This document shows positions 1-64,000 of a stretch of DNA of 64,000 nucleotides, in pieces (position 1 is the stretch's first letter; each line of letters starts with the position of its first letter). Position numbers and translations under genes: made by a program. Source of the DNA: Bacteroidales bacterium (GTDB taxonomy: Bacteria > Bacteroidota > Bacteroidia > Bacteroidales > UBA3824); the NCBI GenBank assembly GCA_017417315.1, contig JAFPZK010000075.1, positions 2,582 through 66,581 of the forward strand. Direction: 5' to 3'. The notes beneath the pieces are model-generated. The model did no database searches. It worked only from the letters and a program-made list of their open reading frames with translations, and was not told the DNA's origin.

Positions 1-93
1 AGTATCGCTTGCAACACACTGTGCAGCAGGTACTTGTGCTTTTACGGCAAGCGAGAAAAAAACAGCCGCTAAGAGCATAAAAATTTTTTTCAT
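1..93 (-). CDS. N-terminal 31 codons of an exported protein; the gene runs off the left edge
   Basis: ATG at 93-91 (minus) gives MKKIFMLLAAVFFSLAVKAQVPAAQCVASDT, a typical signal peptide. The frame is open to the window edge. Confidence 0.4.
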   Translation of the reverse strand, partial: MKKIFMLLAAVFFSLAVKAQVPAAQCVASDT

Positions 94-97
94 GATT

Positions 98-721
98 TTA
101 TATGTTTTTTAAAATTATATCCAAGGTTTCATCAGCATTTTCTGACAAAGAAAACAACTGAATATCAGACTGTTTTATCGTTTTATAATCAGTTAAAAGG
201 CTTTGTTGAAGCCAATTTTGAAAGGGACTCCAAAACGTTTTGTCCTGAAAAACAAGCGGACGTTTTTTGATATTTCCCATTTGCATAAGGGTCAGAGCCT
301 CAGAGATTTCGTCCAAAGTGCCGAGACCGCCCGGCAAAGCCACGAATGCGCGTGAATATTTCCAGAACAAATATTTTCTTGCCGCCATATCGGTTAGCAA
401 AAGGTGGTTTTCTTTGTCGATAAAATCGTTTTCAATGCAAATGTCAGGAAATTCCATGCAAATTCCGATTGACACGCCGCCGGCTTTTTGAACGCCTTTG
501 TTGACAGCCTCCATAAGTCCCGGACCGCCGCCGGTAATGACTTCAAAACCCGCTTTCGCAAGTTTTTCACCCGTAAAAACAGCCTCGTCATAATACTTAG
601 TGCCTTCTTTTATTGATGACGACCCGAAAACCGCAACGCAGTTTTTATGTTTGTCCATAACGCTCTGAGCGTTAAGAATTTCGTCATTTGCTTTTTGTAA
701 TTTTTCTTTTTCAGTCAGCAT
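98..721 (-). CDS. LOG family (TIGR00730-type) nucleotide 5'-monophosphate nucleosidase
   Basis: 207 aa with GGGPGLMEA and PGGLGTLDE motifs typical of LOG/lysine-decarboxylase-like Rossmann proteins. Confidence 0.8.
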   Translation of the reverse strand: MLTEKEKLQKANDEILNAQSVMDKHKNCVAVFGSSSIKEGTKYYDEAVFTGEKLAKAGFEVITGGGPGLMEAVNKGVQKAGGVSIGICMEFPDICIENDFIDKENHLLLTDMAARKYLFWKYSRAFVALPGGLGTLDEISEALTLMQMGNIKKRPLVFQDKTFWSPFQNWLQQSLLTDYKTIKQSDIQLFSLSENADETLDIILKNI

Positions 722-775
722 TTTTTATCATTAAATTTTGTCATGGCAAAAATAGATATTTTTTTTGAAATGTTC

Positions 776-806
776 AAAAAAAAGGGCGGACACCATGCCC
801 GCCCCA
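776..806 (-). terminator. Intrinsic terminator downstream of korB
   Basis: Minus strand reads GGGGCGGGCATGGTGTCCGCCC followed by eight T, 20 nt after the korB stop. Confidence 0.6.
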
Positions 807-827
807 ACATTGTATCGTTAAAAGGAA

Positions 828-1829
828 CTATTTTACTTCCCAAATATCATTTGTTTCCAAAAGTTCTGAAAAGTTATGATATTTTTTCTGGGTTTTGAGT
901 TCTTCGATTTGAGCGTTTACTGCCTCATCGTAAGTCGGGGCTTCAACGTCGCGGATAACACCCAAAGCAATCGGAAAATCAGGACCTTCCATCAACGCTA
1001 ATTTCAACTGCAAAGTGTTGTCTTCGCAATGTGCGTCGTGAACCAAAACGTCGTCTAACGTATAACCGTTTTCGCCGATTTTAACAACCTTAATCGAAAA
1101 ACCGTCTTGAACCAAACCGAATTCATTGTTTTCGCCGAAAACCATTTTTTCGCCGTGTTTCAAGTAAATTGCGTTTTTCTTTCTGACATCGGGTTTGTAA
1201 ACCGAATCGTGTGTACCGTTGTTGAAAATCACGCAGTTTTGAAGAATCTCGCAAACCGCCGCGCCTTTGTGAGCGTGAGCCGCTTTCAAGATTTCTGCCG
1301 TACCCGGAGCGTCGGTTGCAACCGCACGCGCGAAGAAATGTCCTCTTGCGCCGAAACATAATTCTGCCGGACGGAACGGGTCTTCAACTGTTCCGTAAGG
1401 TGATGATTTTGAAACAAATCCTCTCGGCGAAGTCGGTGAATACTGACCTTTTGTCAAACCGTAAATTCTGTTGTTAAGAAGAATCATCTTCAAGTCGATG
1501 TTTCTGCGGTTTGCGTGAATAAAGTGGTTACCGCCGATAGCAAGACCGTCGCCGTCGCCCGAAATTTGCCAAACCGAAAGTTTAGGATTCGTTACTTTGC
1601 AACCCGTCGCAATAGCAGCCGCACGACCGTGAATTGTGTTCATACCGTAAGTTGCCATATAGTGAGGCAAACGCGATGAACAGCCGATACCCGAAATAAC
1701 AGCCGTATCTTCGGGAGCAACACCGATTTCAGCCATTGTTTTTTGTAAAGCAGCCAAGAAAAAATGGTCGCCGCAACCCGGACACCAACGGGGTTGTCCT
1801 TTCTTAAAATCGTTTATTGTGTATTCCAT
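828..1829 (-). CDS. korB: 2-oxoglutarate/2-oxoacid:ferredoxin oxidoreductase beta subunit (TPP-binding)
   Basis: 333 aa. N-terminal PRWCPGCGDH motif, GDGD TPP-binding region, adjacent to the alpha subunit. Confidence 0.9.
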   Translation of the reverse strand: MEYTINDFKKGQPRWCPGCGDHFFLAALQKTMAEIGVAPEDTAVISGIGCSSRLPHYMATYGMNTIHGRAAAIATGCKVTNPKLSVWQISGDGDGLAIGGNHFIHANRRNIDLKMILLNNRIYGLTKGQYSPTSPRGFVSKSSPYGTVEDPFRPAELCFGARGHFFARAVATDAPGTAEILKAAHAHKGAAVCEILQNCVIFNNGTHDSVYKPDVRKKNAIYLKHGEKMVFGENNEFGLVQDGFSIKVVKIGENGYTLDDVLVHDAHCEDNTLQLKLALMEGPDFPIALGVIRDVEAPTYDEAVNAQIEELKTQKKYHNFSELLETNDIWEVK

Positions 1830-1840
1830 TGTTTTTCAGA

Positions 1841-3682
1841 TTAATAGATTTTGTTAAACGCTTCTACCAACTCACTGACGTTAAAAGGCTGACCTTTAAC
1901 TTCGTTGAACTGTTTCGGTACGAAACCGTCAACTTTCATTCTTAAATAGCCTGCGAATTGTCCGAGGTTTTGCTCGGCAACAACTACTGTTTTGTATTTT
2001 TTGAGGACTTCCGAAGTGTTTTTCGGCAACGGATTGATGTATTTGAACTGTGCCAAAGCCACTTTTTTGCCAGCCGCCCTCATTTCGTCCATTGCGGCGT
2101 GAAGGTGTCCGTATGTAGAACCGAAACCGACTATCAACAATTCTGCATCGTCTTTGTCGCCTTCTACCTGAACATCGGGAACTTGGATTCTTTCGATTTT
2201 TTCTGCTCTCTTGCGGCACATAAGGTCGTGATTTTCAGGATTTGTGGAGATTGCGCCGGTTTTGTCGTCTTTCTCCAAACCGCCGAGAATGTGCGTGAAA
2301 CCTTTTCTGCCCGGAACTGCCCAATAACGAACCATATCTTCGTTTCTCATATAAGGTGTCCATTTGCCCAAAAGTTCTTCGGGAACATACGGCGGATTAA
2401 TTGCCGGATAGTCAGCGAGATTTGGGAGTTTGAAAGCAGCCGAACCGTTACCCAAATAAGCGTCAGTCAAAAGTACGACGGGAGTCATGTGTTCCAAAGC
2501 GATTTTTGAAGCCTCGTATGCGGCATCAAAACAATCGGTCGGCGAAAGAGCCGCGATAACGGGCATCGGAGATTCACCGTTTCTGCCGTAAAGTGCTTGC
2601 AAAAGGTCTGTCTGTTCCGATTTTGTGGGAAGACCTGTTGCAGGACCGCCTCTCTGAACGTCCAAAACAACGAGCGGAAGTTCTAAGATAACGGCTAAGT
2701 TCATAGCCTCTGATTTTAAGCAAATACCGGGACCTGAGGTACTTGTAGCGGCGAGTGCGCCTGCAAACGAAGCACCTATTGCCGAAGCACAACCTGCGAT
2801 TTCGTCCTCACACTGAACTGTCGTAACGCCCAAACTTTTGTGTTTTGAAAGTTCATGCAAAACGTCAGTTGCGGGGGTGATAGGATAAGAGCCGAGATAA
2901 AGCCTCAATCCTGCTTTTTCAGCAGCGGCGATAAGACCGTAAGCGGTTGCTTTATTGCCGGTTATGTCCATATAACGACCGGGAGTTTTTTCGGCGGTTT
3001 CTATTCTGTAAACGTTCATTGCAGAAGAATGAGTGTTATGACCGTAATCATAACCGGCTTGAATAACCTTTATATTAGCCTCTGCAACGCCTGCTTTTTT
3101 AGCGAATTTTTCTTTAAGGAAGTTGAAAGCAATTTCCAAATCTCTGTCAAAAAGCCAACAAACAAGACCTAAGGCAAACATGTTTCTGCATTTGAGAATG
3201 CTCTTAACGTCCATGCCTGAATCCTTCAAGCAATCTTTGACCATAGTTGTAAGCGGACAAGCGATAACCCTGTCTGGGTCGATGTTCATTTCAGCGATAT
3301 AGTCTGAGGTTTGGAACTGAGCCTTTTGAAGGTCTGCCTCTTTGAAACTGTCAGTATCAATAATGATAGTTGCATTTGATTTTGCATATTTATACTGCGT
3401 TTTCAAAGCAGCGGCGTTCATAGCGACAAGGACGTCGCATTTATCGCCCGGAGTGTAAACTTTTGTTGCGCCGATATGCACTTGAAAGCCTGAAACGCCC
3501 GTCAGAGAGCCTTGCGGAGCGCGAATGTCGGCGGGATAATCGGGGAACGTACTAATAGAGTTTCCGACAGTTGCCGAAACGGTAGAGAAGATATTTCCTG
3601 CGAGTTGCATTCCGTCGCCGGAGTCGCCTGAAAATCTTACTACAACGTTATCCAAATTTTTGATTTGCAAATTGTTTGACAT
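1841..3682 (-). CDS. korA: 2-oxoglutarate/2-oxoacid:ferredoxin oxidoreductase alpha subunit (fused gamma-alpha type)
   Basis: About 613 aa from ATG 3682 (MSNNLQIKNL). N-terminal gamma-like domain followed by a pyruvate-flavodoxin oxidoreductase core. 11 nt upstream of korB. Confidence 0.9.
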   Translation of the reverse strand: MSNNLQIKNLDNVVVRFSGDSGDGMQLAGNIFSTVSATVGNSISTFPDYPADIRAPQGSLTGVSGFQVHIGATKVYTPGDKCDVLVAMNAAALKTQYKYAKSNATIIIDTDSFKEADLQKAQFQTSDYIAEMNIDPDRVIACPLTTMVKDCLKDSGMDVKSILKCRNMFALGLVCWLFDRDLEIAFNFLKEKFAKKAGVAEANIKVIQAGYDYGHNTHSSAMNVYRIETAEKTPGRYMDITGNKATAYGLIAAAEKAGLRLYLGSYPITPATDVLHELSKHKSLGVTTVQCEDEIAGCASAIGASFAGALAATSTSGPGICLKSEAMNLAVILELPLVVLDVQRGGPATGLPTKSEQTDLLQALYGRNGESPMPVIAALSPTDCFDAAYEASKIALEHMTPVVLLTDAYLGNGSAAFKLPNLADYPAINPPYVPEELLGKWTPYMRNEDMVRYWAVPGRKGFTHILGGLEKDDKTGAISTNPENHDLMCRKRAEKIERIQVPDVQVEGDKDDAELLIVGFGSTYGHLHAAMDEMRAAGKKVALAQFKYINPLPKNTSEVLKKYKTVVVAEQNLGQFAGYLRMKVDGFVPKQFNEVKGQPFNVSELVEAFNKIY

Positions 3683-3830
3683 CTTATAACGGTTTATTGT
3701 TATGAATTTCTTTTGGTGCAAAGGAAAACATTTTATCTTAACTAAACGTTAAATACTCAAACTTTTTTTGAATATTTTTGCATTTAAGGAAAATACGTAT
3801 ACAAAAAAATGAAAACTTATACATTTTCAA

Positions 3831-4437
3831 TTATTCACGGACTATATTTCCTGCCGCATACAGAGGATAGACTTTTATGTTTTCGTATTCGCAAAAATTT
3901 TCTAATGAAGTACGGATACCAAACGGAGATTGTTTTTGCGCCATAAAAATTCTAAGGCTCTGCATCTTTCCCGTTTTCCCCGACTTGACCTCAACAGACC
4001 ATATTTGATTATGACGTTGAACAAGATAGTCTATTTCAGCATCACTACCCTTCTTGTCGCGTTGCCAACAATAAAGCGCAGCAGGAAAATCGGCAGGCAT
4101 ATTTTTGACAAATTCACAACCTACAAACACTTCCGCTAACGGTCCTTTATTGATAAAAGCAGTATCGTTTTCCAAAATTATATCTGACAAATCAAGGTTA
4201 AGAAGCCTCTGCAAAAGTCCCGTATCAAATAAAATCATACGACGGTATCTTTCATCGGTTTCCGCTCCGAGAGGAATTCCGTTAGCGGCAGTATGAGTTA
4301 CAGGATACACTAAACCCGCAAGAATCAAACTTTCCGACCTGCCTTGCACCGCGCAACAAAATAGGTTTATGTTCGGCGGAATTTTTCCACTCCAAAAGTG
4401 CCTTATCTATATTACGTTCTAAATACTTAGTTTTCAT
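3831..4437 (-). pseudogene. AAA+ ATPase with C-terminal DUF4143-like domain, internally deleted and frameshifted
   Basis: The N-terminal piece MKTKYLERNIDKALLEWKNSAEHKPILLRGARQVGK (Walker A) ends at about 4325. A different frame continues directly with ESLILAGLVYPVTHTAANGIPLGAE... and a DUF4143-like tail. Total span is about 200 codons. Confidence 0.7.
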
Positions 4438-4459
4438 ACCGTTAATATTTTTTATGCTG

Positions 4460-4467
4460 CAAATATA
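4460..4467 (-). promoter_or_regulatory. Bacteroidota-type -7 box (TATATTTG) for the ATPase pseudogene
   Basis: Reverse complement of caaatata. Lies 22 nt upstream of ATG 4437. Confidence 0.45.
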
Positions 4468-4475
4468 CAAAAAAA

Positions 4476-4574
4476 CGTAAAAATTGGCACCGAGTTTTGG
4501 TTAAAAAACGTAAAAATTGGCACCGAGTTTTACCTAAAATCCGTAAAAATTGGCATCGAAAATTTCAAAAATAC
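4476..4574. repeat. Three tandem direct repeats, 33-bp period
   Basis: CGTAAAAATTGGCACCGAGTTTT starts at 4476 and 4509. A degenerate third copy CGTAAAAATTGGCATCGAAAATTT starts at 4542. Confidence 0.85.
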
Positions 4575-4909
4575 TTTCTCCACGCCCAAAATTTTCTGCT
4601 TTTTAGATATGATAAATCCCTTTCCTTTTCGTATGATTCTTTTTCAAAAGGGATATTTTGGTATGCTGAAAAATGTGTCATACCTTTTAAGCGGTTTTTA
4701 ATGTAAAAAAATAAATAAAGCGGATAGAAAAAAACGATTAACGTTTCTAATTGCTGATAAAAATGTATTTTTTCGTGATTAAAAAGAACATTAAAATCAT
4801 ATTCGGGGATTTCGTTTTTGCCGTGTTTTAAAATGATAAACGGAAAAAGCGTTATCCCCGAATATGTTTTCAAAAATTTTTCAAACAAAAAATGCGAAAT
4901 AAAAAGCAT
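4565..4909 (-). CDS. Small membrane protein with HExxH motif (putative metallopeptidase-like, conserved hypothetical)
   Basis: 114 aa. HEKIH motif followed by a hydrophobic helix. C-terminal YLKSRKFWAWRKYF resembles a conserved Bacteroidota family from memory. Confidence 0.55.
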   Translation of the reverse strand: MLFISHFLFEKFLKTYSGITLFPFIILKHGKNEIPEYDFNVLFNHEKIHFYQQLETLIVFFYPLYLFFYIKNRLKGMTHFSAYQNIPFEKESYEKERDLSYLKSRKFWAWRKYF

Positions 4910-4916
4910 AAAGTTT

Positions 4917-6716
4917 TTACGCTCTGCTGATTTTAAAGAATTTTATCATATTCATCAAATCGTCAGACATTTCTGCAAGTGCCTGACAATTAGTCGCTAC
5001 CTCCTCACTCAGAGCCGCAACGTGCTGCGTACTCGAATTGAAATTCTGAACACCTATATTGATATGATTTGCATTTGCAGACTGCTCCGTTGATGTTACC
5101 GCAATTTCTTTTACCAAGGTTGTCGTTCTCTCAATTTCCGGCAACACGAGCGAAAAAGCCTCACCGGTTTGCTTTGCGACATTTTTGCCTTCATTACTTA
5201 CATCGTCAATGTTTTTTGCCGCAACCGCACAGTTTTCGGCAAGTTTTCTGACCTCTGCCGCAACAACCGCAAAACCTTTGCCGTGTTCGCCGGCACGAGC
5301 CGCTTCAACAGCCGCATTAAGAGCCAAAATATTAGTCTGAAAAGCAATTTCGTCGATAAACGATATTTTTGAAGCAATTTCATTCATCATTTTCACCGTA
5401 TCCTGAGCGGCTGCGTAACAAGACTGAATCGTGTCGCTGTTTTTGATGGCGATTCTTTCGGTCTCGCGTGCATTTTCGCTGTTTTGCTGAATACTTGCCG
5501 CAATTTCTTCGACAGATGAAGAAATCTCTTCCGAAGAAGAAGCCTGATTATTAGCGTTTTCGCTCATCTCCTGACTTGCTTTATTCATCTCCTTCGAATA
5601 CGTCGAAATCTTGTCAGCAACTGAATAAATATTTCCGACAATGGTTCTGATATTGTCATTAAGAGTATAAAGTGCGGTTTTAAACTGACTGATTTCATCG
5701 TTTGAAGAGCCTTTTTCAACCTCCAAATCAAGATTTCCTTCCGAGAGTTCTGTTACGGTATAAATACCTTTACGAATCGGATTTATCACCTTATTAATAA
5801 TAATTTTGGTTATAATCCAAATAATAACGGCCGAAATCAAAATTCCCAAAATTATCATAATACGTGTTGAAAACAAACTTTTTTGAAGATCATCAGCCGC
5901 ATTCCAAACCGTTGACGAGGTTTGGTCTTGAAGTTTTACGCTGTTGTCATAAACGCAATAACTCAGCGAATCAACCGCATACATCAATGAATACGCCTCG
6001 TCATTATTCTCGGCATATTCCAGAGCAAGCGTTATAAAATTTTCGGTCATCTGCTGCGCCGAACTAAAATCCTCTGTGTTAACGCCCTGATGTTTGAGAC
6101 GGGAAAAAGTCATTCCGGCAGTTTTGAAATTTCTCTTTGAAGAAATATAACCGCGCGGATTTTTATCTAAACCTGATTCCAAAAGTCTTAAAGTTTTTTC
6201 GATAATTTGGTTGCTCTGACCGTTTTCAAGACTTTCAAACTTTTCTGACAATGTCTCCAACATAGACTCAAGTTGTTCTCTTTGCACAATACTTTTTTCT
6301 TTTTTATCGTATGACACTGCATATTTTGAACGCATATCCGCCAAAATTCTTTTGGTATCATCAACGACAGAAACCAAAGCGTCATTTCCACCCGCCAAAT
6401 ACGCCCTCAACGAATCGCATATTTGGTATGCCTTTGAAAAACTTTCTAAATCCTCAGCCTTATCAGTTTCTTTTTCTATCAAAACGTAATAAATAAGACT
6501 AACGGTGGCATCGTTTGAAATTTCGTCAATATCCTCGCTGAATTTAAATTCTTGAAGATACTTATACCTCAAATCCCGAGCATTACCATTAATAACACTC
6601 GTGGAAACAAAAACTATCATAGCAACTACTATGAGCGGCAAGACAATCATCAAAATTGCCGATAACGTCTGTGTCTTTAACGACCTGTCTGTTAAATAAC
6701 TCTTAAAACTTCCCAT
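4917..6716 (-). CDS. Methyl-accepting chemotaxis protein (2 TM, large periplasmic domain, HAMP, MCP signalling domain)
   Basis: Signalling tip [44 protein letters not shown]-like segment follows TM2. ATG 6716 is preferred over the GTG at 6785. Confidence 0.85.
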
Positions 6717-6837
6717 ATTGTTTTTATATTTAAGACTACAAATTATATTCAAAAAAGATACCAAAAAGGCTGATGCACCTATCACAAGATATGTGCAACA
6801 GCCACTCTAAACTTAATAGCTATGAATAAAACTTTCC

Positions 6838-7536
6838 TTATTTACCCAATTTAATTTTCACAGCCTGAATATATTTTTCAGCATTTCTGCCTTCGTTAGA
6901 AGACGGATATTCAGACTTTATTCTTTCGTAAACCGAAAGTGCATCTTGAAATTTCTGCGCTTTTTCGTACAAAACGCCGAGTTTCTGCAAATAAAGCGGA
7001 GCAATCAAATTGTTTTTTTCAGCCTTAGCAACCGCTTTTTTGTAATAACTTTCTGCCTTGTCGGTTATGCCTTTTTCCATATAAGCATCTCCTAAAAGTC
7101 CGGTAGAAACGGGAGCCAACATCGGGTCATCAGACGAAAAATCTTCTAACTGACGTATTGCATTATCAAAATCTTGAAGGTGCATATAACATACTCCGGA
7201 ATAATATTTCGCATTGTTAGCGGCTTTTGTGCCGGAATATTCGCTCATAACTCTCAAAAAACCCGGATAATTGCCGTCGCCGTTCAAAGCCAAATTGAAA
7301 GAATCTCTCTCAAAATACTGCTCTGCCATAAACATCTGTGCAGCGGCGTTGTTTTCTTTCGGAGTTTTAATAAATTTAACGTAAGCGTAAATACCGAAGA
7401 TAACCAAAACTATTACAGCCAATCCCATAAAAAGTTTTTCTTTGTTGTCTTCAATAAACATTTCCGTTCTACCTAACGAACTTTCAACGGTCTCCAACTG
7501 ATCCTGACCGTTTTCGTTAATTTGTGTGTCTGCCAT
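6838..7536 (-). CDS. Membrane-anchored TPR protein (YfgM-like)
   Basis: 232 aa. A single N-terminal TM helix followed by TPR-like repeats. Confidence 0.6.
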   Translation of the reverse strand: MADTQINENGQDQLETVESSLGRTEMFIEDNKEKLFMGLAVIVLVIFGIYAYVKFIKTPKENNAAAQMFMAEQYFERDSFNLALNGDGNYPGFLRVMSEYSGTKAANNAKYYSGVCYMHLQDFDNAIRQLEDFSSDDPMLAPVSTGLLGDAYMEKGITDKAESYYKKAVAKAEKNNLIAPLYLQKLGVLYEKAQKFQDALSVYERIKSEYPSSNEGRNAEKYIQAVKIKLGK

Positions 7537-7677
7537 TTTAATCTTTTTAAATTTTTCTAAAAAATTACGGGTGCAAAATTACACCTTTTATTTGTATTGA
7601 CAAAATTTTTCCTGCAAAAAAAATCCCCAAACATTGGGTTTGAGGATTTTTTGTTTCTTTGGTCGTAAAAGAAAAAA

Positions 7678-8025
7678 TTACATTCTTTTTTCTTTGATAC
7701 GTGCCTTTTTGCCGGTAAGTTCTCTTACGTAATAGATTCTCGCTCTACGAACCGAACCTCTCTTGTTAACTTCAACAGAAGAAATAAAAGGTGATTCTAC
7801 GGGGAAAATTCTTTCAACGCCGGTAGAACCCGACATTTTTCTTACAGTAAACGTTGCGCTGATGCCTTCGCCTTTCCTCTGAATGACAACGCCTCTGAAT
7901 TGCTGAACTCTCTCTTTGTTGCCTTCTTTGATTTTGTAATTTACAGTAACTGTATCACCGCTGTTGAACTTAGGCCACTCTCTTTTGAGCGCATATTGTT
8001 CTTCAACTACTTTTAATAATTCCAT
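7678..8025 (-). CDS. rplS: 50S ribosomal protein L19
   Basis: 115 aa. [12 protein letters not shown]-like N-terminus and overall L19 pattern ([15 protein letters not shown]). Confidence 0.95.
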
Positions 8026-8185
8026 GGTTTTATTTTATAAATTTATTAACGTTATATTCAAAAATTTCGGAGTGCAATATTACGGACTTTTTTTCTATCT
8101 GCCAAATTTTTTTGATACTTTTTTCAGTTATTTTTTTGTTAATCTTTCGGGTGCTATTTTTTATAAAGCGTTAACAAAAAAAAAC

Positions 8186-8193
8186 TATCTTTG
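8186..8193 (+). promoter_or_regulatory. -7 box TATCTTTG
   Basis: 24 nt upstream of ATG 8218. The track start at 8191 is a TTG inside this box. Confidence 0.45.
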
Positions 8194-8217
8194 CGCTCTG
8201 TAATAAAAAAAAGCAAG

Positions 8218-9429
8218 ATGAAATTATTTTTATACACTTTCATATTTACGGCAATGTTTTTTTGCGGCTGTTTGGTCAACGACGGCGAGACAACAGTTTT
8301 GAACTCCTCGCCTACTGGAAAATTTTCACCGCTAAAAACACCGCTTGTATGTGCCTACATGCACATCGGCAACCGTAAACTCACGCTAAAAGACATGCGG
8401 CTTGACGGCGTTGACATTCTTAATCTGGCTTTCACAAAAATAACTAACAACCGTGTCGGACTTATACACTCCTCTGATGCTCAGAATTTTATGATTGCCA
8501 AAAAAGTAAGGGAAAAATATCCGAGCCTAAAAATTCTCGTATCCGTCGGCGGTTACGGTACGGCGGAAGTTTTCTCCAAAATGTGTTTCAACGATTCTAC
8601 GCGGGCAATTTTTGTTGACGACGCAGTGCGTTTTGTCCGTTATTATTCGTTAGACGGCATAGACGTTGACTGGGAATTTCCGGGTATGAACCGCAATACA
8701 AGGGAGGCTGACAAAGAAAATTTCACCTCGCTTTTAAAAGAACTCCGCGCGGCTTTCGACAAAGCGTCAAAAGAAGACGGCAAAAAATATCTTCTTACAA
8801 TAGCCGCCGGCGCGTTTGAACTTTATCTTTCTTACACTGATATTCGCGCAATTATCCCTTTGACGGATTATTTTTTCTTGATGACCTACGATTTTTTCGG
8901 TCAATGGAACAAGCACACGGGACATCACACGAATTTGTATCTGCCTGAGTCTCAAAATTCAAGTCATTCGGTTGAAAAAATCACTTCCTCATATATTAAA
9001 AAAGGTGTACCGCCTGAAAAAATCATCATCGGCGCGGCATTTTACGGCAGAAAATGGAAAAACGTAGAAGCCGAAGATAACGGACTTTTCAAAAGCGGAA
9101 AAGGTGTAGGCTCTGTCCCCTACTCAAAAATAGTTCCGCTGACAAAAAATCCGAAATATATCCGTTATTGGGATTCCACGGCATACGCTCCGACACTTTA
9201 TAATATGACGGACAAAATTTTTATTTCTTACGAAGACGAAGAGTCCGTAAGGAGAAAAGTTGATTATGTTTTCATAAAAAATCTCGGCGGATTAATGTAT
9301 TGGGAATACTTTTCTGACTATCAGTTAACGCTTTCAAAAGCAATAAAAAGCGAATTTGAAATCAACAAAGGCGAATATACGGATTTCCGTCTGCCGCTGA
9401 ATGTTAACATAAAAAAAGTTAAAAAGTAA
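8218..9429 (+). CDS. Glycoside hydrolase family 18 (chitinase-like), exported
   Basis: DGIDVDWEFP catalytic motif (DxxDxDxE). N-terminal signal/lipoprotein-like sequence with Cys. Confidence 0.8.
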   Translation: MKLFLYTFIFTAMFFCGCLVNDGETTVLNSSPTGKFSPLKTPLVCAYMHIGNRKLTLKDMRLDGVDILNLAFTKITNNRVGLIHSSDAQNFMIAKKVREKYPSLKILVSVGGYGTAEVFSKMCFNDSTRAIFVDDAVRFVRYYSLDGIDVDWEFPGMNRNTREADKENFTSLLKELRAAFDKASKEDGKKYLLTIAAGAFELYLSYTDIRAIIPLTDYFFLMTYDFFGQWNKHTGHHTNLYLPESQNSSHSVEKITSSYIKKGVPPEKIIIGAAFYGRKWKNVEAEDNGLFKSGKGVGSVPYSKIVPLTKNPKYIRYWDSTAYAPTLYNMTDKIFISYEDEESVRRKVDYVFIKNLGGLMYWEYFSDYQLTLSKAIKSEFEINKGEYTDFRLPLNVNIKKVKK

Positions 9430-9449
9430 AATAAATCCGCTAAATCCGT

Positions 9450-9457
9450 TAAATTTG
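9450..9457 (+). promoter_or_regulatory. -7 box TAAATTTG
   Basis: 12 nt upstream of ATG 9470. The track start at 9455 is a TTG inside the box. Confidence 0.4.
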
Positions 9458-9469
9458 CACAAAAAAGAA

Positions 9470-10228
9470 ATGATGAAAAATCCTGTTTTTATAGCCGGAC
9501 CTTGTGTCATAGAAAATATGCAACTGCTTGACACTGTGGCAAAAGAAATAAAAAGAATCAACGAAAAATTAGGCATTGAAATCATTTTCAAAGCCTCTTT
9601 TGACAAGGCAAACCGCACCTCGATTACTTCATTCAGAGGTCCGGGGCTTGAAAAAGGCGTTGAAATGCTTTCAAAAATAAAAAAGCAATACGGTTTAAAA
9701 ATTCTGACCGACATTCACGAGAGTTTTCAGGCAAAAAAAGCCGCAGAAACCGCTGACATTCTGCAAATTCCGGCGTTTCTGTGCCGTCAGACCGATTTGC
9801 TTACGGCGGCAGCAAAAACGGGAAAAATCGTCAACATAAAAAAGGCTCAGTTTTTATCGGGCGAAGATATGAAATACCCGGTGGAAAAAGCACTTCAAGC
9901 CGGTGCAAAAGAAGTCTGGCTGACCGAAAGAGGCAATATGTACGGTTATAACAACTTGGTTGTGGATTTCAGAAATATTCCCGACATGAAAAAATTTACG
10001 CAGACGGTCATAATGGATTGTACGCATTGCGTTCAGAGACCGGGTGCGGCGGGCGGAAAAACGGGCGGAAACCGTGAATTTATCCCCGCAATGGCTTTGG
10101 CGGCTAAGGCTTTCGGTGCTTCGGGATATTTTTTTGAAACTCACCCCGACCCCGACAATGCCCTCAGTGACGGACCTAATATGTTGTATTTAAAAGATTT
10201 AGAAACAGTTATCGCTTCATTGTTATGA
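9470..10228 (+). CDS. kdsA: 3-deoxy-8-phosphooctulonate (KDO-8-P) synthase
   Basis: FIAGPCVIE, KASFDKANR and IPAFLCRQTDL motifs. Overlaps kdsD by 4 nt. Confidence 0.9.
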   Translation: MMKNPVFIAGPCVIENMQLLDTVAKEIKRINEKLGIEIIFKASFDKANRTSITSFRGPGLEKGVEMLSKIKKQYGLKILTDIHESFQAKKAAETADILQIPAFLCRQTDLLTAAAKTGKIVNIKKAQFLSGEDMKYPVEKALQAGAKEVWLTERGNMYGYNNLVVDFRNIPDMKKFTQTVIMDCTHCVQRPGAAGGKTGGNREFIPAMALAAKAFGASGYFFETHPDPDNALSDGPNMLYLKDLETVIASLL

Positions 10229-11178
10229 CAAATTACAGAGAAATTGCGGCTCAGTGTTTACGGGACGAAGCCCTCGCCTTAACGGAACTTATCGAACAGT
10301 TGAACGAAAATTTTGACAAAGCCGTCGAACTGATTTTAAGTTGCAAAGGCAAAGTTATCATCACGGGTGTCGGCAAAAGCGGACATATCGGCGAAAAAAT
10401 TGCCGCAACGTTTTCGAGTACGGGAACGCCGTCGTTTTTCGTTAACCCTCTGGACGCTTTTCACGGCGACCTCGGCGTTATAGAACCCTCAGATATTCTG
10501 ATTGCAATAAGTAATAGCGGTCAGACTGACGAATTGTTGAGATTTTTCCCGTTTTTGTTAGCCAAGAAAATCACAATTATCGGTATCAGCAGCAATCCTG
10601 AAAGCCTTTTGGCAAAACATAGTAACGTTCATATCAAAGTAGCGGTCAGACATGAAGCCTGTCCTTTGGGACTTGCACCGACTTCAAGCACAACGGCTGT
10701 CTTGGCAATGGGCGATGCTTTGGCGTGCGCGTTGATAGAGGCGCGAAATTTCAAGAAAAGCGATTTTGCGCAGTTTCACCCTGGCGGCAGCCTCGGAAAG
10801 CAACTTTTAACAAAGGCAAAAGACGTAATGTTAAGCGAAAACTTGCCCGTTATCGACCCTGAAACTTTGCTTTCTCAGGCGGTCATCAACGTAAGTCAGG
10901 GACGTTTGGGACTTTGCGTAGCGGTAAAAGACGGTCAAATTCAAGGACTTATAACCGACGGCGACGTAAGACGTGCGATGGAAAAAAGTCAGAACAGATT
11001 TTTCGAGTTGAAAGTCTCCGACATTATGACCAAAACGCCGAAAACCGTTCCGCCGGAGATGAAAATCGCCGAAATCAGCCGCATAATGCACGTTAACAAA
11101 ATTCACGCGGTACTCGTTACTGACTCTGGAAACAGACTGTTAGGCATCGTGGATTCGTTTAGAACGGTAATTGAATAA
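10225..11178 (+). CDS. kdsD: Arabinose-5-phosphate isomerase (SIS + tandem CBS; KdsD/KpsF family)
   Basis: GVGKSGHIG SIS motif and two C-terminal CBS-like repeats. Coupled to kdsA. Confidence 0.85.
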   Translation: MTNYREIAAQCLRDEALALTELIEQLNENFDKAVELILSCKGKVIITGVGKSGHIGEKIAATFSSTGTPSFFVNPLDAFHGDLGVIEPSDILIAISNSGQTDELLRFFPFLLAKKITIIGISSNPESLLAKHSNVHIKVAVRHEACPLGLAPTSSTTAVLAMGDALACALIEARNFKKSDFAQFHPGGSLGKQLLTKAKDVMLSENLPVIDPETLLSQAVINVSQGRLGLCVAVKDGQIQGLITDGDVRRAMEKSQNRFFELKVSDIMTKTPKTVPPEMKIAEISRIMHVNKIHAVLVTDSGNRLLGIVDSFRTVIE

Positions 11179-11212
11179 AATGATTTTTTAACCAAATAAA
11201 TTATATTATAAA

Positions 11213-12256
11213 ATGGCACAAAAAAGATACTTATTTCCTGCCGACTTTATGGCAGACCCTGCCGTACATGTTTTTAACGGCAAAGTGTTTGTTTATCCCT
11301 CTCATGACTGGGAGGCACACGCCGCAGAAGACGACGACGGCGGACACTTTCAGATGAAAGACTATCACGCCCTTTCAATTGACGGCGACCCGATGACCGG
11401 CAACGTAAACGATCACGGCGTAATCTTTGACGTAAAAGATGTGCCGTGGGCAGAAAAACAGTTGTGGGACAGCGACGTAGTAGAAAAAGACGGCAAGTAT
11501 TATTACATATTTTCAGCCAAAGGTTACGACGGCGTATTCCGTCTCGGCGTAGCAGTTGCTGACAAACCCGAAGGACCGTTCAAGCCGCAACCTCAGCCTA
11601 TACGCGGTTCATTCTCGATTGACCCGTGCGCTTTCAAAGACGATGACGGCTCTATTTACATATACTTCGGCGGTCTTTGGGGCGGACAACTTCAATGGTG
11701 GCAGCCTTTTGCGCCCAGATTTGCCCCTGTACACGGCAAACACGGCGACGAAAACGGTCTTGTTGACATGGGTTCTGCTCCTACCCGTAACGGTGAACTT
11801 TTTGCTCAACCCGATATGCCCGCATTGCCGAGTTTCGTCGTAAAAATGAGCGATGATGTCTTGCAGTTTGCCGAAGCACCCCGCCGCGTCGTTATCCTCG
11901 GTGAAGACGGCAAACCGCTAAAAGCGAGCGACCCACACCGTTTCTTTGAGGCTTCGTGGATGCACAAATACAACGGAAAATATTATTTCTCGTATTCAAC
12001 CGGCGACAGTCATTTTCTCTGTTATGCCATAGGCGACAATCCTTACGGACCTTTTACCTATCAAGGCGTAATTATGACTCCCGTTGTAGGTTGGACAACT
12101 CACCATGCTATCGCCGAATACAAAGGCAAATGGTATCTTTTCCACCACGACTGCGTACCGTCAGAGGGCAAAACATGGCTCCGTTCGCTCAAAGTTTGCG
12201 AACTCGAATACGATGCAAACGGCAAAATAAAAACCATCGAAGGTTTGGACAAATAA
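11213..12256 (+). CDS. Glycoside hydrolase family 43 (beta-xylosidase/arabinofuranosidase-like)
   Basis: 347 aa. ADPAVHVFNGKVFVYPSHD start and five-bladed propeller-type pattern (WDSDV, FEASW). Confidence 0.8.
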   Translation: MAQKRYLFPADFMADPAVHVFNGKVFVYPSHDWEAHAAEDDDGGHFQMKDYHALSIDGDPMTGNVNDHGVIFDVKDVPWAEKQLWDSDVVEKDGKYYYIFSAKGYDGVFRLGVAVADKPEGPFKPQPQPIRGSFSIDPCAFKDDDGSIYIYFGGLWGGQLQWWQPFAPRFAPVHGKHGDENGLVDMGSAPTRNGELFAQPDMPALPSFVVKMSDDVLQFAEAPRRVVILGEDGKPLKASDPHRFFEASWMHKYNGKYYFSYSTGDSHFLCYAIGDNPYGPFTYQGVIMTPVVGWTTHHAIAEYKGKWYLFHHDCVPSEGKTWLRSLKVCELEYDANGKIKTIEGLDK

Positions 12257-12303
12257 TTTTTAAGGAGTGCGGGTGTCCCCGCCCGCCTTTTCAAATTTTA
12301 AAT

Positions 12304-13245
12304 ATGGATATATCTGTTATCATTCCGCTATACAACGAAGACGAGTCAATCCCGGAGTTAAAAGACTGGATTACAAGGGTTATGGACGAAAACCGTTTCA
12401 GTTATGAAATTATCATGATTGACGACGGCAGCACGGACTTGTCATGGCAAAAAATCGAAGAAATGTCCAAAGCAGACAACCACGTAAAAGGCATAAAATT
12501 CCGCCGCAACTACGGAAAATCCGCCGCCTTGAACACCGGTTTCAAAGCCGCTCAGGGCGATGTCGTCATAACAATGGACGCCGATATGCAGGATTCGCCG
12601 GACGAAATTCCCGAACTTTTCAGAATGGTTAAAGAAGAAAAATATGACGTTGTATCCGGCTGGAAGAAAAAACGTTATGACCCGATAAGCAAAACCATAC
12701 CGAGCAAACTTTTCAACGCGACGGCAAGATTTTTTTCGGGCATAAAACTTCATGACTTTAACTGCGGACTAAAAGCGTACAGAAACACGGTCGTAAAATC
12801 GGTTGAAGTCTACGGCGAAATGCACCGTTATATTCCCGTTTTGGCAAAACAGGCGGGCTTTAAAAGAATCGGCGAAAAAGTCGTTCAGCACCGCGCCAGA
12901 AAATACGGCGTTACGAAATTCGGCTTAGAAAGGTTTATAAACGGCTTTTTAGACCTTTTGACGGTGAACATCGTTCTGAAATTCGGAAAATCGCCGATGC
13001 ACTTTTTCGGGTTGGCAGGCACGCTGAGTTTCTTTATCGGCTTCGTGATTTTGGCTTACCTGAGCATTGCAAAATTCGCTTGGAATCAGTACCAAATGAC
13101 CGACCGTCCGCTGTTTTATTTCGGACTTTTAACAATAATTTTCGGCTCGCAACTCTTTCTGACAGGCTTTGTTGCGGAACTTGTAGCCCGCTCGTCAGCC
13201 GACAGAAATACATATATTATAGAAAAAAATATCGGACTTGATTGA
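12304..13245 (+). CDS. Family 2 glycosyltransferase, polyprenyl-phosphate sugar transferase type with two C-terminal TM helices
   Basis: MDISVIIPLYNE, DDGSTD and DADMQD motifs. Two C-terminal TM helices as in GtrB/DPM1-like enzymes. Confidence 0.85.
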   Translation: MDISVIIPLYNEDESIPELKDWITRVMDENRFSYEIIMIDDGSTDLSWQKIEEMSKADNHVKGIKFRRNYGKSAALNTGFKAAQGDVVITMDADMQDSPDEIPELFRMVKEEKYDVVSGWKKKRYDPISKTIPSKLFNATARFFSGIKLHDFNCGLKAYRNTVVKSVEVYGEMHRYIPVLAKQAGFKRIGEKVVQHRARKYGVTKFGLERFINGFLDLLTVNIVLKFGKSPMHFFGLAGTLSFFIGFVILAYLSIAKFAWNQYQMTDRPLFYFGLLTIIFGSQLFLTGFVAELVARSSADRNTYIIEKNIGLD

Positions 13246-13283
13246 AAATGGTATTTTTTTTGTTGAATTTCAAAAAAGATTAT

Positions 13284-13291
13284 TAAATTTG
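13284..13291 (+). promoter_or_regulatory. -7 box TAAATTTG
   Basis: 24 nt upstream of ATG 13316. Confidence 0.45.
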
Positions 13292-13315
13292 GGCAGTCAA
13301 AAAATACTTTTAGAT

Positions 13316-15118
13316 ATGGATATTTTAAACGACGAAAAATCACAGAAATCAATTAAGGAAATTATCCTTGTATTTTCCGATATTGACGTAAAAATCACGG
13401 CTTTGAACGAATGTTCGGCGGAAGATTTTCTTTCTCTGAACACAAACTTGAAAAAGTTTTATAAAGATGCCAAAGTAATTTCCGACCAGACGGGTCAGAT
13501 TTATGACATCATTGCCGGAGACGAGCATAAAAAATTTTTTGAAGAACTTCTCGGACTTCAAGAGTCGCTCAACAAGAGAATTAATATGCTCAAAAACAAG
13601 ATTTTAAAGAGCATTAGAGGCTTAGAAAAAATGCTCACGTCGCTTAATTTGGTGTTTGTACCGTTAAAGAATTTCAACCTTAACATACTTACACTCAACT
13701 TCTTGTTGGTTAACCTCAAACTCAATATCGCTTACTGCGACAATGAGGCGGTAAAACCGCTTGCCGAGACTATTGATATGATAACAACCGAAATCAACAA
13801 GTTGAAAATTATTCTGCCCAAAATTTCGGAATCTCTGACAATGGTAAAAAACGTTACGAGACTTTCTTCGGGTAAATTGATTGAAATCCGCAAAAAAAAT
13901 ATTCTCGATATTGACCGCGTAACGGGTCAGATTAACGACTCGGTGATTTTGTTGAAAGACAAACAAGCCGTGGCTGCCAAAAAAATGCCCGAACTTACAA
14001 AACGCACCGAAAGTTATTTCGACAGTGTCAACAAAATCATTATGAACCTCCAATATCATGACATTATCCGTCAGAAAATGGAGCATGTTCAGGCAACACA
14101 CAAAAACATTATCAACGAGTTGTCCTCGATGGGGTCTTTAACACCTCATTCTGACGGTTCTATTGATATGTCGGAAAACGCAAAACAATTTCTCCAAATC
14201 AGGGATATTGCGGGCGTTCAGGTGGCTCAACTCATCAACACGAACAAAGAATATCAAAAGGCTTTTGCCGTGATAATGAGGAAGTTCTGGGACATCAGCG
14301 AGGATATGAGCGTTATCTCTCAACTTTGCAACGAGTTTGTGGGCAACAACGATTTAACCGATAGTTATTACAAAGACGTTCAGGACAGACTCCGCGGCAC
14401 GACAACGGTTTTGAAACGTCTTATCTCTGCTAACGAGGATTTCGGCGGTGAAATCGACATCATCAACTCCACGATTGAAGAAAAACACGACAAAATAGAC
14501 GAAATAAAAACCGTTTACGGCAACATCAACGACAAAATCGAATACATTTTTGACACGATTGCAAGTCAGAACGACACCGGTCTTGACCGCATAACCGAAG
14601 AGGTAAGACAGATGGTTGAAACGATTTTGGAGAATTTGAACGATGTCGTATTGTTTTTCTCACAGGCTCAGAACATCAGCAAAAAATTGCAGGAAATCAA
14701 CCGCGAAGACTCCGGCAACGAAATTTCAAACAATTTGAAAGAACTTAACAACAAAATTTCGGAACTTTTGGCTTCGATAGAAAACCACAACGAAAAAATC
14801 GAAGCGATTTTGACCAACAATTCTAAGTTAAGTCTTAACCTTTCGAGCGAAATCAAGTCGTCGGTAGAGCAGGTAAAATACTACGATTTCTTTGAAAAAA
14901 TTATGCTTGAAATCGTATCGCAACTCAACACGATATATTCTAAACTTGACAACAACACACTCAACATGATAAAGAGCAACAAGGCAGAAAACTTAAAGAG
15001 CCTTGAAGAACGTTACACGATGGAGAGCGAAAGAATTATCCATCAGCAGATTATCAACGAGAGTGCCGATATGGAAATGCCGGTTCAGGAAGATGACAAT
15101 GACGTAGAATTTTTCTAA
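13316..15118 (+). CDS. Long coiled-coil protein with degenerate MCP-tip-like and DxxxQ motifs (function unknown)
   Basis: About 600 aa and highly helical. FNLNILTLNFLLVNLKLN (nt 13664-13732) resembles [18 protein letters not shown] of MCPs. NLQYHDIIRQKMEHVQ lies at nt 14045-14092. Confidence 0.5.
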   Translation: MDILNDEKSQKSIKEIILVFSDIDVKITALNECSAEDFLSLNTNLKKFYKDAKVISDQTGQIYDIIAGDEHKKFFEELLGLQESLNKRINMLKNKILKSIRGLEKMLTSLNLVFVPLKNFNLNILTLNFLLVNLKLNIAYCDNEAVKPLAETIDMITTEINKLKIILPKISESLTMVKNVTRLSSGKLIEIRKKNILDIDRVTGQINDSVILLKDKQAVAAKKMPELTKRTESYFDSVNKIIMNLQYHDIIRQKMEHVQATHKNIINELSSMGSLTPHSDGSIDMSENAKQFLQIRDIAGVQVAQLINTNKEYQKAFAVIMRKFWDISEDMSVISQLCNEFVGNNDLTDSYYKDVQDRLRGTTTVLKRLISANEDFGGEIDIINSTIEEKHDKIDEIKTVYGNINDKIEYIFDTIASQNDTGLDRITEEVRQMVETILENLNDVVLFFSQAQNISKKLQEINREDSGNEISNNLKELNNKISELLASIENHNEKIEAILTNNSKLSLNLSSEIKSSVEQVKYYDFFEKIMLEIVSQLNTIYSKLDNNTLNMIKSNKAENLKSLEERYTMESERIIHQQIINESADMEMPVQEDDNDVEFF

Positions 15119-15158
15119 AAGTTCCAAACTTTTTTTTGCAAATTAGTAATATAATGTT

Positions 15159-15166
15159 TACTTTTG
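15159..15166 (+). promoter_or_regulatory. -7 box TACTTTTG
   Basis: 18 nt upstream of ATG 15185. Confidence 0.45.
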
Positions 15167-15184
15167 CAAAAAAATTAATGGAAA

Positions 15185-17884
15185 ATGGGACGGAAAAAAG
15201 CAACTGAATTTGTTTCCCCTATCGACAGATTTAAAAATTGGTGCAGCGACGAAAGAGTGAAATTCGTTTCAAGTATGGCGGTTTTTCTTTTGTCGGTGGT
15301 TATGTTGATAGGTTTTTTATCGTTTTTGTTTACTTGGAAAGAGGATCAGGCAAAATTTGAAATAGGAATTATCCGCTATCTCTGCGACAGCGACATTCAG
15401 GTTGAAAACTGGGGCGGAAAATTAGGAGCGGTTTTAGCGCATCTTTTCATTCACAACTGGTTCGGTGTACCGTCATTTTCCTTTGTTTTTCTGAGCCTTT
15501 TAACGGCGTGCAAAATCATCAAATACGAACCGCTGCCCTATTGGACGGTCGTAAAACACACCGTTATTTGGACGGTTTGGACATCAGTGTTTTTGTCTTT
15601 TGTTTTCGGCGACGACTTTTTCTTCTTAGGCGGCGTTTTCGGTTACGAAATAGATTATTGGTTGGAGTCCGCTTTTCAGAAAGTCGGCACATTGCTTTTG
15701 CTGTTAATCATAGCCGGAGCGATTTTGATTGCGACATTCCAAAATTCGTTAGGCTGGATAAAAGTTTTTTGCAGCGATTTCAAGGACAACAAAAACATCA
15801 GAAAGGCATATAACAGCGCAAATTCTTATCTCAAAGCAGTTTACGCTAACGAAGGTGAAAATCCTGAAAATTTCCAAAAGAAAAAGAAAACGGTTGAAAC
15901 TTTTGAAAACAACGTTTACGACGAAGACGAAGGCGGACTTTTGAACTCGCCCGTCAACACCGCAACAACAAATACGGCAACAACCGCAACTTCCGTTATG
16001 GAAAACGCCAAGAGTTTTTTCCGCGATATGTTAAAAGGCAAAGATTACAAAGGCGAACAGCAGCAAATACCTTTTGACAAACCGAAAGAAAAAGTAGAAC
16101 CGTCAGGCAAAACCGTTGAAACCGAGCGATTTATCTTAAACGATGACGGGAAAAAACAGGATTTGGATTTTGAAATCGAAGATACGACCGTAAAAACCGA
16201 AACTCAGCCGGAAGAAACGCCGGAAACAAAAATCGAAGCCGAAGAAACTCCCGAAAAAACGGAAGAAGCCCCCGCTCCCGTTGCACAAGATACTGAAAAT
16301 TCGGGCGGAATGGCTCTCGAAGTTGAAGTCAACCGTCCTACAACCGTCGAAGAGGTCAACAATTTGCCGCCTTACGACCCGACACAGGAACTTTCAAACT
16401 ATCATTTGCCCGGACTTGACCTTCTCAACAAGTACGACACGGGAGAAAACCTTGTCAACAAAAGCGAACTTATCGAAAACAAAACGCAAATCGTTGAAGT
16501 ACTTAAAAACTTCAAAATCAAAATCGACAAAATCAAGGCGACGGTCGGTCCTACGGTAACGCTTTACGAAATCACGCCCGCACCGGGAATAAAAATCTCG
16601 AAAATCCGCAGCATTGAGGACGATATTCAGTTGAGCCTCAAAGCCTTGGGTATCAGAATCATTGCGCCTATGCCCGGAGCAGGAACCGTCGGCATAGAAG
16701 TCCCGAACAAAAAGCCCGCAATCGTTGCAATGGAAGACCTGATAAAATCGGACGAATTTCAGCACAGCAAATACGAACTGCCGATTGCTCTCGGAAAAAC
16801 CATTGACAACAAATGTTATGTAATCGACTTGACAAAATGTCCGCACCTTTTGGTAGCCGGAGCAACGGGTCAGGGTAAATCTGTCGGCTTGAACGCAATA
16901 ATCGCGTCAATTCTTTACAAAAAACACCCCGCAGAGGTGAAATTCGTACTCGTTGACCCGAAAAAAGTGGAACTTACACTTTATAATAATATAGAAAAGC
17001 ACTATTTGGCAAAACTTCCCGAAAGCGAAGAGGCTATCATAACGGACGTTGACAAAGTAAAGGAAACTTTAAATTCTTTGACCGTTGAGATGACCAACCG
17101 TTATGACCTCTTGAAAGAGGCAAAGGTCAGAAACATAAAGGAATACAACGCCAAATTTATTTCGCGGCATTTGAATCCGGAAAACGGACACAGGTTTTTG
17201 CCGTACATCGTGGTTATCATCGACGAGTTTGCCGACCTCATTATGACTGCCGGTAAGGAAATCGAAAAGCCGATTGCCAGAATCGCACAACTTGCCCGTG
17301 CAATAGGCATTCACCTAATTGTCGCAACGCAAAGACCGACAACCAACATCATCACGGGTTTGATTAAAGCCAACTTCCCGACAAGAATCGCTTTCAAAGT
17401 GTCGTCAATGATGGACTCGCGCACAATTCTTGACTGTCCGGGTGCAAACCATTTGATAGGTCGCGGCGATATGTTGATTTCAAACGGCGGAACGGAGTTA
17501 ACGCGACTTCAATGCGCATTTATCGACACGCCGGAGTTGGAGAAAATCACCGAATTTATCGGCTCTCAACAAGGCTATCCGACAACTTACGAACTGCCCG
17601 AGCCCGACATAGAAGCCTCTGACGGAAGCGAACCAGTTGACCTTTCAAAACGTGATTCATTGTTTGAAGAGGCGGCAAGAATGATTGTACTTTCGGGACA
17701 AGGTAGCACGTCAATGCTTCAAAGAAAATTTGAAATCGGTTATAACCGTGCCGGCAGAATTATGGATCAACTCGAAGCCGCAGGCATTGTAGGACCTAAC
17801 GAAGGTTCAAAAGCACGCAGCGTGTTAATAGATTCAGAATACGCTTTGGAACAATATTTGAGCAATTTGGACAGAAGTTTGTAA
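15185..17884 (+). CDS. ftsK: DNA translocase FtsK/SpoIIIE
   Basis: 899 aa. N-terminal TM helices, acidic/Pro-Thr-rich linker, motor domain with GATGQGKS Walker A and VVIIDEFADL Walker B, C-terminal gamma wHTH. Confidence 0.9.
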   Translation: MGRKKATEFVSPIDRFKNWCSDERVKFVSSMAVFLLSVVMLIGFLSFLFTWKEDQAKFEIGIIRYLCDSDIQVENWGGKLGAVLAHLFIHNWFGVPSFSFVFLSLLTACKIIKYEPLPYWTVVKHTVIWTVWTSVFLSFVFGDDFFFLGGVFGYEIDYWLESAFQKVGTLLLLLIIAGAILIATFQNSLGWIKVFCSDFKDNKNIRKAYNSANSYLKAVYANEGENPENFQKKKKTVETFENNVYDEDEGGLLNSPVNTATTNTATTATSVMENAKSFFRDMLKGKDYKGEQQQIPFDKPKEKVEPSGKTVETERFILNDDGKKQDLDFEIEDTTVKTETQPEETPETKIEAEETPEKTEEAPAPVAQDTENSGGMALEVEVNRPTTVEEVNNLPPYDPTQELSNYHLPGLDLLNKYDTGENLVNKSELIENKTQIVEVLKNFKIKIDKIKATVGPTVTLYEITPAPGIKISKIRSIEDDIQLSLKALGIRIIAPMPGAGTVGIEVPNKKPAIVAMEDLIKSDEFQHSKYELPIALGKTIDNKCYVIDLTKCPHLLVAGATGQGKSVGLNAIIASILYKKHPAEVKFVLVDPKKVELTLYNNIEKHYLAKLPESEEAIITDVDKVKETLNSLTVEMTNRYDLLKEAKVRNIKEYNAKFISRHLNPENGHRFLPYIVVIIDEFADLIMTAGKEIEKPIARIAQLARAIGIHLIVATQRPTTNIITGLIKANFPTRIAFKVSSMMDSRTILDCPGANHLIGRGDMLISNGGTELTRLQCAFIDTPELEKITEFIGSQQGYPTTYELPEPDIEASDGSEPVDLSKRDSLFEEAARMIVLSGQGSTSMLQRKFEIGYNRAGRIMDQLEAAGIVGPNEGSKARSVLIDSEYALEQYLSNLDRSL

Positions 17885-17961
17885 AAAAAAATTCAACTGC
17901 AAAACTTCCGTTCAACTATAATAACAAAAAAAATCAATTAACAACATTAATATTATTAGAA

Positions 17962-18654
17962 ATGAAAGTTTTAATGACATTACTTTTGACGGCGTTAATG
18001 GTATTGCCGTCTTTTGCACAGGAAACTCACGACCCTGAGGCAAAAAAAATTCTCGAAAAAATTTCTTCGACCACACAAGGTTATAATAGCCTTAGAGCCA
18101 CTTTTGTTTGGACTTTGGAAAACAAAGCCGAAAAAACAAAAGATTCTAAAAACGGTTCGATGTTTATAAAAGGCGACAAATACAAACTCATTTTGCAGGG
18201 TACGGAAATTTTCTCGGACGGAAAAACCTCGTGGACGTATTCAAAAGACGCTAACGAAATCACCGTAAATGCGGTTGAAGAAAACGATGAGTCTATCGTC
18301 AGCAACCCGACAAAAATTTTCAACTTTTACGAAAAAGGCTTTAAATACGCTTTGAAAGGCGAGGCTGAGGTAAACGCAAAGGCAAAAGTTGACGGCAAAA
18401 TTACGACGGCTAAGAAAAAATGCCATGTCATTGACCTCTACCCCGAAAATCCGAAAGGCAAAGATTTTCATACCGTTCAACTTCTTGTTGATAAAACTAA
18501 CAATCAAATCGTTTGCATCGACATAAAGTTTAAAAACGGTAGCGACCAAATCATCGAAATTCTTGATTATAAACCAAATGTTACGATGCCTGACAACCTC
18601 TTTCAATACGAAGAAAGCAAATATCCGGGCGTTGAAGTCAACGATATGAGATAG
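17962..18654 (+). CDS. lolA: LolA-like outer-membrane lipoprotein carrier protein
   Basis: 230 aa with a signal peptide. Sits immediately after ftsK, as is usual in Bacteroidota. LolA-like beta pattern. Confidence 0.6.
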   Translation: MKVLMTLLLTALMVLPSFAQETHDPEAKKILEKISSTTQGYNSLRATFVWTLENKAEKTKDSKNGSMFIKGDKYKLILQGTEIFSDGKTSWTYSKDANEITVNAVEENDESIVSNPTKIFNFYEKGFKYALKGEAEVNAKAKVDGKITTAKKKCHVIDLYPENPKGKDFHTVQLLVDKTNNQIVCIDIKFKNGSDQIIEILDYKPNVTMPDNLFQYEESKYPGVEVNDMR

Positions 18655-18658
18655 TAAG

Positions 18659-18716
18659 TATTTGTAAGTCAGGTAGATAACTTAACAAAAAAAGTTATTT
18701 GCCTGACTTACAAATA
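18659..18716 (+). terminator. Long imperfect hairpin after lolA (23-bp arms, 12-nt A-rich loop)
   Basis: TATTTGTAAGTCAGGTAGATAAC / GTTATTTGCCTGACTTACAAATA with 2 mismatches. Only a short TTT follows. Confidence 0.5.
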
Positions 18717-18777
18717 TTTCAGAAAAAAAATTCAAAAAAAAAATCCCAAAAAGTTTTCTAAATTAAAATAAAAGGCG

Positions 18778-18785
18778 TATATTTG
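18778..18785 (+). promoter_or_regulatory. -7 box TATATTTG
   Basis: 45 nt upstream of ATG 18831. Confidence 0.4.
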
Positions 18786-18830
18786 CACACCAATTTAAAC
18801 GACTTAATAAATTTTAAAAAAATATTAAAA

Positions 18831-19118
18831 ATGACAAAAGCAGACATCGTAAACGAGATTTCCAAAAATACTGGAATCGAAAAAGTAACCGTTCAAAAAG
18901 CGGTTGAGGCTTTTATGGACACCATCAAAGAATCTTTGGTTGAAGAAAACAACGTGTACCTGAGAGGTTTCGGCTCTTTTATCATCAAAACAAGGGCTAA
19001 AAAAACTGCACGTAACATTTCTAAAAATACGACCATCGTTATTCCCGAACACAACATTCCGGCGTTCAAACCCTCAAAAGTGTTCGTAAGCGAAGTTAAA
19101 GAGAAAAAGAAAAAATAA
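18831..19118 (+). CDS. hup: DNA-binding protein HU
   Basis: About 95 aa, MTKADIVNEISK...GFGSF...ARNISKNT...IPAFKPSK. Classic HU/IHF fold pattern. Confidence 0.9.
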   Translation: MTKADIVNEISKNTGIEKVTVQKAVEAFMDTIKESLVEENNVYLRGFGSFIIKTRAKKTARNISKNTTIVIPEHNIPAFKPSKVFVSEVKEKKKK

Positions 19119-19151
19119 TTTTTTAAGTATAATTTTTAAAATCACAAAAAA

Positions 19152-19241
19152 ATGCCAAGCGGAAAAAAAAGAAAACGTCACAAAATGGCTACGCACAAAC
19201 GTAAAAAACGTTTACGCAAAGACAGACACAAGAAAAAATAA
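19152..19241 (+). CDS. 29-aa extremely basic peptide, bS22-like small ribosomal protein candidate (absent from the ORF track)
   Basis: ATG 19152 to TAA 19241 gives MPSGKKRKRHKMATHKRKKRLRKDRHKKK. Lies 33 nt after hup and is followed by a terminator. Confidence 0.6.
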   Translation: MPSGKKRKRHKMATHKRKKRLRKDRHKKK

Positions 19242-19275
19242 AATGATTCTTCGTCTGTTCATGTAGAAAGAATAA

Positions 19276-19308
19276 AAAGAGCCCACACTTTATTGTCGGC
19301 TCTTTTTG
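19276..19308 (+). terminator. Intrinsic terminator after the basic micro-ORF
   Basis: AGAGCC ... GGCTCT stem followed by TTTTT. Confidence 0.6.
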
Positions 19309-19362
19309 GTATTCTTTCTTTAAAAAAAGAAAAATAATCAAAAAAAATTCTTTTGTATTCAA

Positions 19363-20922
19363 GTGAACAACGATTTAGTGATTAATGCAACTGAGTCGGA
19401 AATCATACTTGCACTGCTTGAAGACAGCAAGTTAGTAGAAATACACAAGGAGAAGAGAAACCGGCATTTTTGTGTCGGGGACATTTATTTAGGAAAAGTC
19501 AAGAAAATAATGCCCGCCTTAAACGCGGCTTTTGTGGACGTCGGTTATGAAAAAGATGCGTTTCTGCATTATCAGGATTTAGGACCGCAATTTTCGACAC
19601 TTCACAAATACGTACAGACGGCAATTGACAACCCGAAAAATTCCAAACCTCTTCAAAACATCACTCTGATGCCCGAAATTAACAAAAAGGGCAAAATCAA
19701 CGAACAACTATCTTCGGGTCAAAGAGTTGTTGTTCAGATAAGTAAAGAACCCATATCGACCAAAGGTCCGAGACTTACTTCCGAAATTTCCATTGCCGGA
19801 AGAAATTTGGTACTTTTACCTTTTTCTGACAAAGTATCAGTGTCTCAGAAGATTAAGTCGAAGGAAGAAAGGGAAAGACTAAGGCAGTTGATTCAGTCGA
19901 TAAAACCGAAAAACTACGGCATAATCGTCAGAACCGAAGCACAAAACCGCCGTGTCGCCGTACTCGATATGGAAATAAAATCTTTGGTGGAAAGATGGGA
20001 AAATGCTTGCAACATGATGGCACAGGGGGTGCCGCCGAAACTTCTTGCAGGCGAACTTGACGCAACTTCCACTATTTTGCGCGATACGCTCAACGACTCT
20101 TTTAACAGTATAGTCGTAAACGATGTTGCAATATATCACGAAGTTAAGACATTTATTTGCAATATTGCTCCCGAAAAGGAAAAAATAGTCAAACTCGACA
20201 CCGAACAAGTTTCGGTTTTTGACAGATATTTCAATATCAACAAACAGATAAAAACGCTTTTCGGAAGAACGGTAACTTTTAAAAACGGTGCATACCTTAT
20301 AATGGAACACACCGAAGCACTCTTTGTGATAGACGTCAACAGCGGTAACAGAGCCTCTAACGTGGATCAGGAGGCAAATGCGCTTGAAGTTAATCTTGCG
20401 GCAGCCGACGAAATTGCAAGACAATTACGTTTGAGGGACATCGGCGGAATCATCGTGGTAGATTTTATCGATATGCACAAAAACGAGAACAAAAAGGCTC
20501 TCTACGATAAAATGCGCGAAGTAATGTCGCCGGACAAAACAAAACATAACATACTGCCCCTTAGTAAGTTTTGCCTAATGCAAATAACAAGGCAGAGAGT
20601 AAGGCCGGAAATGAAAATGTCAACGGAAGAAACTTGTCCTTACTGCTCAGGCACTGGAAAAATAACTTCGACACTGCTTCTTGAAGACGAAATCGAAGAT
20701 ACTTTAAAGAATATTTTGACCCAAAACGATAATATTGAAAAAAAGTTGATTCTCAGAGTTAGTCCCATTGTGGCTGCGTACCTGAAAAAAGGAATTTTCT
20801 CACTGCGCATGAAATGGATGTTAAAATATAAAGTCAGAATAAAAATTTTTGCCGACTCAGACTACGGCTTTATAAAATACGACTTTTGCGATGCGGACGG
20901 AACACCTCTGAACAATTACTAA
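19363..20922 (+). CDS. rng: Ribonuclease G/E family (Rng/CafA-like)
   Basis: 519 aa, GTG start. S1 domain (GDIYLGKVKKIMPALNAAFVDVG), DVNSG catalytic region, CPYCSGTG zinc-link-like motif. Confidence 0.85.
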   Translation: MNNDLVINATESEIILALLEDSKLVEIHKEKRNRHFCVGDIYLGKVKKIMPALNAAFVDVGYEKDAFLHYQDLGPQFSTLHKYVQTAIDNPKNSKPLQNITLMPEINKKGKINEQLSSGQRVVVQISKEPISTKGPRLTSEISIAGRNLVLLPFSDKVSVSQKIKSKEERERLRQLIQSIKPKNYGIIVRTEAQNRRVAVLDMEIKSLVERWENACNMMAQGVPPKLLAGELDATSTILRDTLNDSFNSIVVNDVAIYHEVKTFICNIAPEKEKIVKLDTEQVSVFDRYFNINKQIKTLFGRTVTFKNGAYLIMEHTEALFVIDVNSGNRASNVDQEANALEVNLAAADEIARQLRLRDIGGIIVVDFIDMHKNENKKALYDKMREVMSPDKTKHNILPLSKFCLMQITRQRVRPEMKMSTEETCPYCSGTGKITSTLLLEDEIEDTLKNILTQNDNIEKKLILRVSPIVAAYLKKGIFSLRMKWMLKYKVRIKIFADSDYGFIKYDFCDADGTPLNNY

Positions 20923-20925
20923 AAA

Positions 20926-20955
20926 AAGACCGCTTTTTAGGCGGTCTTTTTTTTG
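20926..20955 (+). terminator. Intrinsic terminator after rng
   Basis: AAGACCGC TTTTTAG GCGGTCTT followed by a T-run. Confidence 0.7.
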
Positions 20956-21004
20956 CTCCTTACAAAAAAAATTGCTAAAATTGCACTTGAAAATACTCTA
21001 AAAT

Positions 21005-21556
21005 ATGAATACCGAGCAAGAGTTTAAAAATCAAATAGTTAAATGCAAAGAGACTTTCTTAAAAAAAGCCTCTGACTACGGGACGGCGTGGCGTATTATG
21101 CGTCCGGAGTCCGTTACCGACCAAATTTTTATAAAGGCAAACCGTATACGCGGACTTCAAACCAACACAGAACATCTGATTGATGAAGGCGAAGAACCCG
21201 AATTTATCGGAATCGTAAACTACGCCGTTATGGGACTGATACAGTTGGAGTTAGGCTTTGCTGACACTGCCGATTTGGACGTTAAGGCGGCGGAAAATTT
21301 TTACGACAAATACACCTCACTCGCCTTAGACCTTATGCTGAAAAAAAATCACGATTACGGCGAAGCTTGGAGACAAATGCGGATTTCAAGCATTACGGAT
21401 TTGATTTTGATGAAATTGTACAGAATTAAACAAATCGAAGACCACAACGGCAAAACTTCCGTTTCGGAAGGCATTGATGCAGGATACTTCGACATTATAA
21501 ATTATTCAGTGTTTAACTTAATAAAAATAGAAAATGAAAAATCAGGAACACATTAA
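21005..21556 (+). CDS. DUF1599-like protein (two internal repeats)
   Basis: 183 aa with a duplicated module (YGTAWRIMR.../YGEAWRQMR...), typical of the Bacteroidota DUF1599 family. Confidence 0.65.
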   Translation: MNTEQEFKNQIVKCKETFLKKASDYGTAWRIMRPESVTDQIFIKANRIRGLQTNTEHLIDEGEEPEFIGIVNYAVMGLIQLELGFADTADLDVKAAENFYDKYTSLALDLMLKKNHDYGEAWRQMRISSITDLILMKLYRIKQIEDHNGKTSVSEGIDAGYFDIINYSVFNLIKIENEKSGTH

Positions 21557-22676
21557 ACCCGCTTCACGCACAAACAAACTGTTGATATTTCTTTTCAGAG
21601 TAATTGTAGGTGCTGTTTTTGCGTTTTCGGGCTTTGTCAAGGCTGTTGACCCGCTTGGCTCGTGCTACAAATTCACCGATTATTTTACGTTAGCATTTGA
21701 TATGCCGTCGCTTTCGGCATTTTCGTTGCCGTTGGCATTTATACTTGCCGCCTTGGAATTTACGACAGGTATAATGTTGATTTTCAACTTAAAACCGAGA
21801 TGGGCAGTATGGCTTTCATTTGCGTTTATGATTGTCTTTTTGCCGCTGACACTGTACATCGCATTAGAAAATCCCGTCCATGACTGCGGCTGTTTCGGCG
21901 ACGCACTTGTTATCGACAACTGGACTACTTTTGCTAAAAACGTAGTGCTGACGATTTTGATTTTGTATCTTGTCTTCAACCGCAAAAAAATGGACAATCC
22001 GCTTTCTGACAACGTTGAACTCGGAATTTCGGTTGCAGTATTTTTGATAGCGATTGTTTTTCAACATTTTATGATAAGACACCTTCCGATTTTCGACTTC
22101 CGTCCATACAAAATCGGAAATAATATCGCCGAAAAAATGGCAATTCCCGAAGGCGCAAAACGCGACGTTTACGAAACAAAACTCGTCTATAAAAACAGCG
22201 TAACCGGCGAAGTTAAAGAATTTTCTTCGGATAATTATCCGTGGCAAGACTCTACTTGGGTTTGGCAAGACACAAAATCTGTTCTCATCGAAAAAGGTTA
22301 TCAACCTGAAATTCACGACTTTACAATTCAGGATTCGACGGGTGTTGACCACACCGAACAAGTTTTGAATTACGAAAAACCGCTACTTTTGGTCATCACC
22401 CATAAACTCGAAAAAAGCGATGAAGACGGTCTTGACATGTTAAGACACCTTCAAAACTACGCCTTGAAAAACGACTTTTTGATTATCGGTCTTACAAGCA
22501 GCAACTGGGACGAAATTTCGAGGGTAAAAAGTGAATTTTCAGTTGATTTTCCGTTCTTCCAAACCGATGACATAACCTTGAAAACAATTGTCAGGGCTAA
22601 TCCGGGAATCGTAAAACTTGAAAAAGGAACGGTTACGGGAAAATGGAATTTCAGAGATTTCAGACTTGATAAATAG
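21534..22676 (+). CDS. DoxX/MauE-like membrane domain fused to a thioredoxin-like domain (BT_3928-type)
   Basis: Four N-terminal TM helices with a DCGCFG motif. C-terminal soluble redoxin-like domain. Confidence 0.6.
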   Translation: MKNQEHIKPASRTNKLLIFLFRVIVGAVFAFSGFVKAVDPLGSCYKFTDYFTLAFDMPSLSAFSLPLAFILAALEFTTGIMLIFNLKPRWAVWLSFAFMIVFLPLTLYIALENPVHDCGCFGDALVIDNWTTFAKNVVLTILILYLVFNRKKMDNPLSDNVELGISVAVFLIAIVFQHFMIRHLPIFDFRPYKIGNNIAEKMAIPEGAKRDVYETKLVYKNSVTGEVKEFSSDNYPWQDSTWVWQDTKSVLIEKGYQPEIHDFTIQDSTGVDHTEQVLNYEKPLLLVITHKLEKSDEDGLDMLRHLQNYALKNDFLIIGLTSSNWDEISRVKSEFSVDFPFFQTDDITLKTIVRANPGIVKLEKGTVTGKWNFRDFRLDK

Positions 22677-22688
22677 GTTTAGGAAAAA

Positions 22689-23534
22689 ATGGGATTTCTT
22701 GATTTCGGTTTTATAGACTTAGTTGACATACTTTTGAGTGCCTATCTGCTTTACATTCTGTACGTAAAGTTGAAAAACACCGCCGCTATGAACATACTTG
22801 CGGGCATTTTAATCGTGTATGTTCTGTGGATGGTTGTCAAGGCACTTGACATGTCGCTTATGAATACTATAATGGACAGGGTTGCAAGCGTGGGAGTTCT
22901 CGCGCTTGTAATCGTGTTTCAGCAGGAAATCAGGAAATTTCTTCTTGATATGGGAAATGCGAAAACGTTCAAAAAACTGTTTTCGTTGGAGAGAATTTTT
23001 CAAAAAGTCATAAAAAAATCCACCGAAGAATTAAATATTCCCGAAATTGTAAATGCTTGTACGCAGTTTGCAAAGGATTACACGGGAGCGTTGATGGTTT
23101 TTCCGAATCATTCGGATTTGAGTTCGGTGATTGCAACGGGCGAAAAACTAAATTGCGCAATCACGGCGCGGCTTTTGGGTTCGTTGTTTTTCAAAAATTC
23201 ACCGCTCCACGACGGGGCGGTGATAATCGAACAAGGTAAAATTTGTGCGGCAAAATGTATATTGCCTTTAACAGAAAACCCTAACGTCCCCGCGAACATC
23301 GGCACAAGACACCGCAGCGCAATCGGTATGAGTGAAGTGTCTGATTCTTTGGTAGTTGTGGTTTCGGAAGAAAGGGGTGAAATTTCGTATTGCGAATACG
23401 GCAGCATTTGTCAGGACGTAACGCCACAGCAACTTGCCGACAAACTGAAAGAGCGTTTTGCCGTAACGGAAGACCGCACGGCAGTTTCACGGCGCAACAT
23501 CGTGGTCAAAATGCTGAATATCTTAAAAGGTTGA
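22689..23534 (+). CDS. cdaA: Diadenylate cyclase (c-di-AMP synthase) CdaA
   Basis: Three N-terminal TM helices. DisA_N motifs DGAVII and GTRHRSAIGMSE. Confidence 0.9.
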   Translation: MGFLDFGFIDLVDILLSAYLLYILYVKLKNTAAMNILAGILIVYVLWMVVKALDMSLMNTIMDRVASVGVLALVIVFQQEIRKFLLDMGNAKTFKKLFSLERIFQKVIKKSTEELNIPEIVNACTQFAKDYTGALMVFPNHSDLSSVIATGEKLNCAITARLLGSLFFKNSPLHDGAVIIEQGKICAAKCILPLTENPNVPANIGTRHRSAIGMSEVSDSLVVVVSEERGEISYCEYGSICQDVTPQQLADKLKERFAVTEDRTAVSRRNIVVKMLNILKG

Positions 23535-24368
23535 TTTTACAAAACGGTCTTTTCCGTAAAAATCCTTTACAACTTCGACATTTTTAAAACCGTAACTTTC
23601 AACTAATTGTGCTGTTTCTTTGCCGAAGTTTTCATTGATTTCAAAGAAAAGTTTACCCCCTGAATTTAAATGCTCAGCAGCAAATTCCGAAATCTTTCTA
23701 TAAAACTTCAAAGCATCATCGTCAGGAACAAACAACGCCGTAAAAGGCTCGTAATCAAGCACATTTTTCTTCATCAAAAGTTTTTCGCTCTCGGTAACGT
23801 AAGGCGGATTCGACAAAATAACGTCAAATTTTTGCGAAGTTTTAAACTCAAAAATATCCGCTAAAAACACCTCTAAATTTTTTACGCCGTATTTTTCGAT
23901 GTTTTTTTGACAAACTTCCAGCGCGGAGTCCGAAATATCGCAACCGTAAAACTTTTTGTAATGATGCCGCAAAGCCAAATAAATGGAAATGCAACCGCTG
24001 CCGAAACCGACTTCAAAAGCCGAAGACTTATTTCGCATTTCTTCTGAAACCATTAACGCAAATTCTTCGGTTTCAGGACGCGGAATCAAAACAGAACTCT
24101 CCGTAAAAAGTTCTAAATCAAGAAATTGCGCACGATTAAAAATGTATTCAAGCGGCTCTGATTTTTTTATTCTCTCTAATACGGTGTTTAATTTTTCCGA
24201 TGAAAAACCCTCTATTTTTCTATCAGGATACGTTAAAACCTCCGTCAAAGATATATTATAAAGGTAAAGAAAAATTTTCACGGCAACGGCTTTGGCAGCG
24301 TTTTCGTCGCCGTCATAAACCTTAGTCAAGTTGGCTCTAAGCGTATAAAAAAGTTCTGAATTTTTCAT
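23523..24368 (-). CDS. prmC: Release-factor glutamine N5-methyltransferase
   Basis: 281 aa. SAM-binding GFGSGCI motif and NPPY motif. Confidence 0.85.
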   Translation of the reverse strand: MKNSELFYTLRANLTKVYDGDENAAKAVAVKIFLYLYNISLTEVLTYPDRKIEGFSSEKLNTVLERIKKSEPLEYIFNRAQFLDLELFTESSVLIPRPETEEFALMVSEEMRNKSSAFEVGFGSGCISIYLALRHHYKKFYGCDISDSALEVCQKNIEKYGVKNLEVFLADIFEFKTSQKFDVILSNPPYVTESEKLLMKKNVLDYEPFTALFVPDDDALKFYRKISEFAAEHLNSGGKLFFEINENFGKETAQLVESYGFKNVEVVKDFYGKDRFVKSTF

Positions 24369-24414
24369 AACGCAAAATTATTAATATTTTTTTGATATTT
24401 CGGCGAAAAAAACT

Positions 24415-24422
24415 TATATTTG
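24415..24422 (+). promoter_or_regulatory. -7 box TATATTTG
   Basis: 23 nt upstream of ATG 24446. Confidence 0.45.
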
Positions 24423-24445
24423 CACGTTAAAATTTTAAGGTTATT

Positions 24446-24682
24446 ATGGAAACACAGTTATTTACAGTGTTTAACGGTCTTCCGATAGACGTAAACTTTA
24501 TCAGAAAACATTTAGAAAAAAACGGTATCAAATGTTTTGTCAACAACAAACACGCTGATAATCAGAAGAATAAATGGTCAGAACCGAGTTTTGACCCTAC
24601 CGTCAGCATAGAAGTTGAAACACAAAACGCTGAAACCGCACTAAAACTTATTGACGTTTTCCTCAAAACCAAAGCAGAATAA
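24446..24682 (+). CDS. Small DUF2007-like protein
   Basis: 78 aa. Beta-alpha-beta pattern resembling the putative signal-transducing DUF2007 family. Directly upstream of der. Confidence 0.5.
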   Translation: METQLFTVFNGLPIDVNFIRKHLEKNGIKCFVNNKHADNQKNKWSEPSFDPTVSIEVETQNAETALKLIDVFLKTKAE

Positions 24683-24689
24683 TTTTTTT

Positions 24690-25997
24690 ATGAGCAACAT
24701 AGTAGCAATAGTAGGTTGCCCGAATGTCGGCAAATCTACACTTTTCAACCGTCTGACCGGCTCGCGTGAGGCGATAGTTCATGAAACGGCAGGCGTTACC
24801 CGCGACCGTCATTACGGAAAATCCGACTGGAACGGCAAAGAATTTTCCGTCATTGACACAGGCGGTTACGTGAATAATTCGGACGATATTTTTGAAAACG
24901 AAATTCAAAAACAGGTTCACCTCGCAATCGAAGAGGCGGACGTAATTATTTTTATGGTTGACGCACAACTCGGCGTAACAAGCGGCGACGAAGTCATCAC
25001 GGAGATTCTCCGCCGCAGCGAAAAGCCTGTGTTCTTGGCAGTTAACAAAACAGACAATCCCGATTTGGTATTGGAAAGCAACGCTTTTTATTCACTCGGC
25101 TTGGGTGATATTTACACGATTTGCGCCGCAACCGGTTCGGGAACGGGCGAATTGTTGGACGCCGTTGTCAAAGACTTCAAAGAAGAGGTTGTTGACGACG
25201 AAGCAGGAATCCCGAAAATCGCCGTCGTAGGCCGTCCTAACGTTGGTAAATCATCGTTAATCAATGCGTTAACCGGCAGCGAAAGAAACATCGTAACGCC
25301 GATTGCAGGCACAACACGCGACACGATTAACACCCGTTACAACAAGTTCGGACACGATTTTATCCTCGTTGATACGGCAGGACTTAGAAAAAAATCAAAA
25401 GTTTCGGAAAACATTGAGTTCTACTCGGTTCTCCGTTCTGTCCGCGCTATTGAGGAGGCTGACGTTTGTATTTTGATGTTGGACGCAACGCAAGGTCTTG
25501 AAGCACAGGACATGAACGTTTTCCGTCTTATCAAAGAAAACAACAAAGGCTTGGTGGTTTGCGTTAACAAGTGGGATTTGATGGACAAAAGCGAAAACAA
25601 TTCTACTAAACGTTACGAAGAATACGTAAAAAAAGGTCTCGAACCTTTTGACGATATTCCGGTTGTTTTTACCTCAACGGTCAGCAAGCAAAGAATTTTG
25701 AAAGCGATGGAAGAGGCAGTTCACGTTTACGAAAACCGCAGCCGCAAGATTTCGACGGGACAACTTAACCGTCTGATTCAGCAGTACGTGGAAGAAACTC
25801 CGCCGCCGGCATGGAAAGGCAAATTCATCAAGATAAAATATGCGACCCAGTTGCCGACGTTTTATCCGACGTTTGCGCTTTTCTGCAATTTGCCGCAATA
25901 TATCCGCGACCCTTACAAGCGTTACATCGAAAACCGTCTCAGAAAGGATATTGATTTTTGCGGCGTGCCGATTAAAATATTTTTCAGAAAAAAGTAA
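24690..25997 (+). CDS. der: Ribosome-biogenesis GTPase Der (EngA)
   Basis: Two GTPase domains (GCPNVGKST and GRPNVGKSS; DTGG and DTAG) plus a KH-like C-terminus. ATG 24690. Confidence 0.95.
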   Translation: MSNIVAIVGCPNVGKSTLFNRLTGSREAIVHETAGVTRDRHYGKSDWNGKEFSVIDTGGYVNNSDDIFENEIQKQVHLAIEEADVIIFMVDAQLGVTSGDEVITEILRRSEKPVFLAVNKTDNPDLVLESNAFYSLGLGDIYTICAATGSGTGELLDAVVKDFKEEVVDDEAGIPKIAVVGRPNVGKSSLINALTGSERNIVTPIAGTTRDTINTRYNKFGHDFILVDTAGLRKKSKVSENIEFYSVLRSVRAIEEADVCILMLDATQGLEAQDMNVFRLIKENNKGLVVCVNKWDLMDKSENNSTKRYEEYVKKGLEPFDDIPVVFTSTVSKQRILKAMEEAVHVYENRSRKISTGQLNRLIQQYVEETPPPAWKGKFIKIKYATQLPTFYPTFALFCNLPQYIRDPYKRYIENRLRKDIDFCGVPIKIFFRKK

Positions 25998-26017
25998 AAT
26001 TTTTGCAGAAATTATTT

Positions 26018-26025
26018 TAAATTTG
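26018..26025 (+). promoter_or_regulatory. -7 box TAAATTTG
   Basis: 22 nt upstream of ATG 26048 of the small antitoxin-like ORF. Confidence 0.45.
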
Positions 26026-26047
26026 CAAGTGGTTAAAATTATAAACT

Positions 26048-26209
26048 ATGGAAACAAAAAAGTTTAAAACCAGAAGGGAACAGGTTGATTACTACGCTCA
26101 GTTAAGGGGGTGGAAACCTTTGACAGAAAAGGAAAAGGCGGAACTTGACGATGCCATAAGATTGATTACAAATCTTAAAGATAAGCCTCACAATGAGATA
26201 CTTAATTGA
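26048..26209 (+). CDS. 53-aa putative antitoxin (absent from the ORF track)
   Basis: METKKFKTRREQVDYYAQLRGWKPLTEKEKAELDDAIRLITNLKDKPHNEILN. Overlaps the PIN gene start by 17 nt and has its own -7 box. Confidence 0.5.
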   Translation: METKKFKTRREQVDYYAQLRGWKPLTEKEKAELDDAIRLITNLKDKPHNEILN

Positions 26210-26609
26210 TACACACATATTTATCTGGTATGCAAAAGAGCCTGAAAATTTATCGGGCAATGTAAAGACGATACTTGATGATTATGAAAATCAGATTTAT
26301 CTCAGTAGCGAATCTTTAAGGGAGTTTATATTGTTATGGAACAATAAACCCCATATCCGCCGTTGGTGGCAATCACCTATTGATATGATAAACTCAGTAG
26401 ATGAGTTCGGTTTTAAAATAATGTACATTCATAAAGAACATTATGAAACTTACGCCCGTTTACAGATAAACGAGGGTCAGGAGCATTATGACCCGAGCGA
26501 CCATCTGATTATTTCCCACGCCATCTGTAACGGTATTCCGCTTATTTCTGATGATAGGAAATTCCCGTTTTACCGAAATCAAGGGCTGGAATTAATAGAA
26601 AACGATTAA
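26193..26609 (+). CDS. PIN-domain toxin (VapC-like)
   Basis: 138 aa. MRYLIDTHIFIW start, conserved acidic residues (D6, E..., D at ISDD). Confidence 0.8.
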   Translation: MRYLIDTHIFIWYAKEPENLSGNVKTILDDYENQIYLSSESLREFILLWNNKPHIRRWWQSPIDMINSVDEFGFKIMYIHKEHYETYARLQINEGQEHYDPSDHLIISHAICNGIPLISDDRKFPFYRNQGLELIEND

Positions 26610-26615
26610 TTGACA

Positions 26616-27194
26616 ATGAAAAAAACATTATTTATAATATTTTTAATTTCAACGCTTTACGCTTGCAGCAAATTGGAAACTTATTCCGAATTGCCGAGCG
26701 TAGAGTTCAAACAGGTTTACCTTGCCGATACCGTTGACGCCTTGGGCAACGACGTAAAACTGCAAAACGTAACCCTCGAAGTAATTGACGGCGACGGAAA
26801 TCTCGGTCTTAACGACGCAGATACGGTTGATGATTTCAACGCTAAATCGCTCTATTACAATAACCTTTTCATTACGATTTCTGAAAAACAAAACGGCAGT
26901 TATGTCGAATTACAAAAATTGTCAGAAAACTTAAAGTACAGAATACCTTACAAAGCACCTATCGGTCAGAACAAATATCTGAAAGCCGAAGTGAGGGTAA
27001 AAATCGAAATTCCGCTCGGATATTTTGATTATGACACCATAAGGTATGAGTTTTTCGTTTATGACCGCGACTTGAACAAAAGCGAAATCGCAGTAAGTTG
27101 CGACATTCCGGCACGCGAACACGGAACGGTTTTCGCCGGCGGAAAATACTCGTTTTTTGAGGAAGAAGAAGAGGATGCAGAAAATAAAGAATAA
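26616..27194 (+). CDS. Lipoprotein, unknown function, acidic C-terminal tail
   Basis: MKKTLFIIFLISTLYAC lipobox. C-terminal EEEEEDAENKE. Confidence 0.55.
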   Translation: MKKTLFIIFLISTLYACSKLETYSELPSVEFKQVYLADTVDALGNDVKLQNVTLEVIDGDGNLGLNDADTVDDFNAKSLYYNNLFITISEKQNGSYVELQKLSENLKYRIPYKAPIGQNKYLKAEVRVKIEIPLGYFDYDTIRYEFFVYDRDLNKSEIAVSCDIPAREHGTVFAGGKYSFFEEEEEDAENKE

Positions 27195-27221
27195 AATAAC
27201 AATTTTAATAAACATAAAGAG

Positions 27222-28862
27222 ATGAACAAAAGTCCTTTACAAATTGCAAGGGCTGCTTATCAGCCCAAAATGCCCGCATCAATCGAAAATGGTGCAAAAT
27301 TAGTTGAAGGTAAGGCAACTGAATCGGTTGCAGACCAAGCAGACATCAAAAAACTTTTCCCGAACACTTACGGTTTGCCTATAGTAACGTTTGAAAAAGC
27401 AGATCAGGCTATGGCTGCAAAAGCATTGAACGTAGGCGTTATCCTTTCGGGCGGTCAGGCTCCCGGCGGACACAACGTTATTTCAGGTATTTTTGACGGT
27501 ATCAAAGCCATCAACAAAGACTCAAAACTTTACGGTTTCTTAGGCGGTCCTTCGGGTCTTGTTGACCACAAATACATCGAACTTACCTCTGATATTATCG
27601 ACGAATACAGAAATACCGGCGGTTTCGACATCATCGGTTCAGGCAGAACCAAACTTGAAGAAATTTCTCAGTTCGACAAAGGTCTTGAAATCTGCAAAAA
27701 ATTGAATATCAACGCTATCGTTATCATCGGCGGCGACGATTCAAACACAAACGCTTGCGTTTTGGCTGAATATTACAAGGCTAAAAACACCGGCATTCAG
27801 GTTATCGGCTGTCCGAAAACCATCGACGGCGACCTCAAAAACGAAATGATTGAAACTTCATTCGGTTTTGACACAGCAACAAAAGTTTATTCTGAGGTTA
27901 TCGGCAACATCGAACGTGATGCTAACTCTGCTAAAAAATACTGGCACTTCATCAAATTGATGGGTCGTTCAGCAAGCCACGTTACTTTGGAATGTGCTTT
28001 GAAAACTCAACCGAACATCACCCTTATCGGCGAAGAGGTTGAGGCTAAAAATCAGACACTTGACGATGTTGTAACATACATTGCAAACGCTGTTAAAGCA
28101 CGTGCTGACAAAGGTTTAAACTTCGGGACTGTTCTCGTTCCCGAAGGCTTAATAGAATTTATCCCCGCAATCAAAAAACTTATCGCTGAACTTAACGATA
28201 TGTTGGCTGCTAATCAGGCTGAATTCGACAAGAAAACCGTTGACGAGAAAATCAAATTTATCGTTGACAACCTTTCAAAAGAGAACTCTGCATTGTTCTT
28301 GTCATTGCCGCAGGCTGTTTCAAAACAATTGGCTTTGGAGCGCGACCCGCACGGCAACGTTCAAGTTTCGCTCATCGAAACCGAACAACTTTTGGCAGAA
28401 ATGGTTGCTAAGAAATTGGCTGAATGGAAGAAAGAAGGCAAATTCAACGGCAAATTCTCAACACAACACCACTTCTTCGGTTATGAAGGTCGTTGCGCTG
28501 CTCCGTCAAACTTCGATGCTGACTACTGCTATTCACTCGGCCGCGTAGCCGCTTTGTTGATTAATTCGGGCAAAACAGGTTACATGTCATCGGTTCGTAA
28601 CACGACGAAACCCGCTTCTGAATGGCTCGCAGGCGGTATTCCTATCACCGCAATGATGAACATGGAAAAACGTAGCGGTAAAATGAAACCCGTTATTCAG
28701 AAAGCCTTGGTTAAACTTGACGGCGGACCTTTCAAATTCTTCGCTTCAAAACGTGATGAATGGGCTATCGAAACGGCATACGTTTATCCCGGACCTATTC
28801 AGTACTTCGGACCTTCTGAGGTTGCTGACATTACGACAGAAACTATTAAATTGGAACACTAA
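27222..28862 (+). CDS. pfp: Diphosphate--fructose-6-phosphate 1-phosphotransferase (PPi-PFK)
   Basis: 546 aa long-form [21 protein letters not shown] and PKTIDGD motifs. Confidence 0.9.
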
Positions 28863-28887
28863 GAATTCTGTTCATTTCATTGTGATG

Positions 28888-28932
28888 ACAGCCGCAACGA
28901 CAAAGAAGTCTTGCGGCTGTTTGATTATTTTT
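28888..28932 (+). terminator. Hairpin terminator after pfp
   Basis: ACAGCCGCAA / TTGCGGCTGT 10-bp stem followed by a T-rich tract. Confidence 0.6.
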
Positions 28933-28940
28933 ACAAAAAC

Positions 28941-30212
28941 ATGCAACCGTTAGCAGAAAGATTAAGACCAAAAACTCTTGACGAATACATCGGACAAAAA
29001 CACCTCGTCGGCGAAGGCGGCGTTTTAAGAAATATGATTGAAACCGGCAAAATCCAAAGCATTATACTTTGGGGACCTCCGGGCGTTGGCAAAACGACAC
29101 TCGCAAAAATCATTTCAAAAGCCTCAAAACGACCGATGTTTTCTCTGAGCGCGATTTCAAGCGGAGTAAAAGAGGTGCGCGAAGTTTTGGACAATGCCAA
29201 ACATCAAAGCCTTTTCAGCCCCGTCTCCCCTATTCTGTTCATTGACGAAATCCACCGTTTCAACAAAACGCAACAGGACTCGCTTCTCGGCGCAGTGGAA
29301 CAGGGAGTTATAACGCTTATCGGCGCAACAACGGAAAATCCGTCGTTTGAAGTCAATTCTCCTTTACTTTCACGCTGCGAAGTCTATGTCTTAAAACCTC
29401 TCGAAAAGTCTGATTTGGAAGTACTTCTAAACCGTGCCTTAACCGAAGACGAAGTTTTGAAAGAGATGGACATAAAAGTAGAAGAGACGACTGCGCTTTT
29501 CCGTCAGAGCGGCGGCGATGCAAGAAAACTGCTGAACGTCTTGGAAATAATCATCAACGCCGAAACCTCCGGCACTGTTGTTATCAATGACGAAACGGTT
29601 GCAAAACGCCTTCAAAAAAACACAGCCATTTATGACAAAAAAGGCGATATGCACTACGACATCATTTCGGCTTTCATAAAATCAATACGCGGAAGCGATG
29701 CTAATGCAGCAATTTATTATTTAGCAAGAATGTTGAACGGCGGCGAAGATTTAAAATTTATTGCGCGACGACTTGTCATAAGTGCCTCGGAAGACATCGG
29801 ACTTGCAAACCCTAACGCCATGCTGTTGGCAAACGCTTGTTTTCAGGCAGTTAACACGGTCGGTTATCCCGAATCGAGAATAATGCTTGCCGAATGTGTA
29901 ATTTATTTGGCAAATTCTCCGAAGTCAAATTCGGCTTACAATGCGATAAATTCGGCGATGGAATTTGCTCAAAAAACCGGCGATTTGCCCGTGCCGCTCC
30001 ACCTTAGAAACGCTCCGACAAAACTCATGGAGCAACTCGGTTACGGTAGCGAATATAAATACGCCCACGATTACAAAGGTCATTTTGTTGAACAAGAATT
30101 TATGCCGGAGAATATCTCCGGCACAACATTCTATTTTCCGCAAGACAATCCCGCTGAACAAAAAGCAAAGGATACTATCCAAAAACTTTGGAACGGGAAA
30201 TACAAAACTTAG
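28941..30212 (+). CDS. rarA: Replication-associated recombination protein A (MgsA/RarA AAA+ ATPase)
   Basis: MQPLAERLRPKTLDEYIGQ, GPPGVGKTT, FIDEIHRFNK, C-terminal MgsA_C pattern. Confidence 0.9.
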   Translation: MQPLAERLRPKTLDEYIGQKHLVGEGGVLRNMIETGKIQSIILWGPPGVGKTTLAKIISKASKRPMFSLSAISSGVKEVREVLDNAKHQSLFSPVSPILFIDEIHRFNKTQQDSLLGAVEQGVITLIGATTENPSFEVNSPLLSRCEVYVLKPLEKSDLEVLLNRALTEDEVLKEMDIKVEETTALFRQSGGDARKLLNVLEIIINAETSGTVVINDETVAKRLQKNTAIYDKKGDMHYDIISAFIKSIRGSDANAAIYYLARMLNGGEDLKFIARRLVISASEDIGLANPNAMLLANACFQAVNTVGYPESRIMLAECVIYLANSPKSNSAYNAINSAMEFAQKTGDLPVPLHLRNAPTKLMEQLGYGSEYKYAHDYKGHFVEQEFMPENISGTTFYFPQDNPAEQKAKDTIQKLWNGKYKT

Positions 30213-31438
30213 TTCTCTCTGCTACACTGCGCATTAAGAATACGCCAACTTTGGTCAATCGGATTTTCAATCAGTTTTTCCAAATAATGGAATTTGATGC
30301 CGAACTTATTTTTTATCGCATCAATTTGCGCTTGAATTTTATCCTGCTCCTCTTTGGACAACTCCTCCCCTTTTTCAGCGGTGATAATCAGTTTTTTAGA
30401 TGTGTTGTCGTATTCCACAAATTCAAAAACCTTAGTCTTATAACCGTGTTTTGTGAGGATTAAAGCACGCAGGGAATCGGTAATTAATTCAGCCTGACGT
30501 TCGAGCAAAATGCCGTATTTCAAAGCGGGGAAAAGCACGTTGTTTTCGGTGATTTTCATCTGATTGCGGATTTGCTTATGACAACACGGAGCAACAACAA
30601 TGACCTTTGCGTTAGCCTTTAAGCCTAAATAAAGGGCATCATCGGTAGCCGTATCACAGGCATGAAGCGCAATAAGCATATCAAGGTTTTCTGCCTTAAA
30701 CTCGTTGATATTGCAGCAGTTAAACTTTAAGCCGCCAAAGAGTGCCTTTTGAGCCGTATTGTTACAAAACTTCACCAAACTATCCTGAGTTTCAACGCCT
30801 TGCATATCAACGTGCATGTCCAAAACATTGGTCAGATAATCATAAACGGCAAAAGTCAAGTAACCTTTTCCGCAACCCATATCGGCAATTTTTACAAGAG
30901 GAATATCTTTTAAATTTCCGGCAAGAGTGTCAATAATTTCGACAAATTTTTCCACTTGTTTGAATTTTGCACTCATACTCGGAATCACTTCGCCTTTTTG
31001 ATCGGTAATACCCAAAGATTTCAGATAAACATTATCTTTGGTTTCGATAAGACGTTTTTTTACTTGGTCGTGCTGACCGTCCGCAGCCTCGGTAAAGGTC
31101 GGTTTCTGTTTGTAAATTTTCGGAACTCTTTTATTATTGTACTTCAATTCCCAATCTTCTTTGGTGGTGTAAAGAATTACATTCAAAAAATTGTTGCCGA
31201 TAACAGTTTCCAACTGCCTCACACCGTCTTCAACGCTGAAATTTTTTGTGACGTCTTGGCGGACGTATTTATAAACAAACTGTAAATTAGGTTTGTCCTG
31301 CAATTTCACGAATCTAACAACGATTTTGTTAAGTTCTTGATTATCAAGAACTCTCTTAGAAAGGATAAGTTTTACAAAAGTGCCTTTGTAAACCGAAGAA
31401 CTCACCTTTTCGGTAAATTCCTGAACAACTTTGTCCAT
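30209..31438 (-). CDS. Class I SAM-dependent methyltransferase (Methyltransf_32-like)
   Basis: 409 aa. DMGCGKGYLT SAM motif and APCCHKQIR motif. Confidence 0.65.
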   Translation of the reverse strand: MDKVVQEFTEKVSSSVYKGTFVKLILSKRVLDNQELNKIVVRFVKLQDKPNLQFVYKYVRQDVTKNFSVEDGVRQLETVIGNNFLNVILYTTKEDWELKYNNKRVPKIYKQKPTFTEAADGQHDQVKKRLIETKDNVYLKSLGITDQKGEVIPSMSAKFKQVEKFVEIIDTLAGNLKDIPLVKIADMGCGKGYLTFAVYDYLTNVLDMHVDMQGVETQDSLVKFCNNTAQKALFGGLKFNCCNINEFKAENLDMLIALHACDTATDDALYLGLKANAKVIVVAPCCHKQIRNQMKITENNVLFPALKYGILLERQAELITDSLRALILTKHGYKTKVFEFVEYDNTSKKLIITAEKGEELSKEEQDKIQAQIDAIKNKFGIKFHYLEKLIENPIDQSWRILNAQCSREN

Positions 31439-31498
31439 TTTTTTTAAGTGTTAACGTTTTATATTATTAATGTTTTTTTTAAATTTTACATGCAAAAA

Positions 31499-32287
31499 TC
31501 AAGCCGATAATACACGAAATTCCACCCTGAAAACAGGCTTTTCTTCTCTTAGCATTTCTATTTGCCGACAATCCGGCGAAGGTGCTTGCATAATCAGTTC
31601 AACTTCTTGATTGTAAAGTACTTCCGAAAGAAAATTTAAATCAGCCGAAACGATTTTTCCGCTTTTAAAAAAATCCTCTCCGAGCATATTGAGCGACATT
31701 TCTAAGTAACGCATACTATACAAATGTCCGTTAATGTCAATATCAGAATACATCACGCGATATTTTAACCGCTTAGCATTTTCTGAAAAATTAAACCGTA
31801 AATGCTTATATTTTTCCACTTGATTTTCTTTTTCGAAAACAAGGTCTCCGACACCCGGAAAAGCATCGTCCAAAAATACCGGACGGCGCGTTAAAGTATT
31901 GATAATAAGCCACTCAGACGATACATCGGCGACTTTTGCATTGTCAGAGCCGGTTATAAAAAAATCACGTTTACAAGTTATTTTTGAATAGTCGGAAATT
32001 TTTGTCTTAACAAAAATAAAAGCATTAACCTCAGGAAAAGAATAAAAATCGAAGTGCAACCCCGAAATCACCCAAGTCATGTTTTTATTTTGAAGAGCCT
32101 GCATCGAAATATTCAATTCCATAGCATGAAGCCCCGCCGTATCCAAAATATAATTTCCTAATCTCGGAATAGACAATTTTCCCGTAAAATCAGCGTCATT
32201 GTAATTAACTCTGTATTTATTGTTAAAAATTTTTAACATTTCAAATTTTATTTTCTCCAAATTTAAATCTTTTTTTTCTCCCGACAA
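31499..32287 (-). CDS. Acyl-ACP thioesterase
   Basis: 262 aa. Double hot-dog pattern (YRVNYNDADFTGK..., RVMYSDIDINGH). Confidence 0.75.
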   Translation of the reverse strand: MSGEKKDLNLEKIKFEMLKIFNNKYRVNYNDADFTGKLSIPRLGNYILDTAGLHAMELNISMQALQNKNMTWVISGLHFDFYSFPEVNAFIFVKTKISDYSKITCKRDFFITGSDNAKVADVSSEWLIINTLTRRPVFLDDAFPGVGDLVFEKENQVEKYKHLRFNFSENAKRLKYRVMYSDIDINGHLYSMRYLEMSLNMLGEDFFKSGKIVSADLNFLSEVLYNQEVELIMQAPSPDCRQIEMLREEKPVFRVEFRVLSA

Positions 32288-32329
32288 AAAAAAAGTTCAT
32301 TTTTTTTTACTTCGGACTAAAATTTGTTG

Positions 32330-32337
32330 TACTTTTG
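32330..32337 (+). promoter_or_regulatory. -7 box TACTTTTG
   Basis: 30 nt upstream of ATG 32368. The track start at 32335 is a TTG inside the box. Confidence 0.45.
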
Positions 32338-32367
32338 TCGGAATTTTTTTCAAAGCAAAAGCAATAT

Positions 32368-34164
32368 ATGTTAAAACACATTGTCATATTATTTTTAATA
32401 CCGCTGATAGTATTCTTGACACCCGAAAAGGCATTTTCTATCGGGAAAGACCCTCATATAAAAGAGTTGGAGCAAAAACTCAAAAACGCTCAAACCGACA
32501 AAGAAAAAGTTGCGATAGGTATAGAATTAGCCTCATATTGTTTGGACAAAAACGACAAACAATGCGAAACTTATGCTAACGCCGCACTCAAAATCGCCAA
32601 AAAAAACAAGATGGAAGACGAAATGGCGGATTTGTATGCAACAATAGGTTCGTTTCATTTTCAAAACAAAACCTACCGCAAAGCCATCAATGCTTTGGAA
32701 GAAGAATATAAAATCCGCAAGAAAAAACTTCAAGCCAAACCGCGAGCCATAACTTGTTATAATTTAGGTACTTGCTATATGGAAAACGGCAATCAGCGAA
32801 AAGCGTTAACATATCTTGACGAAGCAAAACAACTCGCTAAAAAACTCGGCAACAAAGAACTTCTTGACCTCGTAACCAAGACTTTGGCAGAGTCGGCGGC
32901 AAAACAAAAAGACTACAAGGCGGCATACACTTACCTCCAAAAATACCTTCAAGGCGAAAACAAGCGTTTTGCAAAAGAAACCCGCCTGCTGAAAGAACTC
33001 AAAGAAATTAAAGAAATCAACGAACAGCAAGAACAGAAAATCGAGGAGCAGGAGCAGTTAATCGTCAAAAAAGATTCGACGATACAAGTGGTTTCTACCG
33101 AAAAAGAAGAACTCGAAAGAAAGAAAAAAGAACTTCTGATGGCAAACGAACTTCAAGAAGCAAAACTCAAAAGTCAGGCTCTCGAAAAAGAAAATATGGA
33201 CAAGGAGATGAAAATTGCCAAACTTCATAACAATATATTTATAATAGTGTTGGTCTCGGTAATTTTGTCCATACTTATTGCGACGTTTTTCGTAGTAAGA
33301 GGTTACAGAAGAAGGAAAAAATACAACAACGTATTAAAGGCAAAAAACGAAGAAATCACAAGCAAAAATGCCGAACTTACAAAAAGTTACGACATTATCA
33401 AAATCAAAAACAAAGATATTACCGACAGTTTGACATACGCAGGCAAAATTCAGAAAGCCATGTTAAGAGACTTCGGCAATTATACGAATTTGGTAAAGGA
33501 TTATTTCATATTTTACGCGCCCAAAGACATTGTTTCGGGTGATTTCTATTGGTCGCACCGCGTTGACAACAAGTTTGTTTTTACCGTCGGCGATTGTACG
33601 GGACACTCGGTTCCGGGAGCGTTTATGAGCATGCTCGGAATCGCACTTTTAAACCAAATCGTCGTTCAAGAAAGAGAGTTTACAGCCTCAAAAATTCTTG
33701 AAAAAATGAGAGTTCTCGTAAAATCCTATTTAGGACAGACCGGCGACAACGAAGAGCCGAAAGACGGTATGGATATGTCGCTGTGCGTGTGGGACTTGGA
33801 AAACGGTGAAGGTAATTTTTCGGGCGCATACAATCCGCTTTGGCAGATAAGACACGGCGAAATTAACGTTTTTAATGCCGTAAAATGTCCGGTAGGCGTT
33901 CATAATAGGGAAATAAAATTTGAAGACCACTTTTTCAAAATCGAAAAAGCCGACAAATATTATATGTTTTCGGACGGTTATGCCGATCAATTCGGCGAAA
34001 CGACACAAGAAAAATTCAAAGTTGCCCGATTCAAGAAACTTCTTGTCGACACATGCAGCCTGAGTATGAAACAACAAGGCGATTATATAGAGAAAAAATA
34101 TTACGCTTGGAAAGGAAATTTCATACAAATTGACGACGTATGTGTTTTGGGTATAGAAATATAA
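32368..34164 (+). CDS. TPR - coiled coil - TM - PP2C/SpoIIE-family protein phosphatase
   Basis: Signal/TM, TPR repeats, long coiled coil, one TM, then KDIVSGDFYW...DCTGHSVPGAFMSMLG...DGMDMS...SDGYADQ PP2C motifs. Confidence 0.8.
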   Translation: MLKHIVILFLIPLIVFLTPEKAFSIGKDPHIKELEQKLKNAQTDKEKVAIGIELASYCLDKNDKQCETYANAALKIAKKNKMEDEMADLYATIGSFHFQNKTYRKAINALEEEYKIRKKKLQAKPRAITCYNLGTCYMENGNQRKALTYLDEAKQLAKKLGNKELLDLVTKTLAESAAKQKDYKAAYTYLQKYLQGENKRFAKETRLLKELKEIKEINEQQEQKIEEQEQLIVKKDSTIQVVSTEKEELERKKKELLMANELQEAKLKSQALEKENMDKEMKIAKLHNNIFIIVLVSVILSILIATFFVVRGYRRRKKYNNVLKAKNEEITSKNAELTKSYDIIKIKNKDITDSLTYAGKIQKAMLRDFGNYTNLVKDYFIFYAPKDIVSGDFYWSHRVDNKFVFTVGDCTGHSVPGAFMSMLGIALLNQIVVQEREFTASKILEKMRVLVKSYLGQTGDNEEPKDGMDMSLCVWDLENGEGNFSGAYNPLWQIRHGEINVFNAVKCPVGVHNREIKFEDHFFKIEKADKYYMFSDGYADQFGETTQEKFKVARFKKLLVDTCSLSMKQQGDYIEKKYYAWKGNFIQIDDVCVLGIEI

Positions 34165-34216
34165 TTTTTTTTTGAAAAAAATCATAAAAAAAATTGTATT
34201 TGACAAATCAAAACCG

Positions 34217-34224
34217 TATATTTG
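34217..34224 (+). promoter_or_regulatory. -7 box TATATTTG
   Basis: 76 nt upstream of ATG 34301. Confidence 0.35.
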
Positions 34225-34300
34225 CAAAGTGAAATAAAGCGGTGAAAAACCCACTATATTAAAGTTAAAACGGTAAAAAAAGATTAGAAATAAAGATATT

Positions 34301-34681
34301 ATGGAGAATATACATATTCCGGGTTCGCATGACGGTTATTTCGTACCGACGGTGGATTTCAATTATCAAAACGGAGTCTGTGAGATTTCGGGTGAGTCTT
34401 TTTTGGAAGAGACGAATGTGTTTTATGCCCCTTTGATTGCATGGATAAGGGACTACACAAAAACCGGATTACCACTGATTTTTAATTGTAAACTGACTTA
34501 TTTCAACACAAGTTCAACAAAGAGTTTGTTGGATATTTTCAAACTTTTGAAAAAATATGAAATAGACGGCGGTCAGGTTACGGTTAATTGGTATTATGAC
34601 AACGAAGACCTCGACCTTGAAGAGGCTATACAAGACTATATCACGGATACCGGCTTGAAAATCAATATGATTAATTTCTAA
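34301..34681 (+). CDS. DUF1987 / SiaC-like small regulatory protein
   Basis: 126 aa. GESFLEETNVFYAPLIAWI...FNCKLTYFNTSSTKSLLDIF pattern recalled from the SiaC/DUF1987 family. Confidence 0.7.
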   Translation: MENIHIPGSHDGYFVPTVDFNYQNGVCEISGESFLEETNVFYAPLIAWIRDYTKTGLPLIFNCKLTYFNTSSTKSLLDIFKLLKKYEIDGGQVTVNWYYDNEDLDLEEAIQDYITDTGLKINMINF

Positions 34682-34744
34682 ATATTATTCGCATAGTTTG
34701 TTTTAGTTTCGGCTGTCGTATTTTTTATGGCAGCCTTTTAGTGT

Positions 34745-35374
34745 TTAATAATGACGGTAATATTTTTTCAAGATTTTTATCTGAACACCGGCTGTCAGCA
34801 ACACCGCCTGATTAGTGATTTTTGTATCGTTTCTATCTGAGATGTTAACAAGTCCGTATTCGTAAGCAATTTCGATATTACCTCTGAGATTTCTCAAACC
34901 GAGTTCCACACCGAAAGCAGCCCTCGGTCCGAAATCAATTTTCTTGTAATCAAGCCGGGTTCCTGAAAGAATTTTATGATTGAAACAATATCCCGAATAC
35001 ATGCCTAAACCGAGATAAAACAAATCCAAAAAATATGCCCTAAGATTACCGCAGGCTTCAAAATAACTCATAAACGAACTGAATTGTCCGCCGATAGCAT
35101 CAAGAGGATATTTTTCACCTTTTCCGCAATAAGAAACCTCGCCGTAAAGTCTAAGAAACTCATTAGGCAATTCATGCCCGAAACCTGCCGAAATAGTAAA
35201 TCCCCGTTGAAAATCAGTAAGTTGTTTTTGAGTTGCAACATCGTCAAAAGGCGAAGAAAACACCGTACCGAATTTAAATTCTAAGAATTGCGTTTGGGCG
35301 TAACAAAGGTTTCCCGTCAAAAAAATGACGGAAAACCACAAAAAAACTATTTTATAAAACCAGTTTTTCGGCAT
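34745..35374 (-). CDS. Outer-membrane beta-barrel protein (porin-family-like)
   Basis: Signal peptide, alternating beta-strand pattern, aromatic near the C-terminus. Confidence 0.5.
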   Translation of the reverse strand: MPKNWFYKIVFLWFSVIFLTGNLCYAQTQFLEFKFGTVFSSPFDDVATQKQLTDFQRGFTISAGFGHELPNEFLRLYGEVSYCGKGEKYPLDAIGGQFSSFMSYFEACGNLRAYFLDLFYLGLGMYSGYCFNHKILSGTRLDYKKIDFGPRAAFGVELGLRNLRGNIEIAYEYGLVNISDRNDTKITNQAVLLTAGVQIKILKKYYRHY

Positions 35375-36144
35375 ATTTTTACGGACTGAACCGCCTCCTT
35401 GACATCATGAACCCTGAGAATGTCCGCGCCCTTGTTCAAAGCAATTGTATTCAATACCGTCGTACCGTTTAATGATTCCGCCGGTGTTATATTCAACAAC
35501 TTAAAAATCATAGATTTGCGTGAAATTCCGACCAAAAGCGGCATCTCAAAAATCTGTAATTTTTCCATATCACGCAGTAACTCATAATTTTCGTCAAGCG
35601 TTTTGGCAAAACCGAAACCCGGGTCAAGAATTATATCTTTTACTCCGAGTTGTTTCAATTTGTCGGTTTGACGAACAAAAAACTGCATAACGCCTTCCTC
35701 TGTATTATGCGTTAAAACATAACACACCGAATATTTTGCCGCAACGGAAAAAATATTTTCGTCCGCTAAACCGCCCGAAATATCATTTATTATTGAAACT
35801 CCGTAATTTTTAACAGCAAATTCCGCAACGCCGCTGCGGTAAGTGTCAACAGAAATCACGGCTTCAGGAAATTTATTCGTTATAAGCCTCAATGCAAAAT
35901 CTAAACGCTTAATTTCCTCGTTTTCAGCAATTTCAGTGTATCCGGGACGCGTAGAACACGCTCCTAAATCTATAAATTCAGCACCCGAAGACAAATGCTT
36001 TTCTGTCTTCTCCAAAATATCCTTTTCGGTCTGACAACGGCTGTCGGAAAAAAAAGAATCAGGGGTAACGTTAACGATTCCCATAACCCTCGGTTCGGAA
36101 AAATCAATAACGTTACCCTTGCAATTGATACAATAGTTTTTCAT
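35347..36144 (-). CDS. folP: Dihydropteroate synthase
   Basis: 265 aa. MGIVNVTPDSFSD, DIGACSTRPG and DPGFGFAK motifs. Confidence 0.9.
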   Translation of the reverse strand: MKNYCINCKGNVIDFSEPRVMGIVNVTPDSFFSDSRCQTEKDILEKTEKHLSSGAEFIDLGACSTRPGYTEIAENEEIKRLDFALRLITNKFPEAVISVDTYRSGVAEFAVKNYGVSIINDISGGLADENIFSVAAKYSVCYVLTHNTEEGVMQFFVRQTDKLKQLGVKDIILDPGFGFAKTLDENYELLRDMEKLQIFEMPLLVGISRKSMIFKLLNITPAESLNGTTVLNTIALNKGADILRVHDVKEAVQSVKICRKTGFIK

Positions 36145-37067
36145 TATTCTTTCGGAACAATTTCGTTAATGTTGAACACACGTTTACCGTTACGATAAGC
36201 GATAACGAATGCGCCTTTGACACCCATTTTTTTGATTGCCGCAGCCGCCTCTTCGTAAGTGTTGTAATACCCTACCGAATATCTGAAAATACCGCCGTCC
36301 TCTTCGTTACTGATAATATCTTTTGAGGGATAAATTTCACGAAGTCTCTTGATTGACAAAGGTACGACATCGGCAGCAATCTGAACCTTGAAAACGATTT
36401 TCTCGGTTTTTTCAACAGCCACAGGCTTTTCTTCAATATCCTCGTAACCGGTTTCTTCTACTTGCGGCTTTTCGGGCTTATCATACCAGCCGAGCAAAAC
36501 TGCGTATGTCTGAATCTGTAAAGAAATTGCCTCCTTTTGCAGTCGTGAAGCCTCTTCCTTAATTTTCGCTACTTGTTTTTGATCGGCTTTTTTGCCGGTC
36601 GGCAGTTTTTTCAAGTTGTCAGAAGCCGAAGTCCAAGAGGTTGTTGCATCAGAGGTAAGAGTTGTAGCCGCTTCCTTTTTCTTGTCAGAAGCCTCCTGGG
36701 ACAAATCCTTTATGTTAGCAGCATAAATGCCGTATGTTGTGGAATTAGCCTTCTCATACAAGTTGTACGCCGTAATTTTTTGAGCAATAAGAGGCGTTTC
36801 AATCGTTTCGGCTTGTTTTAATAATTTTTTTGCTTTTCCTTTTGCCATTCCCGCCGCCTGAGATTTCAGTTTATCGGCCTCGGCTTGTTTCGAAGCGCAT
36901 TTTTCCAACAACGTTTCGGCTTTTGCGACTTGTTGCTCAGCATCAGAAAGTTGTGAAACTTCCGCTGCCGACAATTGTTCTTTTATGGCTTCCGTCTGGT
37001 TAAATTCTTGTGCGTTAACAACTCCGAAAGCCGCCGCAATAATAATTGTAAAAATAATTTTTTTCAT
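36144..37067 (-). CDS. SPOR-domain protein with long coiled-coil N-terminal region
   Basis: Signal peptide. C-terminal FKVQIAA...FRYSVGYYNTYEEAAAAIKKMGVKGAFVIAY SPOR pattern. Confidence 0.7.
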   Translation of the reverse strand: MKKIIFTIIIAAAFGVVNAQEFNQTEAIKEQLSAAEVSQLSDAEQQVAKAETLLEKCASKQAEADKLKSQAAGMAKGKAKKLLKQAETIETPLIAQKITAYNLYEKANSTTYGIYAANIKDLSQEASDKKKEAATTLTSDATTSWTSASDNLKKLPTGKKADQKQVAKIKEEASRLQKEAISLQIQTYAVLLGWYDKPEKPQVEETGYEDIEEKPVAVEKTEKIVFKVQIAADVVPLSIKRLREIYPSKDIISNEEDGGIFRYSVGYYNTYEEAAAAIKKMGVKGAFVIAYRNGKRVFNINEIVPKE

Positions 37068-37165
37068 TTTCGTTACTTTTTTTCGTGGTTAATCACGGTT
37101 GTTTTTATTACCGCTATGCAATAAGAGTTCCATAAAGTGTTAAAAAATAAAAAAAAACAGTTCAT

Positions 37166-37201
37166 AAAAAAAAGTAGAGACGTAGCACGCTACGTCTCTA
37201 C
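37166..37201 (-). terminator. Intrinsic terminator after the SPFH-GYF gene
   Basis: Perfect 12-bp stem GTAGAGACGTAG/CTACGTCTCTAC with a 4-nt loop, followed on the minus strand by eight T. Confidence 0.75.
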
Positions 37202-37223
37202 CAACATTTTTATATAAAAAATT

Positions 37224-38363
37224 TTAGTTCATTGGTGGTGGAGGGGGCGGAGGAACTGCACCGAAAAGTTGCGAAAGTTCTTGAACCGTACTTGCCGGAG
37301 CCCAACCTGCCATACCTTGTTTCCAAACCTGAGTTTGAGGCGTAAACTGTCCTTGCGCTGCCATTTGCTGCAAAGTATTCATATCAAAAGGACCTTGTTG
37401 TTGTCCGTTAACTGCCAAATAATACACCGATGTCTGCAACGGAGGAGGCATTGAACCTGTTTGTTGCTGATACTGAGGTTGCTGATAACGCTGCTGATTC
37501 ATCATATTCTGTTGATTCATCATATTTTGCATCATCATCATACCCATCATACCTTCCATTCCGCCGCCACCGCCTTGATTTGCGGCTGCCTCTTTCATAG
37601 CATCTGCCTGCATTTTCTGCGAATAAACATCAACTCCGCCCAAACCTTGAAGATGTGTTCTCTCTTCAAGTACTTTGTCAAGCGACTCAGGAAGATTGAT
37701 GTTAGAAACAAGCAATTTTGTAAATGTGATACCGTATTCAGGAAATTCCTCATTAATACGTTTTTCACATATCTGACTCAAATCCTTGTAATTGCTTGCA
37801 AGGTCAAGGAAAGGTCTACCGCTTTCGCCGATAGAATCAATCAAGTTTGTGGAAATCACGCTGCGAAGTTCTTCTACGCAATCGTCAGTCTTATAAATAG
37901 CCGAATTTGCACAGAGTTTCTTCACAAAGTTACCCGGGTCGGTTACCTGCCAAGAATAAGTACCAAATGCACCTATTTGAACCTGACCGAAATCTTTGTC
38001 CCTAATCCATACTTTACCCGGAGTACCCCATTTTTGCGCGATGAAAACCGTGGTGTTGATGAAAAGGATTTCACATTTAAAAGGACTGTCAAATCCGTAT
38101 TTCCAACTTTTTAAAGTTGTGGTAATAGGCATATTCTGAGTTGTCAACTCATAATGTCCGGGCTGAAAAATATCACCGATTTCACCCTCGTTCAAGAACA
38201 CGGCAACCTGACCTTCATTTACCGTAAGCTGCGCGCCGTTTTTAATTGCGCTGTCTTTCCTTTCAAAGCGTTTCATAACAATATCCTTTCCGAAAGTCGG
38301 GCAATAGATATTATCTATGAGTTCGCCTTTGATGAACTCCTTTGCTATATCAAACAATCCCAT
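37224..38363 (-). CDS. SPFH-like (virion-core/YdjI-like) domain - Q/N/M-rich linker - GYF_2 domain protein
   Basis: N-terminus MGLFD...VNEGQVAVF.... Linker GGGGGMEGMMGMMMMQNMMNQQNMMNQQRYQQPQYQQQ. C-terminus YYLAVNGQQQGPF...WKQGMAGWAP and PPPPPPPMN. Confidence 0.7.
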   Translation of the reverse strand: MGLFDIAKEFIKGELIDNIYCPTFGKDIVMKRFERKDSAIKNGAQLTVNEGQVAVFLNEGEIGDIFQPGHYELTTQNMPITTTLKSWKYGFDSPFKCEILFINTTVFIAQKWGTPGKVWIRDKDFGQVQIGAFGTYSWQVTDPGNFVKKLCANSAIYKTDDCVEELRSVISTNLIDSIGESGRPFLDLASNYKDLSQICEKRINEEFPEYGITFTKLLVSNINLPESLDKVLEERTHLQGLGGVDVYSQKMQADAMKEAAANQGGGGGMEGMMGMMMMQNMMNQQNMMNQQRYQQPQYQQQTGSMPPPLQTSVYYLAVNGQQQGPFDMNTLQQMAAQGQFTPQTQVWKQGMAGWAPASTVQELSQLFGAVPPPPPPPMN

Positions 38364-38497
38364 ATTCTTTAAAGTGTTTTTTAGGTTTTTAAAATAAGTA
38401 ATTTTTACGGCGTAAATGTATAATTTTTATTTGATACACTCAAAGGCTTTTAATTATTTTTAACACAAAAAAGTATGTCTTTTGCGGATATAAATCA

Positions 38498-38505
38498 TAA
38501 TTTTG
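38498..38505 (+). promoter_or_regulatory. -7 box TAATTTTG, candidate promoter of the six-gene operon
   Basis: 21 nt upstream of ATG 38527. The track start at 38503 is a TTG inside the box. Confidence 0.45.
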
Positions 38506-38526
38506 AGGAAAATTATTAAACAAATT

Positions 38527-39648
38527 ATGACACAAAATTCTGAAAATAAAGATATTAACAAATCGGAAAGAGTAAAAACCGTTGTCAAGTATTTCTTTTG
38601 GGATATAGTTTTGATGACTATTTTGATTATCAACTTTATCCTTTTGATTTGGGATTGGTGTTATTCGATAGAACTTGTCAACAATTTTTTTATTGAAAAT
38701 TTTCCGGCATTTTCCGCTGTATACGACGACATTCACGCCAACATAAAACTCATTGACTTGACGTTTGTTGCAATATATTTGACGGATTTTATCGTAGGTT
38801 GGATAATTTCGGTTGTAAAACACAAAGAAAAAAAATATAGTTACCCGCTAACACATTGGTACGATTTGTTAGGCTGTATTCCCTCGGGCAGTCTTATTTT
38901 TTTAAGACTTTTGAGGGTTGTTTCCATCATAATCCGTCTTCATAAAAAACGCCTTATAAATGTAGGCAAATGGTCTATCGTAAAAAAAGGTATCACCATT
39001 TATAATATAGTGATGGAAGAGATTTCTGACCGCGTAGTCTTGAATATTTTGAACGGTATACGGCAAAATATAAGTATGGGAACGCCGGTTTCAAAATTGA
39101 TTTTTTCGCAGATAATAGAGCCTCAAAAGCAAAAAATAATTGACATAGTTTTTGAAAAATTCAACACCGTGTCAAATTTGGAATACGCTGCCTACAAAGA
39201 CGAAATTGCAAGTTACGTAAAAGCAAAAACCAAAGAGGCAATTTCATCAAACAAAGAAGTTTCGCTTTTGACGAAAATGCCGGTTGTAGGTTCGCAAATA
39301 AAAGGCACGCTCGAGAAGTCGGTTTCAGGCACTATAACGGGCGTAATTGACAATATAGCAGGCGATTTGCTTTCTGACACCGGTCAGGAAAAACTTAAAA
39401 ACATATCGACGGAAATCACGGATTCGGTCACAAAAGATTTGGAAAAAGACCTCCGTCCCGTGATAACCGACATTATTTTGGCGACGGTTGACATTATTGC
39501 CAAAACAGCAAACGTTAAGCAGTGGAAACTGTCAAACATAGAAAACCAAATAATGAACGCCAAAAATTCTCCTTATCCTAACGAAGAGAAAATCAAGGCG
39601 TTAGAAGAAAAATACAATCAATTACTGATTGAAGGATTTTTTAAATAA
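38527..39648 (+). CDS. Membrane protein with ion-transport/voltage-sensor-like helix and long helical C-terminal region
   Basis: TM helices plus the S4-like segment LIFLRLLRVVSIIIRLHKKR. About 200 aa helical tail. 9 nt upstream of the PqqD-like gene. Confidence 0.5.
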   Translation: MTQNSENKDINKSERVKTVVKYFFWDIVLMTILIINFILLIWDWCYSIELVNNFFIENFPAFSAVYDDIHANIKLIDLTFVAIYLTDFIVGWIISVVKHKEKKYSYPLTHWYDLLGCIPSGSLIFLRLLRVVSIIIRLHKKRLINVGKWSIVKKGITIYNIVMEEISDRVVLNILNGIRQNISMGTPVSKLIFSQIIEPQKQKIIDIVFEKFNTVSNLEYAAYKDEIASYVKAKTKEAISSNKEVSLLTKMPVVGSQIKGTLEKSVSGTITGVIDNIAGDLLSDTGQEKLKNISTEITDSVTKDLEKDLRPVITDIILATVDIIAKTANVKQWKLSNIENQIMNAKNSPYPNEEKIKALEEKYNQLLIEGFFK

Positions 39649-39657
39649 TATTATACA

Positions 39658-39927
39658 ATGAAACTTAAAAAAGGATTTGTAGTGCGCGAAGTATGCGCTC
39701 AAAAAGTAATCGTGGCAGAAGGTCTCGAAGCCGTAGATTTCGGCAAACTTCTCAGCCTAAACGACTCAGCCGCTTTTGTGTGGCAACTCGCTGAAAAACA
39801 GGGAGATTTCACGGTAGAAAGTCTTGCTTCGGCTTTTTGTAAAGAGTATGAAACAGACGAAAAAACCGCTCAAAACGATGTCAAAGAACTTTTAGAAAAA
39901 TGGCAAAAACTCGGCGTTATTGAATGA
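39658..39927 (+). CDS. PqqD-family peptide chaperone (RiPP recognition element)
   Basis: 89 aa. Beta-rich N-terminus then LSLNDSAAFVWQL...TVESL...EYETDEKTAQNDVKELLEKWQKLGVI, the usual PqqD/RRE pattern. Confidence 0.8.
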   Translation: MKLKKGFVVREVCAQKVIVAEGLEAVDFGKLLSLNDSAAFVWQLAEKQGDFTVESLASAFCKEYETDEKTAQNDVKELLEKWQKLGVIE

Positions 39928-41546
39928 AATATTTTTCGTGGTTTCTGTCAAGTACTTCGGGCATAAGACTGAATATTTTTGTAAGAATAATTGCGGGACT
40001 TTTGCAGGCGGCAATCGGCTTGCAAGTAGTTTGGCTCAGCAAAAAGTTTATCGACATTGTAATAGTTGAAGGCTCTGACGATGATATTTTTAGGACTGCA
40101 TGCCGGCTATTCGGCGGAATAACGGCTGCGGTTTTGTTAAGACAACTTTACTATTATATGACCGTCAAAGCCGGAACGGTGCAGTCTAACTGCATACGTA
40201 AAAATATTTTCGGGAAACTTTTTTCTACACCGCTTTATAACAATCAAACTTTACATTCAGGCGATGTTGCTTCACGTCTTGCAAAGGATATTGAACTTGT
40301 CAGCGAAGTTTCAACGGATATTTTGCCGCAAATAACGATTATCGGCGCAGAACTTATCGGTGCATTTCTTCTGATGAGATATTTTGATGCGCGGTTAGCG
40401 TGGCTTTTAGTTTTGATAACACCCGTTACGGCAGCATTAGGAAAATTTATCTCATTCAAACTCAGAGCGTTAACTCACGGCATAAGAGCGGAAGAAAGTA
40501 AAATTCAAATGCAGGTTCAAGAAAGTATCGAACAAAATGCCGTTTTGAGGTCGTTGTGTTGTCAAAATTTTATGACAAAAACGCTTGACACACTACAAAA
40601 CGGTTTGCGGGCGTTAGTCTTGAAAAGAACACGTTTTATGGTGATAATCAGAGTGTTAATCGGTCTGACGTTTTCGCTCGGCTATATGACGGCTTTTGTT
40701 TGGGGCGGTTTGCAGTTGAAATCAGGAGCGATAACTTTCGGCACGATGACTTCGTTTTTGCAACTTGTGGGACTGATTCAAAGTCCTATTTTAACACTTC
40801 TGAATTATTTCCCGAAAGTGGTTCAGGCGACGGCAAGCATCGACCGCTTGGAACAAATGAATGTTTCTTCCGATGAAGTTTCCGAAACCAAAGATTTAAA
40901 AAATTCACCGCTCGGCATTGAGTTTAAAAACGTCAGTTTTAAATATTCGGATAACGGCGGTTTGGTTTTGAACAAATTTTCGCATAATTTTACGCCGAAA
41001 TCCAAGACGGCAATCACGGGCAGAACGGGTATCGGAAAAACGACTTTGTTTCGTTTGATGTTGTCGTTTATCAGGCCCGAAAGCGGAGAAATCATGGTTT
41101 ATAACGATGAAGAAAATTTGCCCGTAAATGAAAATTTGCGGAATAATTTTGTTTTTGTTCCGCAGGGTAACACTTTGATTAGCGGTACTTTACGTTACAA
41201 CCTTCAACTTGCCGACCCGGAAGCGGACGATGAAAAACTAAAAAAAGTTCTTCATACAGCATGTGCGGATTTTGTGTTCTCAATGCCTAATTGTCTTGAC
41301 ACAAAGTTAAGCGAACACGGCGGCGGGTTGAGTGAAGGTCAGGCTCAGAGAATAGCAATTGCGCGGGGTTTGTTACGACCGGGGAAAATTTTTCTGCTCG
41401 ACGAAATCACGTCAGCACTTGACGAAGAAACTGAAAAAGAACTTTACAAACGGTTGTTTAAAGAATACCCCGACAAAACGATGATTTTTATCACGCACAG
41501 ACCGTCAGTGAGCGATATGTGCGAATTTAAAATACATTTAGAATAA
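39924..41546 (+). CDS. ABC exporter, fused permease + ATPase (no C39 peptidase domain)
   Basis: 6-TM ABC_membrane region. GRTGIGKTT Walker A, LSEGQAQR signature variant, FLLDEITSALD Walker B, ITHR H-loop. Confidence 0.9.
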   Translation: MKYFSWFLSSTSGIRLNIFVRIIAGLLQAAIGLQVVWLSKKFIDIVIVEGSDDDIFRTACRLFGGITAAVLLRQLYYYMTVKAGTVQSNCIRKNIFGKLFSTPLYNNQTLHSGDVASRLAKDIELVSEVSTDILPQITIIGAELIGAFLLMRYFDARLAWLLVLITPVTAALGKFISFKLRALTHGIRAEESKIQMQVQESIEQNAVLRSLCCQNFMTKTLDTLQNGLRALVLKRTRFMVIIRVLIGLTFSLGYMTAFVWGGLQLKSGAITFGTMTSFLQLVGLIQSPILTLLNYFPKVVQATASIDRLEQMNVSSDEVSETKDLKNSPLGIEFKNVSFKYSDNGGLVLNKFSHNFTPKSKTAITGRTGIGKTTLFRLMLSFIRPESGEIMVYNDEENLPVNENLRNNFVFVPQGNTLISGTLRYNLQLADPEADDEKLKKVLHTACADFVFSMPNCLDTKLSEHGGGLSEGQAQRIAIARGLLRPGKIFLLDEITSALDEETEKELYKRLFKEYPDKTMIFITHRPSVSDMCEFKIHLE

Positions 41547-42664
41547 TGGAACACTTTTTTTCACTTTTGAGATTTTCACTTTCGATAACTGACAGTTTTG
41601 ACGAAAAATTGTCGGACAAAGAATGGCTTGAAATTTTTAAAGCCGCTCATAGTCAAGCACTTGTCGGCGTGATTTTTTGCGGCGTACAAAAACTTAAAAA
41701 AGAACTCGCCCCGCCGTTTACCCTGATGATGCAATGGGCGGCAGAGGCGGAAAAAATACACGGCTTAAACAAACTTTTTTACGCTGAAAGTCAACGTCTT
41801 ACAGACCTTTTTACGGCAAACGGCAGAAAGTCCGTCATCTTGAAAGGTCAGGCAAATTCGCGACTTTATCCCGATAAATTTTGTCGTCAACCCGGCGACA
41901 TTGACATCTACGTTGAAGGCGGAAAAGAAAGTGTCATCTACCTTATTGACAAGTTAGGAATGTTGCCTAAGGACTTGCCCGAAGGTGCATTTAATGCTTA
42001 TCATCACGTGCATTTGCCCGAAAACGAAAAAGGCGTAAGCGTAGAAGTCCATTTCAGACCCTCGTCAGGATTCTATAACAGCATTTATAACAACAGGTTA
42101 CAAAATTATCTTGACGAAAATTTAAAAGACATAATCTTTACGGAAGAAGGTTTTAATGTCCCCGATATGAAATTTGCACTTTTGATGCAATTGGCTCATC
42201 TTCAAAGGCATTTTCTTATGGAAGGTGTTGGTTTACGGCAAGTTACGGATTATTATTTCTTGCTGAAAAAAGCCTCGAAAGAAGACAGAGAATATGTGTC
42301 GGGGCTGCTGTCAAAACTAAATATAAAACGCTTCACGAAAGCATTGATGTGGATTTTGAACAAGATTTTTCTCTTGGAAAAAGATTTTATGCTTTGCGAA
42401 ATGAGCGAAAAACAAGGCAAAAAAGTTATGGAAGAAATCATCGTCGGCGGCAATTTCGGCTGGTGGAGCAAAACTCCAAACCCGACTGCATGGAGACGTT
42501 TTTACGAACGAAGAAGACGCAGTTGGAAAATGTTTACATTCAATCCGTTAGAAATGTGGCCGCACGAAATGGGATATTGGAAATGTTTCTTTAAAAATAT
42601 GCCTAAACGTATCCGCTACCGTACATTATCATTAGAAACCATAAAAAAAGATGAAAACCACTGA
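41546..42664 (+). CDS. Uncharacterised nucleotidyltransferase (PF14907/NTP_transf_5-like)
   Basis: 372 aa. ILKGQANSRLYP...PGDIDIYV minimal-NTase motif and overall resemblance to the family seen in RiPP and capsule loci. Confidence 0.65.
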   Translation: MEHFFSLLRFSLSITDSFDEKLSDKEWLEIFKAAHSQALVGVIFCGVQKLKKELAPPFTLMMQWAAEAEKIHGLNKLFYAESQRLTDLFTANGRKSVILKGQANSRLYPDKFCRQPGDIDIYVEGGKESVIYLIDKLGMLPKDLPEGAFNAYHHVHLPENEKGVSVEVHFRPSSGFYNSIYNNRLQNYLDENLKDIIFTEEGFNVPDMKFALLMQLAHLQRHFLMEGVGLRQVTDYYFLLKKASKEDREYVSGLLSKLNIKRFTKALMWILNKIFLLEKDFMLCEMSEKQGKKVMEEIIVGGNFGWWSKTPNPTAWRRFYERRRRSWKMFTFNPLEMWPHEMGYWKCFFKNMPKRIRYRTLSLETIKKDENH

Positions 42665-43499
42665 ATATTACAAAGTTGCGGAACACGTTTTTAGTGTTTC
42701 AGCAGAAAGTTTTTTTGACAATTATAAGCCGTTTTTGACGGAAAAAGTCTCAAAACCGCTATTTTCGTTAGAGATTTTCAACGAAAGTTTTTCGGCGAAT
42801 TTCACCGAAGAAATCTCTCAGGAAGAAGAAGGTCAGAGGATAGTTTGCGGACATACGGAAGAGGGAAAATCCGTTTTTGAGTTTTGGCTCGAAAACAAAA
42901 AAGCAGGCGTTTTAATTTCGCAATCAGACTTTCAGAACAACGTTTTGTATGTAGAAAAAGGTTTTGAAAAATTTTCTACCGACAACGCTCTGATGATAGT
43001 TTTTGCGCTTTCAACGGCTTCAAAATCAACACTTTTGTTTCATTCGTCAGTGATTGCTTACGGCGGCAAAGGTTATATGTTTTTGGGTAAAAGCGGTACG
43101 GGAAAAAGCACACATTCAAGACTTTGGCTTCAAAACGTTTTGGGCGCAAGGCTGTTAAACGATGATAACCCGGTAGTAAGAATTTTTTCGGAAGAGATAA
43201 AAGTTTTCGGCTCACCGTGGAGCGGCAAAACAAATTGCTACAAAAACGAAGAATTACCTCTTGGCGGAATAGTACTTTTAAGTCAGGCTAAATATAACAA
43301 AATCAGCGAATTAAAAGGCATTCAAGCATACGCTGCGCTTATTCCGTCGATTTCAGGAAAACGTTGGGACAAGGTTTTGGCTGACAATCTTCACAAAAGC
43401 GAAACCGTCATCATAGAAAAAATAAAAATGTGGCATCTTGAATGTCTGCCTGACAACAACGCCGCTATTTTATGCAAAAACACAATATCATGCAACTAA
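42651..43499 (+). CDS. HPr-kinase-C-like P-loop kinase (HprK-related)
   Basis: 282 aa. LFHSSVIAYGGKGYMFLGKSGTGKSTHS P-loop and NDDNPVV downstream, as in HprK-related kinases of peptide-modification loci. Confidence 0.65.
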   Translation: MKTTEYYKVAEHVFSVSAESFFDNYKPFLTEKVSKPLFSLEIFNESFSANFTEEISQEEEGQRIVCGHTEEGKSVFEFWLENKKAGVLISQSDFQNNVLYVEKGFEKFSTDNALMIVFALSTASKSTLLFHSSVIAYGGKGYMFLGKSGTGKSTHSRLWLQNVLGARLLNDDNPVVRIFSEEIKVFGSPWSGKTNCYKNEELPLGGIVLLSQAKYNKISELKGIQAYAALIPSISGKRWDKVLADNLHKSETVIIEKIKMWHLECLPDNNAAILCKNTISCN

Positions 43500-43918
43500 G
43501 CAACGATTTTATAATGTCAGAGGCCTTGCGTTTGGTAGACGAAGGTCGGGACGTGATTTTTCCCGTCAAAGGTAATTCTATGCTGCCTTTTATTATCGGT
43601 GGCAAAGAAAAAGCCGTATTTTCGCCGGTGAAAAAAATAAAAACAGGCAGGGTTGTTTTAGCATACGTTGACGGTTGCCGTTATGTTGTTCACCGTATCA
43701 TAAAGATTGATAACAAGAAAGTTACGCTTATGGGCGACGGCAATCTCAAAGGTCGTGAATACTGCACGCTTACGGACATAAAAGCCGAAGTCAATTATGT
43801 TGTTGACCAAAACGAAAAAAAACGCTGTCTGAACACCTTTTGGAGGCTTTCAGCAGCGTTATTATGGCGTATTTTAAGACCTGTAAGACGGTATTTATTG
43901 AGGCTTACGTCCCTCTAA
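43472..43918 (+). CDS. S24/S26-family Ser-Lys peptidase
   Basis: 148 aa. VKGNSMLPFI (nucleophile Ser), VVHRIIKI (general-base Lys) and LMGDGN box. No N-terminal HTH. Confidence 0.7.
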   Translation: MQKHNIMQLSNDFIMSEALRLVDEGRDVIFPVKGNSMLPFIIGGKEKAVFSPVKKIKTGRVVLAYVDGCRYVVHRIIKIDNKKVTLMGDGNLKGREYCTLTDIKAEVNYVVDQNEKKRCLNTFWRLSAALLWRILRPVRRYLLRLTSL

Positions 43919-45910
43919 TGCAGCCTGATATTCAAACATTTGGTCGCGAAGTTGAGCCGCCGTAATGAAGTCAAGTTTTTTTGCCGCCTTTTCCATTTCG
44001 GCTTTGGTCTGCTTGACAAGCATTTCCAAATCGCGGACTGAAAGAAAACGAATTTCGTATTCTTCCTCATCTTTATTTTTCGTTTTGACGGTTTTCGCAT
44101 TTTGAGGCTCACCTTCCGATTTTGCCAAAACAAGGTTGTTGTCCTTTTTAATTTGTCTCGGCGTAATGTTGTGGTCTTTGTTATACTGAATCTGAATGTT
44201 TCTGTGCCGCTCTGTTTCTTCAATCGTCGTCTTCATCGAGTCGGTGATTTTGTCGCCGTACATGATGACTTTGCCGTTGATGTTTCGCGCTGCTCTGCCC
44301 GCCGTCTGTGTCAAAGACCGCGCCGAACGCAAAAAGCCTTCTTTGTCAGCATCAAGAATAGCAACCAAAGAAACTTCCGGCAAGTCCAAACCTTCACGCA
44401 AAAGGTTAACACCGACCAAAACGTCAAACAAACCTTTTCTTAAACCGTCCATAATTTCGATTCTCTCCAAGGTCTCAACGTCGCTATGAATATAACGGCA
44501 ACGGACATTCATCTTGTCAAGATATTTTGTCAACTCCTCCGCCATACGCTTTGTAAGAGTTGTAACCATAACCCTCTCGTCCCGCTTTACAACTTCCTGA
44601 ATTTCATTAAGTAAGTCGTCAATTTGATTTTTTGTCGGACGGACGCTAATCGGCGGGTCAAGCAAGCCGGTCGGACGAATCATCTGTTCTACAATCACGC
44701 CGCCGCATTTTTCTAATTCATAATCGGCAGGCGTTGCGCTAAGGTAAATGGTTTGATGCGTTAACTCCTCAAATTCAGCGAATTTCAGCGGACGGTTGTC
44801 CAAAGCCGCCGGCAGACGGAAACCGTATTCCACAAGGTTGACTTTACGACTGCGGTCGCCGCCGAACATCGCATGAATCTGCCCTAACGTTACATGACTT
44901 TCGTCAATGACCGTAATAAAATCGTCAGGAAAATAATCTATCAAACAGAACGGTCGCGTGCCGGGTTTTCTGCCGTCAAAATACCGCGAATAATTTTCAA
45001 TGCCCGAACAGTGTCCGAGTTCCTGCATCATTTCGAGGTCGTTGTTAACGCGGTCTTCTAAACGCTTGGCTTCAAGGTTTTTACCCTCGTCGCGAAGTGC
45101 CTCTAACTGCAAACCTAAATCAATGCGAATATTTTTCATCGCTTCAAACAAAACCTCCTGATTAGTCATAAAAATATTCGCAGGATAAATGATACAGTCG
45201 TCAACTTTGTCAAGACGGTGTCCCGATTCGGGGTCGAAAATAATTATTTCGTCAATTTCATCGTCCCAAAAACGAACCCGATACGCAAAATCATCGTATG
45301 CAACAAAAATGTCAACGGTATCGCCTTTAACTCGAAAATTTCCGCGCTTAAACTCAATTTCGTTGCGGCTGTACATACAATTCGACAAATTCAAGAGAAA
45401 ATCATTACGCTTAATCGTCTGACCAACTTTTAAATGTATGATGTTTGAATGAAAATTTTCAGGATTTCCGATACCGTAAAGACAACTCACCGAACTCACC
45501 ACAATTATATCTCTTCTGCCTGATAATAAGGCTGTTGTAGTGGAAAGTCGGAGTTTTTCGATGTCGTCGTTAATCGCTAAATCCTTCTCTATATAAGTGT
45601 TGGTTGTCGGAATAAAGGCTTCCGGCTGATAATAATCGTAATACGAAACAAAATATTCAACGGCATTGTTCGGAAAAAACGCCTTAAACTCGCCGTAAAG
45701 TTGTGCAGCAAGAGTTTTATTATGACTTAAAACCAAAACGGGACGGTTAAGGTTTTTGATAACGTTAGCCACCGTAAAAGTTTTGCCCGAACCTGTTACG
45801 CCTTTGAGAATCTGATAGTTATCGCCGCGCAAAACGCCTTCCGTAAGTTCTTTTATAGCCTGCGGCTGGTCGCCGGTGGGCGAAAATTGTGAAACTAATT
45901 CAAAATCCAT
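43895..45910 (-). CDS. uvrB: Excinuclease ABC subunit B
   Basis: MDFELVSQFSPTGDQPQAI, GVTGSGKTF, helicase motifs, C-terminal UVR domain. ATG 45910. Confidence 0.95.
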   Translation of the reverse strand: MDFELVSQFSPTGDQPQAIKELTEGVLRGDNYQILKGVTGSGKTFTVANVIKNLNRPVLVLSHNKTLAAQLYGEFKAFFPNNAVEYFVSYYDYYQPEAFIPTTNTYIEKDLAINDDIEKLRLSTTTALLSGRRDIIVVSSVSCLYGIGNPENFHSNIIHLKVGQTIKRNDFLLNLSNCMYSRNEIEFKRGNFRVKGDTVDIFVAYDDFAYRVRFWDDEIDEIIIFDPESGHRLDKVDDCIIYPANIFMTNQEVLFEAMKNIRIDLGLQLEALRDEGKNLEAKRLEDRVNNDLEMMQELGHCSGIENYSRYFDGRKPGTRPFCLIDYFPDDFITVIDESHVTLGQIHAMFGGDRSRKVNLVEYGFRLPAALDNRPLKFAEFEELTHQTIYLSATPADYELEKCGGVIVEQMIRPTGLLDPPISVRPTKNQIDDLLNEIQEVVKRDERVMVTTLTKRMAEELTKYLDKMNVRCRYIHSDVETLERIEIMDGLRKGLFDVLVGVNLLREGLDLPEVSLVAILDADKEGFLRSARSLTQTAGRAARNINGKVIMYGDKITDSMKTTIEETERHRNIQIQYNKDHNITPRQIKKDNNLVLAKSEGEPQNAKTVKTKNKDEEEYEIRFLSVRDLEMLVKQTKAEMEKAAKKLDFITAAQLRDQMFEYQAALEGRKPQ

Positions 45911-46040
45911 CTTTTTTTTGACGGCAAAGTTAACAAATAAATTAGTTTGTGGCATTGTATTTGGGGGAAAATTATTGCAAAAAAACCAAAAATTTGAAAC
46001 AAATTAACATGAAATTTCGTTTATAAAAATATAAAACGAT

Positions 46041-46048
46041 TACATTTG
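46041..46048 (+). promoter_or_regulatory. -7 box TACATTTG
   Basis: 29 nt upstream of ATG 46078. The track start at 46048 is a GTG at the box edge. Confidence 0.45.
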
Positions 46049-46077
46049 TGGTTTCAATAAGAAACTTGTTTGTTGTT

Positions 46078-48291
46078 ATGATAAAAATAATTCCATATAT
46101 TTTGGTTCTGATACTTTCAGTCGGGAAACTTTTTGCCCAAACGGATACTTTTAACGTTTCCGCTTTGGTCAAAAAATATAATACGGCAAAAACAGATGAC
46201 CAAAAAATGGAATATTGCTACCGAATTGCACAACAATCACACTATAACGACACTATAATTCTCTTTGCCCAAAAAGCACTCTCCCTTGCCGAAAAACTCG
46301 GCAACAAAGAAATCGAAACGGACAGCCGCATATTAATAGGTAAAGTTTATGCCATAAAACACGATTATGACAAAGGTATAGAAATACTCGGAAAAGCATT
46401 AAATTTGGCTCAAGCCTACTCCCTGCCTCTGTTAGAAGCAAAAGCGGACTACGAATTGGCAAATTGTTACAACACCAAAAACGACCAAAGAGCCGCACTC
46501 GTGCTTTATAAAGAAGCCTTAGAAATTTACACCGGTCTCAACGACCTCGTACATACGGCGGAGGTTTTCCGTCAAATCGGCGTAAACTGCAATGAAATAG
46601 GCTTTTACGAAGAAGCGAGAAAAAATTTTGAAATAGCCCTCAACTTCGACCGCATGGCACATAACGATTTAGGCAAAGCATTGGATTACGCCTATTACGC
46701 CATTATTTTAACGCCGAGTTTCGACGAGCCGATAGACAACGTAAACGAAGATTCTCTGAAAAAAGCCCAAAAATATGCCGATTCTATTCCGCTGCTTTTG
46801 AAAGACAAACCGATTTCAGTAGACGTTAATTCCGCTTATAATATGTATTATATGACATCAACAAAAATCAACCTGATGGAATACAAACGCAGCAGTTGTA
46901 CGCAAACTGAATACTTGAAAAAAGCGGAAAGATTCAATCGGGGATTCAATAAAATTTCAAAAAATATGGGCTTTTATGAAGGCAGAATTTATTCTGATAT
47001 TTTGAATGCCGAAATTTCTATGCTCAAAGGCGACACGATAAAAGCCGTAACAAAAATAGAACACCTCAAAGAAAAAATGCCGGACATAAAATGGATTAAA
47101 AACAAAGCCATGGTTTATAAGGTTTCGTCAAGCATTTATGCGGCAACACGTGATTTTGAACGCGCTTACAACGACTATAACACATACGTTTCATACAAAA
47201 ACCACTATTTATCATCAATGTCCAAAAATGCGGACTTCCGCTCCGACTATACGTTAGGCAAAGAAGTTTCCCGCATGAACGAGGACAAAAAACAAAAAGA
47301 ATATATTCTTAACATCACAACCACGATTTTGATTTTTACGTGCGTGGCAGTTTTGTTGTTTACGATTCTTTGGCGGCGGTCTTCAAAAAGTGCAAAAATT
47401 CTTGCCGAAACCAATCACCGTCTCAGTCAGCAACGTCAGGAAATTGAGGCTCAACGAAACCTCATCGACCAACAACGCGCTGCCGTAGAAAAAGCCAACG
47501 TAGAAATTTATCAATCAATAAGTTACGCAAGACATATCCAACAAGCGGCACTTCCGAGTGAAGAAACGGTGAAATCGTTTTTCCCCGACAGTTTCGTTTA
47601 TTACGTGCCGAAGGATATTGTCAGCGGCGACTTTTATTACGTTACACAAAACTCAGGTTATAACATTTTTGTTTTGGCCGACTGCACGGGACACGGCGTT
47701 CCGGGCGGCTTTCTTAGTATGCTCGGCATTTCGGCAATAAAAGACTTGCTGAAAAACCCCGAAATAGACATCTTGCCGGGCATAATGCTTGACATGATGC
47801 GGGAATACATCAAGTCAGCACTTTCAAACGATGAATATTACATAAATTCGGTTGATGGCGAAGATGACGAAAGTTTTGCAACTGCCGACGGTATGGATAT
47901 GTCGATTTGCGCCATTGACATCGACAATCATAAATTGCGTTTTGCAGGTGCGTACCAAAGTGCGTATATCGTCCGCGAAGGCGAAATTATCCGTCTGAAA
48001 GGCGACCGAATGCCCGTAGGACGGCACATCAACGAAAAGCCTAATTTCACGACATTATATTTTGACGTCATGCAAGGCGATATGGTTTATATGCAGTCTG
48101 ACGGCATTGAAAGTCAAATCGGCTATACGGGTCAGAAATTTATGACCAAACGTCTGAAACAATTTTTCCTTGACAATTATCTTAAACCTTGCGAAGAACA
48201 AAAAGAAATCATCACCCAAATAATGAACGATTGGATTTTCGGCACTATTCAGGTAGATGATTTGTCAATGGCGGGAATAAGAATCGTTTAA
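46078..48291 (+). CDS. TPR - TM - coiled coil - PP2C/SpoIIE-family protein phosphatase (paralogue of 32368-34164)
   Basis: Signal peptide, large TPR region, one TM, then KDIVSGDFYY...DCTGHGVPGGFLSMLG...DGMDMS...SDGIESQ. Confidence 0.8.
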   Translation: MIKIIPYILVLILSVGKLFAQTDTFNVSALVKKYNTAKTDDQKMEYCYRIAQQSHYNDTIILFAQKALSLAEKLGNKEIETDSRILIGKVYAIKHDYDKGIEILGKALNLAQAYSLPLLEAKADYELANCYNTKNDQRAALVLYKEALEIYTGLNDLVHTAEVFRQIGVNCNEIGFYEEARKNFEIALNFDRMAHNDLGKALDYAYYAIILTPSFDEPIDNVNEDSLKKAQKYADSIPLLLKDKPISVDVNSAYNMYYMTSTKINLMEYKRSSCTQTEYLKKAERFNRGFNKISKNMGFYEGRIYSDILNAEISMLKGDTIKAVTKIEHLKEKMPDIKWIKNKAMVYKVSSSIYAATRDFERAYNDYNTYVSYKNHYLSSMSKNADFRSDYTLGKEVSRMNEDKKQKEYILNITTTILIFTCVAVLLFTILWRRSSKSAKILAETNHRLSQQRQEIEAQRNLIDQQRAAVEKANVEIYQSISYARHIQQAALPSEETVKSFFPDSFVYYVPKDIVSGDFYYVTQNSGYNIFVLADCTGHGVPGGFLSMLGISAIKDLLKNPEIDILPGIMLDMMREYIKSALSNDEYYINSVDGEDDESFATADGMDMSICAIDIDNHKLRFAGAYQSAYIVREGEIIRLKGDRMPVGRHINEKPNFTTLYFDVMQGDMVYMQSDGIESQIGYTGQKFMTKRLKQFFLDNYLKPCEEQKEIITQIMNDWIFGTIQVDDLSMAGIRIV

Positions 48292-49871
48292 TTTCCGACC
48301 CTTAATTTATAAATTTTATTTCCTCTTGAACCAATAATTGCGCAATTTCCTACAACTACGGGCGAAGATTCAAAGTTGATACCGATTAAACGGCTGAAAA
48401 GTATTTTGCCGGTTTTGCCGTCAAAAAGATAAACGTAACCTTTTGTGTCGCCTGTCAAAACAAACATTTCGCCCGTCTCGTTCAAAAAGCCTACCGGCGA
48501 CGACCAAGAATAACATTTGAGTTTTGTCTTGTATTTCAGAGTGCCGTCCTTCTTGTTAAAAGCGTAAAAATAACCGTTTTGACCGTCATCGTTAGCAACA
48601 TAATCGACGAAAATAAGACTATCACAGTTGCCTTTTCCTAAAAGCGCAGTTGCATAATAGCCACCGTCAAAATGTTTACCGCCGGTTTGAAACTTTTTGG
48701 CGTCTTCGGAATAGTCCCAAACGTTTTCGCCGGTAAGAGCATTAAGTTTTACGAAATGTGATTTTCCTTGTGCGCCTTGACGATCCATTTCACAACCGGA
48801 ATACACGTAAACCGCCGAATCAGTTTCTTCGATGACGGGCGTTGCGTCAGAATCGTCATGATTGTTATAAATCCAAACGGGTTTTAAATTGTTAAGATTA
48901 ATGCAGACGATATTTCCGTGATTGTCAGCAACATAACCGTAATTTCTGTAAACCGCCATCGAAGACTCCATTCCCGGTCCGCCGAAGCCTTTTTTGCGGT
49001 ATTTCATTTGAGAATGAAGAATTTCGACGGTGTCTTGAACCCAATATTTGTAAATCGTTCCATTTTCGCTCGGACGGAAAATAAATTGTCCCACGCGAAT
49101 CGGCGACGAATCCGAAGCATGCCAGCCTCTCCACGCCGACTCTTCTGCCATTTTTGTATTTTTGACGGTGTGTTGAAAAAGGTCTAACGTTATCTGACCG
49201 TAAGGCAGACGAGCCGGAACTCCTTGTCCTACATAGAGTTTGCCGTTCATCAGCGGGTCAAGCGAGATTGTTCCTTTTATCGGATTGTTGACATCAATGG
49301 GTTCGCGGGATTTTTTGCCGGTTTCAAAATTCAAAAAATAAACTTTTGAAGCAAGCGAGCCGAACATTATTTCTTTATTAGAAAAATCGGCAGTCAGTTG
49401 TGCACTATGGCTGTTTTTGAATTTTTCGACCATAGAATCCTGCCAATTAATATAAAGCGGTTGACCTGTCCAACCCGTACCGCCGCCCCAACGTCCGTAT
49501 TTTGTGTCGGTGTTGTCCATATCGGTCGAAAAAGTCCACTCAATGACCACAGTATCAGGCGTTCCGCTTACCGTGCCTGAAAAATCAGCGTTTCTTAGTC
49601 CGTTACCTCTAAAAGTCAAAAAGCCGTCAACTTGGTCTAAAAACGAAGTCAGAGTGTCGATTTCGCCGGAATGTACGGTGTCGAGGATTTTGATTTCGTA
49701 TTCATAATTATTAACGCTGACAAACTGAGTGTCAGGAAGTTGCGGAATAATTTTCTGAACGGTTTCGGAAATAACGGTGTCTTGTTCGGGGATTGTATCC
49801 GCAGGTTGTTGTGTTTTGCCCTGACACGAAAGGCAAAACAATAATGTTGTTATTACAAGAATATTTTTCAT
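48288..49871 (-). CDS. PQQ-like beta-propeller lipoprotein (BamB-family-like)
   Basis: Lipobox LFCLSCQG. Repeated propeller blades with W/G-rich motifs. Confidence 0.65.
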   Translation of the reverse strand: MKNILVITTLLFCLSCQGKTQQPADTIPEQDTVISETVQKIIPQLPDTQFVSVNNYEYEIKILDTVHSGEIDTLTSFLDQVDGFLTFRGNGLRNADFSGTVSGTPDTVVIEWTFSTDMDNTDTKYGRWGGGTGWTGQPLYINWQDSMVEKFKNSHSAQLTADFSNKEIMFGSLASKVYFLNFETGKKSREPIDVNNPIKGTISLDPLMNGKLYVGQGVPARLPYGQITLDLFQHTVKNTKMAEESAWRGWHASDSSPIRVGQFIFRPSENGTIYKYWVQDTVEILHSQMKYRKKGFGGPGMESSMAVYRNYGYVADNHGNIVCINLNNLKPVWIYNNHDDSDATPVIEETDSAVYVYSGCEMDRQGAQGKSHFVKLNALTGENVWDYSEDAKKFQTGGKHFDGGYYATALLGKGNCDSLIFVDYVANDDGQNGYFYAFNKKDGTLKYKTKLKCYSWSSPVGFLNETGEMFVLTGDTKGYVYLFDGKTGKILFSRLIGINFESSPVVVGNCAIIGSRGNKIYKLRVGN

Positions 49872-49945
49872 ATTTTTTATGTATTTTATTGCGGCAAAAA
49901 TAAGTAATTTTTTTTAAATAATCAGGAGTAATTTTTTTGCGATAG

Positions 49946-50040
49946 GGCGGCGGAATTTGATAAAAAAATGCAAATTCCGCCGCGTAATCCGAGATAAGGC
50001 GGCGGAATTTGATAAAAAATGTCAAATTCCGCCGCGTAAT
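49946..50040. repeat. Two tandem 43-bp units (52-bp period), each a GC-rich hairpin/palindrome
   Basis: GGCGGCGGAATTTG-11 nt-CAAATTCCGCCGCGTAAT at 49946-49988 and 49998-50040. Arms match in 13 of 14 positions. Confidence 0.85.
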
Positions 50041-50064
50041 ATTGCATTTTTCAAGAAAATGTTG

Positions 50065-50072
50065 TAATTTTG
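50065..50072 (+). promoter_or_regulatory. -7 box TAATTTTG
   Basis: 26 nt upstream of ATG 50099. Confidence 0.45.
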
Positions 50073-50098
50073 CTGTCAGAACTAAAACTTTTTGTGTT

Positions 50099-51520
50099 AT
50101 GGATATTGTAGGACGCAAAGACGAAATTAAGCAGTTAAAAGAGTATTATGACTCAAACCGCCCCGAATTTATAGCGGTTTACGGACGGCGCAGAATCGGT
50201 AAGACGTTTCTGATTGACGAGTTTTTTTTCCGTAAATACGCTTTTAATATCAGCGGTGTCATTGACGGTGAAAAGTCGGAACAAATGGCGGCTTTTATGC
50301 AAGGTCTGCGCAATATCGGCTACGAACAAAGTACGCCCAAAACGTGGATGGACGCTTTTTTTGAACTCGGAAAACTGCTCGAACAAAAAATCGAAAAAAA
50401 CAAACGTTGCGTTATTTTCATCGACGAACTGCCGTGTTTCGATACTCCTAAATCGGGTTTTATCAGAGCGTTAGGGCATTTTTGGAATACTTGGGCGCAA
50501 AAACGTCCGCAGGTAATGCTCGTTGTCTGCGGTAGCGCAACTTCATGGATGGTCAACAACCTGATTGACAATCACGGCGGACTTCATAACCGCATAACAC
50601 ACGAAATTCACCTCGCGCCGTTCACGCTAAACGAAACCGAGCAATTTTTAAAAGTCAAAAAAATTGTTTTAGACAGACTGTCAATCGTACAATTATATAT
50701 GGCATTCGGCGGCGTACCATATTATTTAGATATGATAAAGGCAGGCGAAAGTGCTGCAAAAGCCATTGACAGAATTTTCTTTTCCGCAAAAGGCGCATTA
50801 GCCGGTGAATATGAGCGACTTTTTGCTTCATTATTCCGCGATCCCGCACCGTATTTAAAAATTATCGAAGTACTTTCAAAATGTCGTCAAGGTGTAACCC
50901 GCGAACAGATAATCAGCATATTAGGTAAACACGACAACGGTCATATTTCGGAATATCTCGGCAATTTGATAAAATGCGATTTTGTGCGGTATTATTTCGT
51001 CAAGACAAAAAAAGTGAAAAAAACTGACGGATTGTATCAACTGACAGATTTTTTCGTGATTTTTCACAACACGTTTTTGAACAAACCCGTCAATGACGAG
51101 CATTTTTGGAGCAACAATCAGTTGTCGTCAATGACAAAAACTTGGTACGGTCTTGCTTTTGAGCGTGTTTGTATGGCGCACATCAATCAAATAAAACACG
51201 CCCTCGGAATCGACAGAATAGGAACGCAGTTTTATTCTTGGCGCAGCAAAAGCAGTCAGCAAGGCTCACAAATTGATCTTTTGATTGAACGTGCCGACCG
51301 TGTAATCAATCTTTGCGAAATAAAATACAGCGACAGCGAATACCGTTTCACAAAAGATGAAGACATCAAATTGCGTAACCGTCAGGCGGATTTCATAGCC
51401 GAAACCGGTACTAATTTTGCCGTACACCCCACAATTATAACTACTTACGGTCTGCGACAAAATACGTATTCCGGCGGAATTGTAGCGCAGGTAACTTTGG
51501 ACGATTTGTTTGAAAAGTGA
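50099..51520 (+). CDS. AAA+ ATPase (archaeal-ATPase/DUF234-like)
   Basis: MDIVGRKDEIKQLKEY...VYGRRRIGKTFL Walker A, VIFIDELP Walker B, C-terminal DUF234-like region. Confidence 0.75.
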   Translation: MDIVGRKDEIKQLKEYYDSNRPEFIAVYGRRRIGKTFLIDEFFFRKYAFNISGVIDGEKSEQMAAFMQGLRNIGYEQSTPKTWMDAFFELGKLLEQKIEKNKRCVIFIDELPCFDTPKSGFIRALGHFWNTWAQKRPQVMLVVCGSATSWMVNNLIDNHGGLHNRITHEIHLAPFTLNETEQFLKVKKIVLDRLSIVQLYMAFGGVPYYLDMIKAGESAAKAIDRIFFSAKGALAGEYERLFASLFRDPAPYLKIIEVLSKCRQGVTREQIISILGKHDNGHISEYLGNLIKCDFVRYYFVKTKKVKKTDGLYQLTDFFVIFHNTFLNKPVNDEHFWSNNQLSSMTKTWYGLAFERVCMAHINQIKHALGIDRIGTQFYSWRSKSSQQGSQIDLLIERADRVINLCEIKYSDSEYRFTKDEDIKLRNRQADFIAETGTNFAVHPTIITTYGLRQNTYSGGIVAQVTLDDLFEK

Positions 51521-51639
51521 AAACAATTGATTCTGAAACGTAAAAATATTTAACCCAAAAAACACATAAAAAATTTCTCTGCGACAATTTTTTTTATTAA
51601 AATTGCAAAATTTTTTTCTAACTCTAAATAATTGATGTC

Positions 51640-53136
51640 ATGGCACATATAATTAACGAAATTTCAAGGACTTTCAACGAATATCTTTTGATTCCGGGCT
51701 TGACGACTAAGGACTGCACACCGCAAAATGTGTCCCTTAAAACGCCGCTCGTAAAATTCAAAAAAGGCGAAACCCCGTCAATAACCCTTAACGCACCGTT
51801 TACTTCGGCAATTATGCAGTCAGTTTCTGACTCTAATATGGCGATTGCTCTTGCTAAAAACGGCGGAATTTCTTTTGTTTTCGGCTCGCAAACAATTGAA
51901 AATCAAGCCGAAATGGTAAGAAAAGTTAAGAAATACAAAGCCGGCTTCGTTGTCAGCGACGCTAATTTAACGCCCGAAAACACGCTCAAAGACGTTATCG
52001 CGCTGAAACAAAAAACCGGTTACAGCACTATTGGAATCACCGCTGACGGTACTTCAAACGGTAAACTCTTAGGTCTTGTAACTTCCCGCGACTATCGTCC
52101 GAGCAAAGATTCTATGGACAAAAAAGTCAAAGATTTTATGACCCCGTTTGACAAACTCGTCGTTGCAAAATATCCGCTTGACTTAAACGAGGCTAACGAC
52201 ATCATTTGGTCGAATAAAATTAACGCTTTGCCGATTATCGACGACAATCAAAACCTTAAATTTTTCGTTTTCCGCAAAGATTACGACTCACACAAAACCA
52301 ATCCGTTAGAACTTCTTGACAAAGATAAATCTCTGCTTGTCGGCGCAGGAATCAACACCCGCGATTACAAGGAAAGAATCCCGAAATTGGTAGAAGCGGG
52401 AGTTGACGTTGTTTGTATGGACTCTTCAGATGGTTTTTCTGAATGGCAGAAAGAAACTCTTCAATGGGTTCGCGAAAATTACGGTGATAAACTCAAAATC
52501 GGTGCAGGCAATGTTGTTGATGCAGAAGGCTTTAACTATTTGGCTGAGGCAGGTGCAGACTTTATAAAAGTCGGAATCGGCGGCGGTTCAATCTGTATAA
52601 CCCGCGAGCAGAAAGGTATCGGTCGCGGTCAGGCTACGGCTATAATTGATGTTGCAAAGGCAAGGGACGAATATTTCCAAAAAACGGGCGTTTATATTCC
52701 GATTTGTTCTGACGGTGGTTTGGTTCAGGATTATCACATGGTTTTGGCTTTGGCGATGGGTGCTGATTTCTTGATGATGGGACGTTACTTCGCACGTTTC
52801 GACGAAAGTCCGACAAAGAAAATCATGATTAACGGTTCGTACATGAAAGAGTATTGGGGCGAAGGTTCAAACCGCGCCCGCAACTGGCAACGTTACGATA
52901 TGGGCGGCGAGGCTACGATGAAATTTGAAGAAGGCGTTGATTCGTATGTTCCGTATGCCGGCAAACTCAAAGACAACCTCAACATCACAATCGACAAAAT
53001 AAAATCGACGATGTGTTCTTGCGGTGTTACGAGCATTCCTGATTTGCAGAAAAACGCTAAAATCACTCTGGTTTCCTCAACTTCAATCGTTGAAGGCGGA
53101 GCGCATGACGTTGTTTTGAAAGAACAGAAAGCGTAA
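51640..53136 (+). CDS. guaB: IMP dehydrogenase
   Basis: 498 aa. CBS pair inserted in a TIM barrel. Catalytic loop [13 protein letters not shown]. Confidence 0.9.
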
Positions 53137-53139
53137 AAA

Positions 53140-54042
53140 ATGTGGTTATATTTTATAATCCTTTCGGCAGTTTTTTTAGGCGTTTACGATATTTGCAAAA
53201 AAACGTCGCTTAAAAAAAATGCCGTTTTGGTAGTAATGTTTCTCTCATCGTCGGTATCGTTAATGATGATGATGCCGGCGTTGTTGGATTCAGTTTTTTC
53301 TTTCGGCTGGTTCGACGGTACGGTTTTCAAAGTGCCGCAAACGTGTTGGAAAGACCAGTTTTATATTATCATTAAAGCGTTTATTGTTCAGGCTTCGTGG
53401 CTGTGCAATTTTTACGCAATGAAACACCTTCCTATTTCAATTGTAGGGCCAGTCAGAAGTTCTGCTCCGGCGTGGACACTTCTTGGCGCAGTGTTGATTT
53501 TAGGGGAAAGACTATCTCTGAATCAATGGATTGGCGCGGTCATAATCCTTTCGTGTTTGTTGTTCTACGCTAACTACGGCAAAAAAGAAGGCATCGAAAT
53601 AAAACACAACAAAAAAGTCTTTCTGCTTATACTCGGCACGTTAATAGGTTCTGCGTCAGCACTTTATGATAAAGTAATTTTGAGAACCCTGCAAATTGAC
53701 AGAATGGAAGTTCAAGCATGGTTTTCTGTTTATCAGTTTTTGTTAGCGTTTTTGATGATGATGATTTTTTGGTATCCTCACAAAGAAAAAACGGACAAAT
53801 TCGAGTTCAGATTTCCTATTTTGCTGATTGGTTTTTTCTTAACGATTGCAGATTTTCTGTACTATTATGGTTTGAGTATGGACGGTGCGTTAATCGGACT
53901 TGTCTCCTTAATCCGCAGAAGTAACGTAATAATTTCGTTCACGGCGGGAGCATTGCTTTTCCACGAAAAAAACATCAAACAAAAAGCGTTTATTTTAGCA
54001 GGAATACTTTTAGGCGTGGCGGTTTTGTGCTTATTCAAATAA
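53140..54042 (+). CDS. EamA/DMT-family transporter
   Basis: 300 aa, about 10 TM helices, two EamA-like halves. Confidence 0.8.
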   Translation: MWLYFIILSAVFLGVYDICKKTSLKKNAVLVVMFLSSSVSLMMMMPALLDSVFSFGWFDGTVFKVPQTCWKDQFYIIIKAFIVQASWLCNFYAMKHLPISIVGPVRSSAPAWTLLGAVLILGERLSLNQWIGAVIILSCLLFYANYGKKEGIEIKHNKKVFLLILGTLIGSASALYDKVILRTLQIDRMEVQAWFSVYQFLLAFLMMMIFWYPHKEKTDKFEFRFPILLIGFFLTIADFLYYYGLSMDGALIGLVSLIRRSNVIISFTAGALLFHEKNIKQKAFILAGILLGVAVLCLFK

Positions 54043-55314
54043 GCACTTTTCTTCCGCCGTCATTTTCTGAGCGTAAGTATAAAAATTTTCGCAGTCATGT
54101 TTTACATTTACGCCGATGATATGGATAGTACCGCCAACACCATTTAACGTTTTCGGCTTCAACGTTGCACCTTCAAGTGGGACGATGAAGCCGCCAACGT
54201 TATAATCCAAAATGTGCATATAGGTTATAACTTGATATAAATCAGCAGTTTGAACATTTTTCCATTCCAAATACCATTTATATTTTGCGTCAAGAACTAT
54301 TTTTTCGTCCTCATTATAAAAGTCAGGATAACAATAGCCTGAATTATCCGTAAATAAATGTTTACGTCCTTTCCCCGTCTTATTTTCAGGATGCTTGAAT
54401 CCCAACGGCTTCAACACCGTGTTGAGATACTCCTCCCACAGCCACGCACCGTCAAACAATATTCCGTAAACCTGATCCTTTTCCTGTCCGAATTTTAGAT
54501 TCTCATGCCTTAAAACTTTTAAGCACAGACTTTGCAACGCCGTATATTCCCAAAAATAAGGATGACGGACGAGACGAAGATTTTGGCTTATAATCCTCTG
54601 ACGTTCAAAAACATTGTAACTCTGTGTGGCGGCAATTATTTGCGAAACGCCTGACTTGGTTTCTTGGTCGTTGTTCAGAATACAACTGCCCGCAGGCTTG
54701 GTCTTGATATATTCGATGGTATGACGAACAAGTTGCGTGAGATGATTGTCATAACTATGCTGACGAGTATTGTAAGCCACCGTCCCGCAGAAAGGAATGT
54801 TCTGACGGATATGACGGCTGACATCAATCACGCCCCTAAGATTCGCATCATTATGCTCAAAACGTTGGTACTTTTTGAATAATCCCTGCGCCAACGCCTT
54901 CTTCAAAAAATACGGAAACAAATACAGCAAAAACTCAAAAATCTGTTCTTGGTTGGACGTGTGCTTTATGTCAAACAGATTGATAGCGAACACTTTCTGC
55001 AACATATAATGCAGGAAATAATCCCTGCCGTCGTCCTTGGCAAACCTCGACCTGATGTCCAACTGCGTTTCGTTGACACCCACAAAACCCATAATATTCC
55101 CCGTCGAAATCTTGTCGCCGTCGAGGGAAATGATTGATTGTTCGCTTATCTTGTCGCCATACTGATTCAAATCACGCGGAAAAACGAGCAAGTTTGGGTT
55201 GTCGTCCAACTTCAAATTCTTGATTTTGACGTCGGCGATTTTTTTGAGGTTCTGTAAGTCAGTCTCGGAATTAATTTGCTTGTTGCTGTTATCCGTTGTT
55301 GTTATCTGACTCAT
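54031..55314 (-). CDS. mcrC: McrC-like nuclease subunit of a type IV restriction system
   Basis: 427 aa. C-terminal PD-(D/E)xK-like PDFY...VLDAKYK. Overlaps mcrB by 26 nt. Confidence 0.75.
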   Translation of the reverse strand: MSQITTTDNSNKQINSETDLQNLKKIADVKIKNLKLDDNPNLLVFPRDLNQYGDKISEQSIISLDGDKISTGNIMGFVGVNETQLDIRSRFAKDDGRDYFLHYMLQKVFAINLFDIKHTSNQEQIFEFLLYLFPYFLKKALAQGLFKKYQRFEHNDANLRGVIDVSRHIRQNIPFCGTVAYNTRQHSYDNHLTQLVRHTIEYIKTKPAGSCILNNDQETKSGVSQIIAATQSYNVFERQRIISQNLRLVRHPYFWEYTALQSLCLKVLRHENLKFGQEKDQVYGILFDGAWLWEEYLNTVLKPLGFKHPENKTGKGRKHLFTDNSGYCYPDFYNEDEKIVLDAKYKWYLEWKNVQTADLYQVITYMHILDYNVGGFIVPLEGATLKPKTLNGVGGTIHIIGVNVKHDCENFYTYAQKMTAEEKCLFE

Positions 55315-56845
55315 TGTCGTATGCCTTTTTTAGTTCTGCGATTTTGGTTTCAACGTCCGACATTCCGCGCAAGTATTCGCGCAAAAGTCCTTCGAGATGA
55401 TAATTCCAAAGGTCGTCAAAACTATTGTACAGTTCATATTTCTTGAAATACGCCGCGCCAATCTGATAAGCCTTGCCAAGCCCCTCAACTTTTAGAATTT
55501 GGGCGTTGAGGTTTCTCATACGTTTTTTGAGAATGTCGGCATTTGGCAATCCATCAAGCATTTGCATCGAATCCTCCGCCGTAACTTCCTTCCAAGCAAA
55601 ACGCCTCCGCATTGCGAAATCCATACTCTCAACACTACGGTCGATGTCGTTCATTGTGCCGATGATATAGACGTTTTCGGGGACGAAAAAACCTTTCTTA
55701 AACGTGTCGCCATCCTCGATAATATTCTGATACTGAGTTTGTACAATACCTGCCTTGCCCCGATAGCCCGGGTCAATCGAGAAAAACAACTCACCAAAGA
55801 TTTTCGAAATCTCGCCACGGTTGATTTCATCGATGATAAAGACGAAAGGCTTATTAAGATTGTTTAGAGCAGTAGCGCAAAATCTTTTAAACACTCCGTC
55901 TTTACGTTCAAAGCCGACATTACCATTATCATCTTGCATTGGTCGCAATCCTTCTACGAAGTCCGAATAATCATACGACGGGTGAAATTGAACAAAACCA
56001 ATTTCATTGTCAGTGCAGCCCATCGATTTTGCAATCTCTTTTGCAAGATAGGTCTTTCCTGTGCCGGGTGCGCCGGTGAGGATGAGGTTGTGGGTCTTTT
56101 CGAGAAGAGTTTTATATTTTTGATAGTTTGTTGACATAGTTTTATATTTTGAGAGTTCGTGAGGAAAATGCTCTAAAAGTTCCCAACAAATATCTTGTGC
56201 AAGTAACAAATCGCTTTGCAATAAACCGTTAATTGGACTATTGATAATAATAGAATGAAGTTCACTATCTTTTTTTATCAATTGAACTAACGGTTCTATC
56301 AATGAAAGATAATGTTGATATTTTTTACCAGTTTTTTCAGGAAGTATTCTTAAATAATCACAAAGTTTTTGATACACCTTGTCTTTGTAAAGTGTATATT
56401 TTTGTGGCTTAAAACACGTGAGAATAGTTGCGGCAGTACGTTCATCATTTGCTTTACTTTTAAAATTAGTACCTTGTAACATTTCTGACATAGATACTTT
56501 GAATCCCATCAATCTGTCGTTCAGCGGATACGATTCGTTAATCAAATTATTGAGAACACTTTCTAATTCTTTTGCTTTATTATTTGCGAGATATTTTAAT
56601 ACAGCATTGTCATGTATTGCATCAATTAGATTCACAAAACCACCTTTTTCCGCTTTTGTTGGATTGCTATTATGCGTACAAACTATTTCAAAAGGGGTTT
56701 TGTTTTGACAAACGGTTATCAGTTGCCATTTATAAATTTCGTATGCGTTCTTATCGTCAAATGCAACCGTCTGACGATGTTTTTTATATGCTTCAAGTAA
56801 TTTTTTGTATAATTCGTTCATTTTAATCATAGATATAATTTTCAC
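55289..56845 (-). CDS. mcrB: McrB-like AAA+ GTPase subunit with an unassigned N-terminal domain of about 230 aa
   Basis: LILTGAPGTGKTY, FVFIIDEINRGEISKIFGE, IIGTMNDIDRS and RRRF motifs. Confidence 0.85.
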   Translation of the reverse strand: MKIISMIKMNELYKKLLEAYKKHRQTVAFDDKNAYEIYKWQLITVCQNKTPFEIVCTHNSNPTKAEKGGFVNLIDAIHDNAVLKYLANNKAKELESVLNNLINESYPLNDRLMGFKVSMSEMLQGTNFKSKANDERTAATILTCFKPQKYTLYKDKVYQKLCDYLRILPEKTGKKYQHYLSLIEPLVQLIKKDSELHSIIINSPINGLLQSDLLLAQDICWELLEHFPHELSKYKTMSTNYQKYKTLLEKTHNLILTGAPGTGKTYLAKEIAKSMGCTDNEIGFVQFHPSYDYSDFVEGLRPMQDDNGNVGFERKDGVFKRFCATALNNLNKPFVFIIDEINRGEISKIFGELFFSIDPGYRGKAGIVQTQYQNIIEDGDTFKKGFFVPENVYIIGTMNDIDRSVESMDFAMRRRFAWKEVTAEDSMQMLDGLPNADILKKRMRNLNAQILKVEGLGKAYQIGAAYFKKYELYNSFDDLWNYHLEGLLREYLRGMSDVETKIAELKKAYDNESDNNNG

Positions 56846-56902
56846 ACCACCTCGCCGTACTCAAAAATCGCATCGCTCGGCAAATCTACAAGGTCGTTCC
56901 AA

Positions 56903-57397
56903 TTACACCAACTCCTCACTCCATCCGTGTCCCAAATCCCAATGGATGTCGATTACAAAAACAAAATCTTCGGGAAGATTGAATTCATCTTCAATAAGAT
57001 AGCGGAAACTTGTCACGTCGGGCAAATCCTCAACCCAATGACCTAGATAAACTTGATACTTGCCGGAGGCTTCGTCCAAAAAGATTCTGCCGCGTGGTAT
57101 CATTGTATAGTTGTGTTCTTTATAAAAAATTGACTCTCTGTTATTTTCTCTTACGGCACGATGATGCTGTTTCTGCCAATATGTCTTGTGCAACTTCCCG
57201 ATAGTGGCCTTGCCGTTGATAAACGGTGTCTTGTCGGAATCAATTTTTTCTATTCCGAAAAGGCTTTGCGTTTTGGTGTCGTACCAAAAAATGCCTACCT
57301 GAGGATTACCGCTGTCCATAAAGCCTATCATTGCAGAGCAAATGTCTTTGTGCTCTTGCTCGTCAGTGTGATTAAAACCGTTGTTGTCTATGGTCAT
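56903..57397 (-). CDS. Hypothetical 164-aa protein directly upstream of mcrB
   Basis: Long ORF on the same strand, with a 57-nt gap to mcrB and TATTTTTG boxes upstream. I recognise no family. Confidence 0.5.
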   Translation of the reverse strand: MTIDNNGFNHTDEQEHKDICSAMIGFMDSGNPQVGIFWYDTKTQSLFGIEKIDSDKTPFINGKATIGKLHKTYWQKQHHRAVRENNRESIFYKEHNYTMIPRGRIFLDEASGKYQVYLGHWVEDLPDVTSFRYLIEDEFNLPEDFVFVIDIHWDLGHGWSEELV

Positions 57398-57466
57398 TGT
57401 CTTTTACGCCTTAATTATTCTATCCGCAAAAATACAAAAATATTTTTAATTTCAACAAAAAAACAT

Positions 57467-57474
57467 TACATTTG
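57467..57474 (+). promoter_or_regulatory. -7 box TACATTTG
   Basis: 21 nt upstream of ATG 57496. The track start at 57472 is a TTG inside the box. Confidence 0.45.
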
Positions 57475-57495
57475 CGCAAACAAATCAACAAGGCT

Positions 57496-59058
57496 ATGGC
57501 AGCACCGCACAAATATCCCACAGGCAGGGCAGATTTTGAGTCAATCATCAACGAGGGGTTCGTCTATGTGGACAAGACCGAGCGTATGTACGAGATGATT
57601 GGCGATAGGAAGTTTGTGTTCCTTTCACGCCCGCGACGTTTCGGTAAATCATTGTTGGTAAACACTTTACGCGCATATTTCGAGGGAAAGAAAGATCTTT
57701 TCAAAGGTCTGAAAATATACGATATAGAAAAGGATTGGATACAATATCCCGTGATTCAACTTGATATGTCTTCGTACAAAGATATGTCGCCTGAGAAAAT
57801 GGAAACGGCTATCGCTGATGATATTTACAAGATGGAAACAAAGTATTCCATCGTTCCTAATGAAAAACTCAGCAATGGTGCTCGTTTCAAAAATCTTATC
57901 GGAACTGCAAAGGCTGTCACCGGCAAAAACACCGTGGTTCTCATTGACGAATATGACGCGCCGCTAAATGCTCACCTTTACGACGGCAAACTCAAAGAGG
58001 TAAAGCCAAAACTTCAAGAGATTTTTCAACAACTCAAAGTCTGCGAAAAAGACGAGCGGTTTGTGTTCATCACGGGCATTTCAAAATTTTCGCAGGTATC
58101 GATATTTTCTACCATCAACAACCTCGAAAAACTCTCGATGGTGGAAGATTATTCCGACATCTGCGGCATCACAAAAGACGAACTTTTGAGTTATTTCAAA
58201 GAGGACATCAATCTTTTGGCGCAAAAGTATAGTTGCAGTTTCGACCAAATGGTTGAAATGTTAAAATATCAGTTTGACGGCTATCATTTCAGCGAAAATT
58301 CGCCTGATATGTTTAATCCGACAAGCATTTTAACCACTTTCAAAGAGAAGAAACTCAACAATCATTGGTTCGGAACGGCAACTTCGTCGTATATCATCGA
58401 CCATTTGAAACGACACAACGCCGACATCAAAAATCTTGTCCCGAAAAGCCTTTTTTCTGACGATTTTGACGTTTCGCCCGAGGACTACGACAGTCTGTGG
58501 CCGATTCTTTATCAGGCGGGCTATCTGACCATCAAGGATTACGACCCGAAGTGGAATACATACGTTTTGGACTATCCCAACAATGAAGTCCGCGTGGGAT
58601 TGATGCAAAATATGATGACATACTATTTTCCAAGAAACATTTCGTCGGGCAAAATGTCGATGAAACAGTTTTATGCCGCATTGGAAAATTTGCAGGTTGA
58701 CGAGGCGATGACATACCTAAAAGATTTTTTGTCAGAAATACCAAACATTCTCAACAACAAGGAGGAAAAGCATTTTCAGACAATACTTTACGTGATGTTC
58801 ACGTGGCTCGGATTCTATACCGAAGCCGAGGTCAATACAGCCGTTGGGCGCACCGATGTCGTAATCAAAAACACCAAAAACATCTTTGTCTTGGAATTGA
58901 AAGTGGACGGCTCGGCAGAGGATGCGCTGTTGCAAATCAATTCAAAAAACTATTCTATTCCGTATAAATACGACGGTCGCGAGGTTGTAAAAATAGGTGC
59001 AAATATCTCAACCGAGAATAATGTCAGGACAATAACGGATTGGAAGGTGGAGAGGTAA
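57496..59058 (+). CDS. AAA-ATPase-like domain + PD-(D/E)xK (PDDEXK_9/DUF1703-type) protein
   Basis: YPTGRADFESIINEGFVYVDKT, FLSRPRRFGKSL, VVLIDEYD, and a C-terminal GRTDVVIK...VLELKVD nuclease-like motif. Confidence 0.8.
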   Translation: MAAPHKYPTGRADFESIINEGFVYVDKTERMYEMIGDRKFVFLSRPRRFGKSLLVNTLRAYFEGKKDLFKGLKIYDIEKDWIQYPVIQLDMSSYKDMSPEKMETAIADDIYKMETKYSIVPNEKLSNGARFKNLIGTAKAVTGKNTVVLIDEYDAPLNAHLYDGKLKEVKPKLQEIFQQLKVCEKDERFVFITGISKFSQVSIFSTINNLEKLSMVEDYSDICGITKDELLSYFKEDINLLAQKYSCSFDQMVEMLKYQFDGYHFSENSPDMFNPTSILTTFKEKKLNNHWFGTATSSYIIDHLKRHNADIKNLVPKSLFSDDFDVSPEDYDSLWPILYQAGYLTIKDYDPKWNTYVLDYPNNEVRVGLMQNMMTYYFPRNISSGKMSMKQFYAALENLQVDEAMTYLKDFLSEIPNILNNKEEKHFQTILYVMFTWLGFYTEAEVNTAVGRTDVVIKNTKNIFVLELKVDGSAEDALLQINSKNYSIPYKYDGREVVKIGANISTENNVRTITDWKVER

Positions 59059-59096
59059 AATAGTAGTAATTTTTCAAATAAATAATGAAGTGAATT

Positions 59097-59339
59097 ATGG
59101 AAACTATATTCGATTTCAATCCGACAGATGAAGAACTCAACCGCTTCGGAGGTCGTGAATGTTATGAAGAAGGGAAAAAGAAAGGTCTTGATATAACAAA
59201 TCCAATTTGGTCTGATGCAAATTATTATCAGATTGGGGTCTTATTGTCTATGCGAGGAGATAACACCACGGCTGATATGTATTTTTCAAAAATAAAAGAT
59301 AAAGGAATATTAAGAAATTTATGGCAAGATTGTCCTTAG
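59097..59339 (+). CDS. Hypothetical 80-aa protein
   Basis: ORF only. 38 nt after the preceding gene. No family recognised. Confidence 0.35.
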   Translation: METIFDFNPTDEELNRFGGRECYEEGKKKGLDITNPIWSDANYYQIGVLLSMRGDNTTADMYFSKIKDKGILRNLWQDCP

Positions 59340-59584
59340 ACCATCGTAACTTTTGCCAAATTCTGCGTTATGTCTGTATGTAAATGCCATAATGATAGTA
59401 TTTTATTCCTGCCTCCTGCGGTATTCACGGGAAGGGGGGTGACAATTTGTCCCCACCCTTTGGCAAGTTGCGTGTCGCGACTTTTCATCTTTTTGATGTA
59501 GTCGGTTGGATTTTTGCTGTCGGTCAACACTTCTACCACGTCAACAACAGCAAAATACCACTTTTCTTTCTCATCGTCCCACAC
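59336..59584 (-). pseudogene. Fragment of a Bro-N/RhuM-like DNA-binding protein
   Basis: (K)VRTVWDDEKEKWYFAVVDVVEVLTDSKNPTDYIKKMK matches the N-terminal pattern of this family. There is no ATG (the in-frame upstream run ends at a stop after 6 codons) and the C-terminus is truncated and divergent. Confidence 0.5.
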
Positions 59585-59698
59585 AGTGCGGACTTTCTTT
59601 TCTTCAAATATCTGTAATGATGATTTTTAGGGCATAGTTTTTAACGTATTTTTTAGATGCAAATTTATAAAAATCCTTTGCTACTCACAAGGCATTTT

Positions 59699-60247
59699 TT
59701 ACAAGTTTTTTACAGCGTCCCTTACTTCCATGAGCGTAAAGCCGAGGTTGTTTTCGCCTTTCCAAAGGTTGGGATTTTGAGAATCTGTGTTTTCACGGTT
59801 AAGACCTATGCCCCAAACCTTATCTACAGGAGATGCTTCCACCAAAACGGCATCTCCCGTAGAAAGTAAAAAGTCTTTCAGTTTTGGATTTTGCGAAAAT
59901 TTGGCAAGATTGCCTTCAAAAACTATGCGGCATTTATTTTTGTTCCAAACCGCTGAATCAAAACCCCTTACTTCTTTGCCAAGTTCTTTAAAAGTTTTCG
60001 GGTCGTGGGCTTTCATAATTTCGTCGTAAATAGTTTTATCACCGAAAAGTACCGCTTTTTGAGCCATCATATATTGTTCGGTGGTATAATATTTTGTGCC
60101 GCCGACATAAAAAGTGCAGTCGTACCAATTACTCAAACACGATTTCGTAACTTTTCCGGGGTCTTCGTAATTCTCCCAAAACATTACATAATTGATTTTT
60201 TCACCGTTATTAAAACGGTCGATGAGTTGTTGTAAATTGTATTTCAT
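59699..60247 (-). CDS. NADAR (YbiA/DUF1768) family protein
   Basis: 182 aa. LSNWY...F...YTTEQYMMAQKA...VLVEASPVDKVWGIGL...NLLGFTLMEVR pattern. Confidence 0.8.
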   Translation of the reverse strand: MKYNLQQLIDRFNNGEKINYVMFWENYEDPGKVTKSCLSNWYDCTFYVGGTKYYTTEQYMMAQKAVLFGDKTIYDEIMKAHDPKTFKELGKEVRGFDSAVWNKNKCRIVFEGNLAKFSQNPKLKDFLLSTGDAVLVEASPVDKVWGIGLNRENTDSQNPNLWKGENNLGFTLMEVRDAVKNL

Positions 60248-60311
60248 TTTGGTATTCTTGTTAAATTAGTTGCAACAAAGTTAGAATATTATTTTGAAAA
60301 AATCAAAAATT

Positions 60312-60503
60312 TCAAGCCAAAACCTTCACCACACCTTCCAACCTAAGCAACGCAATTTTAACAGGCGAATCATTTTGTTCAAAAGTATTCGTGTGCTTTT
60401 CGGTGATAAATTCAAGACCGATAAGCACTTCGCTGTCGCTTCTGAGCAATATATCGTCAAAGTCAGACGGGGTATGATAAAGGTGAAAATAGGGCATAAC
60501 CAT
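60312..60503 (-). CDS. Hypothetical 63-aa protein upstream of the NADAR gene
   Basis: ATG 60503, with a TAATTTTG box (reverse complement of 60520-60527) 16 nt upstream. No family recognised. Confidence 0.3.
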   Translation of the reverse strand: MVMPYFHLYHTPSDFDDILLRSDSEVLIGLEFITEKHTNTFEQNDSPVKIALLRLEGVVKVLA

Positions 60504-60559
60504 AAACAAAAATACTCAGCAAAATTACTTAATTTTTTTGCATATAAAAATAAAATACC

Positions 60560-60567
60560 TATCTTTG
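60560..60567 (+). promoter_or_regulatory. -7 box TATCTTTG
   Basis: 34 nt upstream of ATG 60602. Confidence 0.4.
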
Positions 60568-60601
60568 CTATCAACTGATAACCAATTAATATACAAAGAC
60601 A

Positions 60602-61303
60602 ATGACAAAACCAAAAATCGTATTTTTAACGGGAGCCGGCATTAGTGTTGAAAGCGGATTATCTACTTTTCGCGGCAACGAAGGTATGTGGAATAACAAG
60701 TCTTGGCGTTATTATGCCAGCGTTGAAGGCTTGTATCACGATCCGAAAGGTTTTCTTGACTTTTACAACTGGCGCAGACAAAAACTCTCCGAGATTGAGC
60801 CGAATATGGCGCACCGTTTGATTGCCGAATTGGAGAAAGATTATCAAGTAACGGTCGTCACCCAAAATGTTGACAACCTGCACGAAAAGGCGGGTAGCAC
60901 CAACATTCTTCATCTTCACGGAGAATTGGCGAAAGTATGTTCTTCCAATAACCGACTCGACCCGAATTATATCAAAGATTATCCGCTGACAACTCCAATC
61001 AAATTGAAAGAAGATGCCGGCGACGGCTCTCAAATGCGACCATTTGTCGTCTTGTTCGGAGAATACGTACCATATATGGAAGAGGCTCAGGATTATATCA
61101 GCAGAGCGGACATTTTTGTTGTAGTAGGGACGTCATTGGTGGTATATCCCGCAGCAGACCTTATCCGTTATGCTGACAAAGACATTCCCCGTTACGTCAT
61201 CGACCCGAATAAGATTGAAGTCTGTGATGCTCTCGGCTTCGAACATATTCAAGCATCGGCAAGCGAAGGTATGAAATTGTTGTTAGAGAAAATAAGAATT
61301 TAA
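60602..61303 (+). CDS. cobB: Sir2-family NAD-dependent protein deacylase
   Basis: 233 aa. GAGISVESGLSTFRG, QNVDNLHEKAG, HLHGE. Lacks the 4-Cys zinc ribbon, which I recall as the usual state in Bacteroides-type CobB. Confidence 0.85.
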   Translation: MTKPKIVFLTGAGISVESGLSTFRGNEGMWNNKSWRYYASVEGLYHDPKGFLDFYNWRRQKLSEIEPNMAHRLIAELEKDYQVTVVTQNVDNLHEKAGSTNILHLHGELAKVCSSNNRLDPNYIKDYPLTTPIKLKEDAGDGSQMRPFVVLFGEYVPYMEEAQDYISRADIFVVVGTSLVVYPAADLIRYADKDIPRYVIDPNKIEVCDALGFEHIQASASEGMKLLLEKIRI

Positions 61304-62535
61304 TGTTTCTACAACGCTTGTACCCCTATTTACTGCCGCAAGCACGTCAAAAACCTTGTCGCTCCATCCGGCAATCAGGTAAACGTCTGAATTTAAAATT
61401 CTTAGCGGCGACTGACCATAACCGGCAAGGTCGAAGATGTAGAGTTTGGCAGCGGGGGCGAGTTGGCGGTAGCGGTTCCAAGACTTTTCGAGCGAATTGC
61501 TTCTGCCCGTGGAATCGTACATTTGGCAATCGGTGAAAAACATCACCTTGTCCAAAACTATGTTGTTTTCAATGAGATAATCAATCACTTTGTAGCCGTT
61601 GGTGGAATATCCGACTCTGTTATGGAACTTCTGCATTTCGCCGACGGACATCAGGATATTATCGGAGGGGACGTTGACAGGCTGCCAATTGTCGCCAAAA
61701 ATTCCCGAAACCACACGTCGGCAGCGGGTCTTGAATATCATTGCCAAAAAAAGTCCAATGTCGTAGCAATACACTGTGCTTTTGGGACTTACGGGCTGAT
61801 GCATCGAGCCGCTCACATCGCACGCCAAAAGTACGCTCGTATTTTGGTCGAAACCCTCGATATTGGCGGCGGAATGTTTGACGGCAAGTTCCAACGCCGA
61901 CATCACAAAAGGCGTGTCGGGCGAGTCGATTGCTTTGAGTTCACGGTACGCCGAGAGGAAACGGAATGGCAGTTGCCGCGACTTTGCCACTTGGTCTTCG
62001 TTGCTGAGTATTGAGGCGACAATGTTGACGCTCTCCGCCGAAATCTTCGATGCGAGCATATTTCTGAGGTTGCGCAGCATCGCCATATAGCCGAGACGTC
62101 CGCTATGCACCAACTCCTCCCACTTTTGGCGGAAGGCTGCGGATTTCTGTTCGTCGGATTCAAATTTTTGCTGACCAAGGGCGGAAAGTTCAGTCTCCCA
62201 AGTATATGGAGTTTCAAGTTTGCGGTCGGTTATATTGTTGAAAATCAATTGTTGCGCCTCGTCTTTGGCTTTTGGGTGGACAAGGAACAGGGCGTCGCGG
62301 AGTTTCACTTCGAGGTTGTCGCGGTTGTACTTGGCAAATTGGTATTCGTCGAAACGGTTGAACGCCTTTTGCAATCCGTTCTGAATCGTCCGCTCTTGTC
62401 CTCATAAAAACTGTTGCTCAGCGCGGTTGCAACCACGGCTGTGTAGAGTTCGAGTTCGGGCGACATCACGTAGGCTTTTGCGCCCTCGTGGTTCTTGGTT
62501 TCGTTTTGCTCGCGCAACATAGAATTAAAACTCAT
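61283..62535 (-). pseudogene. rsr: Ro60/Rsr orthologue (TROVE + vWA), frameshifted at about 62401 and apparently shortened
   Basis: The N-terminal 45 aa MSFNSMLREQNETKNHEGAKAYVMSPELELYTAVVATALSNSFYE end where another frame starts (TGA at 62404-62402). That frame reads GQERTIQNGLQKAFNRFDEYQFAKYNRDN...VLLACDVSGSM (vWA MIDAS). Confidence 0.75.
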
Positions 62536-62558
62536 CTTCGTAACTTTTTGATTGTTAA

Positions 62559-62660
62559 TAAAAAAACGGTGCAACAAGCGTGGAGACCTTAACATTCAGG
62601 CGGCCTTGCGACCCCACTCCTGCTCCCAATCGAAGGAATTCTCCACTACGGCAACCGTTT
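62559..62660 (-). ncRNA. Y-RNA-like element 1 (terminal stem with internal loop, T-arm-like hairpin, GNRA hairpin, U-tail)
   Basis: The minus strand carries 5' AAACGGU...GUGGAG and CUCCAC...ACCGUUU stems. Also UUCC-UUCGAUU-GGGA, GGUC-GCAA-GGCC, and a run of eight U at the 3' end. Lies 24 nt upstream of rsr. Confidence 0.55.
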
Positions 62661-62666
62661 ATATTA

Positions 62667-62766
62667 TAAAAAGGCGGTGCAACAGGCGCAAAGAGACTAT
62701 TACCCACGCAAAAAAGCGTGAACAGAATTAGCATTTCCGAAGTAACTCTTCACTACGGCAACCGCC
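62667..62766 (-). ncRNA. Y-RNA-like element 2 (paralogue of element 1)
   Basis: Shares CGGUUGCCGUAGUG (5' side) and UGUUGCACCG (3' side) with element 1. Stems GGCGGU/ACCGCC and AAGAG/CUCUU. Internal CACGC-UUUUUU-GCGUG hairpin. UUUUU tail. Confidence 0.5.
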
Positions 62767-62876
62767 CAAATATTTTTCAAAGAACAGTTCGTTGTTGTTT
62801 GACGTTGCAAAGTAAAAACAAAGGTACGAAATCTTTTTGCGTAACGGAAATTTTTTTTGAGAATTTTTGATTTTTT

Positions 62877-64000
62877 TTATTTCAAGACCTCCCAAAAACC
62901 GCCGTGGTCAGGTCCTACACGACGAATGTACTTATCACGTAATTGCTTTATATTCCGCCAAATAGTATTTTCGGCAACACCAACAATTTGTGCAATCTCT
63001 GTCATCGTAATATATGGATTATCCTTCATTAATAGCAATATCGTAGTTTGAATTTCAGATAATCTTTCTGTATACTTTTCTGTTACATCTCCTACAAAAT
63101 CACCTACATTACCATTAGAATTTACAGGGGCATTATGTCTCACAACACCGTCAAATGCATCATCTCCTACATTTACAGGGGCATTTGCAGGATTATTGTC
63201 TGTTTCTCCTACATTTATAGTGTCATATTGCTCCACAATACCTTCTAAGCAATTATCTCCTACATTTACACCTGCATTTACAGTGTCATTTTCGTTATCT
63301 CCTACATTATCTCCTACATTTACACCTACATTTACAGGGGCATTTACAGGTGCATTTACAGGGGCATCAATCTTATGCAAATTGACCCTCAATATAAAAT
63401 CATTGTCAATTATTTTTGGCTCGGCGGTGCCGTTGGCGTTGAGTTCGCGGCATACACGGTCGATGCCCTCGCCAAACTCCTTCACGTATTCGTGGGCTTT
63501 TAGGAAGGCGGCAATGACGGGATTGCGGGAAAAATGCGTATGACGGATGTTCCACGGACGGACAAGTCCGGGCAAATTGCCGGGGGACTCAAACACAATG
63601 CGGTCGTCAAACATTTTAATCTGAATCTCAGTGCCTTTGATGTTGTAGGCGCGATGGCAACAGGCATTGACCACCATCTCCTGAATGGCAAACGCAGGAT
63701 AGTCGCGGCGTGTAACAAAGATGCCCTTGTTGCCCAAAAACGTATGCTCCGCCACCTGCGTCTCGATAAACTCAACCTCTTCTGAACTTGATTGAGTATT
63801 GTGCCTTCGAATGTTACGTCCTTGATGACGTTCATCTCCGCACCTGTTTTTTCCTCAGTACCAACGTAACGGATAAAGCGCGTGCGAGCCCTCGGGAAAA
63901 ACCTTTGGGGATTCTTTCCGAAAAGCAAAATACAGGCGGTGCTTACCTCGTCGTCGCCTGTCTTGGGATTTTTGCGGACAAAATCGTTGTTTTCTTTGAG
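62877..64000 (-). pseudogene. AlbA_2/RecG-C-like (HATPase_c_4) + C-terminal wHTH putative regulator, 1-nt frameshift near 63780; 5' end off-window
   Basis: LLFGKNPQRFFPRARTRFIRYVG...LNQVQ continues in another frame as EEVEFIETQVAEHTF...AIQEMVVNACCHRAY...NPVIAAFL. C-terminus MTEIAQIVGVAENTIWRNIKQLRDK. Confidence 0.7.
63084..63365. repeat. Degenerate 12-nt tandem repeats encoding (A/V)(P/G)VN / VGDN tetrapeptide repeats in the regulator linker
   Basis: The CCTACATTTACA / GGGGCATTTACA type unit is repeated. The protein reads APVNAPVNAPVNVGVNVGDNVGDN...NAPVNVGD...NAPVNSNGNVGDFVGD. Confidence 0.7.

Follow-up and report, generated by a model that had tools for sequence, protein, structure and literature searches.

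Six tightly packed open reading frames, g1–g6, lie on the plus strand within the 64-kb stretch of DNA analyzed here (the window; Table 1). Genes g1 and g2 are separated by 9 nt; the junctions that follow overlap by 4 nt (g2/g3), 1 nt (g3/g4), 14 nt (g4/g5), and 28 nt (g5/g6), and the end of g6 overlaps a convergent gene confirmed as uvrB by its UvrB_inter, UvrB, and UVR domains. A preliminary description of this DNA had listed the six same-strand frames, their junctions, several protein motifs, and a -7 box ahead of g1, all of which were found again in the sequence.

Table 1 Positions of the genes and probable promoter element in the window
Feature	Position	Strand	Description
TAATTTTG	38498..38505	+	Bacteroidota-type -7 box, 22 nt upstream of g1 ATG
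g1	38527..39648	+	Ion-transporter-like membrane protein, 373 aa from ATG 38527
g2	39658..39927	+	Discrete PqqD-type RiPP recognition element (RRE), LppB-like, 89 aa; PF05402 E=1.4e-16
g3	39924..41546	+	MsbA-like half-transporter ABC exporter, LppD-like, 540 aa, no C39 peptidase domain
g4	41546..42664	+	PF14907 NTP_transf_5 nucleotidyltransferase (NTase), LppN-like, 372 aa; PF14907 E=2.4e-40
g5	42651..43499	+	HprK/PEPCK-fold P-loop kinase-like protein, ScmC/HprK-related-A type, LppK-like, 282 aa
g6	43472..43918	+	SipW/archaeal-type signal-peptidase-I-like leader peptidase, LppS-like, 148 aa, cytoplasmic
uvrB	43895..45955	-	Convergent neighbor

Probable promoter and neighboring gene

The TAnnTTTG motif alone is common, with 105 occurrences in the window versus 72.6 expected; the -7 box TAATTTTG is meaningful because of its place, intergenic and just ahead of the g1 ATG. 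That ATG is a likelier start than the TTG at 38503, which overlaps the box. A motif scan detected no further plus-strand TAnnTTTG between 38782 and 39658. Since g2 follows g1 on the same strand after only 9 nt with no consensus -7 box before it, g1 is probably co-transcribed with g2–g6, and TAATTTTG probably serves as the promoter of g1 and, via read-through, of the downstream genes.

The g1 product matches no model in Pfam or NCBIfam, and a family search returned 96 matches, some labeled “ion transporter”. The preliminary description had regarded this protein, with its voltage-sensor-like helix, as a partner of the other five. A single functional system spanning g1–g6 would fit the close spacing, shared strand, and likely co-transcription, but g1 is missing at all 84 related loci carrying the module and at the closest relative (L090), which is 84% identical. 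Homologs of g1 instead stand alone at two loci that lack the module, beside Band_7/GYF and cdaA genes, and keep synteny with the Band_7/GYF gene. We therefore regard a six-gene system as very improbable; g1 is an unrelated adjacent gene beside which the module was probably inserted.

Components of the g2–g6 module

Linear polyphosphorylated peptide (LPP) clusters, exemplified by lppA-K-B-S-D-N of Paenibacillus alginolyticus DSM5050, were defined and partly characterized in May 2026 in Bacillota, to which they were said to be restricted (Popov et al., Nat Commun 2026;17:6633, PMC13381572). Their signature matches are PqqD (151), NTP_transf_5 (140), TIGR02228 (126), and TIGR02203 (99), along with an “HprK kinase” category made up of TIGR04249 (67), TIGR04352 (65), and TIGR04355 (11); the exporter and NTase belong to the core set (PMC13381572). 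Experimentally, LppK polyphosphorylates Ser3 of the core, leader cleavage by LppS (S29/H68/D93) requires the presence of LppB, and LppN activity was undetectable in a heterologous system (PMC13381572).

Profile searches support the five domain assignments previously proposed for g2–g6. The nearest NCBIfam models to g2 are lasso PqqD chaperones, and its closest published RREs belong to cluster 4 of the sequence similarity network in the LPP paper (SSN; E=1e-17 to 1e-19). Alignment with LppB (PDB 9x8z_B) equates N35, Y64, E65, and D74 of g2 with N33, Y60, E61, and D70, and N35, W42, and D74 are invariant among 69 family members. The exporter g3 contains ABC_membrane (8e-30) and ABC_tran (7.5e-22) domains and best matches TIGR02203 MsbA (6.8e-67), by which LPP transporters are also recognized. 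As a single inner-membrane ABC exporter in a host with two membranes, g3 leaves passage across the outer membrane unexplained. The NTase g4, which carries a GDIDIYV motif, is an accessory component; of 84 loci, 27 have it next to the other module genes.

For g5, PF07475 (Hpr_kinase_C) itself falls under threshold (E=0.098), and the kinase assignment relies instead on matches to TIGR04249 (9.3e-6) and TIGR04352 (8.6e-5), with TIGR04355 at 0.011, and on the predicted fold; g5 lies far under the curated cut-offs of all named kinase models (25 bits vs 125 for ScmC). In Foldseek, its AF2 model (pLDDT 94.7) hits PEPCK as well as the catalytic domain of HPr kinase/phosphatase. The P-loop GKSGTGKST is present, and the family shares the invariant motifs GKSGTGKSTH, NDDNP, PWSGKT, and SGKRW. 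We presume g5 to be the class-defining modifying enzyme of the module. The preliminary description had counted no core enzyme here, a reading at odds with LPPs, in which the HprK-like kinase defines the class.

The peptidase g6 matches Peptidase_S24 (PF00717, 2.2e-6) and TIGR02228 (2.6e-5), bears the GNSMLP and HRIIK motifs, and ends in an amphipathic helix. Among published LPP and related SpI peptidases it aligns best with SSN cluster 4 (E=2e-15; cluster 1, ~1e-6), in keeping with the earlier proposal that this S24/S26-type enzyme acts as a leader peptidase. Residues S36, H74, and D89, equivalent to the LppS triad, are at least 95% conserved across 70 homologs; K78 is not conserved. On this residue pattern the mechanism is of the Ser/His/Asp (SipW/ER) type, and the Ser-Lys mechanism initially proposed was a misreading.

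Distribution and gene order

Genomes of at least 595 species contain the module. The 80 module loci that were fetched derive from Prevotella, other Bacteroidales, and Fibrobacter, and the Bacteroidales LPP-type version is found widely among Bacteroidota and Fibrobacter of the gut and rumen. Across 84 loci with unrelated flanks, the usual gene order is [NTase]-kinase-peptidase-RRE-ABC, of which the order in the window is a circular permutation; the closest relative has the same permuted order amid other flanks. In most genomes the module is set among housekeeping genes. The expectation that the genes would co-occur in relatives is borne out for g2–g6, the NTase being found in about one third of loci, and fails for g1.

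Neither the window nor the 84 related loci contain a lasso cyclase or B2 protease, and no other enzyme family recurs around the module at related loci. The preliminary description was also right that lasso cyclase and B2 are missing, along with any rSAM, YcaO, or Lan-type enzyme.

The precursor peptide family

No precursor was detected when the whole 64-kb window was searched in six frames with the profile of its cognate family (best hit 5.4 bits, E about 3), in agreement with the earlier failure to find a precursor ORF. The family, previously unannotated, follows the pattern MKKxYxxPx[ML]xVxE...LLxxS ahead of a variable core and has at least 423 members called in a large protein database. One member is encoded by the same organism, in line with the earlier suggestion that the precursor gene might lie elsewhere: a 61-aa peptide (...KKKYVKPYFEVIELNMEAPLLSASG...) on the same contig, about 42 kb from the operon and outside the window, that scores 22.2 bits against a noise ceiling of 10.0 bits. 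Small ORFs of this family adjoin the module at about a third of loci (35 ORFs in 26 loci), mostly on its strand and 7–330 nt upstream of it. The other loci, about two thirds and among them that of the window, have no precursor within 10 kb.

In 154 unique peptides, the Tyr is conserved in 98%, the Pro at +3 in 98%, and a Ser at +19/+20 in 93%. Conservation drops away beyond this junction Ser, and the cores are hypervariable. Another conserved element, [FY]x[YL][IVA]P[GTS]...D/E-D/E-K-H-L-A, recurs in many of the cores and is without counterpart in Bacillota LPPs; 50 of the 154 peptides terminate in HLA. The likeness to Bacillota LPP precursors is at the motif level only (profile E 0.35–1.5 against decoys); the family lacks HQxIxFET, and its Ser lies at +19/+20 rather than at +18. 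Precursor genes often sit directly 3′ of a large surface-protein gene: large secreted adhesin-like proteins share a conserved C-terminal domain of ~250 aa, and for 25 of 31 ORFs bearing this domain the very next gene is a peptide gene. Such a gene is missing at about half of the peptide-bearing loci and does not precede the precursor gene of the organism studied here.

Relationship to LPP clusters and alternative explanations

We consider it likely that g2–g6 (39658–43918) form a self-contained LPP-type RiPP maturation and export module. All five signature components are recognized by the same models (PqqD, TIGR02203, PF14907, TIGR04249/04352, and TIGR02228), and both systems lack a cyclase and B2 protease. 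The peptidase triad is kept in g6, and g2 retains two leader-binding residues, an Asp for the Tyr and an Asn for the Pro kink. Precursors of both begin MKKxYxxPx-hydrophobic, place a conserved Ser ~18–20 residues past the Tyr before a variable core, and may be encoded at another site in the genome. Because g2–g6 carry the five LPP-defining components, an architecture already described (PMC13381572), the system no longer qualifies as a type not yet characterized, as it was first called, and the original interpretation is partly supported. Several features nevertheless separate this clade from the Bacillota-restricted LPPs. It occurs in Bacteroidota and Fibrobacterota, in two-membrane hosts, and is known from sequence and predicted fold where LPPs are known from biochemistry. 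Its g6 and g2 are nearest to SSN cluster 4, an unstudied group (Dehalobacter, Anaerocolumna; E=1e-15 to 1e-19), and more weakly related to the characterized cluster 1 (E=1e-5 to 1e-6). The second half of the leader reads VxE...LLxxS rather than VLxHQxIxFETxxS, the NTase is confined to about one third of loci, gene order differs, and coupling of the peptide gene to one for a large surface protein is frequent. If the module is LPP-type, LPP-like machinery extends past Bacillota to Bacteroidota and Fibrobacterota.

These differences bear on whether the shared architecture implies shared chemistry. Instead of polyphosphorylating Ser, the ScmC-type protein could use ATP for a different reaction, for instance adenylylation, one phosphorylation at some other core position, or an activation that serves the NTase, giving a different RiPP class that shares merely the RRE, peptidase, and exporter logic. 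The weak similarity of g5 to any named model, the absence of a demonstrated function for ScmC, the position of g6 and g2 outside the characterized clade, the divergence of the precursor after the YxxP box, and the second core element all point this way. However, the kinase category of genuine LPP clusters rests on the same TIGR04249 and TIGR04352 matches, g5 has the HprK/PEPCK fold, and the junction Ser is near-invariant, as in LppA, making a different chemistry unlikely. Still less probable is a housekeeping role outside natural-product synthesis, with the module processing and exporting for cell-surface biogenesis and acting on or alongside large surface proteins; the small peptides would then be partners or signals and not end products. 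The housekeeping surroundings of the module and the 25 peptide genes following adhesin-like domains would suit such a role, as would the specialization of the signal peptidase SipW in Bacilli and the possible link of LPPs to capsule or biofilm formation (PMC13381572); RRE, leader, and peptidase logic with hypervariable cores is typical of RiPPs, though, the precursor gene of this organism follows no such large-protein gene, and roughly half of the loci with a peptide gene show none. Decay of a lasso-peptide cluster through loss of the cyclase and B2 protease is effectively refuted: paeninodin-type clusters do typically contain HprK-like kinases, PF14907 NTases, PqqD RREs, and ABC exporters, and g2 is nearest to lasso chaperones, but neither enzyme occurs at any of the 84 loci, so this is not an ordinary decayed lasso cluster. 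Moreover, all five proteins show strong conservation across at least 595 species and have kept their catalytic motifs, the place of B2 is taken by a dedicated peptidase of a different kind, and stand-alone LPP clusters are already an established type (PMC13381572).

Proposed mechanism

The analysis establishes the domain and fold identities, the conservation of the module and of its catalytic and leader-binding residues, and the precursor family with its linkage. Within the LPP-type reading, that the peptide is phosphorylated, where this happens, where the leader is cut, and in which order the steps run are drawn by analogy with the characterized Paenibacillus system. The g2 RRE would bind the MKKxYxxPx[M/L] precursor leader as an extra β-strand, with D74 hydrogen-bonding the leader Tyr and N35 fixing the Pro kink. 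The g5 kinase would then phosphorylate, probably repeatedly, the near-invariant Ser at the leader/core junction, 19–20 residues past the Tyr, and g4 may decorate the phosphate further. The Ser/His/Asp SipW-like peptidase g6, its substrate presented by the RRE, would cut off the leader, and the MsbA-like exporter g3 would carry the modified peptide, still linear, through the inner membrane. The peptide phosphorylation and subsequent export envisaged earlier are the likely chemistry.

Comparison with other systems

In Bacillota, paeninodin- and pseudomycoidin-type clusters for phosphorylated lasso peptides likewise combine a PF14907 NTase and an ABC exporter with a discrete PqqD RRE, which recognizes a [Y/W]xxPx-hydrophobic leader, and with an HprK-like kinase, which phosphorylates the precursor. 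The module differs in lacking the Asn-synthetase-like macrolactam cyclase and transglutaminase-like B2 protease; its leader peptidase is a SipW-like serine enzyme, and its product is presumably linear. The SynChlorMet cassette (ScmC, TIGR04249; ScmD, PqqD-like; ScmE/F, radical SAM) and the HPr-rel-A system (Haft; TIGR04352/TIGR04353) likewise pair a P-loop HprK-like protein with a PqqD chaperone. ScmC and HprK-related kinase A are the best NCBIfam matches of g5, and g2 weakly matches PqqD_rel_X and ScmD, but the module scores far under the cut-offs (25 vs 125 bits; 22 vs 200 bits) and has a peptidase, exporter, and NTase in place of radical SAM/SPASM partners. Finally, g6 displays the GxSMxP ... 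HR ... GD signature and S24/S26 fold family of SipW/archaeal-ER signal peptidase I (TIGR02228). It differs from these enzymes in lacking an N-terminal membrane anchor and a signal-peptide substrate context, being instead a short, cytoplasmic protein with a C-terminal amphipathic helix that is encoded together with an RRE.

Genes g2–g6 constitute an LPP-type maturation and export module

Genes g2–g6 of the window, which encode a PqqD-type RRE, an ABC exporter, a PF14907 nucleotidyltransferase (NTase), an HprK-like kinase and a peptidase, make up a RiPP maturation and export module of LPP type whose precursor is encoded remotely, and the evidence from domains, fold, catalytic residues and linkage is strong. 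Linear Polyphosphorylated Peptides (LPPs) were defined by Popov et al. (Nat Commun 2026;17:6633; PMC13381572); their conserved genes encode an SpI-like (SipW-type) peptidase (LppS), a discrete RRE (LppB), an HprK-like kinase (LppK), an NTP-transferase (LppN) and an MsbA-like exporter (LppD), and their precursors carry the motif YxxPxVLxHQxIxFETxxS. LppK places 1–4 phosphates onto core Ser3 in B. subtilis, where LppS (S29/H68/D93) cuts after T-1 only when LppB is present; the unphosphorylated precursor is a poor LppS substrate, and no activity was detected for LppN (PMC13381572). Core-Ser polyphosphorylation and RRE-dependent leader cleavage have been shown only for the Paenibacillus alginolyticus system (PMC13381572), from which we infer by analogy the maturation mechanism of g2–g6.

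Profile searches bear out the earlier PqqD, ABC exporter, PF14907 and S24/S26 assignments, with E-values from 2.4e-40 to 2.2e-6. The published LPP domain table lists PqqD (151), NTP_transf_5 (140), TIGR02228 (126) and TIGR02203 (99), together with an “HprK kinase” category of TIGR04249 (67), TIGR04352 (65) and TIGR04355 (11) (PMC13381572). These are the models that g2, g4, g6, g3 and g5 match, respectively, and g5, compared via profile models, matches TIGR04249, TIGR04352 and TIGR04355 in that order, like the LPP kinases. The preliminary description had proposed a system of a type not yet characterised, a view that has to be given up since g2–g6 match published LPP components (PMC13381572). 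What is new here is the phylum, the RRE/peptidase clade, the precursor family and the link to surface proteins.

The kinase assignment needs qualification. In a structure search, an AlphaFold2 model of g5 (pLDDT 94.7, pTM 0.91) resembles PEPCKs of the ATP-dependent kind (E about 5e-6) and, at E about 1e-4, the HPr kinase/phosphatase catalytic domain (3tqf, 1jb1 and 1kkl), which supports the reading as a P-loop kinase. The motifs GKSGTGKSTH, NDDNP, PWSGKT and SGKRW are invariant. The earlier label of an HprK-C-like kinase therefore stands as to the P-loop kinase fold and the TIGR04249/TIGR04352 matches, but PF07475 itself is reached only at E=0.098. Nor is g5 an HPr kinase/phosphorylase proper: the two have the fold and the P-loop region alone in common, and g5 falls far below the family cut-offs (12.6 vs 33.3 bits for PF07475; 13.8 vs 240 bits, E=0.025, for TIGR00679).

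Further readings of the operon were weighed against an LPP-type module. The NCBIfam models nearest to g2 are lasso PqqD chaperones, as a lasso peptide cluster would have it, and the Asn-synthetase-like cyclase (C) and the transglutaminase-like B2 protein are absent from g1–g6 and the flanking genes. Within 6 kb of the module, de novo ORF clustering in 81 non-redundant related loci exposed no further recurrent enzyme family, with no cyclase, B2, rSAM or YcaO gene among the clusters. As for a SynChlorMet cassette, g5 reaches 25.2 bits with the ScmC model TIGR04249, whose cut-off is 125, and the cassette's two radical SAM/SPASM enzymes (ScmE/F) have no rSAM counterpart in the operon, its flanks or the related loci. 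A defence-system reading of g1–g6 was rejected because a PADLOC scan gave generic ABC-ATPase matches only.

Peptidase and RRE residues

The preliminary description read Ser-Lys peptidase motifs in g6. Conservation across 70 homologs points elsewhere: S36, H74 and D89 are each at least 95% conserved, whereas K78, the Lys of the HRIIK motif, is not among the positions reaching that level, so the Ser-Lys reading is wrong and with it the placement of g6 among LexA/UmuD-type S24 or bacterial S26 Ser-Lys enzymes. In an alignment with published LppS-family proteins, which groups g6 with the SipW-type Ser/His/Asp peptidases, the triad is kept and S36/H74/D89 correspond to LppS S29/H68/D93.

For g2, residues N35, Y64, E65 and D74 align with the leader-fixing residues N33, Y60, E61 and D70 of LppB (PDB 9x8z_B), and all of 69 homologs keep N35 and D74. 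The underlying search against PDB sequences is weak (TbiB1 E=0.04, LppB E=0.14) and served for residue mapping only. The aligned positions make g2 a putative YxxP-leader-binding, discrete PqqD-type RRE.

Neither protein belongs to the characterised LPP clade, with nearness taken from E-values. In the published grouping of SpI-like peptidases by sequence similarity (SSN clusters), g6 best matches cluster 4 (Dehalobacter, Anaerocolumna; E=2e-15), which is unstudied. Its matches in cluster 1, the characterised group, lie at about 1e-6 (up to 0.9). Likewise, g2 best matches cluster-4 RREs (1e-17 to 1e-19) and LppB at 2e-5.

Distribution and gene order

The sole study of LPPs reported them from 80 of 9,173 Bacilli genomes and called them restricted to Bacillota; its dataset holds just two Bacteroidota peptidases, ABC-transporter fusions in SSN cluster 8 that were left unanalysed (PMC13381572). 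The module described here differs in belonging to Bacteroidota and Fibrobacterota. More than 7,460 database relatives of g5 occur in Bacteroidales, Prevotella and Fibrobacter, and the five-component LPP-type machinery reaches at least 595 genomes in a scan with one genome per species. Classed by record title, the best 80 of these comprise 42 from Prevotella/Prevotellaceae, 20 from other Bacteroidales/Bacteroidia and 16 from Fibrobacter, all dominant gut and rumen taxa, plus 2 bins labelled Clostridia. No description of the module in Bacteroidota/Fibrobacterota was found in the literature, including work on RiPP mining in Bacteroidales and rumen bacteria.

Searching the six window proteins against the ORFs of 85 loci shows that the order kinase, peptidase, RRE, ABC exporter is nearly invariant, with unrelated housekeeping genes on the flanks. 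Unlike in the LPP systems, the NTase is optional in this clade; it adjoins the module in 27 of 84 loci, where in most cases the kinase gene comes immediately after it. In the window the usual order is circularly permuted, to RRE, ABC, NTase, kinase, peptidase. L090, the closest relative (kinase 84% identical), has the same permutation flanked by PorV and gyrB, and a 91-aa gene and a PIN-domain toxin-antitoxin pair are inserted between its ABC exporter and NTase genes.

The architecture of the module is not entirely rigid. The peptidase gene was undetected between the kinase gene and the RRE or ABC gene in five loci (L048, L055, L073, L074 and L080), and in L083 and L084 it lies upstream on the opposite strand. 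The two Clostridia-labelled bins (L078, Subdoligranulum; L081, Vescimonas) carry a full, Bacteroidota-like module with 43–47% identity to g5, reflecting either mis-binning or horizontal transfer; L078 additionally carries an LRR_5 surface protein and a peptide.

Operon layout and the position of g1

The ORF listing confirms the six same-strand genes of the preliminary description, as well as the ending of the operon against convergent uvrB, which g6 overlaps. The ORF finder starts g1 at TTG 38503, which overlaps the -7 box, making ATG 38527 the likelier start. TAnnTTTG, the Bacteroidota -7 consensus, is enriched in the whole window (105 occurrences vs 72.6 +/- 8.3 in shuffles); because it is this common, the box at 38498 is persuasive solely through its position. 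With no further plus-strand TAnnTTTG box found between 38782 and 39658, transcription of g2–g6 probably starts at the g1 promoter and reads through. A sigma-70 promoter and terminator scan was uninformative in this Bacteroidota genome, and an Rfam scan found no RNA families in the whole window.

The membrane protein g1 is a bystander and not part of the module. It had been regarded as an unusual partner in the system, a suggestion contradicted by its absence beside the module in every related locus searched, including the closest relative. Its family comprises 96 database matches, some named “ion transporter”, and the homologs stand alone beside the Band_7/GYF gene that g1 also adjoins in the window, with cdaA coming next. 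This conserved context argues that g1 is the ancestral neighbour, beside which the five-gene unit was inserted. The Band_7/GYF gene is also syntenic with g1 homologs in distant relatives (L093).

Coordinates of features in the window and in related loci (L-numbers; L095 and L096 extend the left and right window edges)
Feature	Location	Strand	Remarks
Band_7/SPFH protein	window 37224-38363	-	C-terminal GYF domain; linker of low complexity with abundant Met, Gln, Asn and Pro
-7 box TAATTTTG	window 38498-38505	+	sequence inspection
g1, membrane protein	window 38503/38527-39648	+	ORF listing; no match in profile searches
g2, RRE	window 39658-39927	+	9-nt gap after g1; PqqD PF05402 E=1.4e-16
g3, ABC exporter	window 39924-41546	+	4-nt overlap with g2; ABC_membrane 8e-30, ABC_tran 7.5e-22; without C39 domain; best model TIGR02203 (MsbA)
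g4, NTase	window 41546-42664	+	1-nt overlap with g3; PF14907 E=2.4e-40
g5, kinase	window 42651-43499	+	14-nt overlap with g4; TIGR04249 (ScmC) 9.3e-6; TIGR04352 (HprK-related A) 8.6e-5; TIGR04355 0.011
g6, peptidase	window 43472-43918	+	28-nt overlap with g5; 3' end inside convergent uvrB; PF00717 2.2e-6; TIGR02228 (archaeal-type signal peptidase I) 2.6e-5
uvrB	window 43895-45955	-	UvrB domains confirmed by domain search
Defence/RNA-repair-like island	window 54031-62374 and beyond (L096)		
SIR2	window 60602-61303		within island
TROVE/Ro60-vWA	window 61283-62374	-	within island
(CAACG) tandem repeat	L095 13276-13320		about 8 copies
Hairpin	L095 ~13367-13405		strong
Candidate precursor	L095 13452-13636	+	61 aa
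Lipoprotein	L095 13656-14822		388 aa
Inserted genes	L090 8202-8884		between ABC exporter and NTase
Peptide and transporter cluster	L086 10001-17440		also in L087
Large protein	L005 14893-19749	-	
Large protein	L009 4846-8469		
Large protein	L013 986-4585		
Large protein	L020 5571-8621		
Large protein	L033 171-4025		
Large protein	L043 4511-8329		
Large protein	L071 2928-8558		
Large protein	L088 8108-9988		

A precursor peptide family with a remote member

Clustering of small ORFs around the module exposed a precursor family of 36–60-aa peptides, represented by 35 ORFs in 26 loci. In at least 15 loci the precursor genes share the strand of the module and precede it by 7–330 nt, some as 2–3 tandem copies. 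A profile search of 5.8 billion proteins retrieved at least 423 called members, none of which has a name or a Pfam domain, and NCBIfam and Pfam scans of seven representative peptides assigned no family. Among 154 unique sequences, numbered from the conserved Tyr at position 0 (98%), the conserved positions are K at -3 (100%) and -2 (96%), P at +3 (98%), M or L at +5 (95%), V at +7 (86%), E at +9 (83%), L or I at +16 (92%) and S at +19 or +20 (93%). Conservation collapses beyond this Ser, and Asp, Glu, Gly and Pro abound in the cores, which often have D/E-K-H-L-A as C-terminus (HLA in 50 of 154). The conserved junction Ser of this large unannotated family offers an immediately testable modification site.

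The peptides share MKKxYxxPx[ML] and differ from the LPP consensus (YxxPxVLxHQxIxFET|xxS) in lacking HQxIxFET and in their Ser at +19/+20. Profile comparison with 11 published LPP precursors gave E=0.35–1.5 against decoys, a motif-level likeness that is not statistically significant; we therefore do not claim homology with the Bacillota precursors.

Strict and profile searches found no precursor in the 64-kb window (best 5.4 bits), so the earlier statement that none lies in or next to the operon holds for its entire length. The suggestion that the precursor is encoded elsewhere now has a candidate. The left extension L095, a contig 99.99% identical to the window over 10.7 kb, contains a 61-aa ORF, MDKNQIQSVVIDVTTKKKYVKPYFEVIELNMEAPLLSASGNPTGVNGQATQGVQLFGGSWD, with every conserved position in register. 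In window coordinates this minus-strand ORF would sit at roughly -2.7 kb, beyond the left edge and about 42.4 kb away from g2. The peptide scores 22.2 bits against a ceiling of 10.0 bits for 63,776 background six-frame segments and, used as a single query, retrieves 71 of the 155 family members with E<1e-3. On these sequence grounds it is a candidate for the cognate precursor of the window operon. The right-edge extension L096 contains no precursor.

The L095 peptide has an unusually long N-terminal extension, MDKNQIQSVVIDVTT, ahead of its KKKY motif, and a lipoprotein gene begins 20 nt downstream. About 130 nt upstream of its ATG is a pentanucleotide tandem repeat followed by a hairpin; phase variation by strand slippage is one possible role, a plain terminator region another.

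Remote precursors are common for this system. Among the 54 loci that extend 3 kb or more to either side, a peptide falls inside that distance in only 18, and no precursor lies within 10 kb of the L090 and L091 modules. An “orphan” operon like that of the window is thus the norm, and the leader profile can locate a substrate tens of kilobases away. A peptide with this type of leader (P0175) stands at the head of another kind of cluster in L086 and L087, which comprises a second small ORF, a 284-aa protein that matches nothing in Pfam, two ABC transporters, and OEP/TolC-like and HlyD-like proteins. This cluster has no kinase, RRE or peptidase gene, which suggests that members of the leader family have an alternative route resembling type I secretion.

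Association with large surface proteins

The peptide genes differ from those of LPPs in being linked to surface-protein genes, an unexpected genetic coupling that hints at function. In 17 loci the peptide gene follows one for a large secreted protein (500–1,900 aa), its ATG lying 2–5 codons past the large-protein stop, often in frame, or overlapping it; examples of such proteins are tabulated. These adhesin-like proteins differ in their repeats, which include Flg_new (Listeria-Bacteroides repeats), BspA-type LRR_5 and MBG domains, and have in common a ~250-aa C-terminal domain (...STIVLPFSI...GGxFYEF...ANTPYIV...LTF...) without a Pfam match. The peptide gene directly follows 25 of the 31 ORFs bearing this domain, which has no match in the window. 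DUF7601 was rejected as its identity, because in L088 DUF7601 falls mid-protein. The C-terminus of the L020 protein, the sole one inspected, has a T9SS-like tail as judged by eye. Pairs of large protein and peptide also occur far from any module (L086–L089).

Tentatively, and with low confidence, the Bacteroidota/Fibrobacterota clade might be seen as a sister family of the LPPs, distinct from them and very widespread, in which the precursor genes are translationally coupled to those of the adhesin-like proteins. The modified peptide would then serve these proteins as a surface-tied partner, anchor or signal in gut and rumen bacteria rather than as a free antibiotic.

Apart from the operon, the right end of the window holds a defence/RNA-repair-like island with McrBC-like, AAA-ATPase/PDDEXK_9, NADAR, SIR2 and TROVE/Ro60-vWA genes, and SLFN/AlbA_2, WYL and RtcB genes lie just past the edge in L096.

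What the first reader, a model, noticed from the sequence alone, without database searches (positions are those of the whole stretch)
62559..62766. Two tandem Y-RNA-like structured elements immediately upstream of the Ro60/Rsr gene
Seen directly:
- Two elements of about 100 nt sit head-to-tail (62559-62660 and 62667-62766).
- They share a 14-nt 5' block (CGGUUGCCGUAGUG, minus-strand sense) and a 10-nt 3' block (UGUUGCACCG).
- These blocks pair into a terminal stem interrupted by a conserved asymmetric internal loop, followed by a second helix (GUGGAG/CUCCAC in element 1, AAGAG/CUCUU in element 2).
- On the minus strand each element ends in a U-run (8 and 5 U). No such run follows on the plus strand.
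- Element 1 also contains a T-arm-like hairpin UUCC-UUCGAUU-GGGA and a GNRA hairpin GGUC-GCAA-GGCC closed by CAGG/CCUG.
- Element 2 has a CACGC-U6-GCGUG hairpin.

From established knowledge: bacterial Ro60 orthologues are usually accompanied by one or more adjacent Y RNAs. Their paired 5' and 3' ends form the Ro-binding stem with a bulge, and their second module can mimic tRNA (YrlA type).

Inference: these are a YrlA-like and a second Y RNA. They are not explained by any ORF.
Basis: partly seen in the sequence, partly recalled or inferred. Interest (0 to 1): 0.7.

Follow-up and report, generated by a model that had tools for sequence, protein, structure and literature searches.

The report
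Two non-tRNA-like bacterial Y RNAs

Summary
Two head-to-tail elements lie on the minus strand: e1 at 62560-62660 and e2 at 62668-62767. They share exact 14-nt 5' and 10-nt 3' blocks. A covariance model trained only on distant loci recovers them at 60 and 73 bits (E about 1e-14 and 1e-17). Nothing else in the 64 kb scores.

In 59 of 64 Bacteroidales rsr loci the same module occurs 1-6 times. All 169 hits are on the rsr strand. Both flanking helices covary strongly. The invariant core is a bulged U, seven stacked positions and a 3-nt opposite bulge, which mirrors the vertebrate Ro60-binding site.

Longer members of these arrays carry T, AS and D arms and match Rfam YrlA at 31-47 bits. The window's two elements give no YrlA hit even at E<=10. 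The "T-arm" of e1 is not conserved as a T-loop. So both are Y RNAs of a non-tRNA-like class that is absent from Rfam, probably co-transcribed with rsr.

In this window rsr itself carries a 271-nt frameshifting deletion. This is a new member or sub-class of a known kind. No expression or binding data exist.

The parts
62564..62660 (-). Element e1 (97 nt), the rsr-proximal Y RNA. Stem-1 is 62660-62654 with 62570-62564. The bulged U is 62653. GCCGUAG is 62652-62646, pairing with UUGUUGC at 62577-62571. The 3-nt bulge CGC is 62580-62578. Helix-2 is 62645-62639 with 62587-62581. The UUCCUUC junction motif is 62638-62632. The interior has two hairpins.
   Evidence: Model R1, trained without the window's clade: 60.3 bits, E=3.7e-14. 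It is 96/97 identical to the intact-rsr locus L082. Orthologues are listed.
62560..62563 (-). The rest of the U7 run that follows e1. Three of the seven U form the 3' strand of stem-1.
   Evidence: Sequence. 43 of 59 class-A elements have a U-rich tail.
62672..62767 (-). Element e2 (96 nt), the distal Y RNA. Stem-1 is 62767-62761 with 62678-62672. The bulged U is 62760. GCCGUAG is 62759-62753, pairing with CUGUUGC at 62685-62679. The 3-nt bulge CGC is 62688-62686. Helix-2 is 62752-62746 with 62695-62689. The UUACUUC motif is 62745-62739. The interior is a three-way junction with two hairpins, including CACGC-U6-GCGUG.
   Evidence: R1: 73.1 bits, E=1.1e-17. It is 96/96 identical to L082. The interior hairpins covary among 8 orthologues. 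The element is absent from some close relatives (L004, L069, L071, L078).
62668..62671 (-). The rest of the U5 run that follows e2.
   Evidence: Sequence.
62777..62843 (-). Conserved promoter/leader block. It contains an inverted repeat TACGCA-N7-TTCGTA (62843-62825), a Bacteroidota-type TAnnTTTG box TACCTTTG (62826-62819), and a GTTCTTTGA box (62785-62777).
   Evidence: A TAnnTTTG box lies within 120 nt upstream of the first element in 25 of 54 loci, against 6% of background windows. The boxes cluster at 52-59 nt. The repeat and the GWTCTTTGA box are visibly conserved. The function is inferred.
61283..62535 (-). The rsr (Ro60/TROVE) gene, disrupted. A 271-nt internal deletion (junction 62386|62385) shifts the frame and gives a stop after 76 aa.
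   Evidence: ORFs. Pfam TROVE and vWA_Ro60 match only the C-terminal part. Homologues are 507 aa. DNA comparison with the intact L082. PDB Ro60 matches.

Best explanation
e1 and e2 are two paralogous genes for small non-coding Y RNAs, the RNA partners of the ring-shaped Ro60/Rsr protein. They belong to a Bacteroidales-wide family.

Each RNA has two modules. The first is formed by the paired 5' and 3' ends. It consists of a covarying 7-bp stem, a single bulged U, seven invariant stacked positions (GCCGUAG opposite YUGUYGC), a 3-nt bulge (CGN) on the 3' strand, and a covarying 7-bp upper helix followed by a conserved (A/U)UYCUUC junction. This module is the likely sequence- and shape-specific docking site for Ro60.

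The second module is a variable interior of two hairpins. It is the 'effector' or loop domain, and here it is not tRNA-like.

The RNAs are most likely transcribed from one conserved promoter block upstream of the array, as a precursor that continues into rsr. They would then be trimmed to about 95-100 nt. By analogy with characterised Y RNAs, they would gate access to Ro60 and/or tether it to a partner such as an exoribonuclease.

Shown here: family membership, strand, structure, linkage to rsr, and absence of a tRNA-like core.
Inferred: Ro60 binding, co-transcription and processing, and function.

In this particular genome rsr is broken, so the RNAs may be recently orphaned.
For: Independent model:
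- R1 was built from 32 elements of distant loci. It hits e2 at 73.1 bits and e1 at 60.3 bits on the minus strand. The next hit in the 64 kb scores 11.9 bits at E=0.62.

Linkage and strand:
- There are 169 hits at E<=1e-3 in 555 kb, all on the rsr strand, in 59 of 64 loci.
- A regex-plus-pairing census gives 171 elements on the rsr strand and 2 on the other.
- 14 of 15 metagenome hits to an e1-specific pattern lie in Y-element arrays or rsr loci.

Structure:
- 92.8% of cells are paired against 72.2+-0.5% in shuffles (0 of 500 shuffles reach it). The covariation score is 0.613 against 0.223. Slid registers give 35-56%.
- All 14 pairs of the two outer helices show double-sided changes, while the central segment is invariant. 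An independent fixed-register count agrees.

Kinship with known Y RNAs:
- The Rfam YrlA consensus (cggCgaAUG, then a 7-bp helix, CUA, the interior, cUuGucGcc) is collinear with the module.
- The vertebrate Ro60 site is defined as a 7-bp helix with a single bulged C and a 3-nt bulge on the opposite strand (PMC4726728). The module has the same layout.
- Sister elements in the same arrays carry T, AS and D arms and score as YrlA.

The adjacent protein is a true Ro60 orthologue.

Conservation:
- The RNA region 62536-62876 is 338/341 identical to L082. The rsr 3' part is 94.7% identical and the upstream ORF 71%.

Transcription unit:
- There is a conserved promoter-like block upstream of the arrays. 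No TAnnTTTG box occurs in the median 33-nt gap before the rsr ATG in any of 58 loci.
Against: There is no expression, end-mapping or Ro60-binding data for any member of this family.

Single-sequence folding is only marginally better than shuffles, and the plus strand folds nearly as well.

The 5' motif is GCCGUAG, not the published GNCGAAN0-1G, so Ro60 recognition is an extrapolation.

The sequences in the covariation alignment are related paralogues and orthologues, and alignment A3 was fitted to the model. The shuffle statistics therefore overstate independence.

The promoter assignment is ambiguous. TAnnTTTG may be the -7 box, or its TTTG may be the -33 element for the downstream GWTCTTTGA box. 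Neither was tested.

In this window rsr is truncated, so the RNAs may be non-functional here.
Confidence: 0.85

Rival explanations
1. e1 is a YrlA-type tRNA mimic. Its interior would fold into a reduced T-arm/acceptor-like/D-loop domain that tRNA-binding factors recognise.
For: The window sequence has UUCC-UUCGAUU-GGGA, which is compatible with a T-loop (U..A at loop positions 1 and 5). A YrlA-type element in L079 has the same helix-2 and junction sequences as e1 (GUGGAGAAUUCCUUCG ... UAAGGUCUC), which suggests common descent.
Against: Rfam YrlA gives no hit at E<=10 on the region or at E<=0.05 on the window. True tRNA-like relatives score 31-47 bits. ARAGORN finds nothing. The loop A is U in most orthologues, and loop length varies between 5 and 7. 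The closing pair is reversed relative to the tRNA G53:C61 pair. There is no D arm and no GG for the D/T kissing interaction in a conserved context.
Confidence: 0.05
2. The elements are cis-acting parts of the rsr 5' leader rather than independent RNAs. They would be Ro60-binding sites for autoregulation, and/or attenuators whose terminal stem plus U-run stops transcription before rsr.
For: They sit 24-30 nt upstream of the rsr ATG, with no promoter-like box in between in any of 58 loci. Class-A proximal elements usually end in a U-run (43 of 59). This would allow partial termination. It is compatible with, and not exclusive of, the Y RNA reading.
Against: In L042 four elements lie downstream of rsr and none upstream, and L050 also has one downstream. 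Copy number varies from 1 to 6, with tRNA genes interspersed. Sister elements are bona fide YrlA-type RNAs. The tool finds no canonical terminator hairpin. Inner array members mostly lack U-runs.
Confidence: 0.08
3. A chance or selfish repeat: a local tandem duplication or repetitive extragenic element with fortuitous self-complementarity and no RNA function.
For: The two copies are adjacent and share exact end blocks. e2 is present in some close relatives and absent in others.
Against: The elements are confined to rsr loci and to the rsr strand in 59 of 64 loci. There are none elsewhere in the 64-kb window. Compensatory changes occur in both helices. They are more conserved than the flanking coding DNA.
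Confidence: 0.02

Closest known systems
YrlA (Rfam RF02553; Chen et al. 2014, PMC4201824)
   Same: It is encoded next to rsr on the same strand. It has the same order of parts: a terminal stem carrying a GNCGAA-like 5' motif (here GCCGUAG), a 7-bp second helix, a YUAY-like junction (UUAC/UUCC), an interior module, and a 3' UGUCGCC-like strand. YrlA-type and window-type elements share arrays and end modules in related genomes.
   Different: The interior has no T arm, AS stem or D arm. There is no Rfam hit at any threshold tried. The 5' motif has U where YrlA has A. Both strands and both bulges of the Ro-site-like helix are conserved here. Chen 2014 reports that only the 5' strand is recognisable in the Salmonella and Mycobacterium RNAs.
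Second, non-tRNA-like bacterial Y RNAs: S. Typhimurium and M. smegmatis YrlB, D. radiodurans Yrn2 (Chen 2013/2014)
   Same: They are additional Ro60-associated RNAs encoded beside rsr and YrlA. They share the Ro-binding motif but lack a full tRNA-like domain. In M. smegmatis they lie upstream of rsr and are processed from one precursor.
   Different: Sequence homology could not be tested, because none of those sequences is available in the tools. YrlB was found only in Salmonella serovars by BLAST. In the window's clade no YrlA partner is found near rsr at all.
Metazoan Y RNAs (lower-stem Ro60 site; PMC4726728)
   Same: About 100 nt long, with paired ends. There is a conserved helix with a single bulged pyrimidine on the 5' strand and a 3-nt bulge on the opposite strand. 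The loop domain is variable and the 3' end has a U-run (one search compared).
   Different: There is no sequence homology beyond the short motif. These are bacterial and probably operon-encoded rather than Pol III genes. The bulged base is U, not C. No Rfam Y_RNA hit was obtained.

Membership tests
Y RNA (Ro60-associated ncRNA, broad sense) | Encoded adjacent to a Ro60/Rsr orthologue on the same strand (the bacterial criterion of Chen 2014: within 4 kb) | tested here: met
   e1 ends 24-28 nt upstream of the rsr ATG at 62535, on the same strand. The protein is a TROVE plus vWA_Ro60 protein with PDB Ro60 matches. All 169 family hits lie on the rsr strand.
Y RNA (Ro60-associated ncRNA, broad sense) | 5' and 3' ends pair into a stem that carries a conserved, bulged Ro60-binding helix | tested here: met
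   Stem-1 and helix-2 covary. The invariant core has a 1-nt 5' bulge and a 3-nt 3' bulge. The layout matches the published vertebrate site description.
Y RNA (Ro60-associated ncRNA, broad sense) | Variable loop/effector module between conserved stems; size about 100 +/- 20 nt | tested here: met
   The elements are 96-97 nt. The interiors differ between e1, e2 and the other classes while the ends are shared.
Y RNA (Ro60-associated ncRNA, broad sense) | Physically bound and stabilised by Ro60; exists as a discrete stable transcript | not testable with these tools
   No expression or binding data are accessible.
YrlA (RF02553) | Scores against the curated covariance model (gathering score 69 bits) | tested here: not met
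   No hit at E<=10 on 62400-62950, none at gathering score, and none at E<=0.05 on the window. As controls, phage YrlAs score 42-44 bits and Bacteroidales tRNA-like elements 31-47 bits.
YrlA (RF02553) | tRNA-like domain: conserved T arm, AS stem and D arm in permuted order | tested here: not met
   Neither element has a GGUUCRANYC or UAGCUCAG motif. The T-like loop of e1 is not conserved. ARAGORN finds nothing.
YrlA (RF02553) | GNCGAAN0-1G motif near the 5' end | tested here: inconclusive
   The sequence is GCCGUAG, which matches 6 of 7 positions (U for A). It is invariant across the family and collinear with the Rfam consensus.
YrlB / Yrn2-type secondary Y RNAs | Sequence or structural homology to the experimentally defined YrlB or Yrn2 | not testable with these tools
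tRNA / tmRNA | Cloverleaf detected by ARAGORN or Rfam tRNA | tested here: not met
Intrinsic terminator | Short GC-rich hairpin immediately followed by a U-run | tested here: not met
   No site was found in 62300-63000. The U-runs follow the long-range terminal stem, not a compact hairpin.

The most novel reading that the evidence does not exclude
Bacteroidales Ro60 operons encode a modular 'adaptor set'. They carry arrays of up to six Y RNAs, often with an embedded tRNA(CAU) gene. All the RNAs share one metazoan-like Ro60-docking helix but carry at least five different interior modules: two tRNA-like YrlA types and three non-tRNA-like types. Each module could direct the single Ro60 to a different partner or substrate. 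The window's clade would be a lineage that has dispensed with the tRNA mimic altogether. [quoted passage not shown]
Probability: 0.3. Interest if true: 0.7.

Novelty: new member of a known kind. Interest (0 to 1): 0.5.

Why it matters
Bacterial Y RNAs have been found mainly through the tRNA-like core of YrlA. Chen et al. 2014 noted Ro60-bearing bacteria with no YrlA candidate and predicted variant Y RNAs. These elements define such a variant for abundant gut and rumen Bacteroidales.

Their conserved two-stranded, doubly bulged helix resembles the vertebrate Ro60 site more closely than the Salmonella and Mycobacterium RNAs do. This gives a clean, testable RNA-protein recognition module.

The covariance model built here could annotate a class that Rfam misses. 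Ro60 orthologues of gut commensals are discussed in the literature in connection with lupus autoimmunity (reviews listed), so knowing their RNA partners has some wider relevance.

For this window specifically the result is an ordinary, correct annotation (Y RNA genes). The one twist is that the partner gene is broken.

Tried and rejected
- Rfam at gathering threshold and at permissive E-values on the region and the whole window gave nothing relevant. I first suspected that Rfam lacked YrlA. Controls showed the family exists and works on phage and Bacteroidales YrlA-type elements.
- Single-sequence folding of both strands was uninformative for choosing the strand.
- The sigma-70 promoter and terminator scan found nothing, which is expected for Bacteroidota.
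- MAFFT/RNAalifold on the e2 orthologues failed to align the interior hairpins. I replaced it with constrained folding of each sequence.
The data do not decide between them, so I did not commit to an e1 interior structure.
- Literature searches found no description of Bacteroidales Y RNAs. The supplementary species tables of Chen 2014 are not held, so I cannot exclude that some Bacteroidetes YrlAs were listed there.
- I considered that helix-2 (7 bp) plus the D-like and anticodon-like hairpins of Prevotellaceae class-A elements might form an unpermuted tRNA mimic. I did not pursue this, and ARAGORN does not call them.

Full report
**1. The observation**

On the minus strand, directly upstream of a TROVE/Ro60 gene (ATG at 62535), lie two head-to-tail elements. 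By model boundaries e1 is 62564-62660 and e2 is 62672-62767. A U7 run follows e1 and a U5 run follows e2.

Both elements begin with CGGUUGCCGUAGUG and end with UGUUGCACCG. The 14-mer occurs exactly twice in the 64 kb. At up to 2 mismatches there are 4 matches against 0.2 expected.

Single-sequence folding is only modestly better than shuffles (z = -1.5 and -2.5). The plus strand folds about as well. Significance therefore has to come from comparison with other genomes.

**2. Context**

The adjacent gene is a Ro60 orthologue. It matches Pfam TROVE and vWA_Ro60. Its intact relative matches solved Ro60/TROVE structures over the full length at E=1e-25, and X. laevis Ro60 (1yvp) at E=1.5e-4.

The gene is broken in this window. 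Relatives are 507 aa. Against the 96%-identical intact locus L082, the window lacks 271 nt between GGACGA and TTCAGAAC (junction 62386|62385). This shifts the frame and gives a stop after 76 aa. The next gene upstream is also frameshifted near 63770. I cannot tell whether these lesions are real decay or assembly error.

**3. Comparative evidence**

I fetched 64 Bacteroidales rsr loci, all from rumen or gut MAGs. Nearly all carry 1-6 copies of a shared bipartite module upstream of rsr:
- 5' side: [stem-1]-U-GCCGUAG-[helix-2]-(A/U)UYCUUC
- 3' side: [helix-2']-CGN-YUGUYGC-[stem-1']

A regex-plus-pairing census gave 171 elements on the rsr strand and 2 on the opposite strand. The window holds exactly two.

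I then built a covariance model (R1) from 32 proximal elements of distant loci, deliberately leaving out the window's clade. In the window it finds e2 at 73.1 bits (E=1.1e-17) and e1 at 60.3 bits (E=3.7e-14), both on the minus strand. The next hit scores 11.9 bits at E=0.62. Over 555 kb of loci, both strands, it gives 169 hits at E<=1e-3. Every hit is on the rsr strand, and 59 of 64 loci have at least one. In L042 four elements lie just downstream of rsr instead. This argues against a purely cis-acting leader role.

An e1-specific 22-nt pattern scanned over metagenome contigs gave 15 hits. Fourteen are Y-type elements in such arrays or rsr loci.

**4. Structure**

On the model-derived alignment (148 distinct sequences), 92.8% of cells are paired against 72.2+-0.5% in shuffles, and 0 of 500 shuffles reach the observed value. 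The covariation score is 0.613 against 0.223. Slid registers give 35-56%.

All seven pairs of stem-1 and all seven pairs of helix-2 show changes on both sides, with up to six pair types per position. The central segment is invariant: G:C, C:G, (C.Y), G.U, U.G, A:U, G:C/U.

An independent fixed-register count separated the pairs my search pattern had required from those it had not. The outer 4 bp of stem-1 are 86% paired (shuffles 60%). Helix-2 is 87% paired (shuffles 64%).

The invariant G.U and U.G pairs would be A.C mismatches on the other strand, which fixes the strand. A caveat applies: the sequences are related, and alignment A3 was fitted to the model. The shuffle figures therefore overstate independence. 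The slid-register control and the many pair types are the stronger evidence.

**5. What the module resembles**

[quoted passage not shown] Both the bulges and the sequence are required for binding (PMC4726728). The module here has a single bulged U on the 5' strand, then seven stacked invariant positions, then a 3-nt bulge (CGN) on the 3' strand. Covarying stems lie on both sides.

The Rfam YrlA consensus is collinear with this module. It runs cggCgaAUG (= GNCGAANG), then a 7-bp helix, CUA (the YUAY of Chen 2014), the interior, and cUuGucGcc.

That this module binds Ro60 is an inference from these parallels.

**6. YrlA or not**

Rfam holds YrlA as RF02553, with a gathering score of 69 bits. 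As controls:
- Phage Ro60 loci give YrlA hits of 42-44 bits.
- Long (124-166 nt) members of the Bacteroidales arrays, which carry obvious GGUUCRANYC T arms, an AS stem and UAGCUCAG D arms, score 31-47 bits, with E down to 1.6e-7.

The window's region gives no YrlA hit at E<=10. The whole window gives none at E<=0.05. Eight loci of the window's own clade also give none. ARAGORN finds no tRNA-like gene in the window.

The 'T-arm' of e1, UUCC-UUCGAUU-GGGA, overlaps the family-wide UYCUUCG junction motif. In orthologues the loop is UUCGUUU, UUCGU or UUCGUC, and in L025 the pairing register shifts. The T-loop signature is therefore not conserved. The GNRA tip (GCAA or GAAA) is kept only in the nearest relatives.

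The interior of e2 folds in all eight orthologues to the same three-way junction with two hairpins. Both hairpins covary: GAA/UUC with AGUU/AACU and AGAU/AUCU, and CACGC/GCGUG with GCGCC/GGCGC. The second hairpin is deleted in L003.

Both window elements therefore belong to one non-tRNA-like class, which I call class A. In Prevotellaceae arrays this class holds the rsr-proximal position, downstream of a second short class, a tRNA gene, and one to three YrlA-type elements.

Some close relatives have only e1 (L004, L069, L071, L078), so e2 is a variable paralogue. An L079 YrlA-type element shares the helix-2 and junction sequences of e1. This points to module exchange between paralogues.

**7. 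Transcription (inferred)**

A conserved block precedes the first element of most arrays. It consists of an inverted repeat TACGCA-N7-TGCGTA, a TAnnTTTG box, and about 20 nt later a GWTCTTTGA box. The TAnnTTTG box is the Bacteroides -7 consensus, which I cite from my own knowledge.
- TAnnTTTG occurs within 120 nt upstream in 25 of 54 loci, against 6% of background windows. The boxes cluster at 52-59 nt, and the window's is at 59.
- No locus out of 58 has such a box in the median 33-nt gap between the last element and the rsr ATG.

So rsr is probably co-transcribed behind the RNAs, as reported for M. smegmatis, and the RNAs are processed out. Which box is the -7 element is unresolved. The tool's sigma-70 and terminator definitions find nothing.

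U-rich tails follow 43 of 59 class-A elements but few inner array members. This is compatible with partial termination before rsr.

**8. Conservation**

Against L082, e2 is 96/96 identical and e1 is 96/97. The whole RNA region 62536-62876 is 338/341 identical. The rsr 3' part is 94.7% identical and the upstream ORF 71%.

**9. Comparison and novelty**

The closest known entities are YrlA (same ends, different interior), the secondary Y RNAs YrlB and Yrn2 (same idea, homology untestable here), and metazoan Y RNAs (same stem architecture).

Chen 2014 explicitly expected variant Y RNAs in Ro60-bearing bacteria that lack a YrlA candidate. I found no paper describing Bacteroidales Y RNAs or such arrays. 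The supplementary tables of Chen 2014 are not held.

For the finding as given, this is a correct and useful annotation: new members of a known kind, in a sub-class absent from Rfam. The broader picture of arrays with five module classes and an embedded tRNA(CAU) is the more novel part. It remains functionally untested.

**10. Verdict**

- 'Y RNAs next to rsr' is supported with confidence of about 0.85.
- 'YrlA-like tRNA mimic' is not supported.
- Interest is 0.5.

Noticed in passing
window 61283-62535 (-), junction 62386|62385: The rsr/Ro60 gene has a 271-nt internal deletion relative to the intact 507-aa gene of L082. The result is a frameshift and a stop after 76 aa. The Y RNA genes beside it are intact.
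   Followed up: yes
window ~63770 (-), gene 62877-64000+: The upstream HATPase_c_4 + wHTH regulator-like gene also changes frame (...ILNQVQK, then VEFIETQVAEH...). Two adjacent broken genes suggest either genome decay or assembly/indel errors. The same ORF has a low-complexity PVNA/VGVN/VGDN repeat region at about 63100-63400 and is only 71% identical to L082.
   Followed up: partly
window 62825-62843 (-); same position in most of L001-L064: A conserved inverted repeat TACGCA-N7-TGCGTA lies just upstream of the promoter-like TAnnTTTG box of rsr/Y-RNA operons. In the window the right half is degenerate (TTCGTA). It looks like an operator for an unknown regulator.
   Followed up: partly
L008 3698-3772, L016 3667-3741, L023 3695-3769, L053 3470-3544, L062 3675-3749 and at least 8 more loci: A canonical tRNA(CAU) gene is embedded at a fixed position inside the Y RNA arrays, about 230-350 nt upstream of rsr. 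Other tRNAs (Ser, Lys, Thr) are embedded in L033, L040 and L047. The window's clade has none. RNase P/Z processing could release the neighbouring Y RNAs.
   Followed up: partly
L008 3267-3353, L009 91-177, L015 3677-3762, L048 3338-3424, L062 3092-3178: ARAGORN calls the 5' part of one long Y class (GUGAGUGCCGUAGGAGAGGAUUGCUUCGCAGUGGUUAGA...) as tRNA-Leu(UAG). This suggests that class contains an unpermuted class-II-tRNA-like fold as well.
   Followed up: no
Prevotellaceae proximal elements, e.g. L011 1241-1341, L012 2688-2787, L020 3872-3968, L056 3853-3952: Class-A interiors there have an AGCU-N7-AGC hairpin followed by a hairpin with a 5-bp stem and a 7-nt loop, consensus YU-NNN-AA. The loop resembles an anticodon loop, and the 'anticodon' varies. 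The stems covary.
   Followed up: no
L079 11733-11868: A YrlA-type element (Rfam 39 bits) has the same helix-2 and junction sequences as window e1 but a different terminal stem. This implies recombination or module shuffling among Y RNA paralogues.
   Followed up: partly
L042 5537-6013; L050 5528-5625: Four Y elements (L042) and one (L050) lie immediately downstream of rsr rather than upstream, as in Salmonella.
   Followed up: partly
L031 and L034, between the Y element and rsr: Tandem TTCCTAGAAC-type decamer repeats are inserted between the single Y element and the rsr start.
   Followed up: no
phage collection: TROVE/Ro60 homologues are encoded by 20 Bacteroides crAss-like phage records (e.g. 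PhiCrAssBcn2) and many other phages. I did not check whether they carry Y RNAs of the class described here.
   Followed up: no
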